DNA of 63,291 nt from Victivallaceae bacterium (GTDB lineage: Bacteria; Verrucomicrobiota; Lentisphaeria; Victivallales; Victivallaceae), in the NCBI GenBank assembly GCA_028717165.1, contig JAQUOK010000001.1:1-63291 (forward strand). Direction: 5' to 3'. This document shows, one piece after another, positions 1 through 63,291 of this stretch (within the stretch, counting starts at the first letter, position 1; each line of letters begins with the position of its first letter). Position numbers and translations under genes: made by a program. The notes under the pieces are model-generated. The model had not been told where the DNA came from and did no database searches. It saw nothing but the letters and a program-made list of their open reading frames with translations.

Positions 1-33
1 CATTGTAAAGTAAATTTTGTGTAGATCGTTCAT
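1..33 (-). CDS. 5' fragment of an unidentified gene that continues past the left edge (MNDLHKIYFTM...)
   Basis: Minus-strand ATG at 33-31 with GGAGG at 42-38. Only 11 codons lie in the window, so identity is unknown. Confidence 0.2.
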   Translation of the reverse strand, partial: MNDLHKIYFTM

Positions 34-124
34 TTTGCCTCCGAGTTGATAGCCTCGAGGTTAAGATGAACTTTCTACCATATTTTCACAAGTCGGCAAA
101 TAAAAAACTTTTGAAATTAGCTCC

Positions 125-586
125 ATGAAGATTATTTCGCCTGATATTTTAGATGCTGTCCATCGCATGAAGTTACAGCTTGGAACCAATATCGAAGTTG
201 CGAAAAGACTTGGAGTATCCTCAAAACACGTTGGTAAAATTCTCGCGGAAGATGTTAAGTATTTTGAAGATAAAACCTGGACGCGAATCAAACCATTGCT
301 TTCACCTTATATCAAATTAAGCCGCAGTTCAGATTTAAACCTCTCGGAAGAGGAAAAAGAGATCATTAAATATTTGCGCCGTCCGGAGAATCGCCGCCAG
401 GTCCTGCAATTACTGCTAAAAATAGAAGAATACAAAGACCAGTATTATGGTAATTCCCTAAATGAACGTCACGAAGTCAATGAGGCTGGTTCAGAGTTCC
501 AGATTGTCGCCGAAGAGTGCTCTCCCATAACAAAACGCACCGTTAAGTCGATAAACAAGATTCCAAATAAAGCGCTTGAAGCCTGA
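125..586 (+). CDS. small helix-turn-helix protein (putative DNA-binding regulator), 153 aa
   Basis: ORF track. 'NIEVAKRLGVSSKHVGKIL' looks like an HTH. AT-rich locus, divergent from the 1-33 fragment. No named family recognised. Confidence 0.55.
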   Translation: MKIISPDILDAVHRMKLQLGTNIEVAKRLGVSSKHVGKILAEDVKYFEDKTWTRIKPLLSPYIKLSRSSDLNLSEEEKEIIKYLRRPENRRQVLQLLLKIEEYKDQYYGNSLNERHEVNEAGSEFQIVAEECSPITKRTVKSINKIPNKALEA

Positions 587-591
587 AATTA

Positions 592-3135
592 TTACATCCC
601 CATTTCGCCTTCATTGATTTTCTTTAACATGTCTTCGCTCACCTCAATCAGTTCGCCGTCGCGGGCAAATGCCCTTGACATGCGGTCAAAAATATTGTTT
701 CCGGCCTGACGTTTCAGGCCTTCGAGGTCGCCGATAATGACTATTTCCCGGCGGCATCTGGTATGCGCCACATTGATGCGGTTGGGATTGTCCACAAAAC
801 CGATACCTTCATTTTTATTGCTGCGGACATAACAGATTATTACAATGTCGCTTTCGGCGCCCTGAAAACTGTCGACCGTGGCAATCCTGGAATTGACGAA
901 GGCATACCAGCGCCGGTCGGAAATTTTCTGCTGCGGACACAAAGTCCTGACCTTTTCAAGCGAAATATTATCGCGGATCAGTTTTACCTGCCGCCGATAG
1001 GGAGCGATTATCGAAATTTCCTCCAGCGGATATTTTTCAACCGCCCGGTAAAAGGCATAAAGACAAAGTTCGGCCTCGACCGGATTGGCGATCCCCGGCT
1101 TCTGGCGTTCAAGTTCCAGATGTTCCCGGCGCTTTGCTTCCGGCAGGGAGGAAGTCGACAGGAAACGCAGGGTTGAAGCCGGATATTTGTCTTTCCGCTC
1201 ATGGTACGAAAGTTTGAAGTATTCAGCGGATGAACTCGGGAGCACCCCGGCGTCGTAAAACAAAGTCGAAGCAAAGCGCAGCAGCCGGGGATTCTGGCAG
1301 CGGTAGGAACGCTGCAGCATGATAACCGGGACTTTCCTGACTTTCGTCAGCCATTCAAGCGCGCTGTATTTTATCAAGGCTTCCCGCTGCCGGGACAAGG
1401 GCCCGAATTTTTCCGCCGCTTCGGCGATTACCGCGTGCGGCAGCGGAAAAGGCGGCAGTTGAAGATGATCGCCGAAAAGCACCGCCCGCTTGCCGAAACG
1501 CGCGCAAAGCAGGAATTCCTCCATATTGGACATTCCCGCCTCATCAAAAATAACCACGTCATAACATCCGTTCTGCTTCATGTCGTCGCTGACGATATTG
1601 TCCCGGAGCAGTCCCACCTGCGTTCCCGCGTAAATTCCGCCGGTATTCAACTGCTGCCGCTTCAGGACAAAACGTTTAACGTTTTGCCCCTCGCCGATCC
1701 AGCATTGCGCCGCTACATCGGGAGCGATGCTCCGGTTGGTTTTGCCGAACCGCATAACCGGCAGGTCAATAATTCGCCGGCAGATGTTGTCAACCGCGGT
1801 ATTTGAAGGAGCGGTTATCAGTATCCTCAATTTCCGGGCGCACAAGGTCCGGACAAGCTGTTCCAGACAAAAAGTTTTTCCCGTCCCCGGCGGCCCCTGG
1901 ATCAGGACAAGCGGATTGGCCGGATCGACGGCGCTGCGCCAGGCGCTGCGCTGGGAAGCGTCCATGGCAGCCGGAGGAGAACCATTTTTGCCGGGCCTGA
2001 AAGAAAAACCCTGGAAACCGAGAATATACTTCAGAACGCTTTCTGAACGGTCATTATCGTCCCCGGCGCAGAAAGAATGATAAAGCTGCCCGAATGTGTT
2101 CGTCAGGAATTCCCGCGGACTTCGCTGCAGCCGGATAAACATCCTTGTCAGCAGTTTCCGGATATCCCGCGGATAATCGCAACGCAGCCGGCCCAATATC
2201 CTGTCCCCGTCAAAAATATCAACTTTGAAGGTTCCCAGAAGATCTTTTTCCCCGCGCAGAAAAACATTTAGAATATCATTCTGCCTTATCGGCATTTCCA
2301 CATTTATATTTATTCGCAAAGGGATATCGAATTTCCCGGCCGGCCCGATTATTTCAGCATCCTTCAAAGGCAGTACAAAATGAACTTCATCCTCGGTTGC
2401 GAGCCGGTAAGCCTGGTTGATGAATTCCATATCCGCCTGTATCTGCCACGGCGTCCGGGCGGGAATCTCGGCGGCGGCAACTGCCGCTTCAAGGCGTCCG
2501 AGGTCATTCCCGGCATCCCATGAATAATCCCCGTCGAGCGGCAGGCTCAACTGCCGGCTCAATTCGTCCGCGGCCATATCCGCTGTCGCTTTTCTTATCA
2601 GGTTCTTTACGAAAGCGGCGGATGAACGTTTCATCAGATTGACCAGCCCCGGAGGATACAGGTCCGCGATTTCGGTAAGAACCGAGAGGAAATCTTTTTT
2701 GGTGAGAGCGAGGATATTTTTTCCGGGATCATGCCTGCGTACATACGCGACGGCTTCCATAACGACTTCAAGTTTTTCGCCCATGCTGTAATCGTCATCG
2801 CTGAACAGCACAAGGTCATCCTCGTAAATCCTGGCATCCCCGTCGGCAAAAGTCAGGAGGAAACGCTTTTCCCATTCCCCGGTTTCAACCAGCAGGGCGG
2901 GACACATGTCGCTGTTCAGCCAGCTGTAATAGGCGATTTTTTTACCTTCATATTCCGGGAGATCGAATTTTATGCCCATCAGTTCAATCGAATTTCCCAC
3001 CGCGAACGGCTGCGGGGAATAGAGGCTTTCCCACAATTCGTAAAAATCTTTGGTTAAAACGTAATCCGGATTATTTTGCCATAAACGCCGGCCTTCTTTA
3101 TAAAAGAAGTTTATTTTATCTATTTCATTGTTCAC
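592..3135 (-). CDS. SF1 Upf1/DNA2-like (AAA_11/AAA_12-type) helicase with ~400-aa uncharacterised N-terminal region, 847 aa
   Basis: Walker A 'GPPGTGKT', Walker B 'VVIFDEAGM', 'DSFQGAESDIVII', motif VI-like 'RINVAHTRCRREIVIIGD'. The N-terminal half has no motif I recognise. Confidence 0.85.
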   Translation of the reverse strand: MNNEIDKINFFYKEGRRLWQNNPDYVLTKDFYELWESLYSPQPFAVGNSIELMGIKFDLPEYEGKKIAYYSWLNSDMCPALLVETGEWEKRFLLTFADGDARIYEDDLVLFSDDDYSMGEKLEVVMEAVAYVRRHDPGKNILALTKKDFLSVLTEIADLYPPGLVNLMKRSSAAFVKNLIRKATADMAADELSRQLSLPLDGDYSWDAGNDLGRLEAAVAAAEIPARTPWQIQADMEFINQAYRLATEDEVHFVLPLKDAEIIGPAGKFDIPLRININVEMPIRQNDILNVFLRGEKDLLGTFKVDIFDGDRILGRLRCDYPRDIRKLLTRMFIRLQRSPREFLTNTFGQLYHSFCAGDDNDRSESVLKYILGFQGFSFRPGKNGSPPAAMDASQRSAWRSAVDPANPLVLIQGPPGTGKTFCLEQLVRTLCARKLRILITAPSNTAVDNICRRIIDLPVMRFGKTNRSIAPDVAAQCWIGEGQNVKRFVLKRQQLNTGGIYAGTQVGLLRDNIVSDDMKQNGCYDVVIFDEAGMSNMEEFLLCARFGKRAVLFGDHLQLPPFPLPHAVIAEAAEKFGPLSRQREALIKYSALEWLTKVRKVPVIMLQRSYRCQNPRLLRFASTLFYDAGVLPSSSAEYFKLSYHERKDKYPASTLRFLSTSSLPEAKRREHLELERQKPGIANPVEAELCLYAFYRAVEKYPLEEISIIAPYRRQVKLIRDNISLEKVRTLCPQQKISDRRWYAFVNSRIATVDSFQGAESDIVIICYVRSNKNEGIGFVDNPNRINVAHTRCRREIVIIGDLEGLKRQAGNNIFDRMSRAFARDGELIEVSEDMLKKINEGEMGM

Positions 3136-3144
3136 ATTAAAAAC

Positions 3145-4314
3145 TCATTTTTTCCCCGGAGATTTATTCTGCCTGCGAATCCTCTCCTCCAGCCGGTAAT
3201 TCAGCAAAGCGTTTTCCGCTTCCGTTTTCTGTTTCCGCAAAATCTCCATCTTGCTCTGCAAGTCCGCAGCGGTTTTCTTCAGTTCCGTTATTTCCTTATT
3301 ATAGTTTTCGTTTGATATCCTGGTCTTCTGGTTCTGCGTATTCAGTTCGACGATCCGGTCCAGCAGTTCCCGGCGGTCCTTGTCGAAACCTTCCTTCATT
3401 AATTTAATTTCTTCCCGCTGCTGTTCAAGCATGGATTTGCCGTATTTGGCAAGCATGGTTTCAAAGGCAAGCTGCTGGTTGGAGAGTTCCGATTTCAATT
3501 TATCGATGTTGTCACGGGAATTCTTATTGTCGCCCTCAATTATCGTGGACAGTTTTTTCAGGTCCAGCCTTTGCTCCTTATCGACGATCATGCGTTTCTG
3601 CAGTTCTTCAATGAATAAAGTCTTGTTCTGAGCAATGCTTTTCTCAAGGTTTTGTTCCGTATTTTTCAGGTTTTCTTTCTGGCTGAGCAACTGATAATAA
3701 ATTCTGCTGGAACTGAGCACTACGGTAATAACGATCGTAAACCCCAGCGCGATAACCAGTAAAAGCCGCCGGGAATTTTGTCTGGTAAGTTTATTCGCAT
3801 CAAGATGGGTGCTGTGCGCGTTGGTTGCGACATCATGGAATTTCATGTGAAGCACGCGCTCGAGCTTTTCCTGCTGGCGCTTCAATACCGGCAGCATCGC
3901 CGCAAGCTGCGCCTCATGCAGTTCGGTCGCGGTTTCACGCAGCTTTTCAATAATCATCTGCTCAATTTTCTCGATCTGCTGCTTGATGACAAACACTATT
4001 TCTTCAATGGAAAGATCGGCTTCCGGCGGAAATTGTTCTCCTGTCTTTACCGGCATATCATCGGAAAAATCAGCATTTACCGGATGTCTTTCTGCCAGTT
4101 CCCGCATGATTTCCGAAACGGTTTTGCCATCGGCGCGGAGGGCGGCTATTTCCTTAAGCACTTCCAGGGAGCTGTCGAAATAAATCTTGCGGTGTCCCCT
4201 GATTTCAAAGTCAATATACCGTTCATAACGTTCCAGCCAGTCTTTCAGCGTGGTACGCGGCACATCGAGTTCTTTCACAAAATCAGCGATGATATAAGTT
4301 TCCCGGTTGTCCAT
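3145..4314 (-). CDS. MerR/excisionase-type HTH protein with one TM helix and long coiled-coil regions, 389 aa
   Basis: N-terminal 'IADFVKELDVPRTTLKDWLERYERYI...GHRKIY' HTH. TM 'LLLVIALGFTIVITVVLSS'. K/E/Q/L-rich heptad-like C-terminal half. 9-nt gap to the helicase and 11-nt gap to ribF. Confidence 0.7.
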   Translation of the reverse strand: MDNRETYIIADFVKELDVPRTTLKDWLERYERYIDFEIRGHRKIYFDSSLEVLKEIAALRADGKTVSEIMRELAERHPVNADFSDDMPVKTGEQFPPEADLSIEEIVFVIKQQIEKIEQMIIEKLRETATELHEAQLAAMLPVLKRQQEKLERVLHMKFHDVATNAHSTHLDANKLTRQNSRRLLLVIALGFTIVITVVLSSSRIYYQLLSQKENLKNTEQNLEKSIAQNKTLFIEELQKRMIVDKEQRLDLKKLSTIIEGDNKNSRDNIDKLKSELSNQQLAFETMLAKYGKSMLEQQREEIKLMKEGFDKDRRELLDRIVELNTQNQKTRISNENYNKEITELKKTAADLQSKMEILRKQKTEAENALLNYRLEERIRRQNKSPGKK

Positions 4315-4325
4315 AACTAAACTCC

Positions 4326-5282
4326 TTATATACCAACAATTTGTACAATTTTATCCAAATCCGCTTCTATTTGTTTCTTCAGTTCGCCGGGAGATAAAAA
4401 ACAACGTTCTTCGCGAATATATTCCAGGAGCTCGACTTCCACGTTCCCGCCGTAAATATCTTCCGAAAAATCTATGCAATGAACCTCAAGCCGGACTTTT
4501 TTTTCGCCGGGGCGGTCATAGGTCGGGGAAATTCCGATATTAACGGCAGCAATATATTGTCTCCCGTTTATAAAAGCGCGTGCGGCATACACTCCGCACG
4601 GAGGCAATACCCCGTATTGTATGTTTAAATTGGCGGTCGGATGCTGCAGGTCTCTGGTTGCGTCCTGATGCCCCCGTTCGACAATACCGGCAAGGCTGTA
4701 ATTGCGTCCCAGCATTTCAGCGGCTTCGGACAGTTTCCCGCCGGCAATCGCCCTTCTGACACCCGTACTGCTCACCACTTCGCCGTTCATGACGAATTCC
4801 CGAACTGCGGCAAAATCGAACCCCTCTTTAACGGACATTTTTTCCAGCAGGTCAATTCCGCCGGCACCTTTAGCGCCGAAGCGCCATTTTTCTCCGAGAC
4901 AAAGCCCGCAGATCTCTATTTCCGGCGAATGCAGGCATTTTCCCATGAACTTTTCCGGACTCTGTTCCGCAAAACTCTGCGAAAAAGGCAAAGTAACCAC
5001 GGCCTGCGCGCCATAATCATGAAGCAGGCTTATCCGCTTCCAGGGAGAAATCAGAAGCGGCGGCGGATTTTGCGGATTCAGGACCGCGCGCGGATGCGGA
5101 TAGAAAGTCATCGCCACGGGGACGGAGTTATTTCTTTCCGCCATTTCCGCAAGCTGCTTCAACAAGAGCTGGTGCCCGCGGTGAACTCCGTCAAAAACCC
5201 CGATCGCAATGCTGACGCGCGTAATACCGTTTTCAACCAGTTCCCCTAATGAACTTACATTTAACTTTATGTTTCCGGTCAT
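4326..5282 (-). CDS. ribF: bifunctional riboflavin kinase / FMN adenylyltransferase
   Basis: 'GVFDGVHRGHQ' adenylyltransferase motif, 'TFYPHP', and a C-terminal riboflavin kinase-like region. 318 aa. Confidence 0.9.
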   Translation of the reverse strand: MTGNIKLNVSSLGELVENGITRVSIAIGVFDGVHRGHQLLLKQLAEMAERNNSVPVAMTFYPHPRAVLNPQNPPPLLISPWKRISLLHDYGAQAVVTLPFSQSFAEQSPEKFMGKCLHSPEIEICGLCLGEKWRFGAKGAGGIDLLEKMSVKEGFDFAAVREFVMNGEVVSSTGVRRAIAGGKLSEAAEMLGRNYSLAGIVERGHQDATRDLQHPTANLNIQYGVLPPCGVYAARAFINGRQYIAAVNIGISPTYDRPGEKKVRLEVHCIDFSEDIYGGNVEVELLEYIREERCFLSPGELKKQIEADLDKIVQIVGI

Positions 5283-5485
5283 TCTTATATTTTGCCGCCA
5301 TGTTTTCGTAAAAATCGCTTAAATCTTTGCAATATATAGTATTTAAAGGTATATTTATGTTAAAGAATTACAACCGTTATTTTACCGTCATTTTGTTTTT
5401 TTAGCGAAAACTTTAAGGTTTCCGGGAAAATTAACGGGTTTTGACGGCCCAAAGACATAAATTTTAACGCAAGAGATATTATAAA

Positions 5486-5980
5486 GTGAAAAAAATATTA
5501 TATCCGGGAAGTTTTGATCCGCTGACCAACGGCCATCTGGATTTAATCAAACGGGCAAGCAAACTCTTTGACGAAGTTATCGTCGGCGTCGCTATAAACC
5601 GGGACAAAAATTATTTTCTGACCCAGACGGAAAAAGTGACGATTATTAAGGAATGCTGCGCCGGGCTGCCGAATGTAACGGTTACCCCTTTCAGCGGTTT
5701 GATCGTCAACGCCCTGAATGCCTGTAAAGCCCAGGCTATTCTGCGCGGCCTGCGGGCTTTTTCCGATTTTGAGTATGAGCTTCAGATGGCTTTAATGAAC
5801 CGCAGCCTGAATCACAAATGTGAAACGATTTTCATGATGCCGACGCCGAGGAATTCTTTTGTAAGTTCGAGTATTGTCAAGGAGGCCGCTTTGCTGGGGG
5901 CTGATTTTTCACAATATGTCCCGGCTCCGGTTTTCGAGCTTATCAGCCGGAAACTCGAGGTCATGCGGAAACCGCAATGA
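5486..5980 (+). CDS. coaD: phosphopantetheine adenylyltransferase
   Basis: GTG start. 'YPGSFDPLTNGHLDLI' (T/H-x-G-H nucleotidyltransferase motif). 164 aa, typical size. Confidence 0.93.
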   Translation: MKKILYPGSFDPLTNGHLDLIKRASKLFDEVIVGVAINRDKNYFLTQTEKVTIIKECCAGLPNVTVTPFSGLIVNALNACKAQAILRGLRAFSDFEYELQMALMNRSLNHKCETIFMMPTPRNSFVSSSIVKEAALLGADFSQYVPAPVFELISRKLEVMRKPQ

Positions 5981-6441
5981 TAAGTTTCTCAGTAGATCTT
6001 TTAAAAAAGCAGGATATAGATATCCAAGGCGAAGAACCGCCGTCGTTTCTGGATGTCGGAAATTCGGAAATGATATCCTTCAGGGATAATGTCCGTTATA
6101 AACTGCACATCTCGCTCGTCTCCGGCGGCGTTCTGATAAAAGGCTGCGTGAATAGCGGTTACGAAGGCGTATGCGGCCGCTGTCTGGAACATTTCAAGGG
6201 GGAATTCGGAACTTCCGAACTCTGTTTATTTTATGAAAACGTCTGCGGCGCGGAACTGGATATCAGCGAAGACGTCCGCGCGGCTCTCGTTGTGGAAATA
6301 CCCATGAACTGCATATGTGGTGAGAACTGCCTCGGATTGTGTCCCCGTTGCGGATGCAACCTCAACAGGGAACAATGCAGTTGCGAAGACACAGATGACG
6401 GTAACAATCCATGGTCGGAACTGAACAAGCTTAAACTATAG
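5977..6441 (+). CDS. yceD: YceD/DUF177 family protein (large-subunit rRNA accumulation protein-like)
   Basis: 4-nt ATGA overlap with coaD. Cys pairs 'CGRCLE' and 'CGENCLGLCPRCGCNLN...CSC' are typical of DUF177. Confidence 0.75.
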   Translation: MISFSVDLLKKQDIDIQGEEPPSFLDVGNSEMISFRDNVRYKLHISLVSGGVLIKGCVNSGYEGVCGRCLEHFKGEFGTSELCLFYENVCGAELDISEDVRAALVVEIPMNCICGENCLGLCPRCGCNLNREQCSCEDTDDGNNPWSELNKLKL

Positions 6442-6449
6442 GAGGCTGC

Positions 6450-7451
6450 ATGAAAAAACTTTTGTTTGCTCTGGTTCCTTTCTTTATGCTCGTGTTTTTC
6501 CTGGCGGCGGAAGAAAAAACGGAAGAAGAAAAAAAGCCGGAAGCCGATACCAGTGAAATTCAAAAAAAGGAAGAAGGCAAGAAGAAACTGGAATTTGACA
6601 AAGAGAGCACGTTGAAGAACGAAAAGAAAACGTTTGATTTTGACAGTTCCAGCACTTTGAACAAGGGCAAGAAAAGTTCCCTTGAATTTGATGCCGGGTC
6701 AACTCTTTCCGGTTCAAGTTTAAGCCTGTCGGTCGATACAACGGTTAAAAACATAAAAGAACGGCTGCAGCAGAGTCCGGAGAAAGCTAAGATACTGCAG
6801 GCAAAAGCTGTTTATGTCGGAAAGCTTAAGAAAGAAGCGGAAGCGACCGGAAATCCCGACGCTGTTAAAGCCTGCGCCGATTTTGCCGGAAACCTGAAGA
6901 TACTGGCCGACTTTTACGCCGGGCAGGGGCAGGATGTGCCGAATGAAAAATTATTCAAAGCCTATAATGACTGCCAATATCCTGAAAAAGGGATTTCGCA
7001 ACTTAAACTGCGGATAGCGGCCGCCAGATACAATGCCCCGGCGGCAAAGAAGATCAGGAAGTTTCAGCGCGCGGCGGCAAATTACCGCGAACGGGCCCAG
7101 ATAGCCGCCCGGCAGGGTTACGTGGCCAAGGCGGAATATTATAACGCCTGCGCAGAACTGAAAGGCCAGGCGGCGGCCGTTTATGCCAAAGACCCCAAAA
7201 TCGAAGCACGCTGCAATGACGGCATGAAAGCCGCCAGAAACAAATACCTCATGAACGATGCGAAAGAATCCGCCGTCCGTTTCCGGCGGCGCGCGCAGGA
7301 CGCCCGCGCCAGTGACGATACGGCGAATGCGGAGTATTACGAAAAAGTCGCGCTCCTGAAGGAAAGGCTGTATAACGCTTACAAAAACAATGATGAAAGC
7401 GCGGTGAAATCCATTCTGAAAGAATACAACGAAATGCGTTCGGGAAGGTAA
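6450..7451 (+). CDS. secreted K/E/A-rich protein of unknown function, 333 aa
   Basis: Signal-peptide-like 'MKKLLFALVPFFMLVFFLAA'. Three '(L/F)(E/D)FD..STL' repeats. Charged alpha-helical remainder. Confidence 0.7.
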   Translation: MKKLLFALVPFFMLVFFLAAEEKTEEEKKPEADTSEIQKKEEGKKKLEFDKESTLKNEKKTFDFDSSSTLNKGKKSSLEFDAGSTLSGSSLSLSVDTTVKNIKERLQQSPEKAKILQAKAVYVGKLKKEAEATGNPDAVKACADFAGNLKILADFYAGQGQDVPNEKLFKAYNDCQYPEKGISQLKLRIAAARYNAPAAKKIRKFQRAAANYRERAQIAARQGYVAKAEYYNACAELKGQAAAVYAKDPKIEARCNDGMKAARNKYLMNDAKESAVRFRRRAQDARASDDTANAEYYEKVALLKERLYNAYKNNDESAVKSILKEYNEMRSGR

Positions 7452-7463
7452 GCTGTTGGGTTG

Positions 7464-7517
7464 TTTGGCGGAAAAGGGGAAAGTTTTTGAACAAACTTTC
7501 CCCTTTTCCGCCAAACC
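7464..7517 (+). terminator. perfect 24-bp stem / 6-nt loop hairpin immediately after the 6450-7451 gene
   Basis: 7464-7487 is the exact reverse complement of 7494-7517 (loop ttgaac). There is no immediately adjacent T-run; T8 lies about 20 nt downstream. Terminator function is therefore inferred. Confidence 0.45.
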
Positions 7518-7540
7518 CCTAATTCCCTTTGAAAATTTTT

Positions 7541-7686
7541 TTTGCATATTTGTAAAATCAGTCAGGGGAAAAATCATTTTCCGCATTGCTTGTACTGCTT
7601 TGCGGGCTGGAGCTTAGCGGAAGACGAGCACGGCCGGGAACAGGGAATATTACGAAAAATCGAACAGTTTTTACAAATATGCAAAA
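7541..7686. repeat. inverted pair of exact 18-mers TTTTGCATATTTGTAAAA (7541-7558 and, reverse-complemented, 7669-7686) flanking 110 bp
   Basis: Read directly from the sequence. A third exact copy lies at 42517-42534. Confidence 0.9.
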
Positions 7687-7693
7687 TTTCATA

Positions 7694-7722
7694 TTGACAA
7701 AAACGCTTTCATGCTATATAAT
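7694..7722 (+). promoter_or_regulatory. consensus sigma-70-type promoter TTGACA-17 bp-TATAAT
   Basis: TTGACA at 7694-7699 and TATAAT at 7717-7722 with a 17-bp spacer. Upstream of the pseudopilin-like gene. The 18-mer motif sits at about -42 to -60. Confidence 0.5.
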
Positions 7723-7984
7723 ATATATCATTGGTGTATAACATATAATACATTTAGGCATGGCCAAGGGATAATATCTGACTGTGGCAAGACTTGAAGA
7801 AAAAACAGATACAACAGTATTGTCTTTTGCGGACGTTGCGTGTATAATCGACAATATAGGAATATTGGATTGCTACGGATATACTGAGCTGGTAAATACA
7901 AAAGTATCGGCCAGGGCGGTTAAGTTCATCAAAGATACTGATAAAACGATCAATGTAAAATTAAAACAATACAAAGAGGCTGAA

Positions 7985-8590
7985 ATGAAACATATTTTTA
8001 CACTTATCGAGCTCCTCATCGTGATCGCCATCATTGCCATTCTCGCCTCAATGCTGCTGCCTGTTCTTGGCAAGGCAAGGGAAAAAGCCATACAGGTGGA
8101 ATGTATGAATAATTTAAAACAACTCGGTCAGGGCATCAATTTCTATTCTTCGGATTATGATGACTGGCTGCTCATGTACAATGACGGGGCCTTATATGCC
8201 TGGGAATATTTTTTGCCCGGCTACTGGAAACCCGGTACGGCCGGCGGTCTGGAAAATTTACCCAAGTGTAAAAGCTGGTTGCCGCGGATGCATGAGCTTA
8301 TGGCGACTAACGCAGTATATGCAAAATATCCCGGTTACGGCTACAACTGGTCGGCGGGGGATTTAAGAGCCGGATTTGATGTAAAACCAAAGAAAATCAA
8401 TATGATACGCAAGATTTCCGAAAAGGTGATAATCGCTGATACGGTAGATGGCAACAGCAGATGGTATCGTACGTCTTATATAGACTATAATAGACATACC
8501 AGAAGAACGGCGAACATTCTTTATCTGGACGGTCATTCCGGAAGTGTAACCGAAGGAACGATTAGCGAAGAACAAACCAATTGGCAATAA
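7985..8590 (+). CDS. prepilin-type N-terminal cleavage/methylation domain protein (DUF1559 / H-X9-DG-like pseudopilin), 201 aa
   Basis: '[26 protein letters not shown]' and C-terminal '[12 protein letters not shown]'. ATG at 7985 follows 'aaagagg'. The ORF track's GTG at 7784 would add 67 aa upstream of the pilin-like leader, which is unlikely. Confidence 0.85.
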
Positions 8591-8641
8591 CGCCACCAAA
8601 TTCTGTAAATAAAATACAACCACCGTAAGGAGGAACAAACA

Positions 8642-11600
8642 ATGTTCTATAGGACGCTTATTGCCTCGAAAATGGAAATTATTGCTTTATTATTGACATT
8701 ATCAGGTATTTTTACGATTGGAGCCGGTATGGAAAAAGGAGCGGGCATATATTTCCCCATGAATGAGGGCGGCGGGGAATTTACATTTGACCGGAACGGC
8801 AGAAAGGGAATTATTCATGACGCAAAATGGGGCAAGGGCAAATTCGGATCGGGACTGTATTTTAACGGCAGGGACAGTTATGTTGAAGTAGCGGATATAA
8901 AAGATTTTAACAGTGCGGATGAGCTGACTGTCGCTGTCTGGATTAATCCCCACGGGAGCGGAAAACAAAGGAATAAACCGGTAATCTTATCTCAGGGGAA
9001 ATATAAAAAAGGCGGCTGGTATTTATTTTTCAATTCTCCTGGCGGCATTGGAATTGTCTTAAGCAACCCTGACAAAGTATATATAATATCTACAAGAGAT
9101 GGTATCCGGACAAACCAATGGCAGCATGTGGCAATTACAATGGACAAGAAGAAGGGAGCGGTTATTTATATTAACGGGGAGAAAATCTTAATAAAAAAAG
9201 AAGGATTTGAATGGTTGCCTTCCCTGTTGCCTTTATATATCGGAAAATACAGAGACAAAAATTTTGAATACGAAGGAGCCATTGATGAGCTGAGAATATA
9301 TAACCGGGTCTTAACTGCGGCGGAAGTAAAAACTTTGATTTCTCATCCGGCGGGAGAAGCCGATTCCCGGGAAAATATTCCGGTTGTCAGCCGGGTGAAA
9401 ATGCCTCCATGCGTTGACGGGGAAATCAAGAACGATGTCTGGAACACCGTCCCGGTAACCGCTTTTGACTTTAAACTCACGGGTGGAAACAACAAGAAAG
9501 CCGGTAAGCAAAGTTTTGTTTCCACAGTGTATGATGACCGGAATATTTATTTCTATTTTTACCTGCTGGAACCTGATATTGCTAAAATATCGGCTAATTA
9601 TCTACAGCGGGATTCTTCCGTCTGGGAAGACGATTGTATTGAGATTTTTCTGGATGTGAATAATGACAAAAAAAGTTATTACCATTTTATATGTAATTCT
9701 AAGGGGGTTCAGGCTGACGAATACAATCCCGGCAGGCAGGGAAAAAACCTTGCTTGGAACGGTAAATGGCAGTCAGCCGCAAAAACCGGTAAGAATTTCT
9801 GGTGCGCTGAAATCGCTATACCGTTTAAAACTTTAAGGTTGAACGAAGCTCCTGTTCGCGGAACCTGTTGGGGCGTAAGCCTGAACCGGTGTGAAACCCA
9901 GACAAAGGAGTTCAGCGGCTGGCCTGACGGTTCTTTCCATAATCCAAAGAAATTCGGTAATATTATTTTCGGCAATACCGTAATTGCCGGTTCCGGTGGA
10001 ACTCCGTTCAAGGATAATATTCTGGAGAAATTGGCCGAGATCAAAGAAAAAACCGCCGTTTCCAGACGTAGTCTTGCCGTTTTGAAAAATGTTTCCGGAC
10101 TGGCGGATGTCCGAAGCGCGTTAAGCGAAATAGCCGGACAGCGTTTGGCAATTGCAAATGATTTGGCAAAACTGAAAAAAGATAAGGATATAATTGCAAG
10201 CGAATGGTCACAAATCGATAATAAACTTGTACAAATGAAGATGCGGCTGAACGTCAGTGAAATAAAGCTTGAAATTACCGGGCTGTATGATAAAATCCGG
10301 GAAAAAGTTCCGCTCGTTGCCGGAGCAAAAGGAAATGTTTCTCAAACGCTTCTCAAAATTGCGGCAAAAGCGGAGTCTGCTAAGATGTCCGCCGCTGATG
10401 AAAAATATTATACGCGGATAAAACACAAAATTTACCGGCTTTTTTATAAGCAGCCGTATCTGATCTGGATGAAAAGTCCCTGGAAAAACCTGGCGCCCGA
10501 CCAGCTTCCTCCCGTAACGGCGGAAAGTCTGAAAAAAATAAATATGTCCATGGCAATAAACGAAACCAGAAGCGGTTCTTTTGTAATAACAAATTTTTCC
10601 GATAAAGGATTGAGTTTCATTGTCACGGGCCAAAACGGACAAATCCCTCTCATTATAAGGGAATGCTATCCGATAAAAGCGGTCAACGGCAAATTGGTTA
10701 ATGACGCCATGCCGCTGCTGGAAACGCTGAAAGTCCCGCCTTTTCAAAGCCGGGAAGTCTGGCTGACCGCTGACAGCCGGAACCTGCGTCCGGGAAATTA
10801 TGAAACTGCGCTTTCCATAAAGGCGGATAAACTTGCCGATACTGTTAAACTGAATGTCCGGGTTTATCCGGTAACTCTGCCTGAATGCGACAAAAATTTT
10901 CCCTTTTACACATACGTCTGGGATTATCTGGATACCAAGTCGCCTGAAATACAGGAAGCCGCGGTCAAAGATTTGCGAACTCATTATATAACCGTCCCGT
11001 ATTTTAACACAGGGGCAGTTCCCTGGCCGGAATTTGATTCCGACGGCAAGATGAAAGAGATCGATTTCTCCGGATGCGACCGGGCTATTAAGCTTTGGGA
11101 AAAAGGCTCTTATAAAATGCTGGCCTGGTACTGGCATTTTCGCGTCTCGCTGAGCCGCAGCAAAAACTGTAACGCCAAACGTTTCGGCGAAAAATTCATG
11201 AGCAGTGAATGGAAAGCGAATTTTTCGGCATGGCTTTCCAAATTTGTCGCACATCTCAAGGAAAAGGGATTGACGTATGACGATTTCTATTTTCATATAT
11301 TCGATGAAACCACTTCCGATGAACTGCAGAAAACAGCTCAACTGATTAAACAAATCGATCCGGGAATAAAAATCTTTTTAGATCCTTGTGTAATCTCATT
11401 CAGGATCACAGACCGCATAAAAAATTTATTGTCTTATATCGATATCTGGAGTCCTTATTTATGGCGCTTTCTGGAAAGAAAAGAGGATTTAAAGATAATG
11501 TCCGGGAAAGGAAAATATTATTGGAATTACGCAAATCCGGTCGGGATTCCTCAATATTTCAGCAAATACCGTTTAATTCCCTGGTACACCTATAAACTGG

Positions 11601-11989
11601 GAATGCACGGCTGCGGATACTGGGCCTATCTGTGTTATGAAAAACGGAGCTGGGACCAGACTAAACAACAAAGCTGGGACATGGTTTATCTGAGCCGATA
11701 TGCGCCTGCGGATGTCAGCCGAAAGGAATTGCTGATTCCGAGCAAACGCTGGGAAGCCTGGCGTGAAGGGGTTGAAGATTATCTTTATCTGTATATTCTG
11801 GAAAAGACAATCCGGGATGCGGAAGCAAAAGGGATTGCCCTGAAGACCGTCAAATCCGCACGGGCGCTTATTGCTGAAGAAGTTAAAAAAGCAACCGGGG
11901 AAGACGCCTGTCCGGAACTGGCCGAAAAAGCCAGACTTAAACTGCTGGGTAAAATAGTTGAATTAAAGAACGAGACGAGAAAAAAATGA
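8642..11989 (+). CDS. large secreted multidomain protein: LamG/concanavalin-like + CBM9-like + DUF4091-like C-terminal domain, 1115 aa
   Basis: AAGGAGG before the ATG. N-terminal hydrophobic segment. 'DELRIYNRVLTAAEV' (LamG_3-like). 'WEDDCIEIFLD...YYHF' (CBM9/DOMON-like). Trp/Tyr-rich C-terminus 'GCGYWAY...WEAWREGVEDY' (DUF4091-like). Confidence 0.85.
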   Translation: MFYRTLIASKMEIIALLLTLSGIFTIGAGMEKGAGIYFPMNEGGGEFTFDRNGRKGIIHDAKWGKGKFGSGLYFNGRDSYVEVADIKDFNSADELTVAVWINPHGSGKQRNKPVILSQGKYKKGGWYLFFNSPGGIGIVLSNPDKVYIISTRDGIRTNQWQHVAITMDKKKGAVIYINGEKILIKKEGFEWLPSLLPLYIGKYRDKNFEYEGAIDELRIYNRVLTAAEVKTLISHPAGEADSRENIPVVSRVKMPPCVDGEIKNDVWNTVPVTAFDFKLTGGNNKKAGKQSFVSTVYDDRNIYFYFYLLEPDIAKISANYLQRDSSVWEDDCIEIFLDVNNDKKSYYHFICNSKGVQADEYNPGRQGKNLAWNGKWQSAAKTGKNFWCAEIAIPFKTLRLNEAPVRGTCWGVSLNRCETQTKEFSGWPDGSFHNPKKFGNIIFGNTVIAGSGGTPFKDNILEKLAEIKEKTAVSRRSLAVLKNVSGLADVRSALSEIAGQRLAIANDLAKLKKDKDIIASEWSQIDNKLVQMKMRLNVSEIKLEITGLYDKIREKVPLVAGAKGNVSQTLLKIAAKAESAKMSAADEKYYTRIKHKIYRLFYKQPYLIWMKSPWKNLAPDQLPPVTAESLKKINMSMAINETRSGSFVITNFSDKGLSFIVTGQNGQIPLIIRECYPIKAVNGKLVNDAMPLLETLKVPPFQSREVWLTADSRNLRPGNYETALSIKADKLADTVKLNVRVYPVTLPECDKNFPFYTYVWDYLDTKSPEIQEAAVKDLRTHYITVPYFNTGAVPWPEFDSDGKMKEIDFSGCDRAIKLWEKGSYKMLAWYWHFRVSLSRSKNCNAKRFGEKFMSSEWKANFSAWLSKFVAHLKEKGLTYDDFYFHIFDETTSDELQKTAQLIKQIDPGIKIFLDPCVISFRITDRIKNLLSYIDIWSPYLWRFLERKEDLKIMSGKGKYYWNYANPVGIPQYFSKYRLIPWYTYKLGMHGCGYWAYLCYEKRSWDQTKQQSWDMVYLSRYAPADVSRKELLIPSKRWEAWREGVEDYLYLYILEKTIRDAEAKGIALKTVKSARALIAEEVKKATGEDACPELAEKARLKLLGKIVELKNETRKK

Positions 11990-12066
11990 CGGATGAATGC
12001 GAAGAACCGGGTACTGAACCCTATTCAGGCTGTTTAGATATCCTCGGTCCGCATATGGAATAAATT

Positions 12067-13131
12067 CTACAACCACTTTTTTCTGTGGAAAAACGTTACC
12101 ATGGCAAACGCCGTCACGGTCATTATACCGAGCGCGAGAAAATAACCGTAACGCCATTTCAGTTCGGGCATGTTCGTGAAATTCATCCCGTATATGCCGG
12201 CGATAAAAGTCAGCGGAATAAATATGGTGGCAATAAGGGTCAAGACTTTCATGACTTCATTCATCCGGTTGCTGATGCTGGAAAGATAAATTTCCAGCAG
12301 CCCGGAAATCATTTCCCTGACCGATTCCGCATTATCGGAGATCAGCAGCATATGACTGTCCAGAACCTGATAATATTTCTCCGTTTCTTCGCCGATAAAC
12401 GACGAATCGTCACCGCGCATGGAATGGATCATCTCCCGCAGCGGCCAGACCGATTTCCGTATCAAAGCGGCAATGTGCTTGAGTCTCTGAAGTTCTTTCA
12501 GCAGCTCAGGGCCGGGAGAGGAAACAACTTTTTCCTCCATTTCCTCCAACTCGCCGCTTAACTGGTTGATAAACATGAAATAATAGTCCACCGCAAGGTC
12601 AAGGTGACAGAAAGCCAGATAGTCAATGCCTTTTGAACAGATCCTTCCCCTGCTTTTTTCAACCCGTTCGAGAAGCGGCTCGAAAGATGAATCTTCCGAA
12701 GCCAGGAAAGTGATCAGGGTTTTCCCCGAAGCGACAAAGCACAGCGGGGCCATTTTGAATTCCGCGCCGCCGATCATGAAGGGAAATTTCAAAACCGCGA
12801 AAAAACAGTCCCCGGAAACCGAAAACCCGGGACGCACCATTGAGCAGTTCTGGATATCTTCAAGCCAAAGGACGTCAAGTTTGAATTTTTCCCCGATAAA
12901 TTTCAGTTGTTCAACTGCGGGAACCCCATGGTAAATAAGCCAGGATATTCTGTCTTCCGCCTGCAGGGACAGGGCATTCTCAAGAGTTATACCGTTCAGG
13001 CGTTCCGCTCCCGCGGCGTTGTAGGACAGCATTTCCAGGCGGACGCCCGAACCGTTCCGGCCCTCATCCAGATATCCCGGATGTTTACCGAAGAGTTCAT
13101 ACTTTGATTTAACGGTTTTCAATTTCAGCAT
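12067..13131 (-). CDS. corA: CorA family magnesium/cobalt transporter
   Basis: 'YGMNF' signature followed by two C-terminal TM helices. 354 aa. Confidence 0.9.
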   Translation of the reverse strand: MLKLKTVKSKYELFGKHPGYLDEGRNGSGVRLEMLSYNAAGAERLNGITLENALSLQAEDRISWLIYHGVPAVEQLKFIGEKFKLDVLWLEDIQNCSMVRPGFSVSGDCFFAVLKFPFMIGGAEFKMAPLCFVASGKTLITFLASEDSSFEPLLERVEKSRGRICSKGIDYLAFCHLDLAVDYYFMFINQLSGELEEMEEKVVSSPGPELLKELQRLKHIAALIRKSVWPLREMIHSMRGDDSSFIGEETEKYYQVLDSHMLLISDNAESVREMISGLLEIYLSSISNRMNEVMKVLTLIATIFIPLTFIAGIYGMNFTNMPELKWRYGYFLALGIMTVTAFAMVTFFHRKKWL

Positions 13132-13975
13132 TTTCAGGCTCGCTTTTTGGGGTATCGGTTATTTCCACAGGAAAAGACGGGGTAACGGCGCCCGCGTAAA
13201 CGGTCCGGTGCGGGAACGGTATTTCAATGCCTTCTTCGTCAAAACGCTTCTTGACCTCTTTTAGAATAGAGTTGCGCAAAACCACGTAATCCGATTTCTC
13301 AAACCATACGCCGAAAAGGATTTCCTGAGAAGAATCCATAAACCCCTGGAAAATAAGGAGCGGCTCCGGCTCGTCCAGACAATACGGATTGCGCCGGGCA
13401 ATGTCTCTGAGCACTTCAAAGGCGTGTTCAACGTCATCCTTGTAGGCGATGTTGATCTTGAGGTCAAGCCGGCGGATCGGGAAACGGGTAATGTTAACGA
13501 AGGTCGCTTTCATTATTTTTTCATTCGGAATGCGGATGAGCAGGTTGTCGAAAGTCCGCAGATTGACCGAAAGCAGATCCATGGAATAGATGATGCCGAG
13601 CTGTTCTTCAGTTTTTATCAGATCCCCGATCTTAAACGGCTTTTCACAAAGCAGAAACAAGCCGGAGATGACATTTGAAAGGCTGTTCTGGGCCGCAAAG
13701 CCGACCGCGACGGCCGCAATGCCGGCAGCCCCGAAAAGCGCGGTAAGGCGGATATTCAGTTCATACATAATGGAGAGGGTAATTATGATAAAGCCGCCGT
13801 AATTGATTATTTTATACAGGATCAACCGGGTCTGCGGCGCCAGCTTTTTCCCGCCCCATATTCTGAGATAAGTATTCAGGATAAACAACAATATAACGCC
13901 GCTCAGCACTATCATCGCTATCCGGTGAATGACCGGGTGATGCGCATTATACAGTTTTAAAATTTCATCCAGCAT
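13109..13975 (-). CDS. mechanosensitive ion channel (MscS family)
   Basis: Three N-terminal TM helices, then 'PFKIGDLI...G.I..M.LLSVNLRTFDN..IRIPNEKI', typical of the MscS beta-domain. 288 aa. Confidence 0.88.
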   Translation of the reverse strand: MLDEILKLYNAHHPVIHRIAMIVLSGVILLFILNTYLRIWGGKKLAPQTRLILYKIINYGGFIIITLSIMYELNIRLTALFGAAGIAAVAVGFAAQNSLSNVISGLFLLCEKPFKIGDLIKTEEQLGIIYSMDLLSVNLRTFDNLLIRIPNEKIMKATFVNITRFPIRRLDLKINIAYKDDVEHAFEVLRDIARRNPYCLDEPEPLLIFQGFMDSSQEILFGVWFEKSDYVVLRNSILKEVKKRFDEEGIEIPFPHRTVYAGAVTPSFPVEITDTPKSEPENAEIENR

Positions 13976-13991
13976 AACATAAACCGCTTTA

Positions 13992-14783
13992 CTAAACTAT
14001 CTTGAATGATTTAAACGTAAGGGACTGAATCTGTTTCAGCTGCGGCGGGCTGAGCGTCCTGCCGCCGGGATTCAAATAACTGATTTTACTCATCCGGTCC
14101 CGGCCGGCGTAAATCAGTCTGCATTTCGAAGTTGCGGGGATACAATCCCCTTCCGGCCGGAAAAGGCCCATATATTCGGTCCGCAGGCACAAACGTTCAA
14201 AGCGCAGCATTTCCGCCGCATGGTTCTCTATTTCGATAGCGCATACCGCCTGTATCCGGGATAGAGACAATTTATCCATGGAAGCCAATACCTGTCCTTT
14301 GAGGGAATAACCCGATACGCCCTCGTCCGGTTCACCGAACCAGGTTTTTGAAAGCACCGTAAGCGGATATTCAGCCAATCTGGAACCGCAAACCGCCAGT
14401 TGGACGGATAAAGGTATGGAGCAATAGGCGGAGACAACCTGTCCCGGCATTATTTCCTGAACCATGTCCGGCTTAAGCACTACCGGACGATCCGGCAGGC
14501 GCAGGGAGAAACGGATGGAACCGCCGTCTTTACGCCAGGCGGTTTTATGCCACTGGCTTTCGAATTTATCTTTCAGCAGCTTCGAAATGCCGGAATACCG
14601 GTTCCTCATCAGCAGTTCGGATTCATCCGCGGAAAGTTTCAATTCCATTTCAAACTGACCGGCTTTAATTCCGAGATGTTTATCGGCATTCAGGTAAATA
14701 TCGGTATCCAGATATTCAGCTATGAAAGTTTCCTCGGATACCTTAAGCATTGCCGCTTCAGTTTTTACCGCCTGCTCATCCAT
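13992..14783 (-). CDS. hypothetical protein (possibly DUF432-like), 263 aa
   Basis: Long ORF, co-directional and 16 nt upstream of the MscS gene. The family assignment is only a vague recollection. Confidence 0.6.
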   Translation of the reverse strand: MDEQAVKTEAAMLKVSEETFIAEYLDTDIYLNADKHLGIKAGQFEMELKLSADESELLMRNRYSGISKLLKDKFESQWHKTAWRKDGGSIRFSLRLPDRPVVLKPDMVQEIMPGQVVSAYCSIPLSVQLAVCGSRLAEYPLTVLSKTWFGEPDEGVSGYSLKGQVLASMDKLSLSRIQAVCAIEIENHAAEMLRFERLCLRTEYMGLFRPEGDCIPATSKCRLIYAGRDRMSKISYLNPGGRTLSPPQLKQIQSLTFKSFKIV

Positions 14784-14964
14784 AGTTCATCCGTTACCGC
14801 AATTTGAAAACGCACAAAATCCCATATACCGTTAAATATATAATACGCCTGGTAAACATTCAAGAGTAATGCGCCGATTTATATAAATAGTACCGGCCTT
14901 CAAACGCATGAAACGGAGAATGCCGGCTCCTTGCACCCGGGAACGCAAGCTGCTGTGAAAAAAC

Positions 14965-14991
14965 AAAACCGCCGGTGCAACCGGCGGTTTT
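14965..14991 (-). terminator. rho-independent terminator downstream of the 15016-15759 gene
   Basis: Stem aaaaccgccgg / ccggcggtttt with loop tgcaa. On the minus strand it is followed by GTTTTTT. Confidence 0.75.
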
Positions 14992-15015
14992 GTGGATTTT
15001 AACTCAAAATATTCT

Positions 15016-15759
15016 TCAGAACTTTATATTCATAAGCGGAAGTACCGGGATGAAAGCGCCTTTAATATAGTTGACCAAACCGAACTGAACTCCGCTTTCA
15101 GTACTTACGTTCACAACCCCGAACTGGACCCCGTTTGATTTTTTCGCAGTGTTCACAAGACTCGCCTGAACTCCGTTCAGCTTTTTACAGACGTTTACAA
15201 AAGCAAACTGCATCCCGTCAACGTCATCAGCGCAGTTAACCGCAGAAGTCTGAAGTCCCATAAGATTGTCGCAGACATTTACCCCTCCGGTTTGATAACC
15301 CCATAAATTGCCGCTGATATTCACTACGGAAGCCTGCAGCCCCTGAAGTTCCTTCTGATTGTAGCATACACCGAGAGACGCCTGAATACCCTTGACGTCC
15401 CGGCTGAGGGAAGTGCCGCCCGATGCTTGGATACCCTCGATGAATTCACTGAAACACATCAGGAAACAGGCCTGTAAACCATTTATTTCGTCGGTACCGG
15501 CGACAAACCAGGATATTTCGTTACCGCAGACCCGTCCGATCCCCGTACTTATCGGCCAGCCGGTTTTCAGGCCGTAAACATTCGAATTGGCAGTTGAGCT
15601 GGGGACATCGATCCAGAAGCCGATCTGGAAAAAAGTCCAGTCATTCCTGGAGAGTCTGGCTTCTTTGCAGCCGCTCGCGTATCCGAGCGCATACGAAGGG
15701 ATTACGGCGAAAACACTAAGCAATAATACCGCCGCTGATATAATCGTTTTTTTCATCAT
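15016..15759 (-). CDS. secreted/outer-membrane repeat protein (~10 tandem 14-15-aa 'G-[ILVM]-Q-x-[SG]-x-V-N' units), 247 aa
   Basis: Signal peptide 'MMKKTIISAAVLLLSVFAV'. Repeats such as 'NGVQFGVVNV' and 'SGVQFGLVNY'. C-terminal '...LMNIKF' (terminal Phe). Confidence 0.8.
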   Translation of the reverse strand: MMKKTIISAAVLLLSVFAVIPSYALGYASGCKEARLSRNDWTFFQIGFWIDVPSSTANSNVYGLKTGWPISTGIGRVCGNEISWFVAGTDEINGLQACFLMCFSEFIEGIQASGGTSLSRDVKGIQASLGVCYNQKELQGLQASVVNISGNLWGYQTGGVNVCDNLMGLQTSAVNCADDVDGMQFAFVNVCKKLNGVQASLVNTAKKSNGVQFGVVNVSTESGVQFGLVNYIKGAFIPVLPLMNIKF

Positions 15760-15787
15760 TCTTCTCCCGATTGGTTATTTCAAGTTC

Positions 15788-16354
15788 TTAAAATTTGACA
15801 TTAATGACCGGCATCCATGGTATTAAGGCGCCTTTAATGTAATTTACGATCCCGATCTGGAAAGACTTCCCGGTGGCGATATTGACGATGCCGAGCTGCA
15901 GGCCGTTAACTTCTTCGCTCCAGTTCATGATACTGAACTGCAGGCCGTTGATAAGTTTCGCCTTGTTGAAAATACAGGAAGTCTGAATGCCGTCCACATT
16001 ATCCGTCACGGCACAGACAAGAGCCGCTTCAATACCGCAGACGGTGCTTTCGCCGGATGAAATCGGGGCTCCGACTTTTATTCCGCCGACGTTGACGTTG
16101 TTGGTTGAAGTCGGGAATCCGAACCAGAAACCGATCTGCAGGAAGTCCCATTTTTCAGGAGGAACCACAGGCGTTTGGGGCAAAACGGCGGTTTTGCCGG
16201 GTACGGCAGGCTTTTTAGTTTCGGTTTTTGGCGCAACTGCCTTTTCGGGAACAGCTTTTACGGCCGCTTTTTTATTACCCTGTTCCGCGCCCTGAACAAT
16301 ACTGAACCCTCCGAGCACTATTAACGCGATAACAATAAGTGACAGTTTTTTCAT
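15788..16354 (-). CDS. paralogous secreted repeat protein with a Pro/Lys/Ala-rich linker, 188 aa
   Basis: Signal peptide, 'WDFLQIGFWFGFPTS', 'NGLQLGIVNI', 'SFQIGIVNYIKGALIPWMPVINVKF'. AGGAGGG SD upstream. Confidence 0.8.
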   Translation of the reverse strand: MKKLSLIVIALIVLGGFSIVQGAEQGNKKAAVKAVPEKAVAPKTETKKPAVPGKTAVLPQTPVVPPEKWDFLQIGFWFGFPTSTNNVNVGGIKVGAPISSGESTVCGIEAALVCAVTDNVDGIQTSCIFNKAKLINGLQFSIMNWSEEVNGLQLGIVNIATGKSFQIGIVNYIKGALIPWMPVINVKF

Positions 16355-16796
16355 CTAACGTTTCCCTCCTGAAGGTTGTTTTTTCATGCTTAACGGAGCT
16401 TAACTGCCGAATTCAGGCTGCCTGACTCATACGATTAATCTCCTGTTTTACTAGAAAATATCGCAAAAATAATAATCTTGCAAGCAAAAAGTTCAAAAAT
16501 ATTAAAAAATCAGGAGGCTCCCATAGCCCGACGAGGCTGACAAAAGTCTTGCTTGACAGCGATTGGGACTCCCGGGACGGTTGAGACTTTTGAATTTAAC
16601 CTCAAAGTCCCATTTTCTCAAACAATGACTCTGTCGGGGCCGTCTAACCAATAAGTCAAAAAAAATCAAAAATAACGAAACCGGCGTTCAGGGCGCGACC
16701 GATCCGCCGGCAAAGCCGACAGGCGGTTAAAAGCTTGAAAAAAAACTATGCGGTGATAGATTTACGATACGGCTAATTATAAAGGAATAAACGGTC

Positions 16797-17678
16797 ATGA
16801 ACAGCAGAAAAGGAATTATTCTCGCGGGCGGCAGCGGTACCCGGCTTTATCCGACCACCCTGGTTGTTTCCAAACAGCTCTTACCGGTTTTTGACAAACC
16901 GATGATCTTTTATCCGCTGACTACTTTAATGGCGGCCGGCATCAATGAAATCCTGATCATTTCCACTCCCGCGGACACACCGAATTTTGAGCGTCTTCTG
17001 AGAGACGGTTCGCAATGGGGGCTGAATATTAAATACGCCGTCCAGCCGTCTCCGGACGGTCTGGCCCAGGCTTTTATCATCGGGGAGGAATTCATCGGTT
17101 CTTCGCCGTGCGCCATGGTTCTCGGCGATAATATTTTTTATGGTTCCGATTTCGCCCGGACGACCCGGGAAGCGGCCGGACAGGAAACCGGCGCATGCGT
17201 ATTTGCCTACCAGGTAAGTGATCCCGAACGTTACGGCGTAGTTGAATTTGATCAGGATTTCAAAGCCGTTTCACTTGAGGAAAAGCCCAAAAATCCAAAA
17301 TCCGATTATGCCGTTACCGGCCTTTATTTTTACGACAACAGTATTGTCAGGGTCGCCAAATCCATAAAACCTTCATGGCGCGGGGAACTGGAAATAACCG
17401 ATGTAAACAAAATTTACCTCAAACAGGGCCGGCTCAACGTAAAAGTGCTCGAACGCGGCACCGCCTGGCTTGACACGGGCACCCACAATTCGCTTCTGGA
17501 GGCTTCCCAGTACGTCGCCACTATCGAAAAACGACAGGGCATTAAAATTGCCTGTCCTGAAGAAATCGCCTGGCGCAACAAATGGATATCCAGGAAGCAA
17601 TTTAAGCAGCTGGCCGACAATTACGGCAAAAGTTCCTACGCCGACTATCTCCACAAGCTCCTGAAACTGGAAAGATAA
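16797..17678 (+). CDS. rfbA: glucose-1-phosphate thymidylyltransferase
   Basis: '[16 protein letters not shown]...[17 protein letters not shown]'-type N-terminus. 293 aa. Confidence 0.93.
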
Positions 17679-17705
17679 GCTTAAAAGTTTGAAAAGACGA
17701 ACATT

Positions 17706-18806
17706 ATGGCGAAAAAGAAAATACTGGCGGCAATGAGCGGCGGAGTTGATTCCTCGGTTGCCGCCGCGGTATGCCAGAGAAACGGTTATGAAGTAGTCGG
17801 GGTTACTCTGCGCCTGAAACACCCGGATCCGGCATTCGCGAAATTCCAGACGTGCGTATCCGAAAACGATGAAGAAACCATTACCGAATTGATAAAAAAA
17901 CTCGGCATCGAGCACCATTTTCTTGATCTGTACCCTGATTTTGCGAAACTGGTTCTTGAACCGGCATGGCGGGAATATTGCCGGGGCCGTACCCCGAATC
18001 CCTGTACGTACTGCAATTTTTTCATAAAATTCGGCAAACTCCTGGAGTTTGCTCAGGAAATCGGCGCGGAAGAAATCGTAACCGGGCATTACGCGCAAAT
18101 CATCAATGAAAACGGCATTTATAAATTAAAGCGCGGCAGCGATCCCCTGAAAGACCAGAGCTATTTCCTCTACCGCCTGACTCAGGAACAGCTTGCCCAA
18201 ATAAGATTTCCCGTCGGCGAAATGCGGAAAAGCGAAGTAAGGGCGCTGGCCCGTGAACTGGGTTTGAAGAACTCCGGGAAAAAAGACAGCCAGGACGCCT
18301 GTTTTGCGGTTGACGGCGAAGTGTTCCCGGAAACGCTGCGCCGTCTGTTCGACGGGAGCCCGAAGGGGGGGGATTTTATCTACCAGGGGAAAATCGTGGG
18401 CAGACATGCAGGGCTGCACAAATATACGATCGGGCAGCGCAAAGGCTTAAGAGTTGCGTTGGGGAAACCGGGCTATATTCAGGCGATTGACCCGGAAAGC
18501 GGCCGGATAAATCTGGTAACCGGGAATGAGGAACTAATGTCTGATTCTTTCGCGGCCGGCAATATAAACTGGCAAGGCGGAAGCCCCCCTGAGCTCCCGT
18601 TTCATTGTCTGGTTCAGGTGCGTTACCGCAGCAAACCGACTGCCGGTAACGTCAAAACTGCGGATAACGGCGGCTTAAAAATTACTCTTGATTCTCCGGG
18701 CCGGGCAGTTACCCCCGGGCAGGCGGTTGTGTTTTACGACGGGGACTATCTGCTGGGCGGCGGCATAATAGAACAGGTAAACGGCCAAGTCTCAAATAGT
18801 GACTGA
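17706..18806 (+). CDS. mnmA: tRNA 2-thiouridine(34) synthase
   Basis: PP-loop 'AMSGGVDSSVAA', 'DQSYFL', and catalytic Cys context. 366 aa. Confidence 0.92.
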   Translation: MAKKKILAAMSGGVDSSVAAAVCQRNGYEVVGVTLRLKHPDPAFAKFQTCVSENDEETITELIKKLGIEHHFLDLYPDFAKLVLEPAWREYCRGRTPNPCTYCNFFIKFGKLLEFAQEIGAEEIVTGHYAQIINENGIYKLKRGSDPLKDQSYFLYRLTQEQLAQIRFPVGEMRKSEVRALARELGLKNSGKKDSQDACFAVDGEVFPETLRRLFDGSPKGGDFIYQGKIVGRHAGLHKYTIGQRKGLRVALGKPGYIQAIDPESGRINLVTGNEELMSDSFAAGNINWQGGSPPELPFHCLVQVRYRSKPTAGNVKTADNGGLKITLDSPGRAVTPGQAVVFYDGDYLLGGGIIEQVNGQVSNSD

Positions 18807-18865
18807 AAAAAGCGTTCATTTAACTTTAAGTCCTTGACTCTGAAGTAAAAATGAACGCTTTTCGT

Positions 18866-18895
18866 ATACGGAAAGAAATTTCCGTATCTTTTTAT
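18866..18895 (+). terminator. hairpin plus T-run after mnmA (between convergent genes)
   Basis: Stem tacggaaa / tttccgta followed by tcttttt. A second, larger inverted repeat lies just upstream (aaaaagcgttcatt 18806-18820 / aatgaacgctttt 18850-18862). Confidence 0.6.
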
Positions 18896-19767
18896 AAATC
18901 CAGAAGACGTACCGCGTTGCCGCGTGCGATTTTATGGAATATTTCGAGGCTTATTTTTCCCGAATCCCGCATTCCGTTCATGAAATTGACCAGTTTGGGA
19001 ACTCCGCTTGGGGGGGAACATATGTCCAGCCCGAAAAACAGCCTGTCCTGAAATTCGGTCATGAACTTAACCGCGAATTCCGGATCCCGGGTCAGCGCGT
19101 TGCAACCGCTGCCGGCGGAAAGGTCGCCGTACAAATTGGGACATTTGCGCATCAGTTTAGGCAATGCGCCTTCCGCGTCAACCGGATATTGCGGATATCC
19201 GGCCCGGTCCTCCGGTTTCCTTAATGTCCCGATTTCAGACCAGAAACAGGGCGAATGTCCAAGGAATTTGATTCCCGGAAACTTCTGCAGGGTTTCTTCC
19301 AGGAGCGGCAGGCCGGGGTCGTCATAAATGCCGTAGACCTGATCAATCCGCTGGGCGATATGGAAAGTCAGAGGCAACTGGGCGATTTCGACGTGCTTGA
19401 AAAGATTGAGCATGAAAGGGTCATTGAAGGGCATGTTCACGGTAACCTCGCCGATTCCTTTGCAGCCTTTATCTTTGTATTTTTTCATAACGTCGCTTAA
19501 CGGCGCGGTCGGGGAATTATTGATTGCGCGCGGATGAATATTGCAGAACGGAATAAAACGTCCGGGGAAGCGTTCCGCAATTTCCAGGATTTCCTCATTA
19601 CCTTGTCCGGGATAGAACTCCGGTCCGATCAGCGGCAGCAGTACCGCCTGTTCAACCCCGATCATATTATAATTTTCCAGCAATTGTTCCGGGGTGGGAA
19701 ACGGAGGCCGCCCGTCTATCTGCAGAAACGGGGTTTTAAAAGCGTGGGCGTGAATATCTATAAACAT
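18892..19767 (-). CDS. amidohydrolase-family (TIM-barrel metal-dependent hydrolase) protein
   Basis: 'MFIDIHAHAF' metal-binding H-x-H at the N-terminus. 291 aa. Confidence 0.8.
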   Translation of the reverse strand: MFIDIHAHAFKTPFLQIDGRPPFPTPEQLLENYNMIGVEQAVLLPLIGPEFYPGQGNEEILEIAERFPGRFIPFCNIHPRAINNSPTAPLSDVMKKYKDKGCKGIGEVTVNMPFNDPFMLNLFKHVEIAQLPLTFHIAQRIDQVYGIYDDPGLPLLEETLQKFPGIKFLGHSPCFWSEIGTLRKPEDRAGYPQYPVDAEGALPKLMRKCPNLYGDLSAGSGCNALTRDPEFAVKFMTEFQDRLFFGLDICSPPSGVPKLVNFMNGMRDSGKISLEIFHKIARGNAVRLLDL

Positions 19768-19779
19768 TTTTGTTTCTCC

Positions 19780-21075
19780 TTAGATCAACTCATCGATATT
19801 ATCCGCTACTTTTTTGAAAGCCGCGGCGACTTTCTCGATTTCGGTTTTGTCATAAGTGGTAAATTTGGGAATTGTGAAATTCCTCCTGCCGGACGCTTCG
19901 CTGACCGGAAGAGTTCCGGGTCCCTGGCGCACGTCCCGCTGTCCGAAACTTATCATTGTCGGTTTGCCCATGTTGAAGATATCCGCTTCATGGAAAATTT
20001 TATGCAGGTGCAGCGGGAAGTTTATTCCGGGATTGCATTTAACGCCTTCCGCAGTCACCGCTTTGCAGAACGTTTCAATCGGAACATTTTTCAGTTCTTC
20101 CGGATTGTAATGACAAACCGGATGATACCATCCTCCCTTGGTCAGGCCGGAACCCGCGGGCGGGCGATGAGTCTTAAGGCCGGGAACGGCGTCCAGCAGG
20201 TCACAGAAATAATTCATGGCTTTGTCTATTTCGGCTATTCTTGCGGGATAATGCTTTAACTGTACTTTTCCCATTGCCGAGCACCATTGATTCATACGAT
20301 GCTTGTAACCGCCGAGCGGAATACCGGCGAATTTCTGCAGTTCAGAATCCGTTACCTGGGCGTCAACGGCGTTGAAATTGCTCGCCGCGCCGGTTCTTTC
20401 GTAATGCCCGAAAGCAATACAGCGTTCATAAAGGCTCCGGTCGTTGGTGGTAACCAGCCCGGCTTCGCCGATGGCGAACGCCTTCCCGGACATCATGCTC
20501 ATGCCGCAGATATCACCGATCGTTCCGGTATGCCTGCCTTTGTACATTGAACCGTGGGAATGCGAAGCGTCCTCAATGACTTTTACGCCATGCCGCCCGG
20601 CAATTTCCATGATCCTGTCCATATCGGCCGGATAACCGGAATAGTGAACCACTACTATCGCTTTGGTTTTCGGTCCGATACGGTGTTCGATGTCTTCCGG
20701 GTCTATGCAGAGCGTATCCGGATCGATGTCCGCGAAATTGACTGCGGCGCCCAGCGACAGCGCGGCGGTGCAACTGGCCCAGTAAGTCATGCTGGGGCAA
20801 ATGATTTCATCACCGGCTCCCACGCCGCAGGCCCACATGGCGGCATGCAGGGCTGAGGTTCCGTTGCAGTAGCCCAATGCGTATTTAACGCCGATCCAGG
20901 CCGCATATTCCTTTTCGAATTCCTTGGTAATAACGGTTGCGCTCATTGAGCATTCGTCAAGTACCTTAACGATCGCCGCCCGATCCTCGTCCGTTACGAT
21001 CGGCCAGATGCAAAGTTCGGATTTGAATTCCTCCACGGCTTTACTGCCGCCGTTTACTGCCAGTTGCTTACTCAT
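19780..21075 (-). CDS. DegT/DnrJ/EryC1/StrS-family PLP-dependent aminotransferase
   Basis: 'CNGTSALHAAMWA', 'DASHSHGS', 'SMMSGKAF' (PLP-Lys context). 431 aa. Confidence 0.85.
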   Translation of the reverse strand: MSKQLAVNGGSKAVEEFKSELCIWPIVTDEDRAAIVKVLDECSMSATVITKEFEKEYAAWIGVKYALGYCNGTSALHAAMWACGVGAGDEIICPSMTYWASCTAALSLGAAVNFADIDPDTLCIDPEDIEHRIGPKTKAIVVVHYSGYPADMDRIMEIAGRHGVKVIEDASHSHGSMYKGRHTGTIGDICGMSMMSGKAFAIGEAGLVTTNDRSLYERCIAFGHYERTGAASNFNAVDAQVTDSELQKFAGIPLGGYKHRMNQWCSAMGKVQLKHYPARIAEIDKAMNYFCDLLDAVPGLKTHRPPAGSGLTKGGWYHPVCHYNPEELKNVPIETFCKAVTAEGVKCNPGINFPLHLHKIFHEADIFNMGKPTMISFGQRDVRQGPGTLPVSEASGRRNFTIPKFTTYDKTEIEKVAAAFKKVADNIDELI

Positions 21076-21222
21076 TTTTTGCTGTTCCTTTTTTTAAACA
21101 TTTTCATTATCATCCCACAGCTTATAAATTTAAGCTGTTTTTATCTTGTTTTGAGCTTGGAGAATTTATTTCCCCGGATACCCCATTTTCCGTTTTACGC
21201 ATCCCGCCGCATTATGTGTTTC

Positions 21223-21291
21223 CTGGAGGGCGAGTGTCCCCACGAGCCGAAATACGTTCAACGTTTGCGGCTCGACAGAGTCTCGCCCTCC
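21223..21291. repeat. REP-like imperfect palindromic element, family A, copy 1
   Basis: 'ctggagggcgagtgtccccacgagccgaaatacgttcaacgtttgcggctcgacagagtctcgccctcc'. The termini ggagggcgag / ctcgccctcc are complementary. Its reverse complement is about 85% identical to 30652-30720. Confidence 0.85.
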
Positions 21292-21365
21292 AAAAATCTC
21301 GTATATCCTGATTTTCTCTGGGATGACTCTGAAACATTTTAAAAGTTTTGTGAATTAAAAATATT

Positions 21366-22283
21366 TTATTTGTACTGCATAAGTTCAAGCGTATGACGGC
21401 GCAAGCCTTCAGTCAACGGGGTTGCCGGAACCGCCAGCCCGGCAGCGTGCAGTTTCTCATGATTGTATATCCGGTGGCAGAGAAACGGCTTATGTTCAGG
21501 ATGCAATTGAATATACTCGGTCAAAGGTGTCGAACGTATTTTCAGTTTTACCCCCAAAGTATCGGCGATTATCTGATAATATGCCCATGATTCCACAATA
21601 TCCGGGCCGGCCATATTGAATATTTCACGCCGGGCTTTTGCCCGGCCGACTGCACTGACCATCGTTTTAGCCAGGTCGCCGGCTTCAATCGGCTGCTGCA
21701 AAAAATGCCCGCCGTCAACCAGAGTCAAAACTTCGCCGCGCTGCAAACGGCCGATTAATTCAGGATCGCGGCGGTGATCCGGAAAACAGCCCAGTTGTGA
21801 GAACATTCCATAAATATGGCAGGGCCGAAATACCGTCCAACTGAATTCGCCCGTGGCTTCCGCCGCCAGTAAATTTTCGCACGCGCGCTTTTTAAACCCG
21901 TAATCCTGCAGGCCTCCGGCGTTATTCGTCAGGCAGGGAGCGTCTACGGGTTGCGGAAAACTCCGCCTTACCGGGTCAAAAACAAAATCCGTCGAAACAA
22001 ATAATAACTGGCGGGTTCGCTGCCTGAATAACTCCAGCATTATCTCCATGGCTTCCGGCTCATAACAGATACAATCAAACACGGCATCATAAAAATCGGT
22101 TGCCGCATTAAATAAGCTGCGCATTGCCTCCGCATCACGCCGGTCCGCCTTCAATACTTTAACGCCGCCGGGAACGGGACGCTGTCCGCGAGTCAAAATC
22201 GTTACTTCAAATCCTTGCTTCAGGCATTCTCCGGTCACTGCTCCGCTGACATGGCCGCTGCCGCCAATTATAAGAACTTTCAT
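21366..22283 (-). CDS. NAD-dependent epimerase/dehydratase family protein
   Basis: 'MKVLIIGGSGHVSG' Rossmann N-terminus. I prefer the ATG at 22283 over the track start at 22334, which lies inside a palindrome. Confidence 0.82.
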   Translation of the reverse strand: MKVLIIGGSGHVSGAVTGECLKQGFEVTILTRGQRPVPGGVKVLKADRRDAEAMRSLFNAATDFYDAVFDCICYEPEAMEIMLELFRQRTRQLLFVSTDFVFDPVRRSFPQPVDAPCLTNNAGGLQDYGFKKRACENLLAAEATGEFSWTVFRPCHIYGMFSQLGCFPDHRRDPELIGRLQRGEVLTLVDGGHFLQQPIEAGDLAKTMVSAVGRAKARREIFNMAGPDIVESWAYYQIIADTLGVKLKIRSTPLTEYIQLHPEHKPFLCHRIYNHEKLHAAGLAVPATPLTEGLRRHTLELMQYK

Positions 22284-22724
22284 TTGCTTGTTGCTGCCTG
22301 ATTGACTATTTTTTAAAAAATATTTATAGCCCATTGGTTTATTTTAACCAATGGTATAATAATAAGCTGCCCAAGCCGTTTTGTCAAGCGCTTTTCGTTG
22401 TAGAAAACAAATTATTTTAATAAAAAGTAATCGGACTGTTTCTAATTATTTTACGTAAATTTTACTGATAGAGCTTTCCGCGCGGCGGAGTTTATCGCGG
22501 TGCGCTATAAGGATTACACCCTTGAACAAAACGCTTTTGAGCAGGCGGCGCAAGCGAAAATCAGCGAAATTACCGGCTGGCTGGCCAAAAACGGCGTTGC
22601 CGGCCGGGTTGGCAGTAAATGGGGGCCGCGCAACGGCATGGTTTCCGGCTGTTATCCGCCGGATGAATTTTACAAGGCCAGGAGCGAAGCTGAGAAATTG
22701 AAGATCTGAAAAGGAAGTGAAAAA

Positions 22725-22922
22725 ATGAAACTTGTCATAATCGGCGGCAGCAGGCATATCACTTACGCACTCAAAGGGATATTGGAAAATCCGCAGTTGA
22801 AACTTTGCGGCTTTGCCGAGGGCATTCAGGGCGATATGCCGGAAAATACCGTTGAAACCTTCAAGGGGGATTTCAAAGCAAAGGCGTTCGACGAATGGCG
22901 CCGTCGGTACGGTTTCCGCTGA
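22725..22922 (+). pseudogene. truncated Rossmann-fold gene remnant (65 codons)
   Basis: 'MKLVIIGGSRHITYALKG' resembles the N-terminus of the neighbouring epimerase ('MKVLIIGGSGHVSGAV'). SD-like aaggaag upstream. The ORF stops after 65 aa with no continuation in frame. Confidence 0.35.
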
Positions 22923-23044
22923 TTTCCTGCGTGGCAAGGCTGACGATGGAGGATACTTTTCAGGTTACCGCGGCCGCCCTTGCCGCCAGGGAAAGCGCCG
23001 ACTGTCACAAAGTGCTCCTGATCTGATAAGGACAAATGGCGTTT

Positions 23045-23827
23045 TTACAGATACCTGGTTTTGAGCTGCTCGAAGAGGGAATTTTTGGGGAATTCGGCGT
23101 TTTTGTCAAAGCCTTGCTTGTAACGCATCATATCGTTCCAGAGGTGAACGGCATAGGTATTTGAAAATAATTCCGCATCATTGGCGAAAGTATCATCGAA
23201 AGCCGTGTCCCAGTTGTAATGCGGGATGGGATAAAAAAAGGTGAACGGCTTGGCAGTGTCAAAAAGGCCGAAATATTTTAACGCGGCGGTAAAACCGGGC
23301 GGGCCGCCGGCTTCTCCCCAGCCGATGTTGTGCCGTCCGCGTCCCAGCAGCCTCCTGGCCAGCTTGCGCAGTTTCTGTTTCCGGGAGTCATAAGGCAGCA
23401 AGGTATTGGGCTTTTCGCAGATGTCCCGCATGAAAGCGCAAAGTTCATGGCCCGGCGGAAAACCCAGTACGCCGATGGCGACGCTGTCTCTTTTTTCCCG
23501 TCCGAATATCAGATCGCCGTCAAAAACAAACGGTTTCAGGCAGATTTCGTCTGTATCGACCCAGAAATTTCCTTTTTCATAAAGCAGTTTCCAGCGGAAC
23601 CAGTCGGAAAACACGGCGTAAGTCCCCGTACTGTAGAGAAATATTTCCGCGGCCGGGATTATTGCGGAAGCGTCCTTTACCGTGGTTCCCGCCGGAATAT
23701 TGCGGATATCGTCATAAGCGTATAAATGAAATTCATGTCCGTTTTTCAGGAATGAGTTAATACAGAGCCGTTCAACAACTGAAAGCTCGCTGCCTATCCA
23801 CAACGACTGAATGACCGGTTTATCCAT
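23045..23827 (-). CDS. glycosyltransferase with DXD sugar-binding region (Gly_transf_sug/Gb3_synth-like)
   Basis: 'IWIGSELS...INSFLKNGHEFHLYAYD', 'SDWFRWKLLYEKGNFWVDTDEICLKPF'. 260 aa. Confidence 0.8.
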   Translation of the reverse strand: MDKPVIQSLWIGSELSVVERLCINSFLKNGHEFHLYAYDDIRNIPAGTTVKDASAIIPAAEIFLYSTGTYAVFSDWFRWKLLYEKGNFWVDTDEICLKPFVFDGDLIFGREKRDSVAIGVLGFPPGHELCAFMRDICEKPNTLLPYDSRKQKLRKLARRLLGRGRHNIGWGEAGGPPGFTAALKYFGLFDTAKPFTFFYPIPHYNWDTAFDDTFANDAELFSNTYAVHLWNDMMRYKQGFDKNAEFPKNSLFEQLKTRYL

Positions 23828-24051
23828 ATTTGAGTTTTAGGGGTTAAGTTTTAAGGCTTAAGGAACATTACACAAGCTGAGGAAAAAATCAACTTTTATC
23901 CGTTTTTATTTTTATAAGTATCTTCAGCCTTACTTATATTTTCACGGCAATCGGCCCTGAAACTTTTGAATTTATTAAACTTGCCTATACTGTATAAGCT
24001 GATGAACAAGATTCAAACCGGCTCCGCCGGTGATTGAAGGAAACCTTACGA

Positions 24052-25119
24052 ATGCGGGACCTTTTAGATAAAATACGAAATGATGTGAAACTTTCTGCAG
24101 CCGACCTGCGCCGGGTACTGGAAACGGAAGACGAAAAAATTCTTGAACAGATTTTCCGGGAAGCGCGCCGGGTAAAACGCGAATACGCCGGGAATAAAAT
24201 ATATATCCGCGGCCTAATCGAGTTCAGCAACATCTGCGCTAAGGACTGTCTGTACTGCGGGATCAGAAAGAGCAATAAGAACATTAACCGTTTTAAAATG
24301 GCGGCGGACGATATCGTCAAACTGGCTTTGCAGGCTTACGAAAACAATTACGCTTCGCTCGTTCTGCAGGGCGGTGAAATCGAAAGCGAAGAATACGCTT
24401 CGTTCATTGAAAGCACGGTCAGGAGGATTAAAACCGGAAGCGGCGGCAGGCTCGGCATCACCCTGTCGCTCGGCGAACAGTCTCCCGAAGTCTACCGGCG
24501 CTGGTTTGCCGCCGGGGCGCACCGTTATCTGTTGCGAATAGAGACATCCAGCGAGGAATTATACGGGAAAATCCATCCCGCCAATCATAATTTCCGCCGC
24601 CGCCTTGACTGTCTCAGGGAAATAAAAAAGGCCGGTTACCAGACCGGGACCGGAGTGATGATCGGCCTGCCGGGACAGACAATTGAAGATCTGGCGGAGG
24701 ACATATTGTTTTTTGAGAGAGAGGACATCGACATGCTCGGAATGGGGCCGTATATCGTCCATGACGACACGCCCCTGGCAAAACGGGTTGCCGGTTTCGA
24801 TAAGGAAAAACAGCTTATGCTGGGCCTGAAGATGATCGCCGCCTGCAGGTTGTACCTCAAGGACGTCAACATTGCCGCCGCGACGGCTTTGCAGGCTCTC
24901 AATCATCGCGGCAGGGAACTTGGCGTTCAGGCCGGGGCGAATATCGTTATGCCCAACATAACCGATCCGCAATACCGTGCCGCTTACCGGCTCTACAATA
25001 ACAAACCGTGTTTCGATGAAAAACTCCGGTTTGAAGAGTCCGGAGAAACAATCGGTTACGGCGAATGGGGAGACTCGCCGCATTTTCGGAAAAAACAAGG
25101 CCGGAATTCTTTGAAATGA
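24052..25119 (+). CDS. hydE: [FeFe]-hydrogenase maturase HydE-like radical SAM protein
   Basis: 'IEFSNICAKDCLYCGIRKSNKNINRFKM' closely resembles the HydE CX3CX2C region. ATG at 24052 follows gaagga; the track start is TTG at 24034. Confidence 0.75.
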   Translation: MRDLLDKIRNDVKLSAADLRRVLETEDEKILEQIFREARRVKREYAGNKIYIRGLIEFSNICAKDCLYCGIRKSNKNINRFKMAADDIVKLALQAYENNYASLVLQGGEIESEEYASFIESTVRRIKTGSGGRLGITLSLGEQSPEVYRRWFAAGAHRYLLRIETSSEELYGKIHPANHNFRRRLDCLREIKKAGYQTGTGVMIGLPGQTIEDLAEDILFFEREDIDMLGMGPYIVHDDTPLAKRVAGFDKEKQLMLGLKMIAACRLYLKDVNIAAATALQALNHRGRELGVQAGANIVMPNITDPQYRAAYRLYNNKPCFDEKLRFEESGETIGYGEWGDSPHFRKKQGRNSLK

Positions 25120-25146
25120 AAAAATTACGTAATTTGCAGGCTGCTT

Positions 25147-25644
25147 ATGCAGGAAATAAATTCCTTTGAAGCTTTTGCGCGGCCCGATGCGACCCGTCTT
25201 ATACTGGGGTCGATGCCGGGCGCCGAATCGCTGCGCCGCCAACAGTATTATGCTTATCCGCATAACTGTTTCTGGAAGATAATGGGCGAGCTTCTGGATT
25301 TTGACAGCCGCATAGACTACAGGGAACGCGTTGAATACCTGCTCCGCAACCGAATTGCGCTGTGGGATACGGTACAACGGTGTGTCCGGCCAGGCAGTAT
25401 GGATTCAGACATTAAGCGCGCCAGGCCGAACGATTTCGAAAAACTTTTTCGGGAGTGTCCCAATATCCGGAAAGTATTTTTCAACGGCCGGACCGCGCAT
25501 AACTTATTTGTCAGGCATTGCAAGGAGATGCGTTTGCCGGAGCTGGAACTGGTTATCCTGCCTTCCACCAGCCCCGCCAATGCCTCAATATCCTATGAGA
25601 AAAAACTTGAGGTCTGGCGGCAGGTAGCTTGTTTTCAGGACTAA
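25147..25644 (+). CDS. DNA-deoxyinosine (hypoxanthine) glycosylase, UDG superfamily
   Basis: 'LILGSMPGAESLRRQQYYAYPHNCFWKIMG' and 'LPSTSPAN'. 165 aa. Confidence 0.75.
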   Translation: MQEINSFEAFARPDATRLILGSMPGAESLRRQQYYAYPHNCFWKIMGELLDFDSRIDYRERVEYLLRNRIALWDTVQRCVRPGSMDSDIKRARPNDFEKLFRECPNIRKVFFNGRTAHNLFVRHCKEMRLPELELVILPSTSPANASISYEKKLEVWRQVACFQD

Positions 25645-25681
25645 GCCGCCTATATTATTTGAAATTAAGCAGATAAAAATT

Positions 25682-26521
25682 ATGTACGAACAACTGAAAG
25701 ATATAAATAAACGCCCCGGATTATTCGAGTTCTATACGGCCGAACGCCTTTGGAACGATGAACATATTTCCGGCCGGATGCTCGAATACCATTTAGACAG
25801 CGCCAATGGACTGGCGTCGAGAAAAGAAAACTTTATAAACAGTTCGGTAAAATGGATACAGGCGCGTTTCAGGATCGGTGCCGGTGTCAGGATCGCTGAT
25901 TTCGGTTGCGGCCCCGGGCTTTATACAACCCGCCTGGCCAGGTTGGGCGCTGAGGTTACCGGTATTGATTTTTCCCGGCGTTCTATCCGTTACGCCCGGG
26001 AAAGCGCAGTCCGTGAAAACCTGAAGATAAAATACCTGAATCAGAATTATCTTGAATTCGAAACCGATGAAAAGTTCGACCTGATATGCCTTATTTTCGA
26101 TGATTTGTGTCCGCTTTCTCCTGGACAGCGTAAAACCATGTTGACGAAATTCCGCAGTCTGCTGGCTGATAACGGCTGTATTCTGCTGGACGTTGTTTCT
26201 CTGAAATCTTATGCGGAACGGCAGGAATGCGCAGTTTATGAGCGCCGGCTGCATGACGGTTTCTGGGCCCAGGGAGATTATTACGGGTTTATGAATACGT
26301 TTAAATACGAAAATGAAAAAGTAGTGCTTGACAAATATACTATTGTCGAAGCGGACAAAACCTGGCAGGTTTATAACTGGCTGCAGTATTTCAGCCTGGA
26401 ATCGATCAGCCGGGAATTTGAAAACAACGGATTGCGGGTGGCGGAATATTATTCCGACGTTGCCGGGGAGCCTTATTCGGAAAACGCGCCGGAAATCGCG
26501 CTGGTCGCGGTAAAAAATTAG
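25682..26521 (+). CDS. class I SAM-dependent methyltransferase
   Basis: Motif I 'IADFGCGPGLYTTRLARLGAEVTGIDFS'. 279 aa. Confidence 0.85.
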   Translation: MYEQLKDINKRPGLFEFYTAERLWNDEHISGRMLEYHLDSANGLASRKENFINSSVKWIQARFRIGAGVRIADFGCGPGLYTTRLARLGAEVTGIDFSRRSIRYARESAVRENLKIKYLNQNYLEFETDEKFDLICLIFDDLCPLSPGQRKTMLTKFRSLLADNGCILLDVVSLKSYAERQECAVYERRLHDGFWAQGDYYGFMNTFKYENEKVVLDKYTIVEADKTWQVYNWLQYFSLESISREFENNGLRVAEYYSDVAGEPYSENAPEIALVAVKN

Positions 26522-26645
26522 AAAAACGGCGGAATTCAATCCGTCATAAACTGATCAGGGGAATTATGAAAAAACGGAGCTTTTTTTTGTTGTCGTCATT
26601 CTGGTTTCAGGTCTCACGAACCTTGCCGGAAAACTGCCTCTGGAA

Positions 26646-27713
26646 TTGCCTCCGGCGGTTTATGCCGTACCTGGAATTGAAACCAATATTTATTTTGACA
26701 ACCTCGTATTGACGATAAATTCCGCCAACTATGTGTTTGACGTTGACTGCCCGAAAGGACGCAATGACGCCAAACGCTGGCGCTTCATTCCTTCGGATAA
26801 AGAGATCGGCTCCTATACCTGGGAACTTAAGGTGTTCAACAGTGAAAATGAGCTGGTAGCGAAAGGTTCGACAAAGATAATCGTTTCTCCCTCGGAGGCC
26901 GGGAAAGGCAAAAATATTTCCGTGCTGATGATCGGCGACAGCCTGACCAACTCAACAATTTATCCGGCCGCCGTTTATGACCTGATGACGAAATCCGGGA
27001 TCGCTTTGACCATGATCGGCAACAACGGCGGCAGGGGCCGCAAACCGGGGAAGATCGCGCATGAAGGCTACGGCGGCTGGGCCTGGGAAACTTTCTGCAC
27101 CAAGTGGGCGGAACCGAAAAATGACAAGGATTACCGGGCAAAAAGCCGTTTTTTATTTCTTAAAAACGGCAAACCGGAACTTGATTTCAAAGCTTATGTG
27201 GATAAATACGCCAAGGGCAGAAATCCTGACTTTGTAACTATAATGCTCGGTACCAACGACGTTTTCAGGTGTACGGAGGAAAATATAGGAGCCGGCCTCA
27301 AAAAGATAATGTCATTCGCAGATACATTTATCGCGGAAATCCAAAAACACGCCCCGGATACGCAGATCGGGCTGGCTTTGACGGTGCCTCCGGCCTCCAG
27401 CCAGGACGCTTTCGGCAGCAATTATAAATGCTCGCAAACCCGCTGGCAGTTCCGCCGCAACCAGTTCAAGCTGGTGGAAGTGATGCTTGAAAAATTCGGG
27501 AACGGGAAAATTAAAAACGTTTCTCTGATCCCGGCTTACGCTGGAATTGACTGCGAAAATAATTTTCCGCTGCGCAAAGAACCCGTCAACAGCCGGGACA
27601 GCCAAAGCGTTAAGCGGCATTCAAACGGCGTTCATCCCGCGAAAAGCGGTTATGAACAGATCGCCGATATTTTCTATTCATGGCTCAAATATAAGTTAGC
27701 TGAAAAAAAATAA
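26646..27713 (+). CDS. SGNH/GDSL-family hydrolase; as sequenced, its signal peptide lies in another frame (ATG 26566, T8 tract 26581-26588)
   Basis: 'VLMIGDSLTN' (block I), 'GTNDV' (block III), 'NGVHPAKSGY' (block V). See the finding on the frameshift. Confidence 0.75.
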   Translation: MPPAVYAVPGIETNIYFDNLVLTINSANYVFDVDCPKGRNDAKRWRFIPSDKEIGSYTWELKVFNSENELVAKGSTKIIVSPSEAGKGKNISVLMIGDSLTNSTIYPAAVYDLMTKSGIALTMIGNNGGRGRKPGKIAHEGYGGWAWETFCTKWAEPKNDKDYRAKSRFLFLKNGKPELDFKAYVDKYAKGRNPDFVTIMLGTNDVFRCTEENIGAGLKKIMSFADTFIAEIQKHAPDTQIGLALTVPPASSQDAFGSNYKCSQTRWQFRRNQFKLVEVMLEKFGNGKIKNVSLIPAYAGIDCENNFPLRKEPVNSRDSQSVKRHSNGVHPAKSGYEQIADIFYSWLKYKLAEKK

Positions 27714-27797
27714 TATGGACAAAAGAGACTGTAAGCTTTTATCGGGAAAAATATCAAGATAAATGCTGGTTCTTAACTACTGGGATTTTTATCGTAA

Positions 27798-28634
27798 TTA
27801 CTCAATGAAATCATTCCAGAGCTTATCAATTTCTGTAAACATAATATCTGTATTTTTAAAAACCCGGCAGATCAAACGGGTATTAGCTGTCATTTGAGAT
27901 CCTTTTTGTAAATCAGCACCGTAAGCCCAGTCATGGGCGGTATCCCAACCGTGATATTGACCGGCTAGATAACGCGTTAAGTGTGGATCACAGAGGAAAA
28001 TTAAAGAGATTCCGGTCGATGAATCTTTTGAAATCAGAATGGGTTTGTCATAGACCCGTTTTTCAACATTAACATGGGTTGTTCCATAATCATCGGCAAG
28101 CAGGTCAAACATACTTTTATCTCGCATTATTCCGAAAATACTGTTCAGTGTTTCCCGATTATCTAGTTTCACCAATTCTCTGGTATCATCATCTTTTTTT
28201 AATAAGACCCAGGTTTCATTGAGCATTTCACACACATAAGAAGCAAAAAATATATCAAACCCCGGAATATCTTTTGTCGGGATAATCGTCATCCGCATAT
28301 CGATCATATCGTCATGGGGGTAGTAAAAGAGATTCATTTCCAATTCGTATTCCGATTCAGGCGGGAAATGAATTAAAACAGTGCCATTCTGCAGTTCATG
28401 GGTGGTTTTTCTCTTCCGCGAGATTTCCCGCGACAGCATTTTTCGTTCGGATCTTGGTCTGATATAATATTCTGCGTTGAGAAATGCTTTTTTATGTCTG
28501 ACAAAATTTACTTGCAGGTCTTGATGCATTAATCCACACAGACCGTGATAACTGCCGTATGGTTCAATACCACCAGCAATTTTACCGGTGTTAAATTCAT
28601 AACACTGGCTTAAATTGTCCCATCTAATGGTCAT
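27798..28634 (-). CDS. hypothetical protein, 278 aa, on an AT-rich island
   Basis: Uninterrupted ORF in markedly AT-rich DNA. No signal peptide or TM helix, and no family recognised. Confidence 0.6.
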   Translation of the reverse strand: MTIRWDNLSQCYEFNTGKIAGGIEPYGSYHGLCGLMHQDLQVNFVRHKKAFLNAEYYIRPRSERKMLSREISRKRKTTHELQNGTVLIHFPPESEYELEMNLFYYPHDDMIDMRMTIIPTKDIPGFDIFFASYVCEMLNETWVLLKKDDDTRELVKLDNRETLNSIFGIMRDKSMFDLLADDYGTTHVNVEKRVYDKPILISKDSSTGISLIFLCDPHLTRYLAGQYHGWDTAHDWAYGADLQKGSQMTANTRLICRVFKNTDIMFTEIDKLWNDFIE

Positions 28635-28970
28635 GGTCTATCTCTTTTAGTTAAGAAATGTTTTGTTTCCTAAACAATTGGTTTGGGGGGATCGTTATTT
28701 TTCTATTCAAAATTTTATTGTTGCTTCTCAAATGCTTCTTTTTATGTTTTTTGTCCTTCCAATACATGACTGGAAAAATCCATAAGCACCTTTATGTGCT
28801 GACTTCCCTCACGAAATTTGCAGTTTCTTATTTGACTTACTCACTGGTTTGCAAGCTTTTTTTCTCATTTCATCAAGCCACTGGCGCAACGTCTCCTCCG
28901 AAGCCGGTCTGGGCAATCGCCGGAATAAAAATCATAAGTAGTCGTTACTGAAAAACCTTTTAAATAACGA

Positions 28971-29657
28971 CTAATTAAATTTCAGTATCGGCCAGTTGTT
29001 CTTGCGGGCTTTGGCTTCCAGTTCGGAACAGGGGTTGGCGGCGATCGGAAAACCCACCGCTTCGAGAACCGGGATATCATTGACGCTGTCCCCGTAATAA
29101 GCGGCATCCGCCAGCGTTAGATCGTGCGATTCGCAATATTCCCGCGCAATTTTTATCTTGCCCGCGCCCAAAACATATTCTCCGCCGAGTTTCCCCGTAT
29201 AGCGCCCGTCTTTTATTTCCAGCTCAGTCGCCAGACAGGCGTCAAACCCGAAATACTCGGCAACCGGACGGGCGATTACGATATTCGTCGCGCTTAACAG
29301 GACAACCGGAAGTCCGAACGCCTTAATGCGTCTGACTTCCGTCTCAGCCCCGGGAAAGATCGTCTTTTTGACCCAGGTTTCAAAATGCAGGCGGACAAGC
29401 TTATCCATTTCAGCCTCGGTCTTTCCGACAAATTCCCGGAGCTGAAAATCCATAAAATCGCTGACTTCAAGTTTGCCGTCAACATACTGGTAGTAATAAA
29501 ACGTTGCGCGTTCCAGAGCGTCCGAAGGAGCAAGTTTCTGTTCGACGACAAAACTTTTCCAGGAAACGTCGCAATCGTTGTCGATCAAAGTATGGTCCAT
29601 GTCAAAAAAATAAATTCCCGGCATATTTTCCCTTTTTGCTCGGAGTACCGCCTTCAT
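28971..29657 (-). CDS. HAD-IB family hydrolase (phosphoserine phosphatase-like)
   Basis: 'IYFFDMDHTLIDND' (DxD motif I), 'LSATN', 'YGDSVNDIPVL' (motif IV). 228 aa. Confidence 0.85.
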   Translation of the reverse strand: MKAVLRAKRENMPGIYFFDMDHTLIDNDCDVSWKSFVVEQKLAPSDALERATFYYYQYVDGKLEVSDFMDFQLREFVGKTEAEMDKLVRLHFETWVKKTIFPGAETEVRRIKAFGLPVVLLSATNIVIARPVAEYFGFDACLATELEIKDGRYTGKLGGEYVLGAGKIKIAREYCESHDLTLADAAYYGDSVNDIPVLEAVGFPIAANPCSELEAKARKNNWPILKFN

Positions 29658-30562
29658 CAGGCGGAACCGTCAACTTGCGTTTCCGGTAAAATTCCGCTTT
29701 CAAAACTTTTTATTTTCCCCTTGCAAACTTTTTCGGTAATTGCCTGAAGCAGTTTTACCCGTTCGGCAAGGTATTCCAATTCCCCTTGGCTTATTTTGTA
29801 ACCCATGTCGTATCTGGCTCCGACATAGGCGCTTCTTAAGAGTTTGAAAAGCCGTTTTCCCTCATCCGTGTTTTTCGGGAAAATCTCTTTGAATTCGGGA
29901 CTGAGGCGGTCAATCTGTATGCCTAACTCTTCAAGGTCATGCAGTTTGGCTTTATAACCGGTAAATGCCAATAAAACCGCATGGTAAAAATGTTCCGTTA
30001 CCTGATGGAGCAGAAAAGCTGCTTGTTTATAATCTTTGCGTTCAAATACAAAATTATATGTTATAAAAAAAGATGATGCACTTTCAAACCAGTTTCTGAA
30101 ATCTCGTTCGGCATTACCCAAACGTTGTTTAAGGTTGAGTTCCGTTACTACCGGAAGCCGGAAACGCCTGGACGAATAAAGTTGTATTCCCTCTTTTTTG
30201 ATGTCGCAGAAGAAATAATTCCCGCGTTTTATCGCCGCTTTGACTTCCTCGATGCTGTGCATGATGATGCTTAGGCGGGTAGCGCAGTGCGCCGCCAGGC
30301 GGGCTTTTCTTTTGATCTTGTTACGGTAGCCTTTGTATTGGTATTTCGGGAGGTCTTTCACGACAATAAGCAGGTCATAATCGCTTTGGTATTCGTAAAG
30401 AATGCCGTCATCGCCGACATATCTGTCCTCGACCCAGTTGCCGCGGGCGTAACTGCCGAAGAGGATAATGAATTCGGCGTCGATCATTTCCGTAATGATT
30501 CCGGTAACCGCCCGGAGTTCGTCCCGTTTGTCTTCCGGCAGATGTGATAATGATTTCTTCAT
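29657..30562 (-). CDS. fused nucleotidyltransferase (MNT/Pol-beta-like) + HEPN domain protein
   Basis: 'IILFGSYARGNW...SDYDLLIVV' (G-S...D-x-D) N-terminal domain. Helical C-terminal half 'FLLHQVTEHFYHAVLLAF...LRSAYVGARY' looks HEPN-like. 1-nt overlap with the HAD gene. Confidence 0.75.
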   Translation of the reverse strand: MKKSLSHLPEDKRDELRAVTGIITEMIDAEFIILFGSYARGNWVEDRYVGDDGILYEYQSDYDLLIVVKDLPKYQYKGYRNKIKRKARLAAHCATRLSIIMHSIEEVKAAIKRGNYFFCDIKKEGIQLYSSRRFRLPVVTELNLKQRLGNAERDFRNWFESASSFFITYNFVFERKDYKQAAFLLHQVTEHFYHAVLLAFTGYKAKLHDLEELGIQIDRLSPEFKEIFPKNTDEGKRLFKLLRSAYVGARYDMGYKISQGELEYLAERVKLLQAITEKVCKGKIKSFESGILPETQVDGSA

Positions 30563-30651
30563 GCAGAAAATATACAGCCGTCTTGCGGATTGACAAAGCC
30601 GTTCAAAAAGAAAATCGGATTTTATAGCTGTTTATATTGTATCGGATGGAG

Positions 30652-30720
30652 CTGGAGGGCGAGACTCTGTCGAGCCGCAGACGTTGAACGTGTTTCGGCT
30701 CACGGGTACGCTTGCCCACA
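30652..30720. repeat. REP-like palindromic element, family A, copy 2 (inverted relative to copy 1; distal arm degenerate)
   Basis: 'ctggagggcgagactctgtcgagccgcagacgttgaacgtgtttcggctcacgggtacgcttgcccaca'. Confidence 0.8.
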
Positions 30721-30760
30721 GTTTATATTCTGAACAGCTCAAAAAAATAGACCGGACAGA

Positions 30761-32125
30761 TTACGACTTAAGCGTCTTGACTTCATTTGAAAACCGGTCC
30801 AGCAATTTTTCGGCCTGCTTGCGGGTTCCGGCTTCGACGGTCAGGCGCAGCGCCGGCTCGGTGTTCGAGCCCCGGAGGAGCGCCCAGCCGTCCGGCATGC
30901 TGATCCGCAATCCGTCGAAAGTCACGCATTCATAATTACGGTAGCGTTTCCGCAATTCATAAATGATTTCACGCGCCTGGAAAGCGCCGCACCGGAATTT
31001 TTCAGACAAATTGAAATATACGGGCATTGAAGCGCATATTTCGCTCATGGTTTCATTGGTCAGGGCGAGCATTTCAAGGATCAGCGCCATGGCGGCGTAA
31101 CTGTCGCGTCCGGGATGCAGACGCCGCCAGATGACGCCGCCGCAGTTTCCCTCGCCACCGATCTCGGAATTTTTTTCAATCATCATGTCAACGACATTGA
31201 TTTCCCCGACTTTCGAATAAAAAACTTCACAGCCGTAGGAGGCTGCGATATCCTCAACCATACGGCTGGTCTGGATATTCACGACTACCGGGCCGGGATT
31301 TTCGGAAAGCATGTGATCCGCCGCCAGTGAAATCGTAAATTGCGGACTCAGGGCGTGTCCGTTATTATCTACCAGCGTCATCCTGTCGCCGTCGGGGTCA
31401 TGCGCGAAACCGACGACGCAATTATGTTCTCTCACGGTTTTTTCAAGTTCAGCGAGATTTTCCGGAAGCGGTTCCGGCGGGCGTTCGAATACGCCGTTTG
31501 CCCGGTCAAAAACGCTGACGACTTCACAACCGAGTTCTTCAAGAAAACCCCTGCTGTATAAAGCCCCGACGCCGTTGCAGCAGTCAACCGCAACTCTGAA
31601 TTTCCGGGCACGGATCGCTTCAACGTCGATTTCTTTGAAGATCCGGCGCATATGAAGCTTAAAGGCGTTATTCTCATAGCGGAGGCGCTTGTAGTCTTTT
31701 TCTGAGCAGTAATCCAGGCTTCCCTGCGTAAAAATATCGAAAAGTTCCGCCGACTCCCGGGTATCGAGAAAGGTTCCATGCGGGCCGATGAATTTCAATG
31801 CGTTCCATTCCACCGGGTTATGGCTGGCGGTAATGACGATGCCGCCGTTCGCCTTGAAATGCGTTACCGTCAGCTGTGCCGTGGGAGTGGGGGCGATGCC
31901 GAGAATCAGGGGCTGACAGCCTGCCGCAAGCAGTCCGGCAATCACCGCCTGTTCAAGCATTTTCCCTGAATTTCTGGTGTCCCTGGCGACAATGACCCGG
32001 CCGCAGCCGGTATATTTGCCGAAAGTCGAGGCCAGGGAAGCCGCCAGCTGCGGAGTCAGGGAATCCCCGACCACGCCGCGCACCCCGGCTTCTGAAAATT
32101 TCAGCGTATGCAGAGCTTTATTCAT
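30761..32125 (-). CDS. phosphomannomutase/phosphoglucomutase (alpha-D-phosphohexomutase), canonical, 454 aa
   Basis: 'TASHNP' (phospho-Ser), 'DPDGDR' (metal loop), 'GGEGNCGG', 'RGSNTEP'. The ATG at 32125 lies 2 nt after the upstream stop. The track's 32290 start overlaps the upstream gene and is rejected. Confidence 0.9.
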   Translation of the reverse strand: MNKALHTLKFSEAGVRGVVGDSLTPQLAASLASTFGKYTGCGRVIVARDTRNSGKMLEQAVIAGLLAAGCQPLILGIAPTPTAQLTVTHFKANGGIVITASHNPVEWNALKFIGPHGTFLDTRESAELFDIFTQGSLDYCSEKDYKRLRYENNAFKLHMRRIFKEIDVEAIRARKFRVAVDCCNGVGALYSRGFLEELGCEVVSVFDRANGVFERPPEPLPENLAELEKTVREHNCVVGFAHDPDGDRMTLVDNNGHALSPQFTISLAADHMLSENPGPVVVNIQTSRMVEDIAASYGCEVFYSKVGEINVVDMMIEKNSEIGGEGNCGGVIWRRLHPGRDSYAAMALILEMLALTNETMSEICASMPVYFNLSEKFRCGAFQAREIIYELRKRYRNYECVTFDGLRISMPDGWALLRGSNTEPALRLTVEAGTRKQAEKLLDRFSNEVKTLKS

Positions 32126-32127
32126 AT

Positions 32128-33492
32128 TCAGTTCATATTCTCCAGTAAGGTGCTGATCTCCAGAGCGCGGTCTTCGGCCAGTTCCCTGTCTTTCGATTCG
32201 GAAATCAGGCGGATAACCTGTTCCGTGCTGGAGGCCCGGACGCTTACCCAGCCGTCTTTCCAGTCCAGGCGAAGGCCGTCGATCTCGCATATCCTGGCGT
32301 CCCTGAAATGGTTCCTGATCGCCCGGATGCGGTTATAGGCATGCATTGACGAACTGTCGACGGTTCTTTTTACGATGTGATAACGGGGCAGTTCGCCGAT
32401 CAGCTCCGATAACGTCTTTTCCCTCGCCGCCATCGCCTCAAGAATTACGGCGCTCATATACAGGGCGTCAAAACCCGGCAGCCAGTCGCTGCTGGTAAAC
32501 GATCCGGAACCCTCGCCGCTGATAAAGGCGCCGGTTTCCTGCATGTAATCAATGATATTGGACTGCCCGGTAATGTATTTTTCAAGTATGCCATGATGCC
32601 GCGCGACCACATCGTCAAGGATTTTTGAAGTGCAGATATTGCTGATTACCCTCAGATTCTTTTCCCCGGCCTTGCCGAGCAGATAATTCGCCCCGAGCGG
32701 GAAACCGAATTCCTCGGACAACGTTTCCCCGGTGTCGCTGACCAGCGAAACCCGGCTCATATCGCTGTTGAAAACAAAACCGGCATCGCTTTTCAGGGCT
32801 TTGATGAGAGACTGCACCTGGAACGCGCTGTGCGGACGGGGTTCCGGGTCATGCGGGAGGATGCCCGACAAAATATTGTTTATCGGAATCAGGTTAAGCC
32901 CGAAACGGTCGGCAAACTCTTTAGCAAGGACGGAGCCGGAACCGTTGCAGAAATCACAGATCACGGTAAACCCGGCTTTTTTTACGGTTTCAGTATCGAC
33001 GGCCCGGCATAAAGCGTCAAAATATTGCGTTCGGATGCTCTCCGGAACCGGGACGGCGTCCATGATCTCGTTCCATTTACAGGCGAGGAAACGCCGCCCG
33101 TAGTAGATGTCGAATAATTCCCGCAGTTGTATGCTGTTGAGGTAAGCGCCGTTTTCGCCCCAGGGGACGATCGAGTTCCAGGATTCCTTCTGGTGGCCGC
33201 CGCCGATAAGCAACCCGCCGTCGGCTTTAAGCGCCGAGATCGCGAAAGATAAAAGCATCGCGGGCGCGATTCCCAGGTCATGCACCTCACAGCCGCAGCT
33301 CTGCAAACCGGATACCACTGCCTGATGCAGCATTTCCGAAGAAAAACGCGTATCCAGAGCCACGACCACCCGGCCGCCGCTGACCAGCGTACCGAAAGCA
33401 CAGGCAAAATCAATCGCGTTCTCCGGAGCCAGTCCGGCGCCGATAATGCCCCGGATCCCTGCCGAGCCAAGTTTTCTGGGCTGCATAATCAA
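32128..33492 (-). CDS. phosphohexomutase-family paralog with degenerate active-site motifs, 454 aa
   Basis: Same domain order, but 'GGGHQK' replaces TASHNP and 'NSDMSR' replaces DxDxDR. 'SGEGSGS' and 'RASSTEQ' are retained. Confidence 0.85.
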   Translation of the reverse strand: MIMQPRKLGSAGIRGIIGAGLAPENAIDFACAFGTLVSGGRVVVALDTRFSSEMLHQAVVSGLQSCGCEVHDLGIAPAMLLSFAISALKADGGLLIGGGHQKESWNSIVPWGENGAYLNSIQLRELFDIYYGRRFLACKWNEIMDAVPVPESIRTQYFDALCRAVDTETVKKAGFTVICDFCNGSGSVLAKEFADRFGLNLIPINNILSGILPHDPEPRPHSAFQVQSLIKALKSDAGFVFNSDMSRVSLVSDTGETLSEEFGFPLGANYLLGKAGEKNLRVISNICTSKILDDVVARHHGILEKYITGQSNIIDYMQETGAFISGEGSGSFTSSDWLPGFDALYMSAVILEAMAAREKTLSELIGELPRYHIVKRTVDSSSMHAYNRIRAIRNHFRDARICEIDGLRLDWKDGWVSVRASSTEQVIRLISESKDRELAEDRALEISTLLENMN

Positions 33493-33585
33493 TCCAGATT
33501 TAAGTTTTAAGTTTCGGTTTTAAGAATTAATCCTGTTTCGTCTTATTATTATAAAATAAACCGGCTTTCTGAAAACTCAAATATT

Positions 33586-35109
33586 TCAAGTATGCGCCGC
33601 CATATCTTCTACCCGTTTTTTCACCGTCCTCCGGTCAAGGTTCAGGATTTTGGCCGCGGCAAGATAACTGCCGGTTTTATTATAAGCGTTCAAACAGTAA
33701 ATATTCAACAGTTCGTCGGCAGTCAGACGGCATTCCCTGAGCTCATGGAACAACGCATTTTCGCTGTTCGGAGACGGCGGCGCCTTCTGCACCGCATACG
33801 CGCCCCGGATAAGAATATTGCGCAGGCACTGTTCAAGTTCCCGGACATTTCCCGGCCAGGCGTATTCCAGCCCTAGGTTTGTTTTTATCCAGGCGGTCGC
33901 CTCCGCCGCCAGTTCTTCGGAATCCCCGGGGCCGATCATACCGGCCGCCAGATGCTGCACGAAATTATTCAGTTCCTGCTCGGAACCGCCGAGCTGTTCC
34001 CGCAATGAAGGCGTTTCGATGATATCGGAGCAAAGACGGTAATAAAGGTCGCCGCGGAAAGTTCTTTTTTCAATCGCCTCAAGAAGATTGCGGTTGGTCG
34101 CGGCCAGCAGTTTGCCTTTATAATAGCGTTCGGTATTGTCGCCGAGACGCTGGAACTGGCGGCTTTGTAATATCCTCAGCAGCTTCACCTGTACCGCCTC
34201 GTTGACTTCCCCGATTTCGTCAAGAAATACAGTACCGAATTCGGAGCAGGTTTCCATCCAGCCGATCCGGTTCTGCACGGCTCCGGTGAAAGCGCCCTTC
34301 TGGTGGCCGAACAACTCTGATTCGATCAAAGTCTGCGGCATGGCCGAAAGATGCAGCGGAAAAAAGAGCTGCTGCGAATTGGCGGTGAAATCCAGCGCTT
34401 TTTCGTCAAAAGGTATATGCTGCGACAAAGCCACAGCGCGCGCGACCAGTTCCTTGCCGGTTCCCGAGGCGCCGGTGATCAAAGTGGTGATGCTCTGCAT
34501 CCGGTTATAAAGCAGACGGTGATAACGGATAATGTCATGCGTGAAAATCGACTGCCATATCGAGGCGCGCAATCTTGACGATACCGGAGAACGCCCGATC
34601 AGAAAATCGAAGATATAGTGAAAAGCCCGGCGTATCTGAAAATACATTTCAAACATCTTTACCGCCGTAAAAACCGTTTCGAAAGGGCGCTCCGGAAGAT
34701 GCAGGTAATATTCCCAGTCAGAGTAAAAACGCCGGTAACAGTCCGCAAGGCGGTATTTGCCGCTCTGGTCCATGAAATACGCCTTTATCTCTCCGCGGTA
34801 TACTTCGAACAGATAATAAATGACCAGATTTTCATAAACATGCAGGTCGCCCTCCGCCAGTTCCAGGTTTTTGTCCAGAAGCCGTTCGCGAAATTTGGAC
34901 AGCAGTTCAATAGTCAGTTCTTTCAGCTTGTTGGTATTGAATCGCACCCGGCTTTTTTCCGCCCTGGTATTACCCGTCGCCGACGGGCGGTAATCCGTCC
35001 CCAGCGCCGTTTTCTCAAGCAGGTCCCGCTCCGGTAGAAACGGGTTGGTAAAATCCAGCTTCCCGATCGCTTCCGCTATTTCTCTTTCCTGGTCCGTGCA
35101 TAACGCCAT
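33586..35109 (-). CDS. sigma-54-dependent transcriptional activator (bEBP) with uncharacterised N-terminal sensor region
   Basis: 'GASGTGKELVARAV', 'ESELFGHQKGAFTGA' (GAFTGA), 'VFLDEIGE', 'WPGNVRELE', and C-terminal Fis-type HTH 'AAKILNLDRRTVKKRV'. No receiver domain is evident. Confidence 0.9.
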   Translation of the reverse strand: MALCTDQEREIAEAIGKLDFTNPFLPERDLLEKTALGTDYRPSATGNTRAEKSRVRFNTNKLKELTIELLSKFRERLLDKNLELAEGDLHVYENLVIYYLFEVYRGEIKAYFMDQSGKYRLADCYRRFYSDWEYYLHLPERPFETVFTAVKMFEMYFQIRRAFHYIFDFLIGRSPVSSRLRASIWQSIFTHDIIRYHRLLYNRMQSITTLITGASGTGKELVARAVALSQHIPFDEKALDFTANSQQLFFPLHLSAMPQTLIESELFGHQKGAFTGAVQNRIGWMETCSEFGTVFLDEIGEVNEAVQVKLLRILQSRQFQRLGDNTERYYKGKLLAATNRNLLEAIEKRTFRGDLYYRLCSDIIETPSLREQLGGSEQELNNFVQHLAAGMIGPGDSEELAAEATAWIKTNLGLEYAWPGNVRELEQCLRNILIRGAYAVQKAPPSPNSENALFHELRECRLTADELLNIYCLNAYNKTGSYLAAAKILNLDRRTVKKRVEDMAAHT

Positions 35110-35292
35110 AATTGCCGCTCTGGTTTTTATAGTGCTTTTTTGAACTTAACCGGTTTTTTTGAGCCGTAACTTTAAAATAACAAATTCCTATTATTGAATT
35201 AATATACCATTTGTACATAAAATGTCCAACGCTTGTACTATTTTTGTTGACAATTTTACGGATAATACCGATATTTCTGCGGGAAACAGACT

Positions 35293-35308
35293 TGGCATGC
35301 TAATTGCT
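35293..35308 (+). promoter_or_regulatory. sigma-54 (-24/-12) promoter TGGCATGCTAATTGCT
   Basis: GG-N10-GC with flanks matching the TGGCAC-N5-TTGCW consensus at all but about one position. It lies 61 nt upstream of the ATG at 35369 and is divergent from the bEBP gene. Confidence 0.65.
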
Positions 35309-35368
35309 TCCTTAAAAACCGACATATTGGCTTATAAAAACTCTATATTACCGGGAGGCTGTAAAACC

Positions 35369-35614
35369 ATGGGTAAAACCGACAAGCTCATTGAATATAA
35401 GATCATTATCAGCGCCGAAGAATGTAAAGGCTGCGAGCGCTGCGTAAACGCCTGCCCCAAATCAGTTCTGAAGATGGGGAAAAAGTTTAATTTCATGGGT
35501 TTTCCCTACGCCGTTTACAAAGGAGAAGGCTGTACCGGCTGCGCCGCCTGTTTCTACAATTGCCCGGAACCCGGCGCGATCCGGATCGTAAAGATTACCG
35601 AAGAGGAGGATTAG
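35369..35614 (+). CDS. 2-oxoacid:ferredoxin oxidoreductase delta subunit (2x[4Fe-4S] ferredoxin), 81 aa
   Basis: 'CKGCERCVNACP' and 'CTGCAACFYNCP'. GGGAGG lies 10 nt before the ATG at 35369. The track start at 35222 would span the promoter. Confidence 0.85.
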   Translation: MGKTDKLIEYKIIISAEECKGCERCVNACPKSVLKMGKKFNFMGFPYAVYKGEGCTGCAACFYNCPEPGAIRIVKITEEED

Positions 35615-35616
35615 AA

Positions 35617-36692
35617 ATGGAACATACCAATAAAATGTTGTTGAAAGGCAATGAAGCGGTGGTTTACGGGGCTCTCCTGGCCGGCTGCGACTCCTATTTC
35701 GGCTATCCGATCACCCCGGCCAGTGAAATCGCCCATACGGCGGCGCTGCTTTTTCCCCGTCTGGGACGGGTTTTCCTGCAGGCGGAATCGGAAATCGGCG
35801 CGATCAATATGGTTCTCGGCGCCGCTTCTACCGGCCGCCGGACAATGACCGCCTCCTCCGGTTTGGGCATAAGCCTGAAACAGGAAGGTATTTCATATCT
35901 GGCCGGCTGTAATCTGCCGGCGGTGATTATCGACATTATGCGCGGCGGCCCGGGCCTGGGCAATATCGGCCCGGAACAGGCGGATTACAATCAAGTAGTG
36001 AAAGGCGGCGGGCACGGCAGTTACCGCTGTATTGTCCTGGCTCCGGCGTCCGTGCAGGAAATGTGTGACCTGACGGTACTGGCTTTCGACCTGGCCGACA
36101 AATACCGTACTCCGGTTTACGTAGCCGCCGACGGGGTTATCGGCCAGATGATGGAGTCCCTGACCCTGCCGGAGCCGCGCGCCGGGAAACTTGAACTTCC
36201 CGACTGGGCCCTGGATCCGGGAAAAGACCGGAACAACCTCATTACTTCGATTTTCCTGAAATACGACCGGCTTGAAGAAGTAAACGAAGCCCTTCAGGAG
36301 AAATACCGCCTTATCAGCAAAGAAGAACAGCGCGCCGAGGAATATCTGACGGGAGACGCGGAACTGGTTCTGGTTGCTTACGGGATATGCGCGCGGCTGG
36401 CGCATTCAGCGGTCGAACAACTGCGGGAAAAAGGCGTCAAGGCCGGAATGATCCGGCCCGTAACGTTGTTTCCTTTCCCGGTTGATGCGATCCGGCAGGC
36501 AAAGAAAAACGCGAAACTGTTCATCAGCGTGGAACTCAGCTGCGGCCAGATGATCGATGATGTGAAACTGGCTCTGGACTGCGCGGTTCCGGTCAAACTG
36601 ATTAACCGCATGGGAGGGAATATTCCCAGCATTGACGAAATAGTTGAAAAGAGCCTGGCGGCTTTAAATGAACTCAAGGGAGATAATGAATA

Positions 36693-36693
<1 letters not shown>
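35617..36693 (+). CDS. 2-oxoacid:ferredoxin oxidoreductase alpha subunit
   Basis: 'LLKGNEAVVYGALLAGCDSYFGYPITPASEI'. The ATG at 35617 lies 2 nt after the delta stop. Confidence 0.88.
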
Positions 36694-38177
<1,484 letters not shown>

Positions 38178-38187
38178 GCGCAATTCA

Positions 38188-38265
38188 CGCCCCTGGGACA
38201 GGGGCGGCTACAACCCCCGGTCATAACGATTTACGTGTAGCCACGGCTGTCTCCAGCCGTGTGAC
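38188..38265. repeat. REP-like double-hairpin element, family B, copy 1
   Basis: Hairpins cgcccctg-gga-caggggcg (38188-38208) and cacggctg-tctc-cagccgtg (38242-38261). It sits between convergent genes. Confidence 0.85.
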
Positions 38266-38335
38266 TATTAACGCTTGGGGCCGTCAACGTTTCTCGTCGC
38301 CGGTCTCAGCGGGAAGCGGCGCTACTGTCATCTTT

Positions 38336-38767
38336 TTAAAGGGACAGTACTTCTTTGGCCTGGAGAATGCGCAGGCCTTTGCCTTTCAGCAGCCCGAGGG
38401 TTTTCCGGACATCGTCAAAACGGAAAATGAGTACCGCGTTGTCCTGGTTTTTTTCAACGAAAGCATACATGTATTCGACGTTTATGCCAGCTTCGGACAT
38501 GACTTTCATTACGGCCGCAAAACCTCCGACCTGGTCCGGGACTTCAATAGCCACCACTTCGCTGATCTTAGCGGTCACGCCTGCCGCCTTGAGCGCTTCA
38601 TAGGCGACGTCGGCTTTATCGACGATCATCCTGAGGACGCCGAAACTGGCGGTGTCGGCCAGCGCCAGGGAACGGATATTGACGTTTTTTTCGGCAAGAA
38701 CGGCCGCCACTTCGTAAATTCTGCCGGACTTGTTTTCGATAAAAACCGATATTTGCTGAATGATCAT
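38336..38767 (-). CDS. ACT domain-containing (amino-acid-binding) protein
   Basis: Two ACT-like repeats: 'ISVFIENKSGRIYEVAAVLAEKNVNI' and 'AIEVPDQVGGFAAVMKVMSEAGINV'. 143 aa. 4-nt overlap with paaK. Confidence 0.85.
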   Translation of the reverse strand: MIIQQISVFIENKSGRIYEVAAVLAEKNVNIRSLALADTASFGVLRMIVDKADVAYEALKAAGVTAKISEVVAIEVPDQVGGFAAVMKVMSEAGINVEYMYAFVEKNQDNAVLIFRFDDVRKTLGLLKGKGLRILQAKEVLSL

Positions 38768-40086
38768 ATTTTCCCCTCCTGTTTATCGACAATTTGACGA
38801 CGGTCTATCACCCGCTTGGCTTTGCCTTCGCTGCGCGGAATGCTTTTCGGGTTCAGAAGTTTCACTTTGGCGTGAATATTCAATTCGGAATGCAATTCCC
38901 GTTCGATCAGGCTTTCGGTCGCTTCCAGTTCCTTGATCTCGTCGGAAAACAGTTCGTCGTTCATCTCGACCTGAACTTCCAGATAATCCAGTTTATTCCG
39001 GCGGTCGACGATCAACTGGTAATGCGGTTTGACCGACTCGATCCGGAGCAGGACATGTTCCACCTGCGACGGGAAGATATTTACGCCGCGGACAATCAGC
39101 ATGTCATCCGTCCTGCCCAGCAGCCGGTGTATTTTCCGGGCAGTCCGGCCGCAGGGACATTTTTCCTCGATGAAAAAGCTTATGTCGCGCGTCCGGTAAC
39201 GCAGGATCGGCGTTCCTTCCTTGGTGATCGTGGTAATTACCAGTTCGCCCTTCTCTCCGGGCTGTACCGGTTCGCCGCTTTCCGGGTTGATTATTTCAGG
39301 ATAAAAGTGGTCTTCGAAGACATGCAGGCCGTTCTGCGCTTCACATTCGGACGCGACGCCGGGACCGATAATCTCGGTCAGCCCGTAAATATCGTAAGCT
39401 TTGACATGCAGTCTGTTTTCGATTTCCGCGCGCATGCTTTCGCTCCAGGGTTCGGCTCCGAGCATTGCCGATTTCAGCTTCATCTGCGCCATATCAATGC
39501 CGTTTTCGGCGGCAAATTCGGCAATGTACAGCGCGTAGGACGGCGTACAGGTCAGGATCGTACTGCCGAAATCCTGCATGACTTCAAGCTGCCGCCGCGT
39601 ATTGCCGCCGGAAATGGGGAGAATGTTGGCGCCGATGCGGCGCGCCCCGTAATGAACCCCCAGCCCGCCGGTAAACAAACCGTAGCCATAAGCGTTCTGT
39701 ACCGTATCCGCGGCTGTACAGCCGCCCATGCTCAAAGTCCTGGCCATTCCTTCCGACCAGATGTCAAGGTCCCTGGCGGTATACGCGTCAACTACCGGTT
39801 TGCCGGTAGTACCGGAGGAAGTATGCACTTCAAGTATTTTTTCGCGGTCGACGGCCAGCAGGCCCAGCGGGTAAACTTCCCGCATATCGTTTTTGGTGGT
39901 GAACGGCAGTTTGACAATATCCGCCAGTCCGCGAATGTCATCCGGCCTGACTCCGTGTTCAGCCATCCGGTTCCGGTAGAACGGAACATTATCATACACA
40001 TTCCGGACAAGCCTTTTGAGGTTTTCCGACTGTTGCCGGCTCAACTCGTCCCGGGACAGCGTTTCCTGTTCAGGATTCCAGATCAT
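38764..40086 (-). CDS. paaK: phenylacetate-CoA ligase (adenylate-forming, PaaK/F390 synthetase family)
   Basis: 'HTSSGTTGKP', 'YGLTE', 'RTRD', and C-terminal 'RSEGKAKRVIDRR'. 440 aa. Confidence 0.88.
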   Translation of the reverse strand: MIWNPEQETLSRDELSRQQSENLKRLVRNVYDNVPFYRNRMAEHGVRPDDIRGLADIVKLPFTTKNDMREVYPLGLLAVDREKILEVHTSSGTTGKPVVDAYTARDLDIWSEGMARTLSMGGCTAADTVQNAYGYGLFTGGLGVHYGARRIGANILPISGGNTRRQLEVMQDFGSTILTCTPSYALYIAEFAAENGIDMAQMKLKSAMLGAEPWSESMRAEIENRLHVKAYDIYGLTEIIGPGVASECEAQNGLHVFEDHFYPEIINPESGEPVQPGEKGELVITTITKEGTPILRYRTRDISFFIEEKCPCGRTARKIHRLLGRTDDMLIVRGVNIFPSQVEHVLLRIESVKPHYQLIVDRRNKLDYLEVQVEMNDELFSDEIKELEATESLIERELHSELNIHAKVKLLNPKSIPRSEGKAKRVIDRRQIVDKQEGKI

Positions 40087-40092
40087 TTTGTA

Positions 40093-40674
40093 TCATTCTC
40101 CAATAGTTGTTTTTCTTCCCTGTTCAAAGGCATACAAATTCAGATCGGCGGTGCCCGCCGGGGCCAGTTCGGCAACGGCTTTTTTCCAGGCGTCTTCCGG
40201 AATATCCAGAAAACCGGCGACAATCCCGAGAACCGCGACATTGACGGTCTTGGCGCTGCCGGTTGCCGCGGTCAGGTCCGCGGGAAGCAGCTCCATATAG
40301 TCCAGCCCGTGCTTTTTCAATTCAGTTGCCGTGTCCTCCGGGTAATTTTCAACCCCGTGCGGCAGAATGCGGTTTTTCAGGCATATGACTTTGCCGCCGG
40401 GAGCGGGAAAATCCAGCCAGCGCAAAGTCTCCATTTCCTCCAGCGAAACCAGAATATCGGCTTCGCCGACGGGGATAACCGGAGACGCGACCTTTTCCCC
40501 GAACCTGACGTGGCAGAACACTGAGCCGCCGCGCTGGCTCATGCCGTGGATTTCGCTTTTTTTCACATCGTAACCGGCATTCATCGCGGCGAGGGAAAGC
40601 ATATTGCCGGCGGTAATAATGCCCTGCCCGCCGACCCCGACCATTAAAACATTCATGACTTTACTCGTTTTCAT
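40093..40674 (-). CDS. iorB: indolepyruvate:ferredoxin oxidoreductase beta subunit
   Basis: 'NVLMVGVGGQGIITAGNML...EIHGMSQRGGSV'. 193 aa. 4-nt overlap with iorA. Confidence 0.88.
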   Translation of the reverse strand: MKTSKVMNVLMVGVGGQGIITAGNMLSLAAMNAGYDVKKSEIHGMSQRGGSVFCHVRFGEKVASPVIPVGEADILVSLEEMETLRWLDFPAPGGKVICLKNRILPHGVENYPEDTATELKKHGLDYMELLPADLTAATGSAKTVNVAVLGIVAGFLDIPEDAWKKAVAELAPAGTADLNLYAFEQGRKTTIGE

Positions 40675-42263
40675 CCGGCTGCCTCCCGCTGTTTTTTAGC
40701 CTGTTTCCTTTTCAGTATCATGCACGGGCCTTTCACCACCAGCAGCGACAGCCGCCCTCCGGCAAGAAGCGTATCCAATGTCCCGGCTATTTCCTCTTTA
40801 TTATAAGCGCTGACGATCTTTACGTCCGCCTTATCCATACCGGCGGCTTCGCACAGTTTGACATAATCGATGCTCACCGTGGGACTGCCGTCAATGGTTT
40901 TCCCGGACAGCGGATTCGGCTGCAGCCCGGTCATCGCGGTCGTGCCGTTATCCAGCACAATAAAAACGCAGTGACGTTTATTATACGCCGCGTTGAACAG
41001 GCCCGCAATGCCGGAATGCGCAAAGGTTGAATCCCCCATCAGGCCGACCGTGTTTTTCATTGCCTCTTTGCCTTCGGCAAGTTCTACCCCCTGGGCAACG
41101 GTGAATCCCGCCCCCATATCCAGCAAGGTATGCATGGCTTTGAACGGCGGCAGCGTGCCCAGGGAATAACAGCCGATATCCCCGATCACGTTCAGTTTTT
41201 TATCCCGTAATATTTCATAAACCGTACGGTGCGGACAGCCGGGGCACAATTCCGGCGGCCGGGGCGGCAGTTCCACTGCGGATTTGCGGGTTTCCGGTTC
41301 CTTCCCGCCTATGCCGCGCCTGACAATCTCCGGAGTAAATTCCCCGATGGCGGGAAAACTGCTTTTGCCGCAAACGTCAAGTCCCAGCGCCCTGATCTCA
41401 TTTTCCAGGAACGGGTCGAGTTCTTCCAGAACATAGATTTTTTCATATTTCGCACAGAATTCGCGAATGAGTTTTTCCGGCAGCGGATAAACCATGCCGA
41501 GTTTGAGTATAGGAGCGTCCGGAAAGCATTCCCGGACATAAGTATACGGTACGCCGCCGCAGATAATTCCGAAATCGCCTTTGCCTTCCTCAAGGCGGTT
41601 AACGCTTAATTCATTGCATGCTTCGCGCAGCCGCCGCGTCCGTTCCTCGACCGCAATCCGGCGTTTTTTCGCGTAAAGCGGGATCATGACGTATTTGGGA
41701 ATTTCTTTGGCAAATCCCGGTATCGCCCGTTCATCCCGCTCCGTAACGGAAACAATGCTCATTGAATGCGACAGCCTGGTCGTTGAACGCAGAATTACCG
41801 GAGTATCGTATTTTTCGCTTATTTCAAAAGCCAGTTTCGTAAAATCCTTCGCTTCCTGGGAATCGGCCGGCTCCAGCATGGGGAGTTTGGCCGCCCGGGC
41901 ATAGTTGCGGCTGTCCTGTTCGTTCTGTGAAGAATGCATGCCGGGGTCATCGGCGACGACAATCACCAGCCCGCCCCTGATCCCGGTATAGGACGCTGTA
42001 AACATCGGGTCGGCGGCGACGTTCAGCCCGACATGTTTCATGGTCGCCAAGGCCCTGGCGCCGGATAGCGCGGCGCCGTAGGCGACTTCCAGCCCGACCT
42101 TTTCGTTGATCGACCATTCCGTTTTCACACCCGGATATTGGCAGAGGTTTTCCAGTATTTCCGTGGACGGCGTACCGGGATAACCGGCTCCGGCCTTAAC
42201 GCCCGCTTCATAAGCTCCGCGGGCTATTGCCTCATTCCCGGATAAAAAAAGTTTTTCGCTCAA
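40671..42263 (-). CDS. iorA: indolepyruvate:ferredoxin oxidoreductase alpha subunit
   Basis: 'LSGNEAIARGAYEAGV', 'GYPGTPSTEI', 'CPGCPHR', 'GDSTFAHSG'. I prefer the TTG at 42263 (GGGAGG 5 nt upstream) over the track's TTG at 42290. Confidence 0.88.
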   Translation of the reverse strand: MSEKLFLSGNEAIARGAYEAGVKAGAGYPGTPSTEILENLCQYPGVKTEWSINEKVGLEVAYGAALSGARALATMKHVGLNVAADPMFTASYTGIRGGLVIVVADDPGMHSSQNEQDSRNYARAAKLPMLEPADSQEAKDFTKLAFEISEKYDTPVILRSTTRLSHSMSIVSVTERDERAIPGFAKEIPKYVMIPLYAKKRRIAVEERTRRLREACNELSVNRLEEGKGDFGIICGGVPYTYVRECFPDAPILKLGMVYPLPEKLIREFCAKYEKIYVLEELDPFLENEIRALGLDVCGKSSFPAIGEFTPEIVRRGIGGKEPETRKSAVELPPRPPELCPGCPHRTVYEILRDKKLNVIGDIGCYSLGTLPPFKAMHTLLDMGAGFTVAQGVELAEGKEAMKNTVGLMGDSTFAHSGIAGLFNAAYNKRHCVFIVLDNGTTAMTGLQPNPLSGKTIDGSPTVSIDYVKLCEAAGMDKADVKIVSAYNKEEIAGTLDTLLAGGRLSLLVVKGPCMILKRKQAKKQREAAG

Positions 42264-42383
42264 AGATACCTCCCGAATTAAAACCGGCAATTATTATAAA
42301 TTGTTAAAAAGGAAAAATTACCGTAACCCAAAGTAATTATTATAATGCTGATACGGCATCATGGCTTAAATATACGGAATTAA

Positions 42384-42412
42384 AAAAATACCACGCTTCC
42401 ACCGGGATGTCA
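42384..42412 (-). promoter_or_regulatory. candidate sigma-70-type promoter for the iorA operon (TTGACA-17-TATTTT on the minus strand)
   Basis: The reverse complement of 42407-42412 is TTGACA and of 42384-42389 is TATTTT, with a 17-bp spacer. Confidence 0.35.
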
Positions 42413-42516
42413 ATATTATTTTTTCAGAAATAAACCAAGTTCAATAAAAGAATTCCGGCATAACCGTTTCAGACTGGAATCACGGGAGACAATGTCATGG
42501 AATGGCGGCAATTAAA

Positions 42517-42534
42517 TTTTGCATATTTGTAAAA
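42517..42534 (+). repeat. third exact copy of the TTTTGCATATTTGTAAAA motif
   Basis: Identical 18-mer. Identity with the reverse complement of the 7669-7686 copy extends to 22 nt (aaattttgcatatttgtaaaaa). It lies immediately upstream of TTGATT-16-TATAAT (42540-42567). Confidence 0.9.
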
Positions 42535-42539
42535 AGTAT

Positions 42540-42567
42540 TTGATTTTTTACTTTGCCGAAGTATAAT
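42540..42567 (+). promoter_or_regulatory. candidate promoter TTGATT-16 bp-TATAAT upstream of the XRE/cupin regulator gene
   Basis: Hexamers read directly from the sequence. This implies a leader of about 170 nt. Confidence 0.35.
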
Positions 42568-42743
42568 AATGACAGAAAAAATTTATTTTCCACATATCAA
42601 CTTTACCAATATGCAAAAACATGAATAACCGGGAACGGACGCTCGCCACTCTGGATTTTACGGACTCCAATTATCTGCCTGTTAATTTCCGGACAGCTGT
42701 GAATATTGGGAATTTAAATTTATAAAAAACAGGGAGACAAATT

Positions 42744-43316
42744 ATGCGGCAGAATCTGATAAAACTCGGCTCGACGATAAAAACTTTTCGCAAAGAGCAG
42801 AACTTGACCCTGGCGGCGCTTTCGGAAAAAACCGAACTGACCGCCGGGCTGCTTTCCCGGATAGAAAATTTCCGGACCATTCCGTCACTGCCGGTCCTGC
42901 TGAAAATAGCCGAGGCGCTGCAGGTTTCCGCTTCGGAACTGCTTGCAGGGATCGGCGGGGATTCTCCGGGATGGACATTGGTCAGGAAAAATGAACGCTC
43001 CCGGGTCGAACGGGAAAACAGCAGCGGGTTCATTTACGAGATGCTTCTGGACAAGGACAGCGCCGGATGCAATTTACAGGCTCTTGTCCTGAGTATTGAA
43101 CCTGGAGCGGTTCGCGAAAAGGTAAAGACTGACGGCGACCAGTTTGTCTTTATTCTGAAGGGCAATATAGTTTTTCATCTGGGCGATGAAAAGTTAAGTT
43201 TATCCGAAGGAGACATTCTGTTCTTCGACGGCAACATTGAACACGTACCGGAAAATCCCGGTAATGAAACCGCAGTATTATTAGCGGTTTATCTGCTTAG
43301 AGAGGCAAAATCATGA
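42744..43316 (+). CDS. XRE-family HTH transcriptional regulator with C-terminal cupin domain
   Basis: 'IKTFRKEQNLTLAALSEKTELTAGLLSRIEN' HTH_3. C-terminal 'GDQFVFILKGNIVFHLGDE...GDILFFDGNIEHV' cupin. Confidence 0.88.
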   Translation: MRQNLIKLGSTIKTFRKEQNLTLAALSEKTELTAGLLSRIENFRTIPSLPVLLKIAEALQVSASELLAGIGGDSPGWTLVRKNERSRVERENSSGFIYEMLLDKDSAGCNLQALVLSIEPGAVREKVKTDGDQFVFILKGNIVFHLGDEKLSLSEGDILFFDGNIEHVPENPGNETAVLLAVYLLREAKS

Positions 43317-44227
43317 CGGCGAAAATCAGTTTTTACGGCCGGGAGCTCAATACTTACCGGGCCAATCTCCACATGCACAGTACAAATTCCGACGGCGTTT
43401 ACAGTCTGGGCGAACTAATTGACCTGTACGGCAAGGAGGGCTATGATGTCCTGGCGGCGACGGACCACTACCGGACAAACAAGGTAAGCGAAACCGACAG
43501 CGGCAAGCTGCTTATGCTCAGCGGGATGGAATTTCATCCGGTGGGACCGCGCGGCCTGAGACTGCATCTGCTGGCCATAAATATTCCCGAAGATTTTGAG
43601 GATCCGTCCAGTCTGCCTTATCAGGAAGCCATAGACGCCGTCCGGGCCGTCGGCGGGGAATGCATTCTGGCGCACCCTTACTGGTGCGGCTTGAACTGCA
43701 GTGACATTATGCAGATAAAAAACCTTACGGCGCTGGAAGTCTACAACAGTGACACCCGCTTTATCGGTAAGGGAAACAGCGTCCAGGTATGGGATAATAT
43801 CCTGCAACTGGGTTATCATCTGCCGGCGGTCGCGGTTGACGACACCCATCGGGCGCGGGATTTTTTCGGGGGCTGGACAATGATATGCGCCGGGGAAAAA
43901 ACCGTAAGTTCAGTAATGGAAGCGTTAAAAAACGGAACTTACTTTGCCACGCAGGGACCGGTTTTCCACAAGCTGAATTTTGAAAACAATGTCTTTTCCG
44001 TGGAATGTTCTCCGTGCGAAGAACTTATCGTCATGAGCGACTGTTCATTCGGGATTTGCGGCAGCATGTCCGGTTTAAAAGCGCAGAACCCGGCTGAAAG
44101 TAAAGATTCCTGCGAAATAACGCATTTTGAAACTGAAATCCCCGACGCCCCGACCCTGACTTATATCCGCTGCCAGATAAAGGATAAGAACGGCAGATAT
44201 GCCTGGAGCGCCCCGGTCAGGATTTAA
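43313..44227 (+). CDS. PHP (polymerase/histidinol phosphatase) domain metal-dependent phosphoesterase
   Basis: 'NLHMHSTNSDG', 'ATDH', 'AHP', 'DDTH'. 4-nt overlap with the regulator gene. Confidence 0.82.
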   Translation: MTAKISFYGRELNTYRANLHMHSTNSDGVYSLGELIDLYGKEGYDVLAATDHYRTNKVSETDSGKLLMLSGMEFHPVGPRGLRLHLLAINIPEDFEDPSSLPYQEAIDAVRAVGGECILAHPYWCGLNCSDIMQIKNLTALEVYNSDTRFIGKGNSVQVWDNILQLGYHLPAVAVDDTHRARDFFGGWTMICAGEKTVSSVMEALKNGTYFATQGPVFHKLNFENNVFSVECSPCEELIVMSDCSFGICGSMSGLKAQNPAESKDSCEITHFETEIPDAPTLTYIRCQIKDKNGRYAWSAPVRI

Positions 44228-44247
44228 AACTGTTTCAGATTGAATTA

Positions 44248-45225
44248 TTAACTTTTTATTCGTTCGGAAAACGGTGTGGCCGCCCCTGTCTCCAGGGGCG
44301 CAGTTGTGTGACGCACGGCTGGAGACAGCCGTGGCTTGAAACTTTTCCGGTACTCGACCGGGGTTTTACCGGCAAGGCGTTTGAAGGTACGGTTGAAATG
44401 GCTTAGATCCTGAAATCCGCATTCATAAGCGATTGAGATTATTTTGTCGCCGGACTGCCGGAGCCGCAGCATTGCCGCCTGAATACGCCGCTCAAGCAGG
44501 TAGTCGAAAATAGTTTTCCCGGCATAGCGCCGAAAAGCGCGGCACAAATAGTTGCGGTTCAGTCCGGCGGTTTCCGCCAGTTGCGCAAGCGATATTTTAT
44601 CGCGGAAATCCCGGTCAAGTTTCCGCCTCACCCGTTCTATTCTGAATTCTCCGGGCATTTCATCATTTTTCGCGATTTGAATACCCGAAGTCAATACGCC
44701 GCGGCACGCCCCTATCAGAAACAGCTTGAACAATTCACCGGCTGCCGTATCGCAGGCGATCTGCTTTTCGGAAAATTCCCGGTTTAATGCAGTCACGGCT
44801 TCGATGCAGCCTTCCCGGCCTTCCAGATTGACCCGCGGAATCCGGTTTGCCGCCATATTGAGCGGAAACAGCATCAGCAGCGCGTCGTCGAGCGGCCGCG
44901 GCAGCAGCGGCAAAACCAGTTTGTCGAAATTGAGATAAAGATTGTAGATTTCAATATCTTCTTTATCCGCAATAATACAATGCGGCACGCCGCACGAAGT
45001 TATGCCGAGGCTCGGGCCGCGCTGTTCATAGGCGTCACGGCCGATCAAATGCGTACAACTGCCCTTTACGACAATACTGACCAGAGTCACGTCCAATATA
45101 TGGAAGAGCCGCCGGGAATTGTTATAGGCCGGGAAATATGCCGCGGCCAGGCCGGAACGGCGCAATTCCGGGAATTGCTCGATAAGAGATATTTTCATGA
45201 TCCGGTGCGTCAATATCCACCTCAT
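44248..45225 (-). CDS. AraC-family transcriptional regulator (C-terminal ~29 aa encoded by the REP element)
   Basis: 'LAQLAETAGLNRNYLCRAFRRYAGKT...ECGFQDLSHFNRTFKRLAGKTPVEYRK'. The alternative start is the ATG at 45198. Confidence 0.82.
   Translation of the reverse strand: MRWILTHRIMKISLIEQFPELRRSGLAAAYFPAYNNSRRLFHILDVTLVSIVVKGSCTHLIGRDAYEQRGPSLGITSCGVPHCIIADKEDIEIYNLYLNFDKLVLPLLPRPLDDALLMLFPLNMAANRIPRVNLEGREGCIEAVTALNREFSEKQIACDTAAGELFKLFLIGACRGVLTSGIQIAKNDEMPGEFRIERVRRKLDRDFRDKISLAQLAETAGLNRNYLCRAFRRYAGKTIFDYLLERRIQAAMLRLRQSGDKIISIAYECGFQDLSHFNRTFKRLAGKTPVEYRKSFKPRLSPAVRHTTAPLETGAATPFSERIKS
44275..44336. repeat. REP-like double-hairpin element, family B, copy 2 (inside the 3' end of the AraC ORF)
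   Basis: cgcccctg-tctc-caggggcg (44281-44300) and cacggctg-gaga-cagccgtg (44314-44333). Its reverse complement shares a 23-mer 'agccacggctgtctccagccgtg' with copy 1. Confidence 0.85.
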
Positions 45226-45353
45226 TGTAAGATAACATAAGCTTAGATATTTTTATAATAATGCTTATATTAATATTTTACAACTTAATCTTATAGGAAT
45301 TTGTTATTTTGACAGAATCTTAAATCTTAAGGTTCAAACAAGGATATTTGCTT

Positions 45354-46379
45354 ATGTCGGACAAGATGACAGCCAGTGAAAGGTTTCGGGCGGTTCTGGA
45401 TTTTTCCCCAACCGACCGCCTGCCGCTCGTCGAATGGGCTCCCTACTGGGATAAAACAAAAGAACGCTGGGAAAAAGAAGGCATGCCGGGGGGAATGGAT
45501 AACGAAGCAATGCAGCGTTATTTCAATCTGGACGTTGTGCTGCAAAATTGGGTAGCGCCGCTTTCCGCCGGAGGCGCGGCGCGCGGAACTGAAGGCGAAC
45601 TGGTTTCCGATGAAGCCGACTACGAAAAACTGCTTGAAGAAGGAAGGCTTTTTTCGGATGAACAGTTGAATGCGGACATTTTGGACAGGTGGGCGGAATG
45701 GGATAAAAAGCGCCGTATACAGGGAGACTCGATCTTAATGCTGACTTTTCTGGGTTTTTTCTGGTTTCCCAGAACTTTGTTTGGCATTGAACCGCATTTC
45801 TACGCTTTTTATGATTGGCCGGAACTGATGCATCGCATGAATCGCGACCTGGCGGAATATAATTTAAAGTGCCTGGAAAGGTTCTGCGGGATCGCCAAAC
45901 CGGATTTTGTTACTTTCGCTGAGGATATGAGCTACAATAACGGCCCGATGCTGTCGGAAAACCTTTTTGACGAATTCATGCTGCCCTGTTACAAAATGCT
46001 GATCCCGCGCCTGAAGGAACTGGATATCAAGGTTATTATCGATTCGGACGGAGATATCACTGAATGTGCGGGCTGGTTCCGTCGGGCCGGAGCCGACGGC
46101 ATGCTGCCGCTGGAGAGGCAGGCTGGGGTAGATATAAATATCCTGCGGAAAAAATACCGCGATATGTGCTGGATCGGGGCTTACGATAAAATGGTCATGA
46201 ATCGCGGCGAAGCCGCAATCAGGAACGAATTCGAACGCTTAATGCCGGTTGCGGAACAAGGCGGCCTGATAATCAGTTGCGATCATCAGACGCCGCCGGG
46301 AGTATCGCTGGAACAATACCGCTGCTATCTTAAATGTTTCCGCGGATATGCCGTTAAAAGAAATCTTTCGCCGCTTTAA
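45354..46379 (+). CDS. uroporphyrinogen decarboxylase (URO-D) family protein (MtaA/CmuA-like, function unknown)
   Basis: N-terminal 'TASERFRAVLDFSPTDRLPLVEW' and 'FAEDMSYNNGPMLS' are typical of URO-D-like proteins. ATG at 45354 follows aagga; the track start is TTG at 45348. Confidence 0.7.
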   Translation: MSDKMTASERFRAVLDFSPTDRLPLVEWAPYWDKTKERWEKEGMPGGMDNEAMQRYFNLDVVLQNWVAPLSAGGAARGTEGELVSDEADYEKLLEEGRLFSDEQLNADILDRWAEWDKKRRIQGDSILMLTFLGFFWFPRTLFGIEPHFYAFYDWPELMHRMNRDLAEYNLKCLERFCGIAKPDFVTFAEDMSYNNGPMLSENLFDEFMLPCYKMLIPRLKELDIKVIIDSDGDITECAGWFRRAGADGMLPLERQAGVDINILRKKYRDMCWIGAYDKMVMNRGEAAIRNEFERLMPVAEQGGLIISCDHQTPPGVSLEQYRCYLKCFRGYAVKRNLSPL

Positions 46380-46977
46380 GCCAGGCGTCGGTGATCAGCT
46401 GATGTCCGGCAAGGGAGGGGTGCACCCCGTCCCAGAGCCAGTATTTCGGCGGCGCTTTTTTGACGGCCGCATTTAAAAGAGACTGGATCGGGACAAACTT
46501 GAAATTGAATTCTTCGGCCAGTTCCCTGACGATTTTGCGGCGCGCTTCGATTTCTTCAAGCCATTCCGCGGATACCGCGCCGAATTCCAGGACAAACGGT
46601 TCGCACAGCACCACTTTTATCCGCGGCAGGACGTTCTGCGTCCAGGTCAGAATTTCATGATAAATGCGGCCGTAGCGTTCAACTTCGACGCCGTTGTCCG
46701 AAGAAAAAGTATGCCAGGTGTCGTTAACTCCGATCAGAATACTCAATACGTCCGGTTTCAGGTTCAGCGCGTCGATCTTCCAGCGGGCGTAAAGATCAAC
46801 GACCCGGTTGCCGCTTATTCCGCGGTTATAAACCTGTATATTTTTATCCGGATGGTCTGCCAGCAGCCGGGCGGCCGTCAGCGCCGGGTAACCGGCTCCA
46901 AGGTCGGTATTGGGTTCTGCTGTTTCCCGGCTTCTGCCGCAGTCCGTAATCGAATCGCCCTGAAAAAGAATTTTCAT
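46354..46977 (-). CDS. SGNH/GDSL-family hydrolase (cytoplasmic, no signal peptide)
   Basis: 'ILFQGDSITD', 'GISGN', 'IGVNDT', 'DGVHPSLAGH'. 207 aa. Confidence 0.85.
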   Translation of the reverse strand: MKILFQGDSITDCGRSRETAEPNTDLGAGYPALTAARLLADHPDKNIQVYNRGISGNRVVDLYARWKIDALNLKPDVLSILIGVNDTWHTFSSDNGVEVERYGRIYHEILTWTQNVLPRIKVVLCEPFVLEFGAVSAEWLEEIEARRKIVRELAEEFNFKFVPIQSLLNAAVKKAPPKYWLWDGVHPSLAGHQLITDAWLKAAKDFF

Positions 46978-48110
46978 TATTTATTTCCTGCTTTTAATTT
47001 GTGGAAAAAATCCAGAAAAGCACCAAACTGATGCTTTTTATTCATTTTGCTGACCATTAAATTACGCGCCTTTTCACCCATTTCCAGACAGGTTTCGGGA
47101 TTTTTCACAGTTTTTTCAATCGCTTCGGCAAATTCTTCGACATTGCCTGCGGCAGTAAGAAATCCGGTTTCTCCGTCAACCACCACCTCCGGAATGCCCG
47201 CGAGGTCGGCGGCGATGACCGGGATCTTCATGCTCATCGCTTCCAGCAGCACATTGGGCAGCCCTTCCTTGTACAGGCTGGGAAACGCCAGTATGTCGAT
47301 GCGTTCAAAAACATAATTCGGTTCACGGGTGAACGGGAAAAACGAAACATGTTCCCGCAAGCCGTAAACTTCCGTAACGGCTTTGAGCATCGCCTCATCC
47401 GGACCCTCGCCGACAAACATGACATGAATGTCCGGAACCCTGTCCGCGTCCAGCAGGTATTTTACCGCCTGCAGCAGAATGATCTGCCCCTTGCGGTTTT
47501 CCATTGCGCCTATCGACCCCAGTACCGGGAAGGAATTTTCCTTTAGCGGATAGCGTTTCAGCGCCTCGGTCTGCCCGGCTTTACTGGCAGTGAAACGGTC
47601 TACTTCGGTTCCCTGGTAAATCAGGGTTATTTTGTCCGCAGGTATTTTATAAATTTCTTCAAGGTATTTTCGGGTAAAATCAGTTATGCAGATAACCTCA
47701 GTCGCAACTTCAGGGGCGGGCAGATAATATTCCCGTTTGTACCACGGGACGATCGAGCCGGTTTTGGGTATCATTATGGTTTGCAAATTGCCGTCCCTGA
47801 TGCATTCCGCCCCGAACTTCACGCAATGAAAACCGTTGCGCGGCGGATGCACCGTGGTAACCGCGACGTCACACGGGGCCAGCCCGGCAATCCAGGCGCT
47901 TTTGTATTTTTCCGGATTTACGGCAATATCGTCAAAGTCATAGCCGTTTACCCGGGCGCCGTATTCGGCACAGGTTTGCGCGACGAAACTCCCGTCCGGC
48001 GCGATTACCGAAACTTCTTCCCCGCCGGCAATAAATTTTTCTACCGCCTCAGTAACCCAGATCTGAGTACCGCCCCGCAGCGGCGTGTCTTCGATAAAAG
48101 CGATATGCAT
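46977..48110 (-). CDS. glycosyltransferase family 4 (GT-B)
   Basis: 'FPSLYKEGLPNVLLEAMSMKIPVIAADLAGIPEVV' (E-x7-E). 377 aa. Confidence 0.88.
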   Translation of the reverse strand: MHIAFIEDTPLRGGTQIWVTEAVEKFIAGGEEVSVIAPDGSFVAQTCAEYGARVNGYDFDDIAVNPEKYKSAWIAGLAPCDVAVTTVHPPRNGFHCVKFGAECIRDGNLQTIMIPKTGSIVPWYKREYYLPAPEVATEVICITDFTRKYLEEIYKIPADKITLIYQGTEVDRFTASKAGQTEALKRYPLKENSFPVLGSIGAMENRKGQIILLQAVKYLLDADRVPDIHVMFVGEGPDEAMLKAVTEVYGLREHVSFFPFTREPNYVFERIDILAFPSLYKEGLPNVLLEAMSMKIPVIAADLAGIPEVVVDGETGFLTAAGNVEEFAEAIEKTVKNPETCLEMGEKARNLMVSKMNKKHQFGAFLDFFHKLKAGNK

Positions 48111-48130
48111 ACTAAATCTCCTGTAAATGG

Positions 48131-49858
48131 TTAATCTCCCCGGCAGAGAACCTTGAAAAATTCCCTGAATTTACGGACGATCATCCCGGTGCCGTAACGG
48201 CTTCGTACCGCTTCCCGGTTATGTTCCCGCCAATCGTCGAAACGTTCGGGATAAAGCAGCAGTTCGGTAACTTTATCGAGAAAGCTTTTTTTGAATTCTC
48301 CTGCAGGAAAGCGCAGATAAAGAATCTGTTCGTTTTCCGGCAGGTCGCTGCCGACCACTTCGTCAAAAACTTCTTCCGGGTAATAACGGCGGCAAACTAT
48401 CGGGACGCCTCCGGCGCTGGATTCGATGATCGGCAGCCCGCGCCCTTCGGTTTCACTGGGAAACAGCACGAGGTCGGCAAGCTGGTAAATCTCCTCTATG
48501 CATAAAGGCTGTAAATTCAGTTTTTCAAAACACGGATGGTTTTCATTGCCGACGGAAAAAACCAAAAATATCCGGTCGGCGTCCGCTTCCGGGAGCTTAC
48601 CGCACAACGCCTGATAGGCTTCCAGAATGTTTTCCAGGTCGTCCTGATGCTCGATCGGCGTCGGCCCGGTTACATGCAGGACTATCTGTTTTGAACGGTC
48701 GGCGAAAAAAGCCTTCGCAAAGGGTTCGTGTTCGAGCAGGGCGGACAGGAGTTCCTCGTCCCGGTCAATATGCTTGCGCAGGATCACCCGGGTCGGCTGC
48801 AGAAAATAGTAAGTTCCCGCCGCCGCCAGATCCAGTTTCAGGCCGTTGCGGTTGCCGCAGGCGACCGGTTTTTCGTCCCGCATCCATGCCGGCAGTTTCG
48901 CCAGATGTTCCCGCACATCGACCGTGGTAATCAGCGGTTCGCCGCCGGAAATAATATAATTCATGCGCGAGCGCACCGATCTGACGTGTTCCGGGCTGGA
49001 ATGAATGAAAAAACTGTCGCTGATCGAAGTGCCGAGTTCAAAAACCCTGCCGGAATCAAAACCGAAACGCGCGACCAGCGTCCGGCTCTGGGGTTGATTT
49101 ATGTTCACCTGAAGCCAGCGGCGGCCGTTCCAGGGGTAAAGCCGGGAAAAAAGCCGGAAAAAAGCATGATTGTCCATATTGCGGAAAAAATGATCGCGGG
49201 GCCCCGCTTCTTCTCCGGGGCGGCGTTCGCTTGCGGGTTTGCCGCCTTCCCAGTAATAATCATGATTTGAACTGATAACGTAAATATCCAGCATTTCGGC
49301 GGCGATGATAAAGCCCAGGGCCACGGCGACATTTCCGGGATTTGACAGAATATTTACGGGGATCGCCAGTTTTATTTTATCAGCGGAAAAATAATCGCCG
49401 AGTTCAAGGGCAAAGTTTTTGGCCTGATCCCATATTTCCTGCGCCATGCGCCGGGATACTTCGCTGCCTTCGGGCATATCTTCGTAGAAAAGTTTGGCGA
49501 ACGGCTGGCCGTCACACCATTTGTCCCAGCCGTTGAAATTATCTATTTTGAAACGCTTCCAGTAATCTTTCAGCACGATATCGGCTTTTTCATGGAAATC
49601 GCCGCCGATAAAATGCAGGGGAATTCCCGGCAGTATATGTTCCAGGCATTCGGCGTATTTGAAAATCTCGATCGAGACGCCGTCTATACCGAAGTCATAA
49701 GTTACAAACGCCGCGCCGTCGGCAAGCCGGGACAGAAATTCCTTTTCCGTTAATTTCGGGACCGGGTCAGGGTTCAGCGCTGCCGGATCAAGAAATTCGG
49801 AAATATCCCGCCAGTCGTTGACCTCGACGCTATTTAGAACAGTTCTCAGTTTTGTCAT
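48131..49858 (-). CDS. glycosyltransferase-like protein with GT4-type C-terminal region and atypical long N-terminal half, 575 aa
   Basis: 'LVLFPSETEGRGLPIIESSAGGVPIV' looks like an E-x7-E region. I do not recognise the first ~380 aa. Confidence 0.7.
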   Translation of the reverse strand: MTKLRTVLNSVEVNDWRDISEFLDPAALNPDPVPKLTEKEFLSRLADGAAFVTYDFGIDGVSIEIFKYAECLEHILPGIPLHFIGGDFHEKADIVLKDYWKRFKIDNFNGWDKWCDGQPFAKLFYEDMPEGSEVSRRMAQEIWDQAKNFALELGDYFSADKIKLAIPVNILSNPGNVAVALGFIIAAEMLDIYVISSNHDYYWEGGKPASERRPGEEAGPRDHFFRNMDNHAFFRLFSRLYPWNGRRWLQVNINQPQSRTLVARFGFDSGRVFELGTSISDSFFIHSSPEHVRSVRSRMNYIISGGEPLITTVDVREHLAKLPAWMRDEKPVACGNRNGLKLDLAAAGTYYFLQPTRVILRKHIDRDEELLSALLEHEPFAKAFFADRSKQIVLHVTGPTPIEHQDDLENILEAYQALCGKLPEADADRIFLVFSVGNENHPCFEKLNLQPLCIEEIYQLADLVLFPSETEGRGLPIIESSAGGVPIVCRRYYPEEVFDEVVGSDLPENEQILYLRFPAGEFKKSFLDKVTELLLYPERFDDWREHNREAVRSRYGTGMIVRKFREFFKVLCRGD

Positions 49859-49994
49859 GCGCCCTCCTGTATTTATTGCCTAACCTGATAGCTTATAATT
49901 AGCACACAAAAGGACTAATATCAAATCCGGGCGGCGGATGGCAGCGCTATTCGTTTCGCTTAAGTTCAAATGCGCAATGTTCAGGCAACAGATA

Positions 49995-50843
49995 TTATTT
50001 GATGACGCAGGTACGGACAAATTCCGAGGGCGAAAGTCCCAGCCGCCGCTTGAACAGACGGCTGAAGTAATGAACACTCCGGAAACCGCATTTTTCGCTC
50101 GCGGCAGTAACGGAATCGCTTTTCGCCAGGAACAGCCTGGCCATTTTCAGACGGTAATCAATATGGTAATTGACCGGGGAAACCGCGAAATATTCCCTGA
50201 ACAGCTTTGAAAAATAGGTGAAACTGAACCCGGAAACCTTCGCCATCTCTTCAAGCGAGAGGTCACTGGCATAATTCTCTTCGATAAAATCCCGGACCCG
50301 GTTAATCATTTTATAATTGACCGAACACCTTTCTGCCGCACGGTTCCGAAGATGTTCAAACAAGATGGCGATAATCGAAAGCGCTATCGATCTTACCGTC
50401 AACAGATAACCGCTTTCTTTCAGCGTATAAGCGGTAAGCAGTTTTGCAAACAGACTCTCAAGGTGCGGATGATATAGCAGATTGAATTTTCGGGGACAGG
50501 CCGCTTTCAGTCGGTTTTCCGCTTCAGCGTTTCCGGGGCCGAAAAGCGTAACGTGCAGAACATAGACATGCAAAGACTGGTCTTCATCGGCTTTTTCCTG
50601 CTGATAGCTTTCTCCCGGTTTCATGACGACCAGATCACCGGGCTGCAAATTTATCCAGCGATTATTTATCTTCACCGCACCTCTGCCTTCGGTAATGTAC
50701 CAGATGTCAAAATCGTTTTGAATTCTTTCAAACGCGCTGCTTACCCAGCCCTTGTCATCCTTGAAAAAACCGATCGAGTTGACGGCCGGAGCAACGGCTT
50801 CATAAAAACTTTCAGACCACAGCTCAATTGACTGCTTCGGCAT
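49995..50843 (-). CDS. AraC-family transcriptional regulator with N-terminal cupin sensor domain
   Basis: 'WYITEGRGAVKINNRWINLQPGDLVVMKPGE' cupin and C-terminal 'LSLEEMAKVSGFSFTYFSKLFREYF...CGFRSVHYFSRLFKRRLGLSPSEF'. The ATG at 50843 is preferred, because the track's extra 51 N-terminal aa are a translation of AT-rich promoter DNA. Confidence 0.85.
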   Translation of the reverse strand: MPKQSIELWSESFYEAVAPAVNSIGFFKDDKGWVSSAFERIQNDFDIWYITEGRGAVKINNRWINLQPGDLVVMKPGESYQQEKADEDQSLHVYVLHVTLFGPGNAEAENRLKAACPRKFNLLYHPHLESLFAKLLTAYTLKESGYLLTVRSIALSIIAILFEHLRNRAAERCSVNYKMINRVRDFIEENYASDLSLEEMAKVSGFSFTYFSKLFREYFAVSPVNYHIDYRLKMARLFLAKSDSVTAASEKCGFRSVHYFSRLFKRRLGLSPSEFVRTCVIK

Positions 50844-50988
50844 CCGCAACACCCCCAATAACCTGCAAAAATAATATAATGCAAAAAGAAAATAAATTAA
50901 TCTAAATACAAGCACAATATAATATATTATAATAATAGCATAGTAATAAAATATCAACAAAGTCAATTTCAAATAAAGGGTCACGGCG

Positions 50989-52650
50989 ATGGACAATGAT
51001 TTGACATTTATAAGCGAATGGCTTGACAGAGCCTTTAAACTGGCGCTTACCTGGTCTGACGATAACGGGAGAATGTGCGACCGGTATGAAACCGTGTATT
51101 CGGAAAATTTCGCTCCCGCCTGCTGGAGTGTCGTTGCTGCGGGATTATACGTGTTGACGGATGAGAGGAAATATCTTGAATGGACAATGAAATGGGTCAG
51201 GCGCAGCTCGCAACTGATGAAAGAGAATCCGGGCCTGAGAGATTATACATTAGGTTACGCTTCCATGATCTTTCCTGTCCTGCGGGAGAAGTCAGGAGGT
51301 AAAGCGTTAAAGGAAATTCAGGAAGATTATGCAAGTTCATATACAGGTGAAAGGCCCGTATCCGGAGACATGCATATTGCGGCTCTTCAACTGATAGGGG
51401 ATTTATATTGTTCACCCCACCGGGAAGATGCCGCCTTGGAGAGGAGTAAAAAAATCCTTGCGACAATTGAGCGGCGGATCAATGAACTCGGATTTCTTAC
51501 AGATGACAATGCACATGGAAATTCAATCCCTCATATGCTGCTGACATGCAGTATTCTCTCCGTCATTCTTCTTGATGACGACTCCCAAATAAAAGACCGT
51601 GCCTTGTCTGTAATAGAAAAAGTCAATAAATGGCTTCGCCGCTTTAATGGGAATAATTATCTGCCCGTACAGGCGAACAGAAGTTATAATCAAATGTATA
51701 CGTATCCCCTGACGGCGCTGTTGAATTTCATTGAAAACGGACACGACAGTATTGATCGAGTTAGGTTTTTGTGGGAATTTCAAACCCGCTTTGTTGATGA
51801 GAAAGGAATTCTCCGGATTACCCCTAATTATTTATCTTCTTATGCCGGCGCCGGTGTGGAAACTAATTACAACCGCCTGGACAATGACCTTGGGGCCGGT
51901 GCCGTGGGCTGGATCATTCTTCTGCTGCTTGCGTCAAAAAACCGGCAGGACAAAAAACATGAAATAAAAAAAGAAAATGGTATTACAGCTGATAATGACG
52001 CGGGTTTTGCTGTTTTTCACAAGGATAATCAAAGAGTATTCTTCGCTTTGAGGAACCATAAATGGCAGTATCATCTGCCCCTGCAGCCTATATCGATTTG
52101 CTTCTCTCAGCATTTAAATCCCTTTTGCGGGGCCAAAAGAAGCGGAACCAACAATCCTTACACAAAATTAATTGCGGACCTTTCAAAAGTAAATCCGCTG
52201 CTGGAGCCATACTGGGGGATATTCGGGAAAACCGCGGATAACGGCTATGTGATCATGAACGGCGAAGCGACAGCTTGCCCTGACGGCGGCTATAGACTTG
52301 ACGGATGCGGAATCGAAATGGAATTCAGGGTAAAAGCCGAAAACGGTTCGTTATTTTTGCATTATCGCTATACCGTAACAGGAGCGGAGTCGGCGTTTTA
52401 TGCTGTTCCAATATTGCTGTGGGACGGAAAAAATGAACTTCATTATGATATCGCCGGGAATTCGGCGAAACTCCGCTGGCTGGGGAGAGAATACAATTTA
52501 TCCGTTTCAACTCCTGATATTTGGGCCTTATCAATGGAACGTTCTTATTCAACCGGATATGGCCTGAATGGGCATTTTATCATTCCTGTCAACAGACAAG
52601 GCGAATTAACAATAACGTTTGCTGAAACGGCAAATAACGGAGATCAGTGA
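50989..52650 (+). CDS. hypothetical cytoplasmic protein A, 553 aa (unassigned family)
   Basis: Long ORF and first gene of a six-gene operon. No signal peptide or TM helix. The helical-looking N-terminal half and beta-rich C-terminal third are inference only. Confidence 0.7.
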   Translation: MDNDLTFISEWLDRAFKLALTWSDDNGRMCDRYETVYSENFAPACWSVVAAGLYVLTDERKYLEWTMKWVRRSSQLMKENPGLRDYTLGYASMIFPVLREKSGGKALKEIQEDYASSYTGERPVSGDMHIAALQLIGDLYCSPHREDAALERSKKILATIERRINELGFLTDDNAHGNSIPHMLLTCSILSVILLDDDSQIKDRALSVIEKVNKWLRRFNGNNYLPVQANRSYNQMYTYPLTALLNFIENGHDSIDRVRFLWEFQTRFVDEKGILRITPNYLSSYAGAGVETNYNRLDNDLGAGAVGWIILLLLASKNRQDKKHEIKKENGITADNDAGFAVFHKDNQRVFFALRNHKWQYHLPLQPISICFSQHLNPFCGAKRSGTNNPYTKLIADLSKVNPLLEPYWGIFGKTADNGYVIMNGEATACPDGGYRLDGCGIEMEFRVKAENGSLFLHYRYTVTGAESAFYAVPILLWDGKNELHYDIAGNSAKLRWLGREYNLSVSTPDIWALSMERSYSTGYGLNGHFIIPVNRQGELTITFAETANNGDQ

Positions 52651-54500
52651 AAATGAAGGGTTATCCGCTCAAGAAAAAATGGGAACGGTTGCGGACGCAG
52701 GCAGCAACAGCCGAAACAGTTCAGCCCACCGGGATCGATAAATCGTTTTACCTGGACCTGGCCGAAAAGATAGTAAGAACAGCCGTCCCGTGGCAAAGTG
52801 ATGACGGCATGATTATCGATCCTTATTTTCATGCCGAGGCCAATTCCGGAAGCGCGAGATTTGTCGGCGCCCTGGGGCAATTGATCAAAGCGGGGAGGTG
52901 TCTGGATCTCATCGACGTATGTATAAAGAGTTATGAGCATTGTCTCGGCCGTCTGGACGAATTGGCGACCTGTCCGGAATTCTGGACCAAGGAAATGATG
53001 TACGCGTATGAGGCCCTTCACGACAAAATAGAAAAATCCAGACAGCAAAGGTGGCGTGATTTGTGGCTGCGCCATAAGCCCCGGGAGTATTACGCGTGCG
53101 CCGTCAAACAAATGACCAACAATTTCTGGGTTTTTGCCATAACGGGGGAATTTCTGAAAGCCAAACAGGATTTGAACGGCGACCTGGAACTGGTGGACGA
53201 GGGACTGGAAATATTGCTTCGGGATTTCACGGAATACGGTATGTATCGCGACCCCAATGACCCGATAGTCTACGATCTCGTGGTCAAGCAGCAGTTGTTT
53301 TTCCTGCTGGAACAGGGATACCGGGGAAAACATTACGCGGAACTGCGGGAAATCTGTGAAAGAGGGGCTATAAGCTCGCTTCTGACCCAGTCCGTGACCG
53401 GGGAAACGCCGTTCGGCGGCCGCAGCAACCAGTATCATTGGGTGGAAGGACACTTCTGCTGTCTGACGGAAAGCGCGGCCGCATATTTTAAAGCGCAGGG
53501 TGATACGCTGACGGCGGGGATATTCAAAAGAGCGGCAAGAACAGCGGCTCTTTCCACGAAAAGCTGGATATTGGATATGGAACCCTACCGCCATCTCAAA
53601 CAGGGATTTCATCCCGCGACTTTCCATGGTATAGACAGTTACGGCAATATCGGCATTTATGGAATTCTGGCGGCCAGCCTTCTCGGAACAGCGTTCCACA
53701 TCGCCGACGATTCAGTGGCGGAAACACTTACCCCGGCGGAGGCCGGAGGCTATGTTTTCGCCTTGTGGCCGGAATTCCATAAGGTATTCGCTTCCTGCGG
53801 CGGCTATCATGCGGAACTGGATACCAAAGCCGATCATCATTATGACGCCACCGGTTTCGGGAGACTGCATAAACAGGGAATGCGGCCGGAAAGCATTTTA
53901 TCGGCAAGCATTGCGAGCGCTCCGAATTATGTCAAGAACGCCAAAGGCGCGGCTCATAACGATTCCCTCCTCTGGAAACCGGAAGGCAGCAAATCCGCCT
54001 ATACCAGACTGGACTCCTTTGAAAAAGAAAATTCCGACAACCTGACAATTGGGCCGGAATGGACGGATACCGCCGGGAAAAAATGGCGGCTGGCCGATTT
54101 CGAAGAAGAGATCAAAGAAGTCAAATTGGACGTCCTGGAGGAAAGCGGAGACCAAGTCGAATTCAGGGTCATTTACAAAGGCGATCTGGGCGGCTGTTCC
54201 AAGGTTACGGAGAAATACCGGATCAGCAGCGAAGGAGTTCATTATGAAGCGGAACTTGACCGGGCCGATTTCGCTTTGCGGCTGCTGGCGCCGCTGATTA
54301 TAACCGATGGCATGGAAACGTCGGACATTACAACGGATGCGGAGGGATTCCGGGTCAGTTACCGGAACGACCGTTTCAGTATCCGCGCTCAAGAAGGAAA
54401 ATTCCGGATTTCCGACGAAAATCCCGCCTCAAACCGTAACGCCGTATATCGTGTTGGAGTGATTGAGGATAATAAAATATTCATTCGGAGCGAAAAATAA
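52647..54500 (+). CDS. hypothetical cytoplasmic protein B, 617 aa (unassigned family)
   Basis: 4-nt overlap with protein A (GTG 52647; alternative ATG 52653). Shares the 'W-x-(S)DDG-x3-D-x-Y' N-terminal motif with protein A. Confidence 0.7.
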   Translation: MKMKGYPLKKKWERLRTQAATAETVQPTGIDKSFYLDLAEKIVRTAVPWQSDDGMIIDPYFHAEANSGSARFVGALGQLIKAGRCLDLIDVCIKSYEHCLGRLDELATCPEFWTKEMMYAYEALHDKIEKSRQQRWRDLWLRHKPREYYACAVKQMTNNFWVFAITGEFLKAKQDLNGDLELVDEGLEILLRDFTEYGMYRDPNDPIVYDLVVKQQLFFLLEQGYRGKHYAELREICERGAISSLLTQSVTGETPFGGRSNQYHWVEGHFCCLTESAAAYFKAQGDTLTAGIFKRAARTAALSTKSWILDMEPYRHLKQGFHPATFHGIDSYGNIGIYGILAASLLGTAFHIADDSVAETLTPAEAGGYVFALWPEFHKVFASCGGYHAELDTKADHHYDATGFGRLHKQGMRPESILSASIASAPNYVKNAKGAAHNDSLLWKPEGSKSAYTRLDSFEKENSDNLTIGPEWTDTAGKKWRLADFEEEIKEVKLDVLEESGDQVEFRVIYKGDLGGCSKVTEKYRISSEGVHYEAELDRADFALRLLAPLIITDGMETSDITTDAEGFRVSYRNDRFSIRAQEGKFRISDENPASNRNAVYRVGVIEDNKIFIRSEK

Positions 54501-54502
54501 TC

Positions 54503-55552
54503 ATGAATACAGGAAACTTCGTTTCCAGATATTTATTGGAAGGGACTTGGAACAGTTTTTGCAGAACGGACGGACTCATAACGCCGAATTATGCCTTTAT
54601 CGATGCTCTTCAGGCAGCCGGTTTCACTCATCTCGTCATTTTCTGGGGGGAGAGAGAAGATTTTTCCGAGGCTTGGAAAAAATTAATCTTCTATGCGCAC
54701 GAGAAGCACATAAAAGTGATAAAAGGGCTTTATTTATTTTGGGGAACCGAGGATGGATGGCAATTTCCTGCCGTCCCCCGGAACCTCATGAAATGGGATA
54801 AGGAGAAAAAAATCCATATCGTCTGCCCCGGCAATACCGGAGCCCAAACATTTTGGAGATCCTATTATGGAAAGCTCTGTTCAGAATTTGAATTTGATGG
54901 GTTCATGCTGGAAACGGCGAGAACCGTCGATAAAGAATGTCATTGCGATAAGTGCCGTGAAAACAATATATATGCACAGGACCGTATAATCATAAACCGG
55001 TTTCTGAGCGAAATTCCGGAATCGGACCGGGAGTTCTCATTTGTTGCGGCGGCGCCGCAATCCGGGCAGGATACGCTTCTCATGATGAATGAATATAAAG
55101 CGATTGATCAACGGGTAAAATATTTTTTCAATTCCCGGATCAATTCATTGGAAGGACTTCAGTCCTGGATGAACATGGGGGAACGTTTCAGTCCCTTATA
55201 TCGAACTGGTCGCTTCTTTCTGTTTCCGGACGGAAAACCCAGAAAAAATCAGGCCGCGTTCATTTGCCGTTCTTTCAAAACGGCGGCCGGAGCCGGGAAA
55301 ACTGCCGTGGCGGTGGAATACCGGCTCAATGGCGGCCGGCACTATCCGTTGTCTTCAGACAGAAAATCTGTTGTAATTCCGTTTCGTCCGATTCCGGCAA
55401 GCCTTTTACTCATCGGGAAGGCTGCTGAAAATCCTTGCTTATCGTCTTCGGAGCAAAAAGCTGTTTTGAATGAAATCCTGAAACGTACCGTAAACGATTT
55501 AAATGATCCGCTGCTTCATTATTTCGGACTTAGCGGACCGAATGAAGCCTGA
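54503..55552 (+). CDS. hypothetical cytoplasmic protein C, 349 aa (possible TIM-barrel glycosidase-like; CHCDKC cluster)
   Basis: Starts 2 nt after the protein B stop. 'GFMLETARTVDKECHCDKCREN' contains C-x-C-x2-C. The fold assignment is speculative. Confidence 0.65.
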   Translation: MNTGNFVSRYLLEGTWNSFCRTDGLITPNYAFIDALQAAGFTHLVIFWGEREDFSEAWKKLIFYAHEKHIKVIKGLYLFWGTEDGWQFPAVPRNLMKWDKEKKIHIVCPGNTGAQTFWRSYYGKLCSEFEFDGFMLETARTVDKECHCDKCRENNIYAQDRIIINRFLSEIPESDREFSFVAAAPQSGQDTLLMMNEYKAIDQRVKYFFNSRINSLEGLQSWMNMGERFSPLYRTGRFFLFPDGKPRKNQAAFICRSFKTAAGAGKTAVAVEYRLNGGRHYPLSSDRKSVVIPFRPIPASLLLIGKAAENPCLSSSEQKAVLNEILKRTVNDLNDPLLHYFGLSGPNEA

Positions 55553-55570
55553 AACATCAAGGAGGTTAAA

Positions 55571-56785
55571 GTGGATACCGGGACAATTGACATTGTTCAG
55601 AACTATGAGTGGAATGATGTGACAGATAAAGGGACTTACTGTTTTGCGAACGGGTACCTGAACATGCGGGGCGATATCGCCTGTAAGCGGGAACTGGGCA
55701 GAGCAATTTGCGGCGCCGAAAGCGCTTTGGAAATAACTTTCCGGGTAATTCTGGGCAAATCCTGCTTTATTAATTGGGAAGACTCGAACGGCGCCATTGC
55801 GTTCCGTTGCATGATCGATGCGGACGGACAAATCAAATTTACCGACGGAGAAGGGAAAAATATAATTGATACCGGCTTGTATTTGACTTTTCACCGGGGT
55901 ATCCCGTTCAATAATCCCAGGTTTAGAAAAAGCTATACCGTCATTTCCGACGAACATGTCCTGAATTTTCGACAGTTCGATCTGAGGACCGGCGAATTTA
56001 TGGTTGTTTTCGACAATCAGGTTCCGGTCAAAATTACCATCCCGCCGCGGAAGAACGCCGATTTTCTGAAGTCCGTCGAAGTGCAGGCCGGGCCGTCCGC
56101 GGAACAGGCCGACTTCCGTTTGAAAAGCTATCGGGAATATTTCAAAACTGAACTTATTGCCGAAGATATTTTTCAACTGAATTGGGAGGCGCTTCCTGAA
56201 ACCGTCTGGGGAACCCCTTATGACAATATTACCGGTTCCGAGTTTCGACCTAAATTCGGGCGCTGGCTGGAAGTTACCACCGGTTACGGTTATGTAAAAA
56301 CCCGGATACCTCCACTGCGCAAAGGCTATGTGGAATTTGATTTAATGACTGAAGACATTGAAAAAGAATCGGTGTTCCTGATAGAAGAAGCGTCCGAGGA
56401 AATAAAAAACGGCGTGGCCTGCTGCGGTATTTATCATGGTAAATTCTGTTTTTTCAACGAAGTCCCCCCGGTGTTTTCAGAAATCCGGTATGCGGAAGAC
56501 CTCGAACCGCTTCCGGGCAAAGTATATTTGCTCAGGCTCGAATGGGATTGCGATTTGAGATTCTGCAGTGTAAGCATTAACGGAATACCGGTCAGATTCG
56601 GCGGCAGGATCAGGCAGAATATTCTGAAACTTCCGAAAAACGGAGTCGACACTCTTACTATCCATCCCGGTTTATACGGAGCCCGGCTTTCCGAACTTGA
56701 AAGCCGCGGAAATGTGAAAGAAACGGCTGCCCCTTTACATAAGAGTTACTGGGGAGCTTTCAGAATAAAAAATAAGGAATGGTAA
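55571..56785 (+). CDS. hypothetical cytoplasmic protein D, 404 aa (beta-rich, unassigned family)
   Basis: GTG start 5 nt after AAGGAGG. No signal peptide. Confidence 0.65.
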   Translation: MDTGTIDIVQNYEWNDVTDKGTYCFANGYLNMRGDIACKRELGRAICGAESALEITFRVILGKSCFINWEDSNGAIAFRCMIDADGQIKFTDGEGKNIIDTGLYLTFHRGIPFNNPRFRKSYTVISDEHVLNFRQFDLRTGEFMVVFDNQVPVKITIPPRKNADFLKSVEVQAGPSAEQADFRLKSYREYFKTELIAEDIFQLNWEALPETVWGTPYDNITGSEFRPKFGRWLEVTTGYGYVKTRIPPLRKGYVEFDLMTEDIEKESVFLIEEASEEIKNGVACCGIYHGKFCFFNEVPPVFSEIRYAEDLEPLPGKVYLLRLEWDCDLRFCSVSINGIPVRFGGRIRQNILKLPKNGVDTLTIHPGLYGARLSELESRGNVKETAAPLHKSYWGAFRIKNKEW

Positions 56786-56787
56786 TC

Positions 56788-57771
56788 ATGAAATTCGGTT
56801 TTATCGGCGTCGGCGATTATGCGGCGACCCACCTTGCGGCTATTGAAAATGACCCGGAATTGGAACTGGTCTCGGTATTCGATGTCAATCCGGAAGCCGC
56901 CGGCAATACCGCCAGGCGTTTCGGGTGCGGAATTGCCGGTTCGCTAAAGGAAATCACGGAGAACGGAAAGATCGACGCGGTGATAATATCCTCTCCCAAT
57001 TATCTGCATTTTGAACATTTCAAGGCGTGCGCCGCGAACGGCAAACATGTTTTAATGAATATTCCCGCGTTTACCGATGCCGCCGAAGCGGCGGAAATGG
57101 TAGATATCGTAAAACGGGAAAAGATAATATTCATGCCCGGACACAATACCAGGAAAAATCCGGCGATCGTTGAATTGAAAAAACTTCTCGACACCGGCGG
57201 TATCGGGGACGTCCATATGGCGGACAGCGTGGTCTCATGCGACCGCGGCTACCGGCTTTCCCCCGCCGAATGGCGGTTCTCGGCCGCAAAGGCGCCGCTG
57301 CTGCCTTTCACCCAGATGGGAATAGTATCCATTGATTTAATTCTCTATTTCTGGGGATGTCCTGAAAGTGTAAGCGCTTTCATGACGAAACGGGACGGGG
57401 CCGGGGATGCTCCCGACAGCGGCGTGGTTATATGCAAATATGCCGACGGCAGGATCGCCGAAATCGGCTGTTCCTATGTTTGTTCAGGCAGCTATGCGCT
57501 TACTTTCCGGGGCAGTAAAGGAAGCGTTGTCTGGGATCTTATGGATGAAAATTCAATTACCCTTAAACAGCGGCAGGTAAGCAGGAAAAGTTTCCCCCGG
57601 ATATGCGAACAGCATTGCGAGTTGCGGGAATTCTGCGACTGTATCAGGAATGGGAACGAACCGGGCGTCAATGCGCTGGACGCCTACAATCTTGCGGAAT
57701 TTTACGACTGCATTGCTCAATCGGTACGCAGCGGACAGGCAATAAAATTCAGGAACTACAGTCATGGATAA
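56788..57771 (+). CDS. Gfo/Idh/MocA-family NAD(P)-dependent oxidoreductase
   Basis: 'MKFGFIGVGDYAATHL', 'DAVIISSPNYLHFEHFKACAANGKHVLMN'. The ATG at 56788 is preferred over the track's 56779. Confidence 0.88.
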   Translation: MKFGFIGVGDYAATHLAAIENDPELELVSVFDVNPEAAGNTARRFGCGIAGSLKEITENGKIDAVIISSPNYLHFEHFKACAANGKHVLMNIPAFTDAAEAAEMVDIVKREKIIFMPGHNTRKNPAIVELKKLLDTGGIGDVHMADSVVSCDRGYRLSPAEWRFSAAKAPLLPFTQMGIVSIDLILYFWGCPESVSAFMTKRDGAGDAPDSGVVICKYADGRIAEIGCSYVCSGSYALTFRGSKGSVVWDLMDENSITLKQRQVSRKSFPRICEQHCELREFCDCIRNGNEPGVNALDAYNLAEFYDCIAQSVRSGQAIKFRNYSHG

Positions 57772-58300
57772 GCTGCTTATCATTCAGGGCAGTCCCCGGA
57801 AAAAGGGCAATACGGAATTCTGCTGCAACTATGTCCGTGAACGACTTGCAGCAAAGTTTGAGGCGGATATCATCAATCTTTATGATTATCGCATTCGGCA
57901 TTGCACCGGCTGCCGCGGCTGCATGAAAAAAGGCAGCTGTGTCATTCAGGATGATGATTTCGAGTTTATCCGGAAACAGGTGTTCGCGGCCGACATAATT
58001 ATTCAGGCTTCCCCGGTTTACTGGTACAGTCCACCGGGAATAATGAAAGATTTCATAGACCGGATGCATGGAACCTATATCTGTAAACGGCCGCTGAACG
58101 GAAAACGCGGCGCTATGATTACGGTTGCGACTGAGGCAGGGTTTGAACATACCGCAGAAATCCTCGCCTGCTGGCTGCGCCAGTACGGCGCTGAAATAGT
58201 GGAAAATGCCAGGATAAACGCCTGCGAACCTGGAGACGTCGCCGCAAACCCCGCCAATCTCACGGAACTGAACCGGCTTTGTGAAAGCCTTATGGTCTGA
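57764..58300 (+). CDS. flavodoxin-like FMN reductase / iron-sulfur flavoprotein family protein
   Basis: 'LLIIQGSPRKKGNTE', Cys cluster 'CTGCRGCMKKGSC', 'ASPVYWYSPPG'. 8-nt overlap with the oxidoreductase gene. Confidence 0.82.
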   Translation: MDKLLIIQGSPRKKGNTEFCCNYVRERLAAKFEADIINLYDYRIRHCTGCRGCMKKGSCVIQDDDFEFIRKQVFAADIIIQASPVYWYSPPGIMKDFIDRMHGTYICKRPLNGKRGAMITVATEAGFEHTAEILACWLRQYGAEIVENARINACEPGDVAANPANLTELNRLCESLMV

Positions 58301-58379
58301 GATAACCGGTACTGCTCTTTCCTTTCCATACTGATTTCGACAGGAAGTTTGTCTGGTACAGGGGGATTGTAAAAAACCT

Positions 58380-59444
58380 TCAGTCCATCTGTTTGCGGCG
58401 GTAGGATTCGACTTCCCAGTTCTCGATGAAATCGCGCGCCGCATCGTCAAGATAGTTTATTCCGCCGAAGGCTTCGGCAAGCTGCTTTATCAAAGCGCCG
58501 TCTTTAGCCAGTTCCAGCGCCAGACAGGCTCCTGTGAGGTTTGGCCCTATGGAATATACCGTTCCCGGAGTTTCCAGGATTTTCGGATAATAGCCTTTTG
58601 CTTCTTTGAATTTCCGTATCGACTGTTCTGAAATACCGCCTTTGTGGACAAAGGATTTCATATAGACGATATGATCCGGGGAAATCGGGCCGTCCGCGGC
58701 TGAAAAAGCCTTTGCGCTTATTACCGCCTGCATTTCCGCGGCCGGAAACGCTTTTTTGAAAACCTCAAAATCACCGGGATTGAGTTCGATATCCCGTTCT
58801 TCCAGAGTCAGGGGAATATTCGCGGCCGCATATTCCTTCTTCAGTTCGGAAAAAATAAAAGCATAGATTTCCTGTATTCTTTCCGGCGAATTCCCGGCGA
58901 CAAAGACCCCGTGGTTTTTCAGGAACACGATTTCCGGCTGTCTGCCGTACCGTTTACGGTAATCCGCTGTTTTGTCCCGTACCGCCTGATAAAGAGTGAT
59001 CCCCGGATCAATATACCCCATCCATAAAGCCTCAGGGAAAAGTTTCCCGCAGACGGCTTCGCCGTTTTTCGCGCAGGTCATGCCGTTAACCGGCGCCGGA
59101 TGAGTGTGAATGACATAGCGGCAGTCAAAAAGGTTATGCAGCGGGGTTTCCACCGACGGCCGCCCGGTTGAACCGGGACATACGGCAGCGGCCATGATAT
59201 CCTTGGCCAGCGCTTCCCGCTGCCGGACGTCGCCGGAAACGGAAACTTCATCCATTTTCATGATTTTTGCGCGTTCCAGCGTTACAAATCTGTCCGGCGT
59301 AATTGTCCCCATTGTCGAACCGGAGGGTTTCACCCAGATCGTATTTTCGGTTTTGACCGACGAATTCCCGCCGCCGCCCTTGACGTATTCGCCGCTGCCG
59401 AATCTGCGGGTCAGTTCAGTAAGGGTATTGAGTAAAGCTTCCAT
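58380..59444 (-). CDS. class II aldolase/adducin-family protein, putative rhamnulose-1-phosphate aldolase (resembles the aldolase half of the long bifunctional YuxG-type enzymes)
   Basis: 'GGGNSSVK' and 'YVIHTHPAPVNGM'. 1-nt overlap with rhaA. 354 aa. Confidence 0.75.
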   Translation of the reverse strand: MEALLNTLTELTRRFGSGEYVKGGGGNSSVKTENTIWVKPSGSTMGTITPDRFVTLERAKIMKMDEVSVSGDVRQREALAKDIMAAAVCPGSTGRPSVETPLHNLFDCRYVIHTHPAPVNGMTCAKNGEAVCGKLFPEALWMGYIDPGITLYQAVRDKTADYRKRYGRQPEIVFLKNHGVFVAGNSPERIQEIYAFIFSELKKEYAAANIPLTLEERDIELNPGDFEVFKKAFPAAEMQAVISAKAFSAADGPISPDHIVYMKSFVHKGGISEQSIRKFKEAKGYYPKILETPGTVYSIGPNLTGACLALELAKDGALIKQLAEAFGGINYLDDAARDFIENWEVESYRRKQMD

Positions 59445-60712
59445 TAACCGTTTCTCCTGTTCAAGACTTTCTTTTCATATTTTTCGACTTCCGCCAGCCA
59501 GTCAAGCCCGGCCGGGACTCCCTGCTGCGCGCAGTAATAATCCCAAACCCCGCTCAGCGGGAAGAATTTCTGTTCTTCCAGGATTGCCAGGCGTGAAGTA
59601 TAATTGCCCGCGTTTTCGAGCCTTTTGAGTTTAGCGGACGGTTCCAGCAGCGCCGCGCAGAGCGCTTTCAGCATATTCCTGCTCCCGATAACCCAGGCGG
59701 CTATCCGGTTGATCGAGGCGTCGAAGAAATCCAGCCCGATATGGACCCGGTCCTGGAATTTGTTGCGGATTATTTCCTGCGCGATAGCCAGCAGTTCCTC
59801 GTTGTAGGTTACGACATGGTCGCTGTCCCACCTGACCGGGCGGCTGACGTGCAGGAGAATTTCATCGAGAAATTGCAAGACCGAAGATATTTTATCGGAA
59901 ACGGCTTCAGTCGGGTGAAAATGCCCGGTATCAAGACAAAGCAGAAGATTGTTTTTAACCGCGTAGCCCATGTAGAATTCGTGAGAGCCGATCACGCAGC
60001 TTTCGGAACCGAGCCCGAACAATTTGCTTTCAACCGCGTCAAGATGGTATTTCGGGTCGAGTTTTTCAGCACACATTTCGTCAAGCGAAGCCTTGAGGCG
60101 GGCACGGGCGCCGTTCCGGTCAACCGGAATGTCCTTGAAGCCGTCCGGTATCCAGATATTCATCACGCAGGGGGAACCGAGTTCTTTGCCGATGTATTCG
60201 CTGATCCTGCGGCAGGCTTTGCCGTGCGCTATCCAGAAATTGCGGATCCCGTCATCATTGCTGCTGAGGGTAAAGCCGCTGTCCGCTTTAGGGTGCGCAA
60301 AAAAAGTCGGGTTGAAATCCATGCCCATGCCTTTTGATTTCGCCCATTCAACCCAGTTTTTAAAGTGTTCCGGCCTGATTCGGTCGCGGTCAACAAATTC
60401 GCCGCCGCTTTCCAAGTAACAGGCATGCAGGTTAAGACGGTGTTTGCCCGGGATCAGCGACAGGGCTTTGGCGAGGTCGGCACGCAGTTCCTCCGGGGTA
60501 CCGGCGCGGCCCGGATAATTCCCGGTCGCCATGATCCCGCCGCCGCTGCTGCCGGGCTCGGCCACTTCAAAACCGCCGACGTCGTCCCCCTGCCAGCAAT
60601 GGATCGAGACCGGAATTTCCTGCAACTGCGCCAGAGCCGCGTCCGTATCCACTCCGATTGCGGCATAGCGTTCTTTGGCTGCCTGATAAGCTTCGTTAAC
60701 TGCCTTATTCAT
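59444..60712 (-). CDS. rhaA: L-rhamnose isomerase
   Basis: Long collinear identity to E. coli RhaA as I recall it: '[11 protein letters not shown]', 'TGNYPG', '[12 protein letters not shown]', '[16 protein letters not shown]', '[20 protein letters not shown]'. Confidence 0.95.
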
Positions 60713-62169
60713 TTTCCGCTCCTGATTTGTTGAAAATTCCGCCAGGCTTTATTCCAGGCGGACATATTTCCCGGTTTATAAGTATCGATTTCAAAAGAGT
60801 CCGCAATTATTTTTCTCGCCGCCGCCGGGTCTTTAATATGCCCCAGCGCGATAGCCTGAACAATGAGGTTGCCCGCCGCCGTTCCCTCGCACGGCCCCGC
60901 CAAAACCGGCAGCCCGGTCGCGTCGGCGGTGATTTGGCAAAGCAGCTTATCCTGACAGCCGCCGCCGATAACGTGAATACGGTTGATTTCCTGTTTCTGA
61001 ATGTCCCTTAACTGTTCCAGGGTTTCCTTATAGAGAAAACCGAGCCCTTCCAGGGCACAGCGGACATACGCGCCGTCGCTTTGCGGCGGGCGCTGTCCGG
61101 TCGCCAGACAATATTCGTCAATGGCGGTCTTCATGCATTCGGGATTGAGGAATCCCGGATTGTTGACGTCGATAAAGGTGCGGAACGGTTCTGCCTCGCG
61201 GGCAATGTTTTCCAAATCAGTATAGGAATAGTCTTTCGTAAAACCGTTTTTCAAACCGCGGACAAGCCACAGCCCCATAATGTTCTTCAATAAACGGAAA
61301 GTCCCGGCAACTCCGCCTTCGTTGGTAAAATTATATTCCCGCGCTGCCTCGCTGCAGACTGCGCTTTTCGTTTCGATCCCCATCAGCGACCAGGTGCCGG
61401 AACTTATATATGCCCAGTCCCGGCCTTCAGCGGGAACGGCGGCGACGGCGGACCCGGTATCATGGGTGGCGGGCAGGATCACCGATACCGCCGGCAGGCC
61501 GGTTTTTTCCTGAACGGAAGAAAGCAGCGGGCCCAGCACGGTCCCCGGCAGGCGCGGCCTTTCAAAAAGCCCCCGGTCTATGCCAAGCGCGGCAAGCAAG
61601 GCGCCGTCCCAATCGCAGGTGCCGCTGTTCAGGAGCTGGGTAGTGGTCGCATTGGAATACTCATTGGCCTTAATTCCGGTCAGGCGGAAATTCAGATAAT
61701 CCGGGATCATCAGAAAACGTTTTGCCCGGCTGATATCCCCGTTTTTCCGTGCCGCCCATAATTGATAAAGCGTATTGAACTGCAGAAACTGGATTCCGGT
61801 TTTGGCGTAAATATCACGTTTCGGCACCAGGCTGAAGAATTTCTCCATCAGCCCGTCCGTTCGCGAATCGCGGTAGGCGCTCACCGGACAGGCGATCCGG
61901 TCGTTTTCGTCAAGCAGGACATAGTCACAGCCCCAGGTGTCAATACCGATCGAATCCGGCGGGGCGTCGAGCTGCCGCGCCGAAATTTCCAGTCCTTTGA
62001 GGATTTCTGCGAAAAGCGCCTCGACATCCCAGCGGCAATGGCCGTTTTCCTGCCGCATAGCGTTGGTGAAACGGAATGTTTCATCTAAAACCAGAACAGA
62101 ACCGTCAAAGCTGCCGTGAATTATCCGGCCGCTCCCGGCGCCGATATCGACTGCCAAATAATTACACAT
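60709..62169 (-). CDS. rhaB: rhamnulokinase (FGGY kinase family)
   Basis: '[10 protein letters not shown]', '[14 protein letters not shown]', 'YRDSRT', '[13 protein letters not shown]', 'SSGTWSLMG', 'NEGG', 'LKNIMGLWL', 'IHVIGGGCQ'. 4-nt overlap with rhaA. Confidence 0.93.
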
Positions 62170-62604
62170 ATAAAACCTGCCCTGCGCTTAGGAGTCATTC
62201 AAAAATAACTGAAACTTTCTACTGGCGTCTCAGGGGCACTTTCGGCTCCGCCGCTTCGTTACAAAGCGCTGCGGCTTTGCTCCTCACCGGCGAATCCAAA
62301 ATTTCTCCCTGATACCCTCAGGATAAAGTTCCACTTATTTCTTCACAACTCCTTAGTTATAATTTCCGTCAGATTATTAATTTTACAAGAAACACGGAGA
62401 TTTTTCCTTGATTTTTTCGACAAAAAACAGCACAGCAGCGACAACCGAATGTGTCAACGGCGAAACCGGCAAGAAAATTTTGTATTGTAAAACACGGAAG
62501 AACCCGAATAAGGCGGTTGAAACGCAAAAATATCTTTAAGCGGAACATTGTGCATATGAATCTAAACCGAAGCGGATGAGGCTACAAAAAACAAGCTTGA
62601 CCGC

Positions 62605-63291
62605 TTAGGCGAGACTCATGCACATAATACATCCGATCCCGGCAAGTACTCCCAGGATTTTCCGGAAATTCAACTTTTCTCCCAGCAGCAAAAGTCCCAG
62701 AGCCCAGGTGCCCAGAAAACTCATTTGCGCTATCGGCAGTACCACCGCGGCATCCCCGTACTGCAGCGCCAGGGCCATGAACAGCACTATCCCGCAGATA
62801 AGCAGCCCGGAAAGCACGCCGTAACTCCAGCTTTTGCCGCCCGCCTTGCCGCTTAAATGTTTTTCCCTGAACAAAAGATAAACCCCGCCGCCGATAATCC
62901 ATAATACTCCGTTGATAAGCAGCAGAACATTTCTGTCCGTTCCCTGAAGAAATGCGTATTTATAGCTCAAACCCATACCGGCCCGCAATAAAGCCGCGAT
63001 CCCGACCAGGTAGAAACCCAGTTTCGTCCGGTCAGCCGTATCGCCATGATATGATACCGGGAAAAACATCAGAACCGCTGCCGCCGCAAAAGCGATCCCG
63101 GTTATTTTCAAAGCCGTAACGGTTTCGCCCAGAAGCCAAAAAGCGCCGAGAGCGACAACAACCAGGTTCAGGCGGTAAATTGTCGAACATACTCCGACTT
63201 CGTTATGACTCATGCCTTCGATCAGCAGAATATTGGCCGCCACTGAAAACAGCCCGGAAACGATTCCCCAGAACAAAGTCGTTCCGCTGAA
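62605..63291 (-). CDS. EamA/DMT-superfamily transporter, 5'-truncated by the window edge
   Basis: Multiple TM helices and an EamA-like 'LLGE' motif. The reading frame stays open to position 63291. Confidence 0.75.
   Translation of the reverse strand, partial: FSGTTLFWGIVSGLFSVAANILLIEGMSHNEVGVCSTIYRLNLVVVALGAFWLLGETVTALKITGIAFAAAAVLMFFPVSYHGDTADRTKLGFYLVGIAALLRAGMGLSYKYAFLQGTDRNVLLLINGVLWIIGGGVYLLFREKHLSGKAGGKSWSYGVLSGLLICGIVLFMALALQYGDAAVVLPIAQMSFLGTWALGLLLLGEKLNFRKILGVLAGIGCIMCMSLA

Follow-up and report, generated by a model that had tools for sequence, protein, structure and literature searches.

The locus raises the question of what an operon might do when four of its six products belong to no named family. 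The window, meaning the whole analysed stretch of 63,291 nucleotides of Victivallaceae contig JAQUOK010000001.1, carries six tightly packed plus-strand genes, here A to F, whose ORF coordinates match those given earlier. Their intergenic junctions are -4, +2, +18, -7 (+2 from an internal ATG) and -8 nt, with AAGGAGG at 55559-55565, immediately 5' of D. The features are as follows:

49995..50843, minus strand: AraC/XylS-type regulator, 282 aa, with a cupin effector domain and two HTH_AraC repeats; transcribed divergently to the operon
50844..50988, strand not applicable: divergent control region, 145 bp, AT-rich, as read from the sequence
50989..52650, plus strand: A, 553 aa, rare orphan family with a predicted polysaccharide-lyase-type fold
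52647..54500, plus strand: B, 617 aa, GTG start, remote paralogue of A from a large unnamed family
54503..55552, plus strand: C, 349 aa, orphan with invariant Cys108, Cys146-x-Cys148-x2-Cys151 and Glu137
55571..56785, plus strand: D, 404 aa, GTG start, orphan
52661..56766, plus strand: B-C-D cassette, whose similarity to a Victivallales contig far exceeds that of the flanking DNA
56779..57771, plus strand: E, 330 aa, NAD-binding member of the Gfo/Idh/MocA family whose active site is non-canonical
57764..58300, plus strand: F, 178 aa, Isf-like FMN protein of flavodoxin fold carrying a 4-Cys (4Fe-4S-type) motif; the gene begins within the end of E
58380-62169, minus strand: RhaB, RhaA and class II aldolase, convergent with the operon

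The regulator matched HTH_18 (6e-19), HTH_AraC (7e-19) and AraC_binding (5e-9) in Pfam. A longer ORF from a TTG start (49995-50996) is over-extended and not credible, the plausible start being the ATG at 50843 (MPKQSIELW...). An orthologue, 76% identical, holds the same divergent position in the Victivallales loci L006 and L031, and alignment of the 145-bp spacer with that of L031 showed conservation of the TAATATAATGCAAA block together with other A/T-rich blocks. A consensus promoter scan of the divergent region did no better than chance, and searches for PADLOC defence systems and RNA families gave no match. Coordinates, junctions and spacer thus confirm the preliminary description of a six-gene operon facing an AraC/cupin gene across about 145 bp of AT-rich DNA, with AAGGAGG before D.

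Co-conservation, which that description presupposed, was also found. All six genes and the AraC gene recur in L031 in a different order, and E lies directly downstream of A in 24/24 testable species loci. These loci span four or five phyla (Latescibacterota, Gemmatimonadota, Opitutaceae, Verrucomicrobiia and Victivallaceae), and in most of them the gap is between -24 and +48 bp. E is therefore the obligate genomic partner of A. C and D accompany the A-E pair in about 17 Latescibacterota/Gemmatimonadota genomes, and D adjoins B or C in L031, in L034 and in about 16 loci of the same two groups. The B-C-D block is 86.9% identical to L031 over 4115 nt by blastn, against 69% for the AraC-A flank and 64% for the E-F flank, and it follows F in L031, whereas in the window it separates A from E. 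These results show that B-C-D is a separate cassette, C and D moving with B. The region is a real, conserved operon, most of whose products come from families that are uncharacterised.

None of the products A to D matched Pfam, NCBIfam or PDB sequences, in line with their earlier placement outside named families; the four family profiles likewise found nothing among PDB sequences, and for C the Pfam search covered all 17 family members, even at E<=10. Judged by a crude N-terminus heuristic, signal-peptide-like N-termini occur in 0/20 members of the A family, in 3/66 of the B family and in neither C nor D, so that the operon proteins look cytoplasmic, as had been proposed. The A family is rare (21 protein clusters among 5.8e9 proteins) and is found in 26 species genomes, all of them metagenome-assembled, while the B family is large, with 714 representative clusters at E<1e-3. 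B-family proteins are fused to GH88/GH105-type (twice), DUF4861, CBM96, agarase-type galactose-binding and GDSL esterase domains, and one fusion lies in a GH78 rhamnosidase/esterase/SSF transporter/LacI locus of the cultured Termitidicoccus mucosus.

We then compared A and B with each other and with known structures. An hhalign alignment of the two families gave a probability of 97.4% (E = 1.2e-11, 474 columns), showing A and B, as judged from sequence, to be remote homologues within one unnamed superfamily; the N-terminal motif that they had been noted to share therefore reflects true homology. The AlphaFold model of A (pLDDT 81.9, pTM 0.88) has an (alpha/alpha) toroid at residues 1-316 and a beta-sandwich at 330-547, and that of B (pLDDT 93.8, pTM 0.94) has the same two parts, in agreement with the helical N-terminal and beta-rich C-terminal layout suggested before. 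Foldseek placed PL35 (8khw, E = 4e-10, TM 0.58) first for A, followed by PL33, PL17, PL8, DS-epimerase (12th) and PL15; for B it placed BcPL35 (9o3q, E = 2e-10) first, with PL15 (3a0o), DS-epimerase 1 (6hzn, third), PL35, PL8, PL33, PL12, PL17 and PL40 among the further matches. Almost all of the best 30 to 40 matches of each protein are uronate lyases, plus the DS-epimerase. The likeness is one of fold, at about 10-13% identity and TM 0.5-0.58 (probability 1.0 and E ~1e-10 for the PL35/PL33 class), and both families retain Tyr, His, Arg, Asn and Glu at invariant positions. The models thus show a predicted polysaccharide-lyase (alpha/alpha)-toroid plus beta-sandwich fold, as the preliminary description had supposed, and A and B appear to be new lyase-fold families, new being judged by Pfam, NCBIfam and PDB sequences.

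For C, a word-based search recovered one close relative only. Its invariant cysteines, taken from a 17-sequence alignment, form a Cys4 cluster that is probably a Zn site. Spaced as C-x37-C-x-C-x2-C, and with a Glu lying 9 residues before the triple-Cys, the cluster resembles the arrangement in GH42 beta-galactosidase, where Cys113/153/155/158 form the structural Zn site and Glu148 is the acid/base residue (PMC8573354). The earlier GH42 comparison holds for this Cys4 pattern but not for the rest: PF02449 matched 0/17 members, the Glu follows Leu or Ile instead of Asn (no NEY motif), the ME nucleophile motif is missing, and C, at only 349 aa, lacks the trimerisation and C-terminal domains. D, for which the word search gave three clusters, has the invariant motifs S-D-E-H (126-129), D-T-x3-H-P-G (360-367) and a C-terminal W-G-x-F-R.

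The families named earlier for the last two genes hold: E matched GFO_IDH_MocA (1e-23) plus C-terminal domains, and F matched FMN_red (3e-24) and has a C-x2-C-x2-C-x5-C motif that recurs in four orthologues. In F it reads CTGCRGCMKKGSC at residue 47, and the L003, L031 and L036 orthologues retain it. The sequence of E reads as a Rossmann N-domain (GxGxxA, Asp ending beta2) and a C-terminal alpha/beta domain, yet none of the 26 E-type sequences has the EKP lysine (the motif reads N-[IV]-P or EEP) or the Asp/His pair of D-x3-H, whereas both are present in YcjS of E. coli, a characterised glucoside 3-dehydrogenase, and in the other Gfo controls. Its best matches are weak (levoglucosan dehydrogenase, inositol dehydrogenase, DgpA, UDP-GlcNAc(A) 3-dehydrogenases), all NCBIfam matches fall far below cut-offs, and its best PDB relative, 3db2, is an uncharacterised structural-genomics protein. 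Oxidoreductase entries 3q2k/3q2i, which we take to be WlbA although the match table gives no such name, were also matched. No close solved relative of F was found. F directly follows and overlaps E in every PVC locus (L003/L005, L006/L031, L036) but is absent from loci outside PVC, although the A-E pair persists there; F is thus coupled to E only in anaerobes of the PVC (Planctomycetes-Verrucomicrobia-Chlamydiae) group.

We also looked at the neighbours of these genes. Most non-PVC loci, and L036 as well, have heparinase II/III-like genes adjoining A-E, with no profile match between these proteins and A or B; near A-E there are also genes for a sulfatase, for membrane proteins of the MFS or DUF6785 type, for GH42 and for a glycosidase of GH36/31 type. 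In L034 a B-D pair shares its operon with the two enzymes that end uronate catabolism, KDG kinase (PfkB) and KDPG aldolase. A carbohydrate-related context is therefore supported. The rhaB-rhaA-aldolase genes are indeed present next to the window operon, but a functional link by adjacency is unsupported, because the unit is convergent and no rha genes were found beside the other fetched A, B, C or D loci. A weaker, indirect rhamnose/uronate link was seen in the GH88/GH105-type and GDSL fusions of the B family and in the GH78 rhamnosidase locus.

Taken together, we favour, with a probability of about 0.55, an AraC-controlled operon whose products break down an imported, uronate-containing (acidic) oligosaccharide in the cytoplasm. 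The cytoplasmic look, carbohydrate context and orphan families agree with the intracellular pathway of uncharacterised families proposed before. On the models, A and B would abstract the uronate C5 proton at the domain interface and act on the sugar by beta-elimination-type chemistry, either cleaving it or transforming it in some other way. E would act on the product of A, most likely reducing a keto or unsaturated uronate, or might instead be an NAD-binding partner of A, in either role with a non-canonical catalytic set; the reductase assignment is weak because the residues normal for hydride-coupled acid/base catalysis are missing. F could exchange electrons with E in PVC bacteria that live as strict anaerobes, C (putatively a Zn-Cys4 protein) and D would carry out accessory steps, and C, D or E may be non-orthologous replacements for canonical uronate-route enzymes. 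Domain fusions and neighbouring genes suggest as substrates either rhamnose/uronate glycans of the rhamnogalacturonan-I, ulvan or gum-arabic types, or else GAG-like and amino-uronate glycans.

Could the toroid proteins do other chemistry? A and/or B might be uronate C5-epimerases, dehydratases (GH154-type) or Cys/Glu-based (alpha/alpha)6 hydrolases (GH127/146, GH88/105), priming the substrate for enzymes encoded elsewhere. The ranks of DS-epimerase 1, the GH154/glucuronate dehydratase, GH88/105 and GH146/127 entries lower among the B matches and the invariant Cys45 of the A family are consistent with this, and BcGDH is proof that a toroid enzyme formerly classed as a hydrolase can be a dehydratase (PMC12269599). 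The best and most numerous two-domain, full-length matches are however true lyases, while the GH and dehydratase matches span the toroid only (TMq ~0.3), and we regard this possibility as unlikely. An initiating role for E, as the preliminary description proposed, fares less well: E would oxidise glycoside C3 by the 3-keto route (YcjS, BT2158/2159, LgdA, DgpA), A to D would process the activated, possibly rhamnose-containing oligosaccharide, and F would re-oxidise the nicotinamide cofactor. The family and weak matches of E, the E-F overlap and the adjoining rhamnose genes fit such a scheme, but the loss of the EKP lysine and Asp/His pair throughout the E family argues against standard 3-keto glycoside oxidation, Pfam found no AP_endonuc_2 (xylose-isomerase-like) lyase/hydratase partner in the operon, and the sub-cut-off NCBIfam matches, the convergent and elsewhere non-adjacent rha genes and the absence of F outside PVC also count against it. 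We consider this route distinctly unlikely.

A plain uronate-lyase route leaves some neighbours unexplained: a DegT aminotransferase immediately upstream of A in L036; DegT, Aminotran_3 and GNAT within the L034 B-D operon; RidA-domain proteins of about 400 aa abutting A in Opitutaceae and Gemmatimonas; and S-methyltransferase/URO-D-type proteins in related loci. The DegT, Aminotran_3, GNAT and RidA-domain neighbours would fit degradation of an amino-uronate or amino-sugar glycan, the lyase-fold proteins releasing amino-uronates and E working with transaminase/deaminase-type partners, encoded close by in other genomes, in a WlbA/WlbC-like keto/amino interconversion; the matches of E to UDP-GlcNAc 3-dehydrogenase and 3q2k/3q2i suit it too. 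Such partners are nonetheless absent from the window operon and its Victivallales counterpart, and the active-site objection to E holds here too, making this reading very improbable. Finally, squalene-hopene and type II terpene cyclases rank low in both Foldseek lists, as would suit a terpenoid or other small-molecule pathway with cyclase-like toroids unrelated to carbohydrate; those matches cover the toroid only (E ~1e-4) and neighbours and fusions are overwhelmingly CAZyme-type, so that we give it hardly any credence.

The uronate reading, which we retain, can be set beside known systems. F shares with Isf of Methanosarcina and FMN_red proteins a flavodoxin-like FMN_red domain and the compact Cys motif, but differs in its setting: within a glycan operon, its gene overlaps the end of one for a Gfo/Idh/MocA protein. 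E shares both domains with Gfo/Idh/MocA 3-dehydrogenases/reductases (YcjS, LgdA, DgpA, WlbA, 1,5-anhydrofructose reductase) and differs in the replaced lysine and absent D-x3-H pair; the anhydrofructose pathway is a precedent for a lyase paired with a Gfo/Idh/MocA reductase. The canonical unsaturated-uronate route (GH88/GH105, KdgF, KduI, KduD, KdgK, Eda) has the same expected logic, from lyase product to keto-deoxy-uronate to KDG, and its KDG kinase and KDPG aldolase accompany a B-D pair in L034, whereas the window operon has no GH88/105, KduI, KduD, KdgF or transporter. The closest likeness of A and B is to PL35/PL33 (GAGase II/VII, BcPL35, BtPL33HA), within the wider class of PL8, PL12, PL15, PL17, PL21, PL39, PL40 and dermatan-sulfate epimerase 1: the domain order is the same, an N-terminal (alpha/alpha) toroid and a C-terminal antiparallel beta-sandwich, and the acidic-glycan locus context is common to both. 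By contrast, A and B lack Pfam and PDB-sequence matches even by family profiles and appear cytoplasmic, and the gene for A always comes with that of an atypical Gfo/Idh/MocA protein. GH109 is itself a Gfo/Idh/MocA-fold enzyme. PL35 catalysis relies on Tyr/His/Arg/Glu within an interdomain groove, and in a Bacteroides caccae PUL PL35 works beside GH109 (PMC12269599).

The six genes A to F form an operon on the plus strand with gene junctions of -8 to +18 nt, and the ORF listing exactly reproduced the coordinates at which the preliminary description had placed them:

50989-52650, plus strand, gene A (553 aa)
52647-54500, plus strand, gene B (617 aa)
54503-55552, plus strand, gene C (349 aa)
55571-56785, plus strand, gene D (404 aa), with AAGGAGG upstream
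56779-57771, plus strand, gene E (330 aa), Gfo/Idh/MocA oxidoreductase
57764-58300, plus strand, gene F (178 aa), Isf-like protein

The divergent gene encodes a 282-aa regulator with an ATG start at 50843; a longer ORF with a TTG start was rejected as an artefact of the ORF listing. Its Pfam domains (PF12833, PF00165, PF02311 and PF07883) correspond to the C-terminal double HTH_AraC and N-terminal cupin-type effector domain of AraC/XylS regulators. The spacer separating it from A is AT-rich and 145 bp long, and a block in this control region, TAATATAATGCAAA (window 50875-50895), is conserved in the orthologous spacer of L031, a Victivallales contig; a role as operator or in the promoter is possible for this block. 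A promoter/terminator consensus scan of the control region gave hits at chance level only and no direct repeats were found there, while scans of the window found neither Rfam families nor PADLOC defence families. We also looked for signal peptides in the A, C and D families by a crude hydrophobicity check, and none was found.

Proteins A to D could not be placed in named families in the preliminary description, and indeed none of them matched Pfam, NCBIfam or PDB sequences, nor did their family profiles retrieve anything meaningful from PDB sequences. For A and B, neither the sequences nor the profiles matched the Pfam models of polysaccharide lyase families (Hepar_II_III_N/C, Lyase_8 and others) or PDB chains. 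Structure prediction was more informative. The model of A, built from 20 homologues (pLDDT 81.9, pTM 0.88), has a helical domain at 1-316 (helices 6-316) followed by a beta domain at 330-547 (strands 331-547), and its top Foldseek matches in PDB were the PL35 enzymes GAGase VII and GAGase II (E = 4e-10, TM 0.58); also leading were PL33 BtPL33HA, PL17, the PL8 chondroitin AC and hyaluronate lyases, dermatan-sulfate epimerase 1 and PL15 Atu3025, all at about 10% identity to A. In the model of B, from 66 homologues (pLDDT 93.8, pTM 0.94), helices (9-366) again precede strands (369-616); the best match was BcPL35 (9o3q, E = 2e-10), the others being PL15, DS-epimerase, PL35, PL8, PL33, PL12, PL17 and PL40, with toroid-only matches to GH154/glucuronate dehydratase, GH88/105 and GH146/127 ranking lower. 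The models thus bear out the helical N-terminal and beta-rich C-terminal layout suspected beforehand, and in them both proteins have the lyase-type fold of the PL8/12/15/17/21/33/35/39/40 class, in which an (alpha/alpha)n toroid forms the N-terminal domain and an antiparallel beta-sandwich the C-terminal one.

Profile comparison further shows that A and B are homologous. With a shallow alignment of three B sequences, hhalign gave a probability of only 5%, and the relation was detected only with the 66-sequence B profile (97.4%, E = 1.2e-11, 474 columns). Because of this deep-profile match, the N-terminal motif noticed earlier in both proteins (W-SDDNGRMCDRY in A, WQSDDGMIIDPY in B) reflects true remote homology, and a second motif, R-S-x-N-Q, is also common to the two. 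The same procedure found no relation of the A and B profiles to the heparinase II/III proteins that adjoin A in other genomes (probability 0.1%). The interdomain groove of PL35 enzymes provides the Tyr, His, Arg and Glu residues that these enzymes use (PMC12269599). Invariant residues of these kinds are kept in both families, and the candidates for catalytic positions read from the alignments are H129, H182, R231, Y294-N295-R296, H357, Y361, H362 and R384 in A (all invariant), and invariant N159, Y209 and R259 with near-invariant Y200, E267, H378 and R406 in B.

E has the N-terminal NAD(P)-binding Rossmann domain and the C-terminal alpha/beta domain of Gfo/Idh/MocA oxidoreductases (PF01408, 1.4e-23; PF22725, 1.7e-19; PF02894, 3e-13). 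The catalytic set of this family, known from studies of GFOR, IDH and AFR, consists of the Lys of an EKP motif together with an Asp/His pair. We compared 26 E-type sequences in an alignment that also contained E. coli YcjS, whose D-glucoside 3-dehydrogenase activity has been characterised, and two Gfo/Idh/MocA proteins from L034, another locus carrying a B homologue. Judged from this alignment, the active site of E is atypical. The E family retains GxGxxA and the NAD-selecting Asp (Asp35), and H122, R125, W170 and R171 are conserved as well, but EKP is replaced by N-[IV]-P, or by EEP in two Verrucomicrobiia sequences, and the D-x3-H position reads F-x-Q-M-[GA]-[IV]-[IV], with neither Asp nor His. 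On the contrary, all three controls keep both EKP and D-x3-H (CEKP and D-I-G-I-H in YcjS). All NCBIfam matches of E fell far under the cut-offs (23-24 bits versus 650-750 for BT_2158/2159), and its nearest solved relative is the uncharacterised protein 3db2. E may be either a reductase whose catalysis relies on a different set of residues or a protein that binds NAD as the partner of A. As for F, a FMN_red fold (PF03358, 3e-24) and a compact CX2CX2CX4-7C motif, here C-x2-C-x2-C-x5-C at residue 47-48 and kept in four orthologues, match a putative Isf-type iron-sulfur flavoprotein.

The A family is rare. It comprises 21 clusters, all unnamed, among 5.8 billion proteins, and A was found in 26 of 185,579 species genomes, all of them metagenome-assembled, from Latescibacterota, Gemmatimonadota, Opitutaceae/Opitutae, Verrucomicrobiia and Victivallaceae. 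The linkage between A and E is obligate: an E-type gene follows A in all 24 loci with sequence beyond A, mostly with a gap of -24 to +48 bp. The linkage of E with F is specific to the Planctomycetes-Verrucomicrobia-Chlamydiae (PVC) group, F following E in every PVC locus (L003/L005, L006/L031 and L036). C and D accompany A and E in about 17 loci of Latescibacterota and Gemmatimonadota, where the gene order is C, a DUF6785/6784 membrane protein, D, a heparinase II/III-like gene, S-methyl_trans, A and E. The 650-aa DUF6785 + DUF6784 protein between C and D (L001 3201-5168, L012 3111-5078, L008 19160-21103), presumably membrane-bound, may be the missing transporter. Co-conservation of all six genes with the AraC gene was seen in L031, where GH42 and the divergent AraC gene are followed by A-E-F-B-C-D; the genes and the regulator are the same as in the window and their order is changed.

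Comparison with L031 also showed that B, C and D form a cassette. The B-C-D block (window 52661-56766) and L031 6447-10555 share 86.9% DNA identity versus 69% for AraC-A and 64% for E-F, so the block has its own history. It lies between A and E in the window, which is the sole locus where B-C-D separates these two genes, and after F in L031. The differences in identity and position suggest that a module of three genes was exchanged or inserted recently.

The two remaining proteins of the cassette are more difficult to place. C had been compared with GH42 enzymes on account of its cysteine cluster, and this likeness held for the metal-site motif but went no further. Across 17 C-family sequences Cys108, Glu137, Cys146, Cys148 and Cys151 are invariant, a predicted metal site equalling the C...C-x-C-x2-C pattern of the GH42 structural Zn site (Cys113/153/155/158 in Gal42, PMC8573354). 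The NEY and ME motifs of GH42 are absent, Glu137 being preceded by Leu or Ile and no Met-Glu being conserved; the 17 members gave no Pfam match at E<=10 to GH42 (PF02449) or any other glycosidase family, and the family profile retrieved no GH42 structure from PDB. C therefore resembles GH42 only at this motif. The partial GH42 gene of L031 had no tblastn match in plasmids. In the D family, the motifs S-D-E-H, D-T-x3-H-P-G and W-G-x-F-R are invariant across 16 sequences, and family-profile and profile-profile searches detected no relatives of known function. Profile-profile comparisons were negative for D with the RidA-domain neighbours of about 400 aa, and for both D and C with the DUF4861/GH88 fusion protein P0145.

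The B family is much larger (714 representative clusters, 308 at E<1e-30, members unnamed in databases), and B-type domains are fused to GH88/GH105-type domains (twice), DUF4861, CBM96, an agarase-type galactose-binding domain, a GDSL esterase (P0102) and GT2. One fusion locus, in cultured Termitidicoccus mucosus, contains a GH78 rhamnosidase, an esterase, an SSF transporter and a LacI regulator, and another contains GH2, a sulfatase and GH3. Neighbours of A-E include heparinase II/III-like proteins, a sulfatase, an MFS transporter, a BNR_4 protein, a GH36/31-type glycosidase, a DegT aminotransferase and RidA-domain proteins. A B-D pair is also found in an operon with KDG kinase, KDPG aldolase, amidohydrolases, aminotransferases and GNAT. 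Because of these neighbours and the B-family fusions combined, the substrate context points to acidic, uronate-containing glycans, with hints of rhamnose/uronate polymers (RG-I, ulvan, gum arabic) and of GAG-like or amino-uronate ones. The proposed link to rhamnose by adjacency did not hold: the class II aldolase, RhaA and FGGY kinase genes downstream are on the minus strand, convergent with F, and rha genes are absent from all other loci examined, so a conserved rhamnose adjacency was rejected. The aldolase gene after rhaA (58380-59444, minus strand) encodes 354 aa, with a Pfam match at residues 8-188 only and an unassigned C-terminal extension; a typical RhaD has about 274 aa.

TIM-barrel genes of the Zn/thiol-methyltransferase type are found repeatedly in the vicinity of A or B homologues. 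In L001, L008 and L012, a PF02574 S-methyl_trans gene separates the heparinase-like gene from A (~9000-9980 in most of these loci), and in L028 (777-1721) such a gene is located upstream of the heparinase-like one. URO-D-like genes occur in PVC loci (L003 7600-8748, L037 11118-12197) and at window 45348-46379; they are mutually only distantly related, and a single orthologous partner family was rejected. MAGs of Opitutaceae and Gemmatimonas carry, directly beside A-E, a gene for a protein of some 400 aa whose central domain is RidA/YjgF (Ribonuc_L-PSP):

L021 8752-9945, RidA/YjgF-domain protein
L022 8644-9951, RidA/YjgF-domain protein
L024 6589-7782, RidA/YjgF-domain protein
L026 4444-5652, RidA/YjgF-domain protein
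L007 5729-6934, RidA/YjgF-domain protein

In the window, the minus strand within 46354-49858, between the operon regulator and a second AraC/URO-D pair (44248-46379), encodes a GDSL/SGNH esterase of 207 aa, whose gene is located 3 kb upstream of the regulator gene, and two glycosyltransferases of GT4 type, one of 377 aa and one of 575 aa that gives only a weak match. Another glycan-degrading gene at 8642-11989 encodes a 1115-aa protein with Laminin_G_3, CBM9 and a GH123-like catalytic domain, and a 304-aa ORF at 43313-44227 has no Pfam match. Two sets of 2-oxoacid:ferredoxin oxidoreductase genes with a phenylacetate-CoA-ligase-like AMP-binding gene (35560-42290) are consistent with a strictly anaerobic host, which probably belongs to Victivallales, since the B, C and D proteins are 80-90% identical to proteins of Victivallales MAGs.

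Taken together, we favour, with a probability of roughly 0.55, a pathway for imported uronate oligosaccharides. A and B would carry out beta-elimination-type chemistry on the uronate residues; E would convert the product of A, the likeliest step being reduction of a keto or unsaturated uronate; F would serve as electron shuttle for E in anaerobes; and C, with its predicted Zn, and D would provide accessory steps. The fold of A and B is shared, in whole or in part, with other kinds of enzyme, an epimerase among the leading matches of both and a dehydratase and glycoside hydrolases among the toroid-only ones of B, and we consider it rather unlikely that A and B are an epimerase, dehydratase or hydrolase. 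The preliminary description had proposed that E initiates a 3-keto-type oxidative glycoside cleavage. Membership of the Gfo/Idh/MocA family fits such a role, but it is weakened because the active site of E is atypical, lacking the Lys and Asp/His of canonical 3-dehydrogenases, and because the NCBIfam scores are so low; moreover, the xylose-isomerase-like AP_endonuc_2 partner is absent, A-D having no Pfam match. We judge this model quite unlikely.

An amino-uronate route is suggested by L034, where a long operon (1-14000) combines homologues of B (55% identity) and D (48%) with three Amidohydro_2 genes, DegT and class III aminotransferases, GNAT, a 2-hydroxyacid dehydrogenase, KDG kinase (PfkB), KDPG aldolase and Gfo/Idh/MocA genes, and looks like a candidate amino-uronate catabolic route. 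For the operon of the window we hold such a route to be very unlikely, and a function outside carbohydrate metabolism, set beside the glycan-related neighbours and fusions, hardly probable at all. A bolder form of the uronate-oligosaccharide reading, which we consider doubtful, is that A and E constitute a new two-protein enzyme system, with E wired to F in anaerobes, in an undescribed uronate route, and that B, C and D are new CAZyme families. Such a system might use NAD and flavin to reduce or isomerise the 4,5-unsaturated product, replacing GH88/105, KduI and KduD, or might carry out an NAD-assisted elimination on a sugar outside the classical lyase substrates.

Should A and B prove to act on acidic glycans, they would represent new families with a lyase fold, either one or two. 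The B family by itself has >700 representative clusters with neither a Pfam model nor a solved structure, and names would then become available for many genes called "hypothetical" in the glycan loci of Verrucomicrobiota, Lentisphaerota, Latescibacterota and Gemmatimonadota. The invariant A-E pairing and the rewired active site of E offer a test case for new chemistry downstream of uronate lyases, and the E lineage an example of a change of mechanism within a large oxidoreductase family. C and D, for their part, are true orphans in which conserved motifs stand out clearly. The carriers are almost all uncultured, and the B family of cultured T. mucosus is an experimental entry point.

Literature searches found nothing relevant on a described pairing of a lyase with a Gfo/Idh/MocA protein, on a new PL family matching A or B, or on anaerobic sugar demethylation by URO-D-type proteins. 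The systems YcjS/YcjR, BT2157-2159, LgdA-B-C and DgpA-B-C each combine a canonical 3-dehydrogenase with an AP_endonuc_2 lyase/isomerase, and the operon has neither. In kind, the system is a known one, an operon for glycan catabolism that is governed by a regulator and contains enzymes of lyase fold. Its components appear to be new: two unnamed lyase-fold families and two orphans, as compared with Pfam, NCBIfam and PDB sequences, together with a Gfo/Idh/MocA lineage whose predicted active site is rewired and which is strictly coupled to one of these lyase-fold families.
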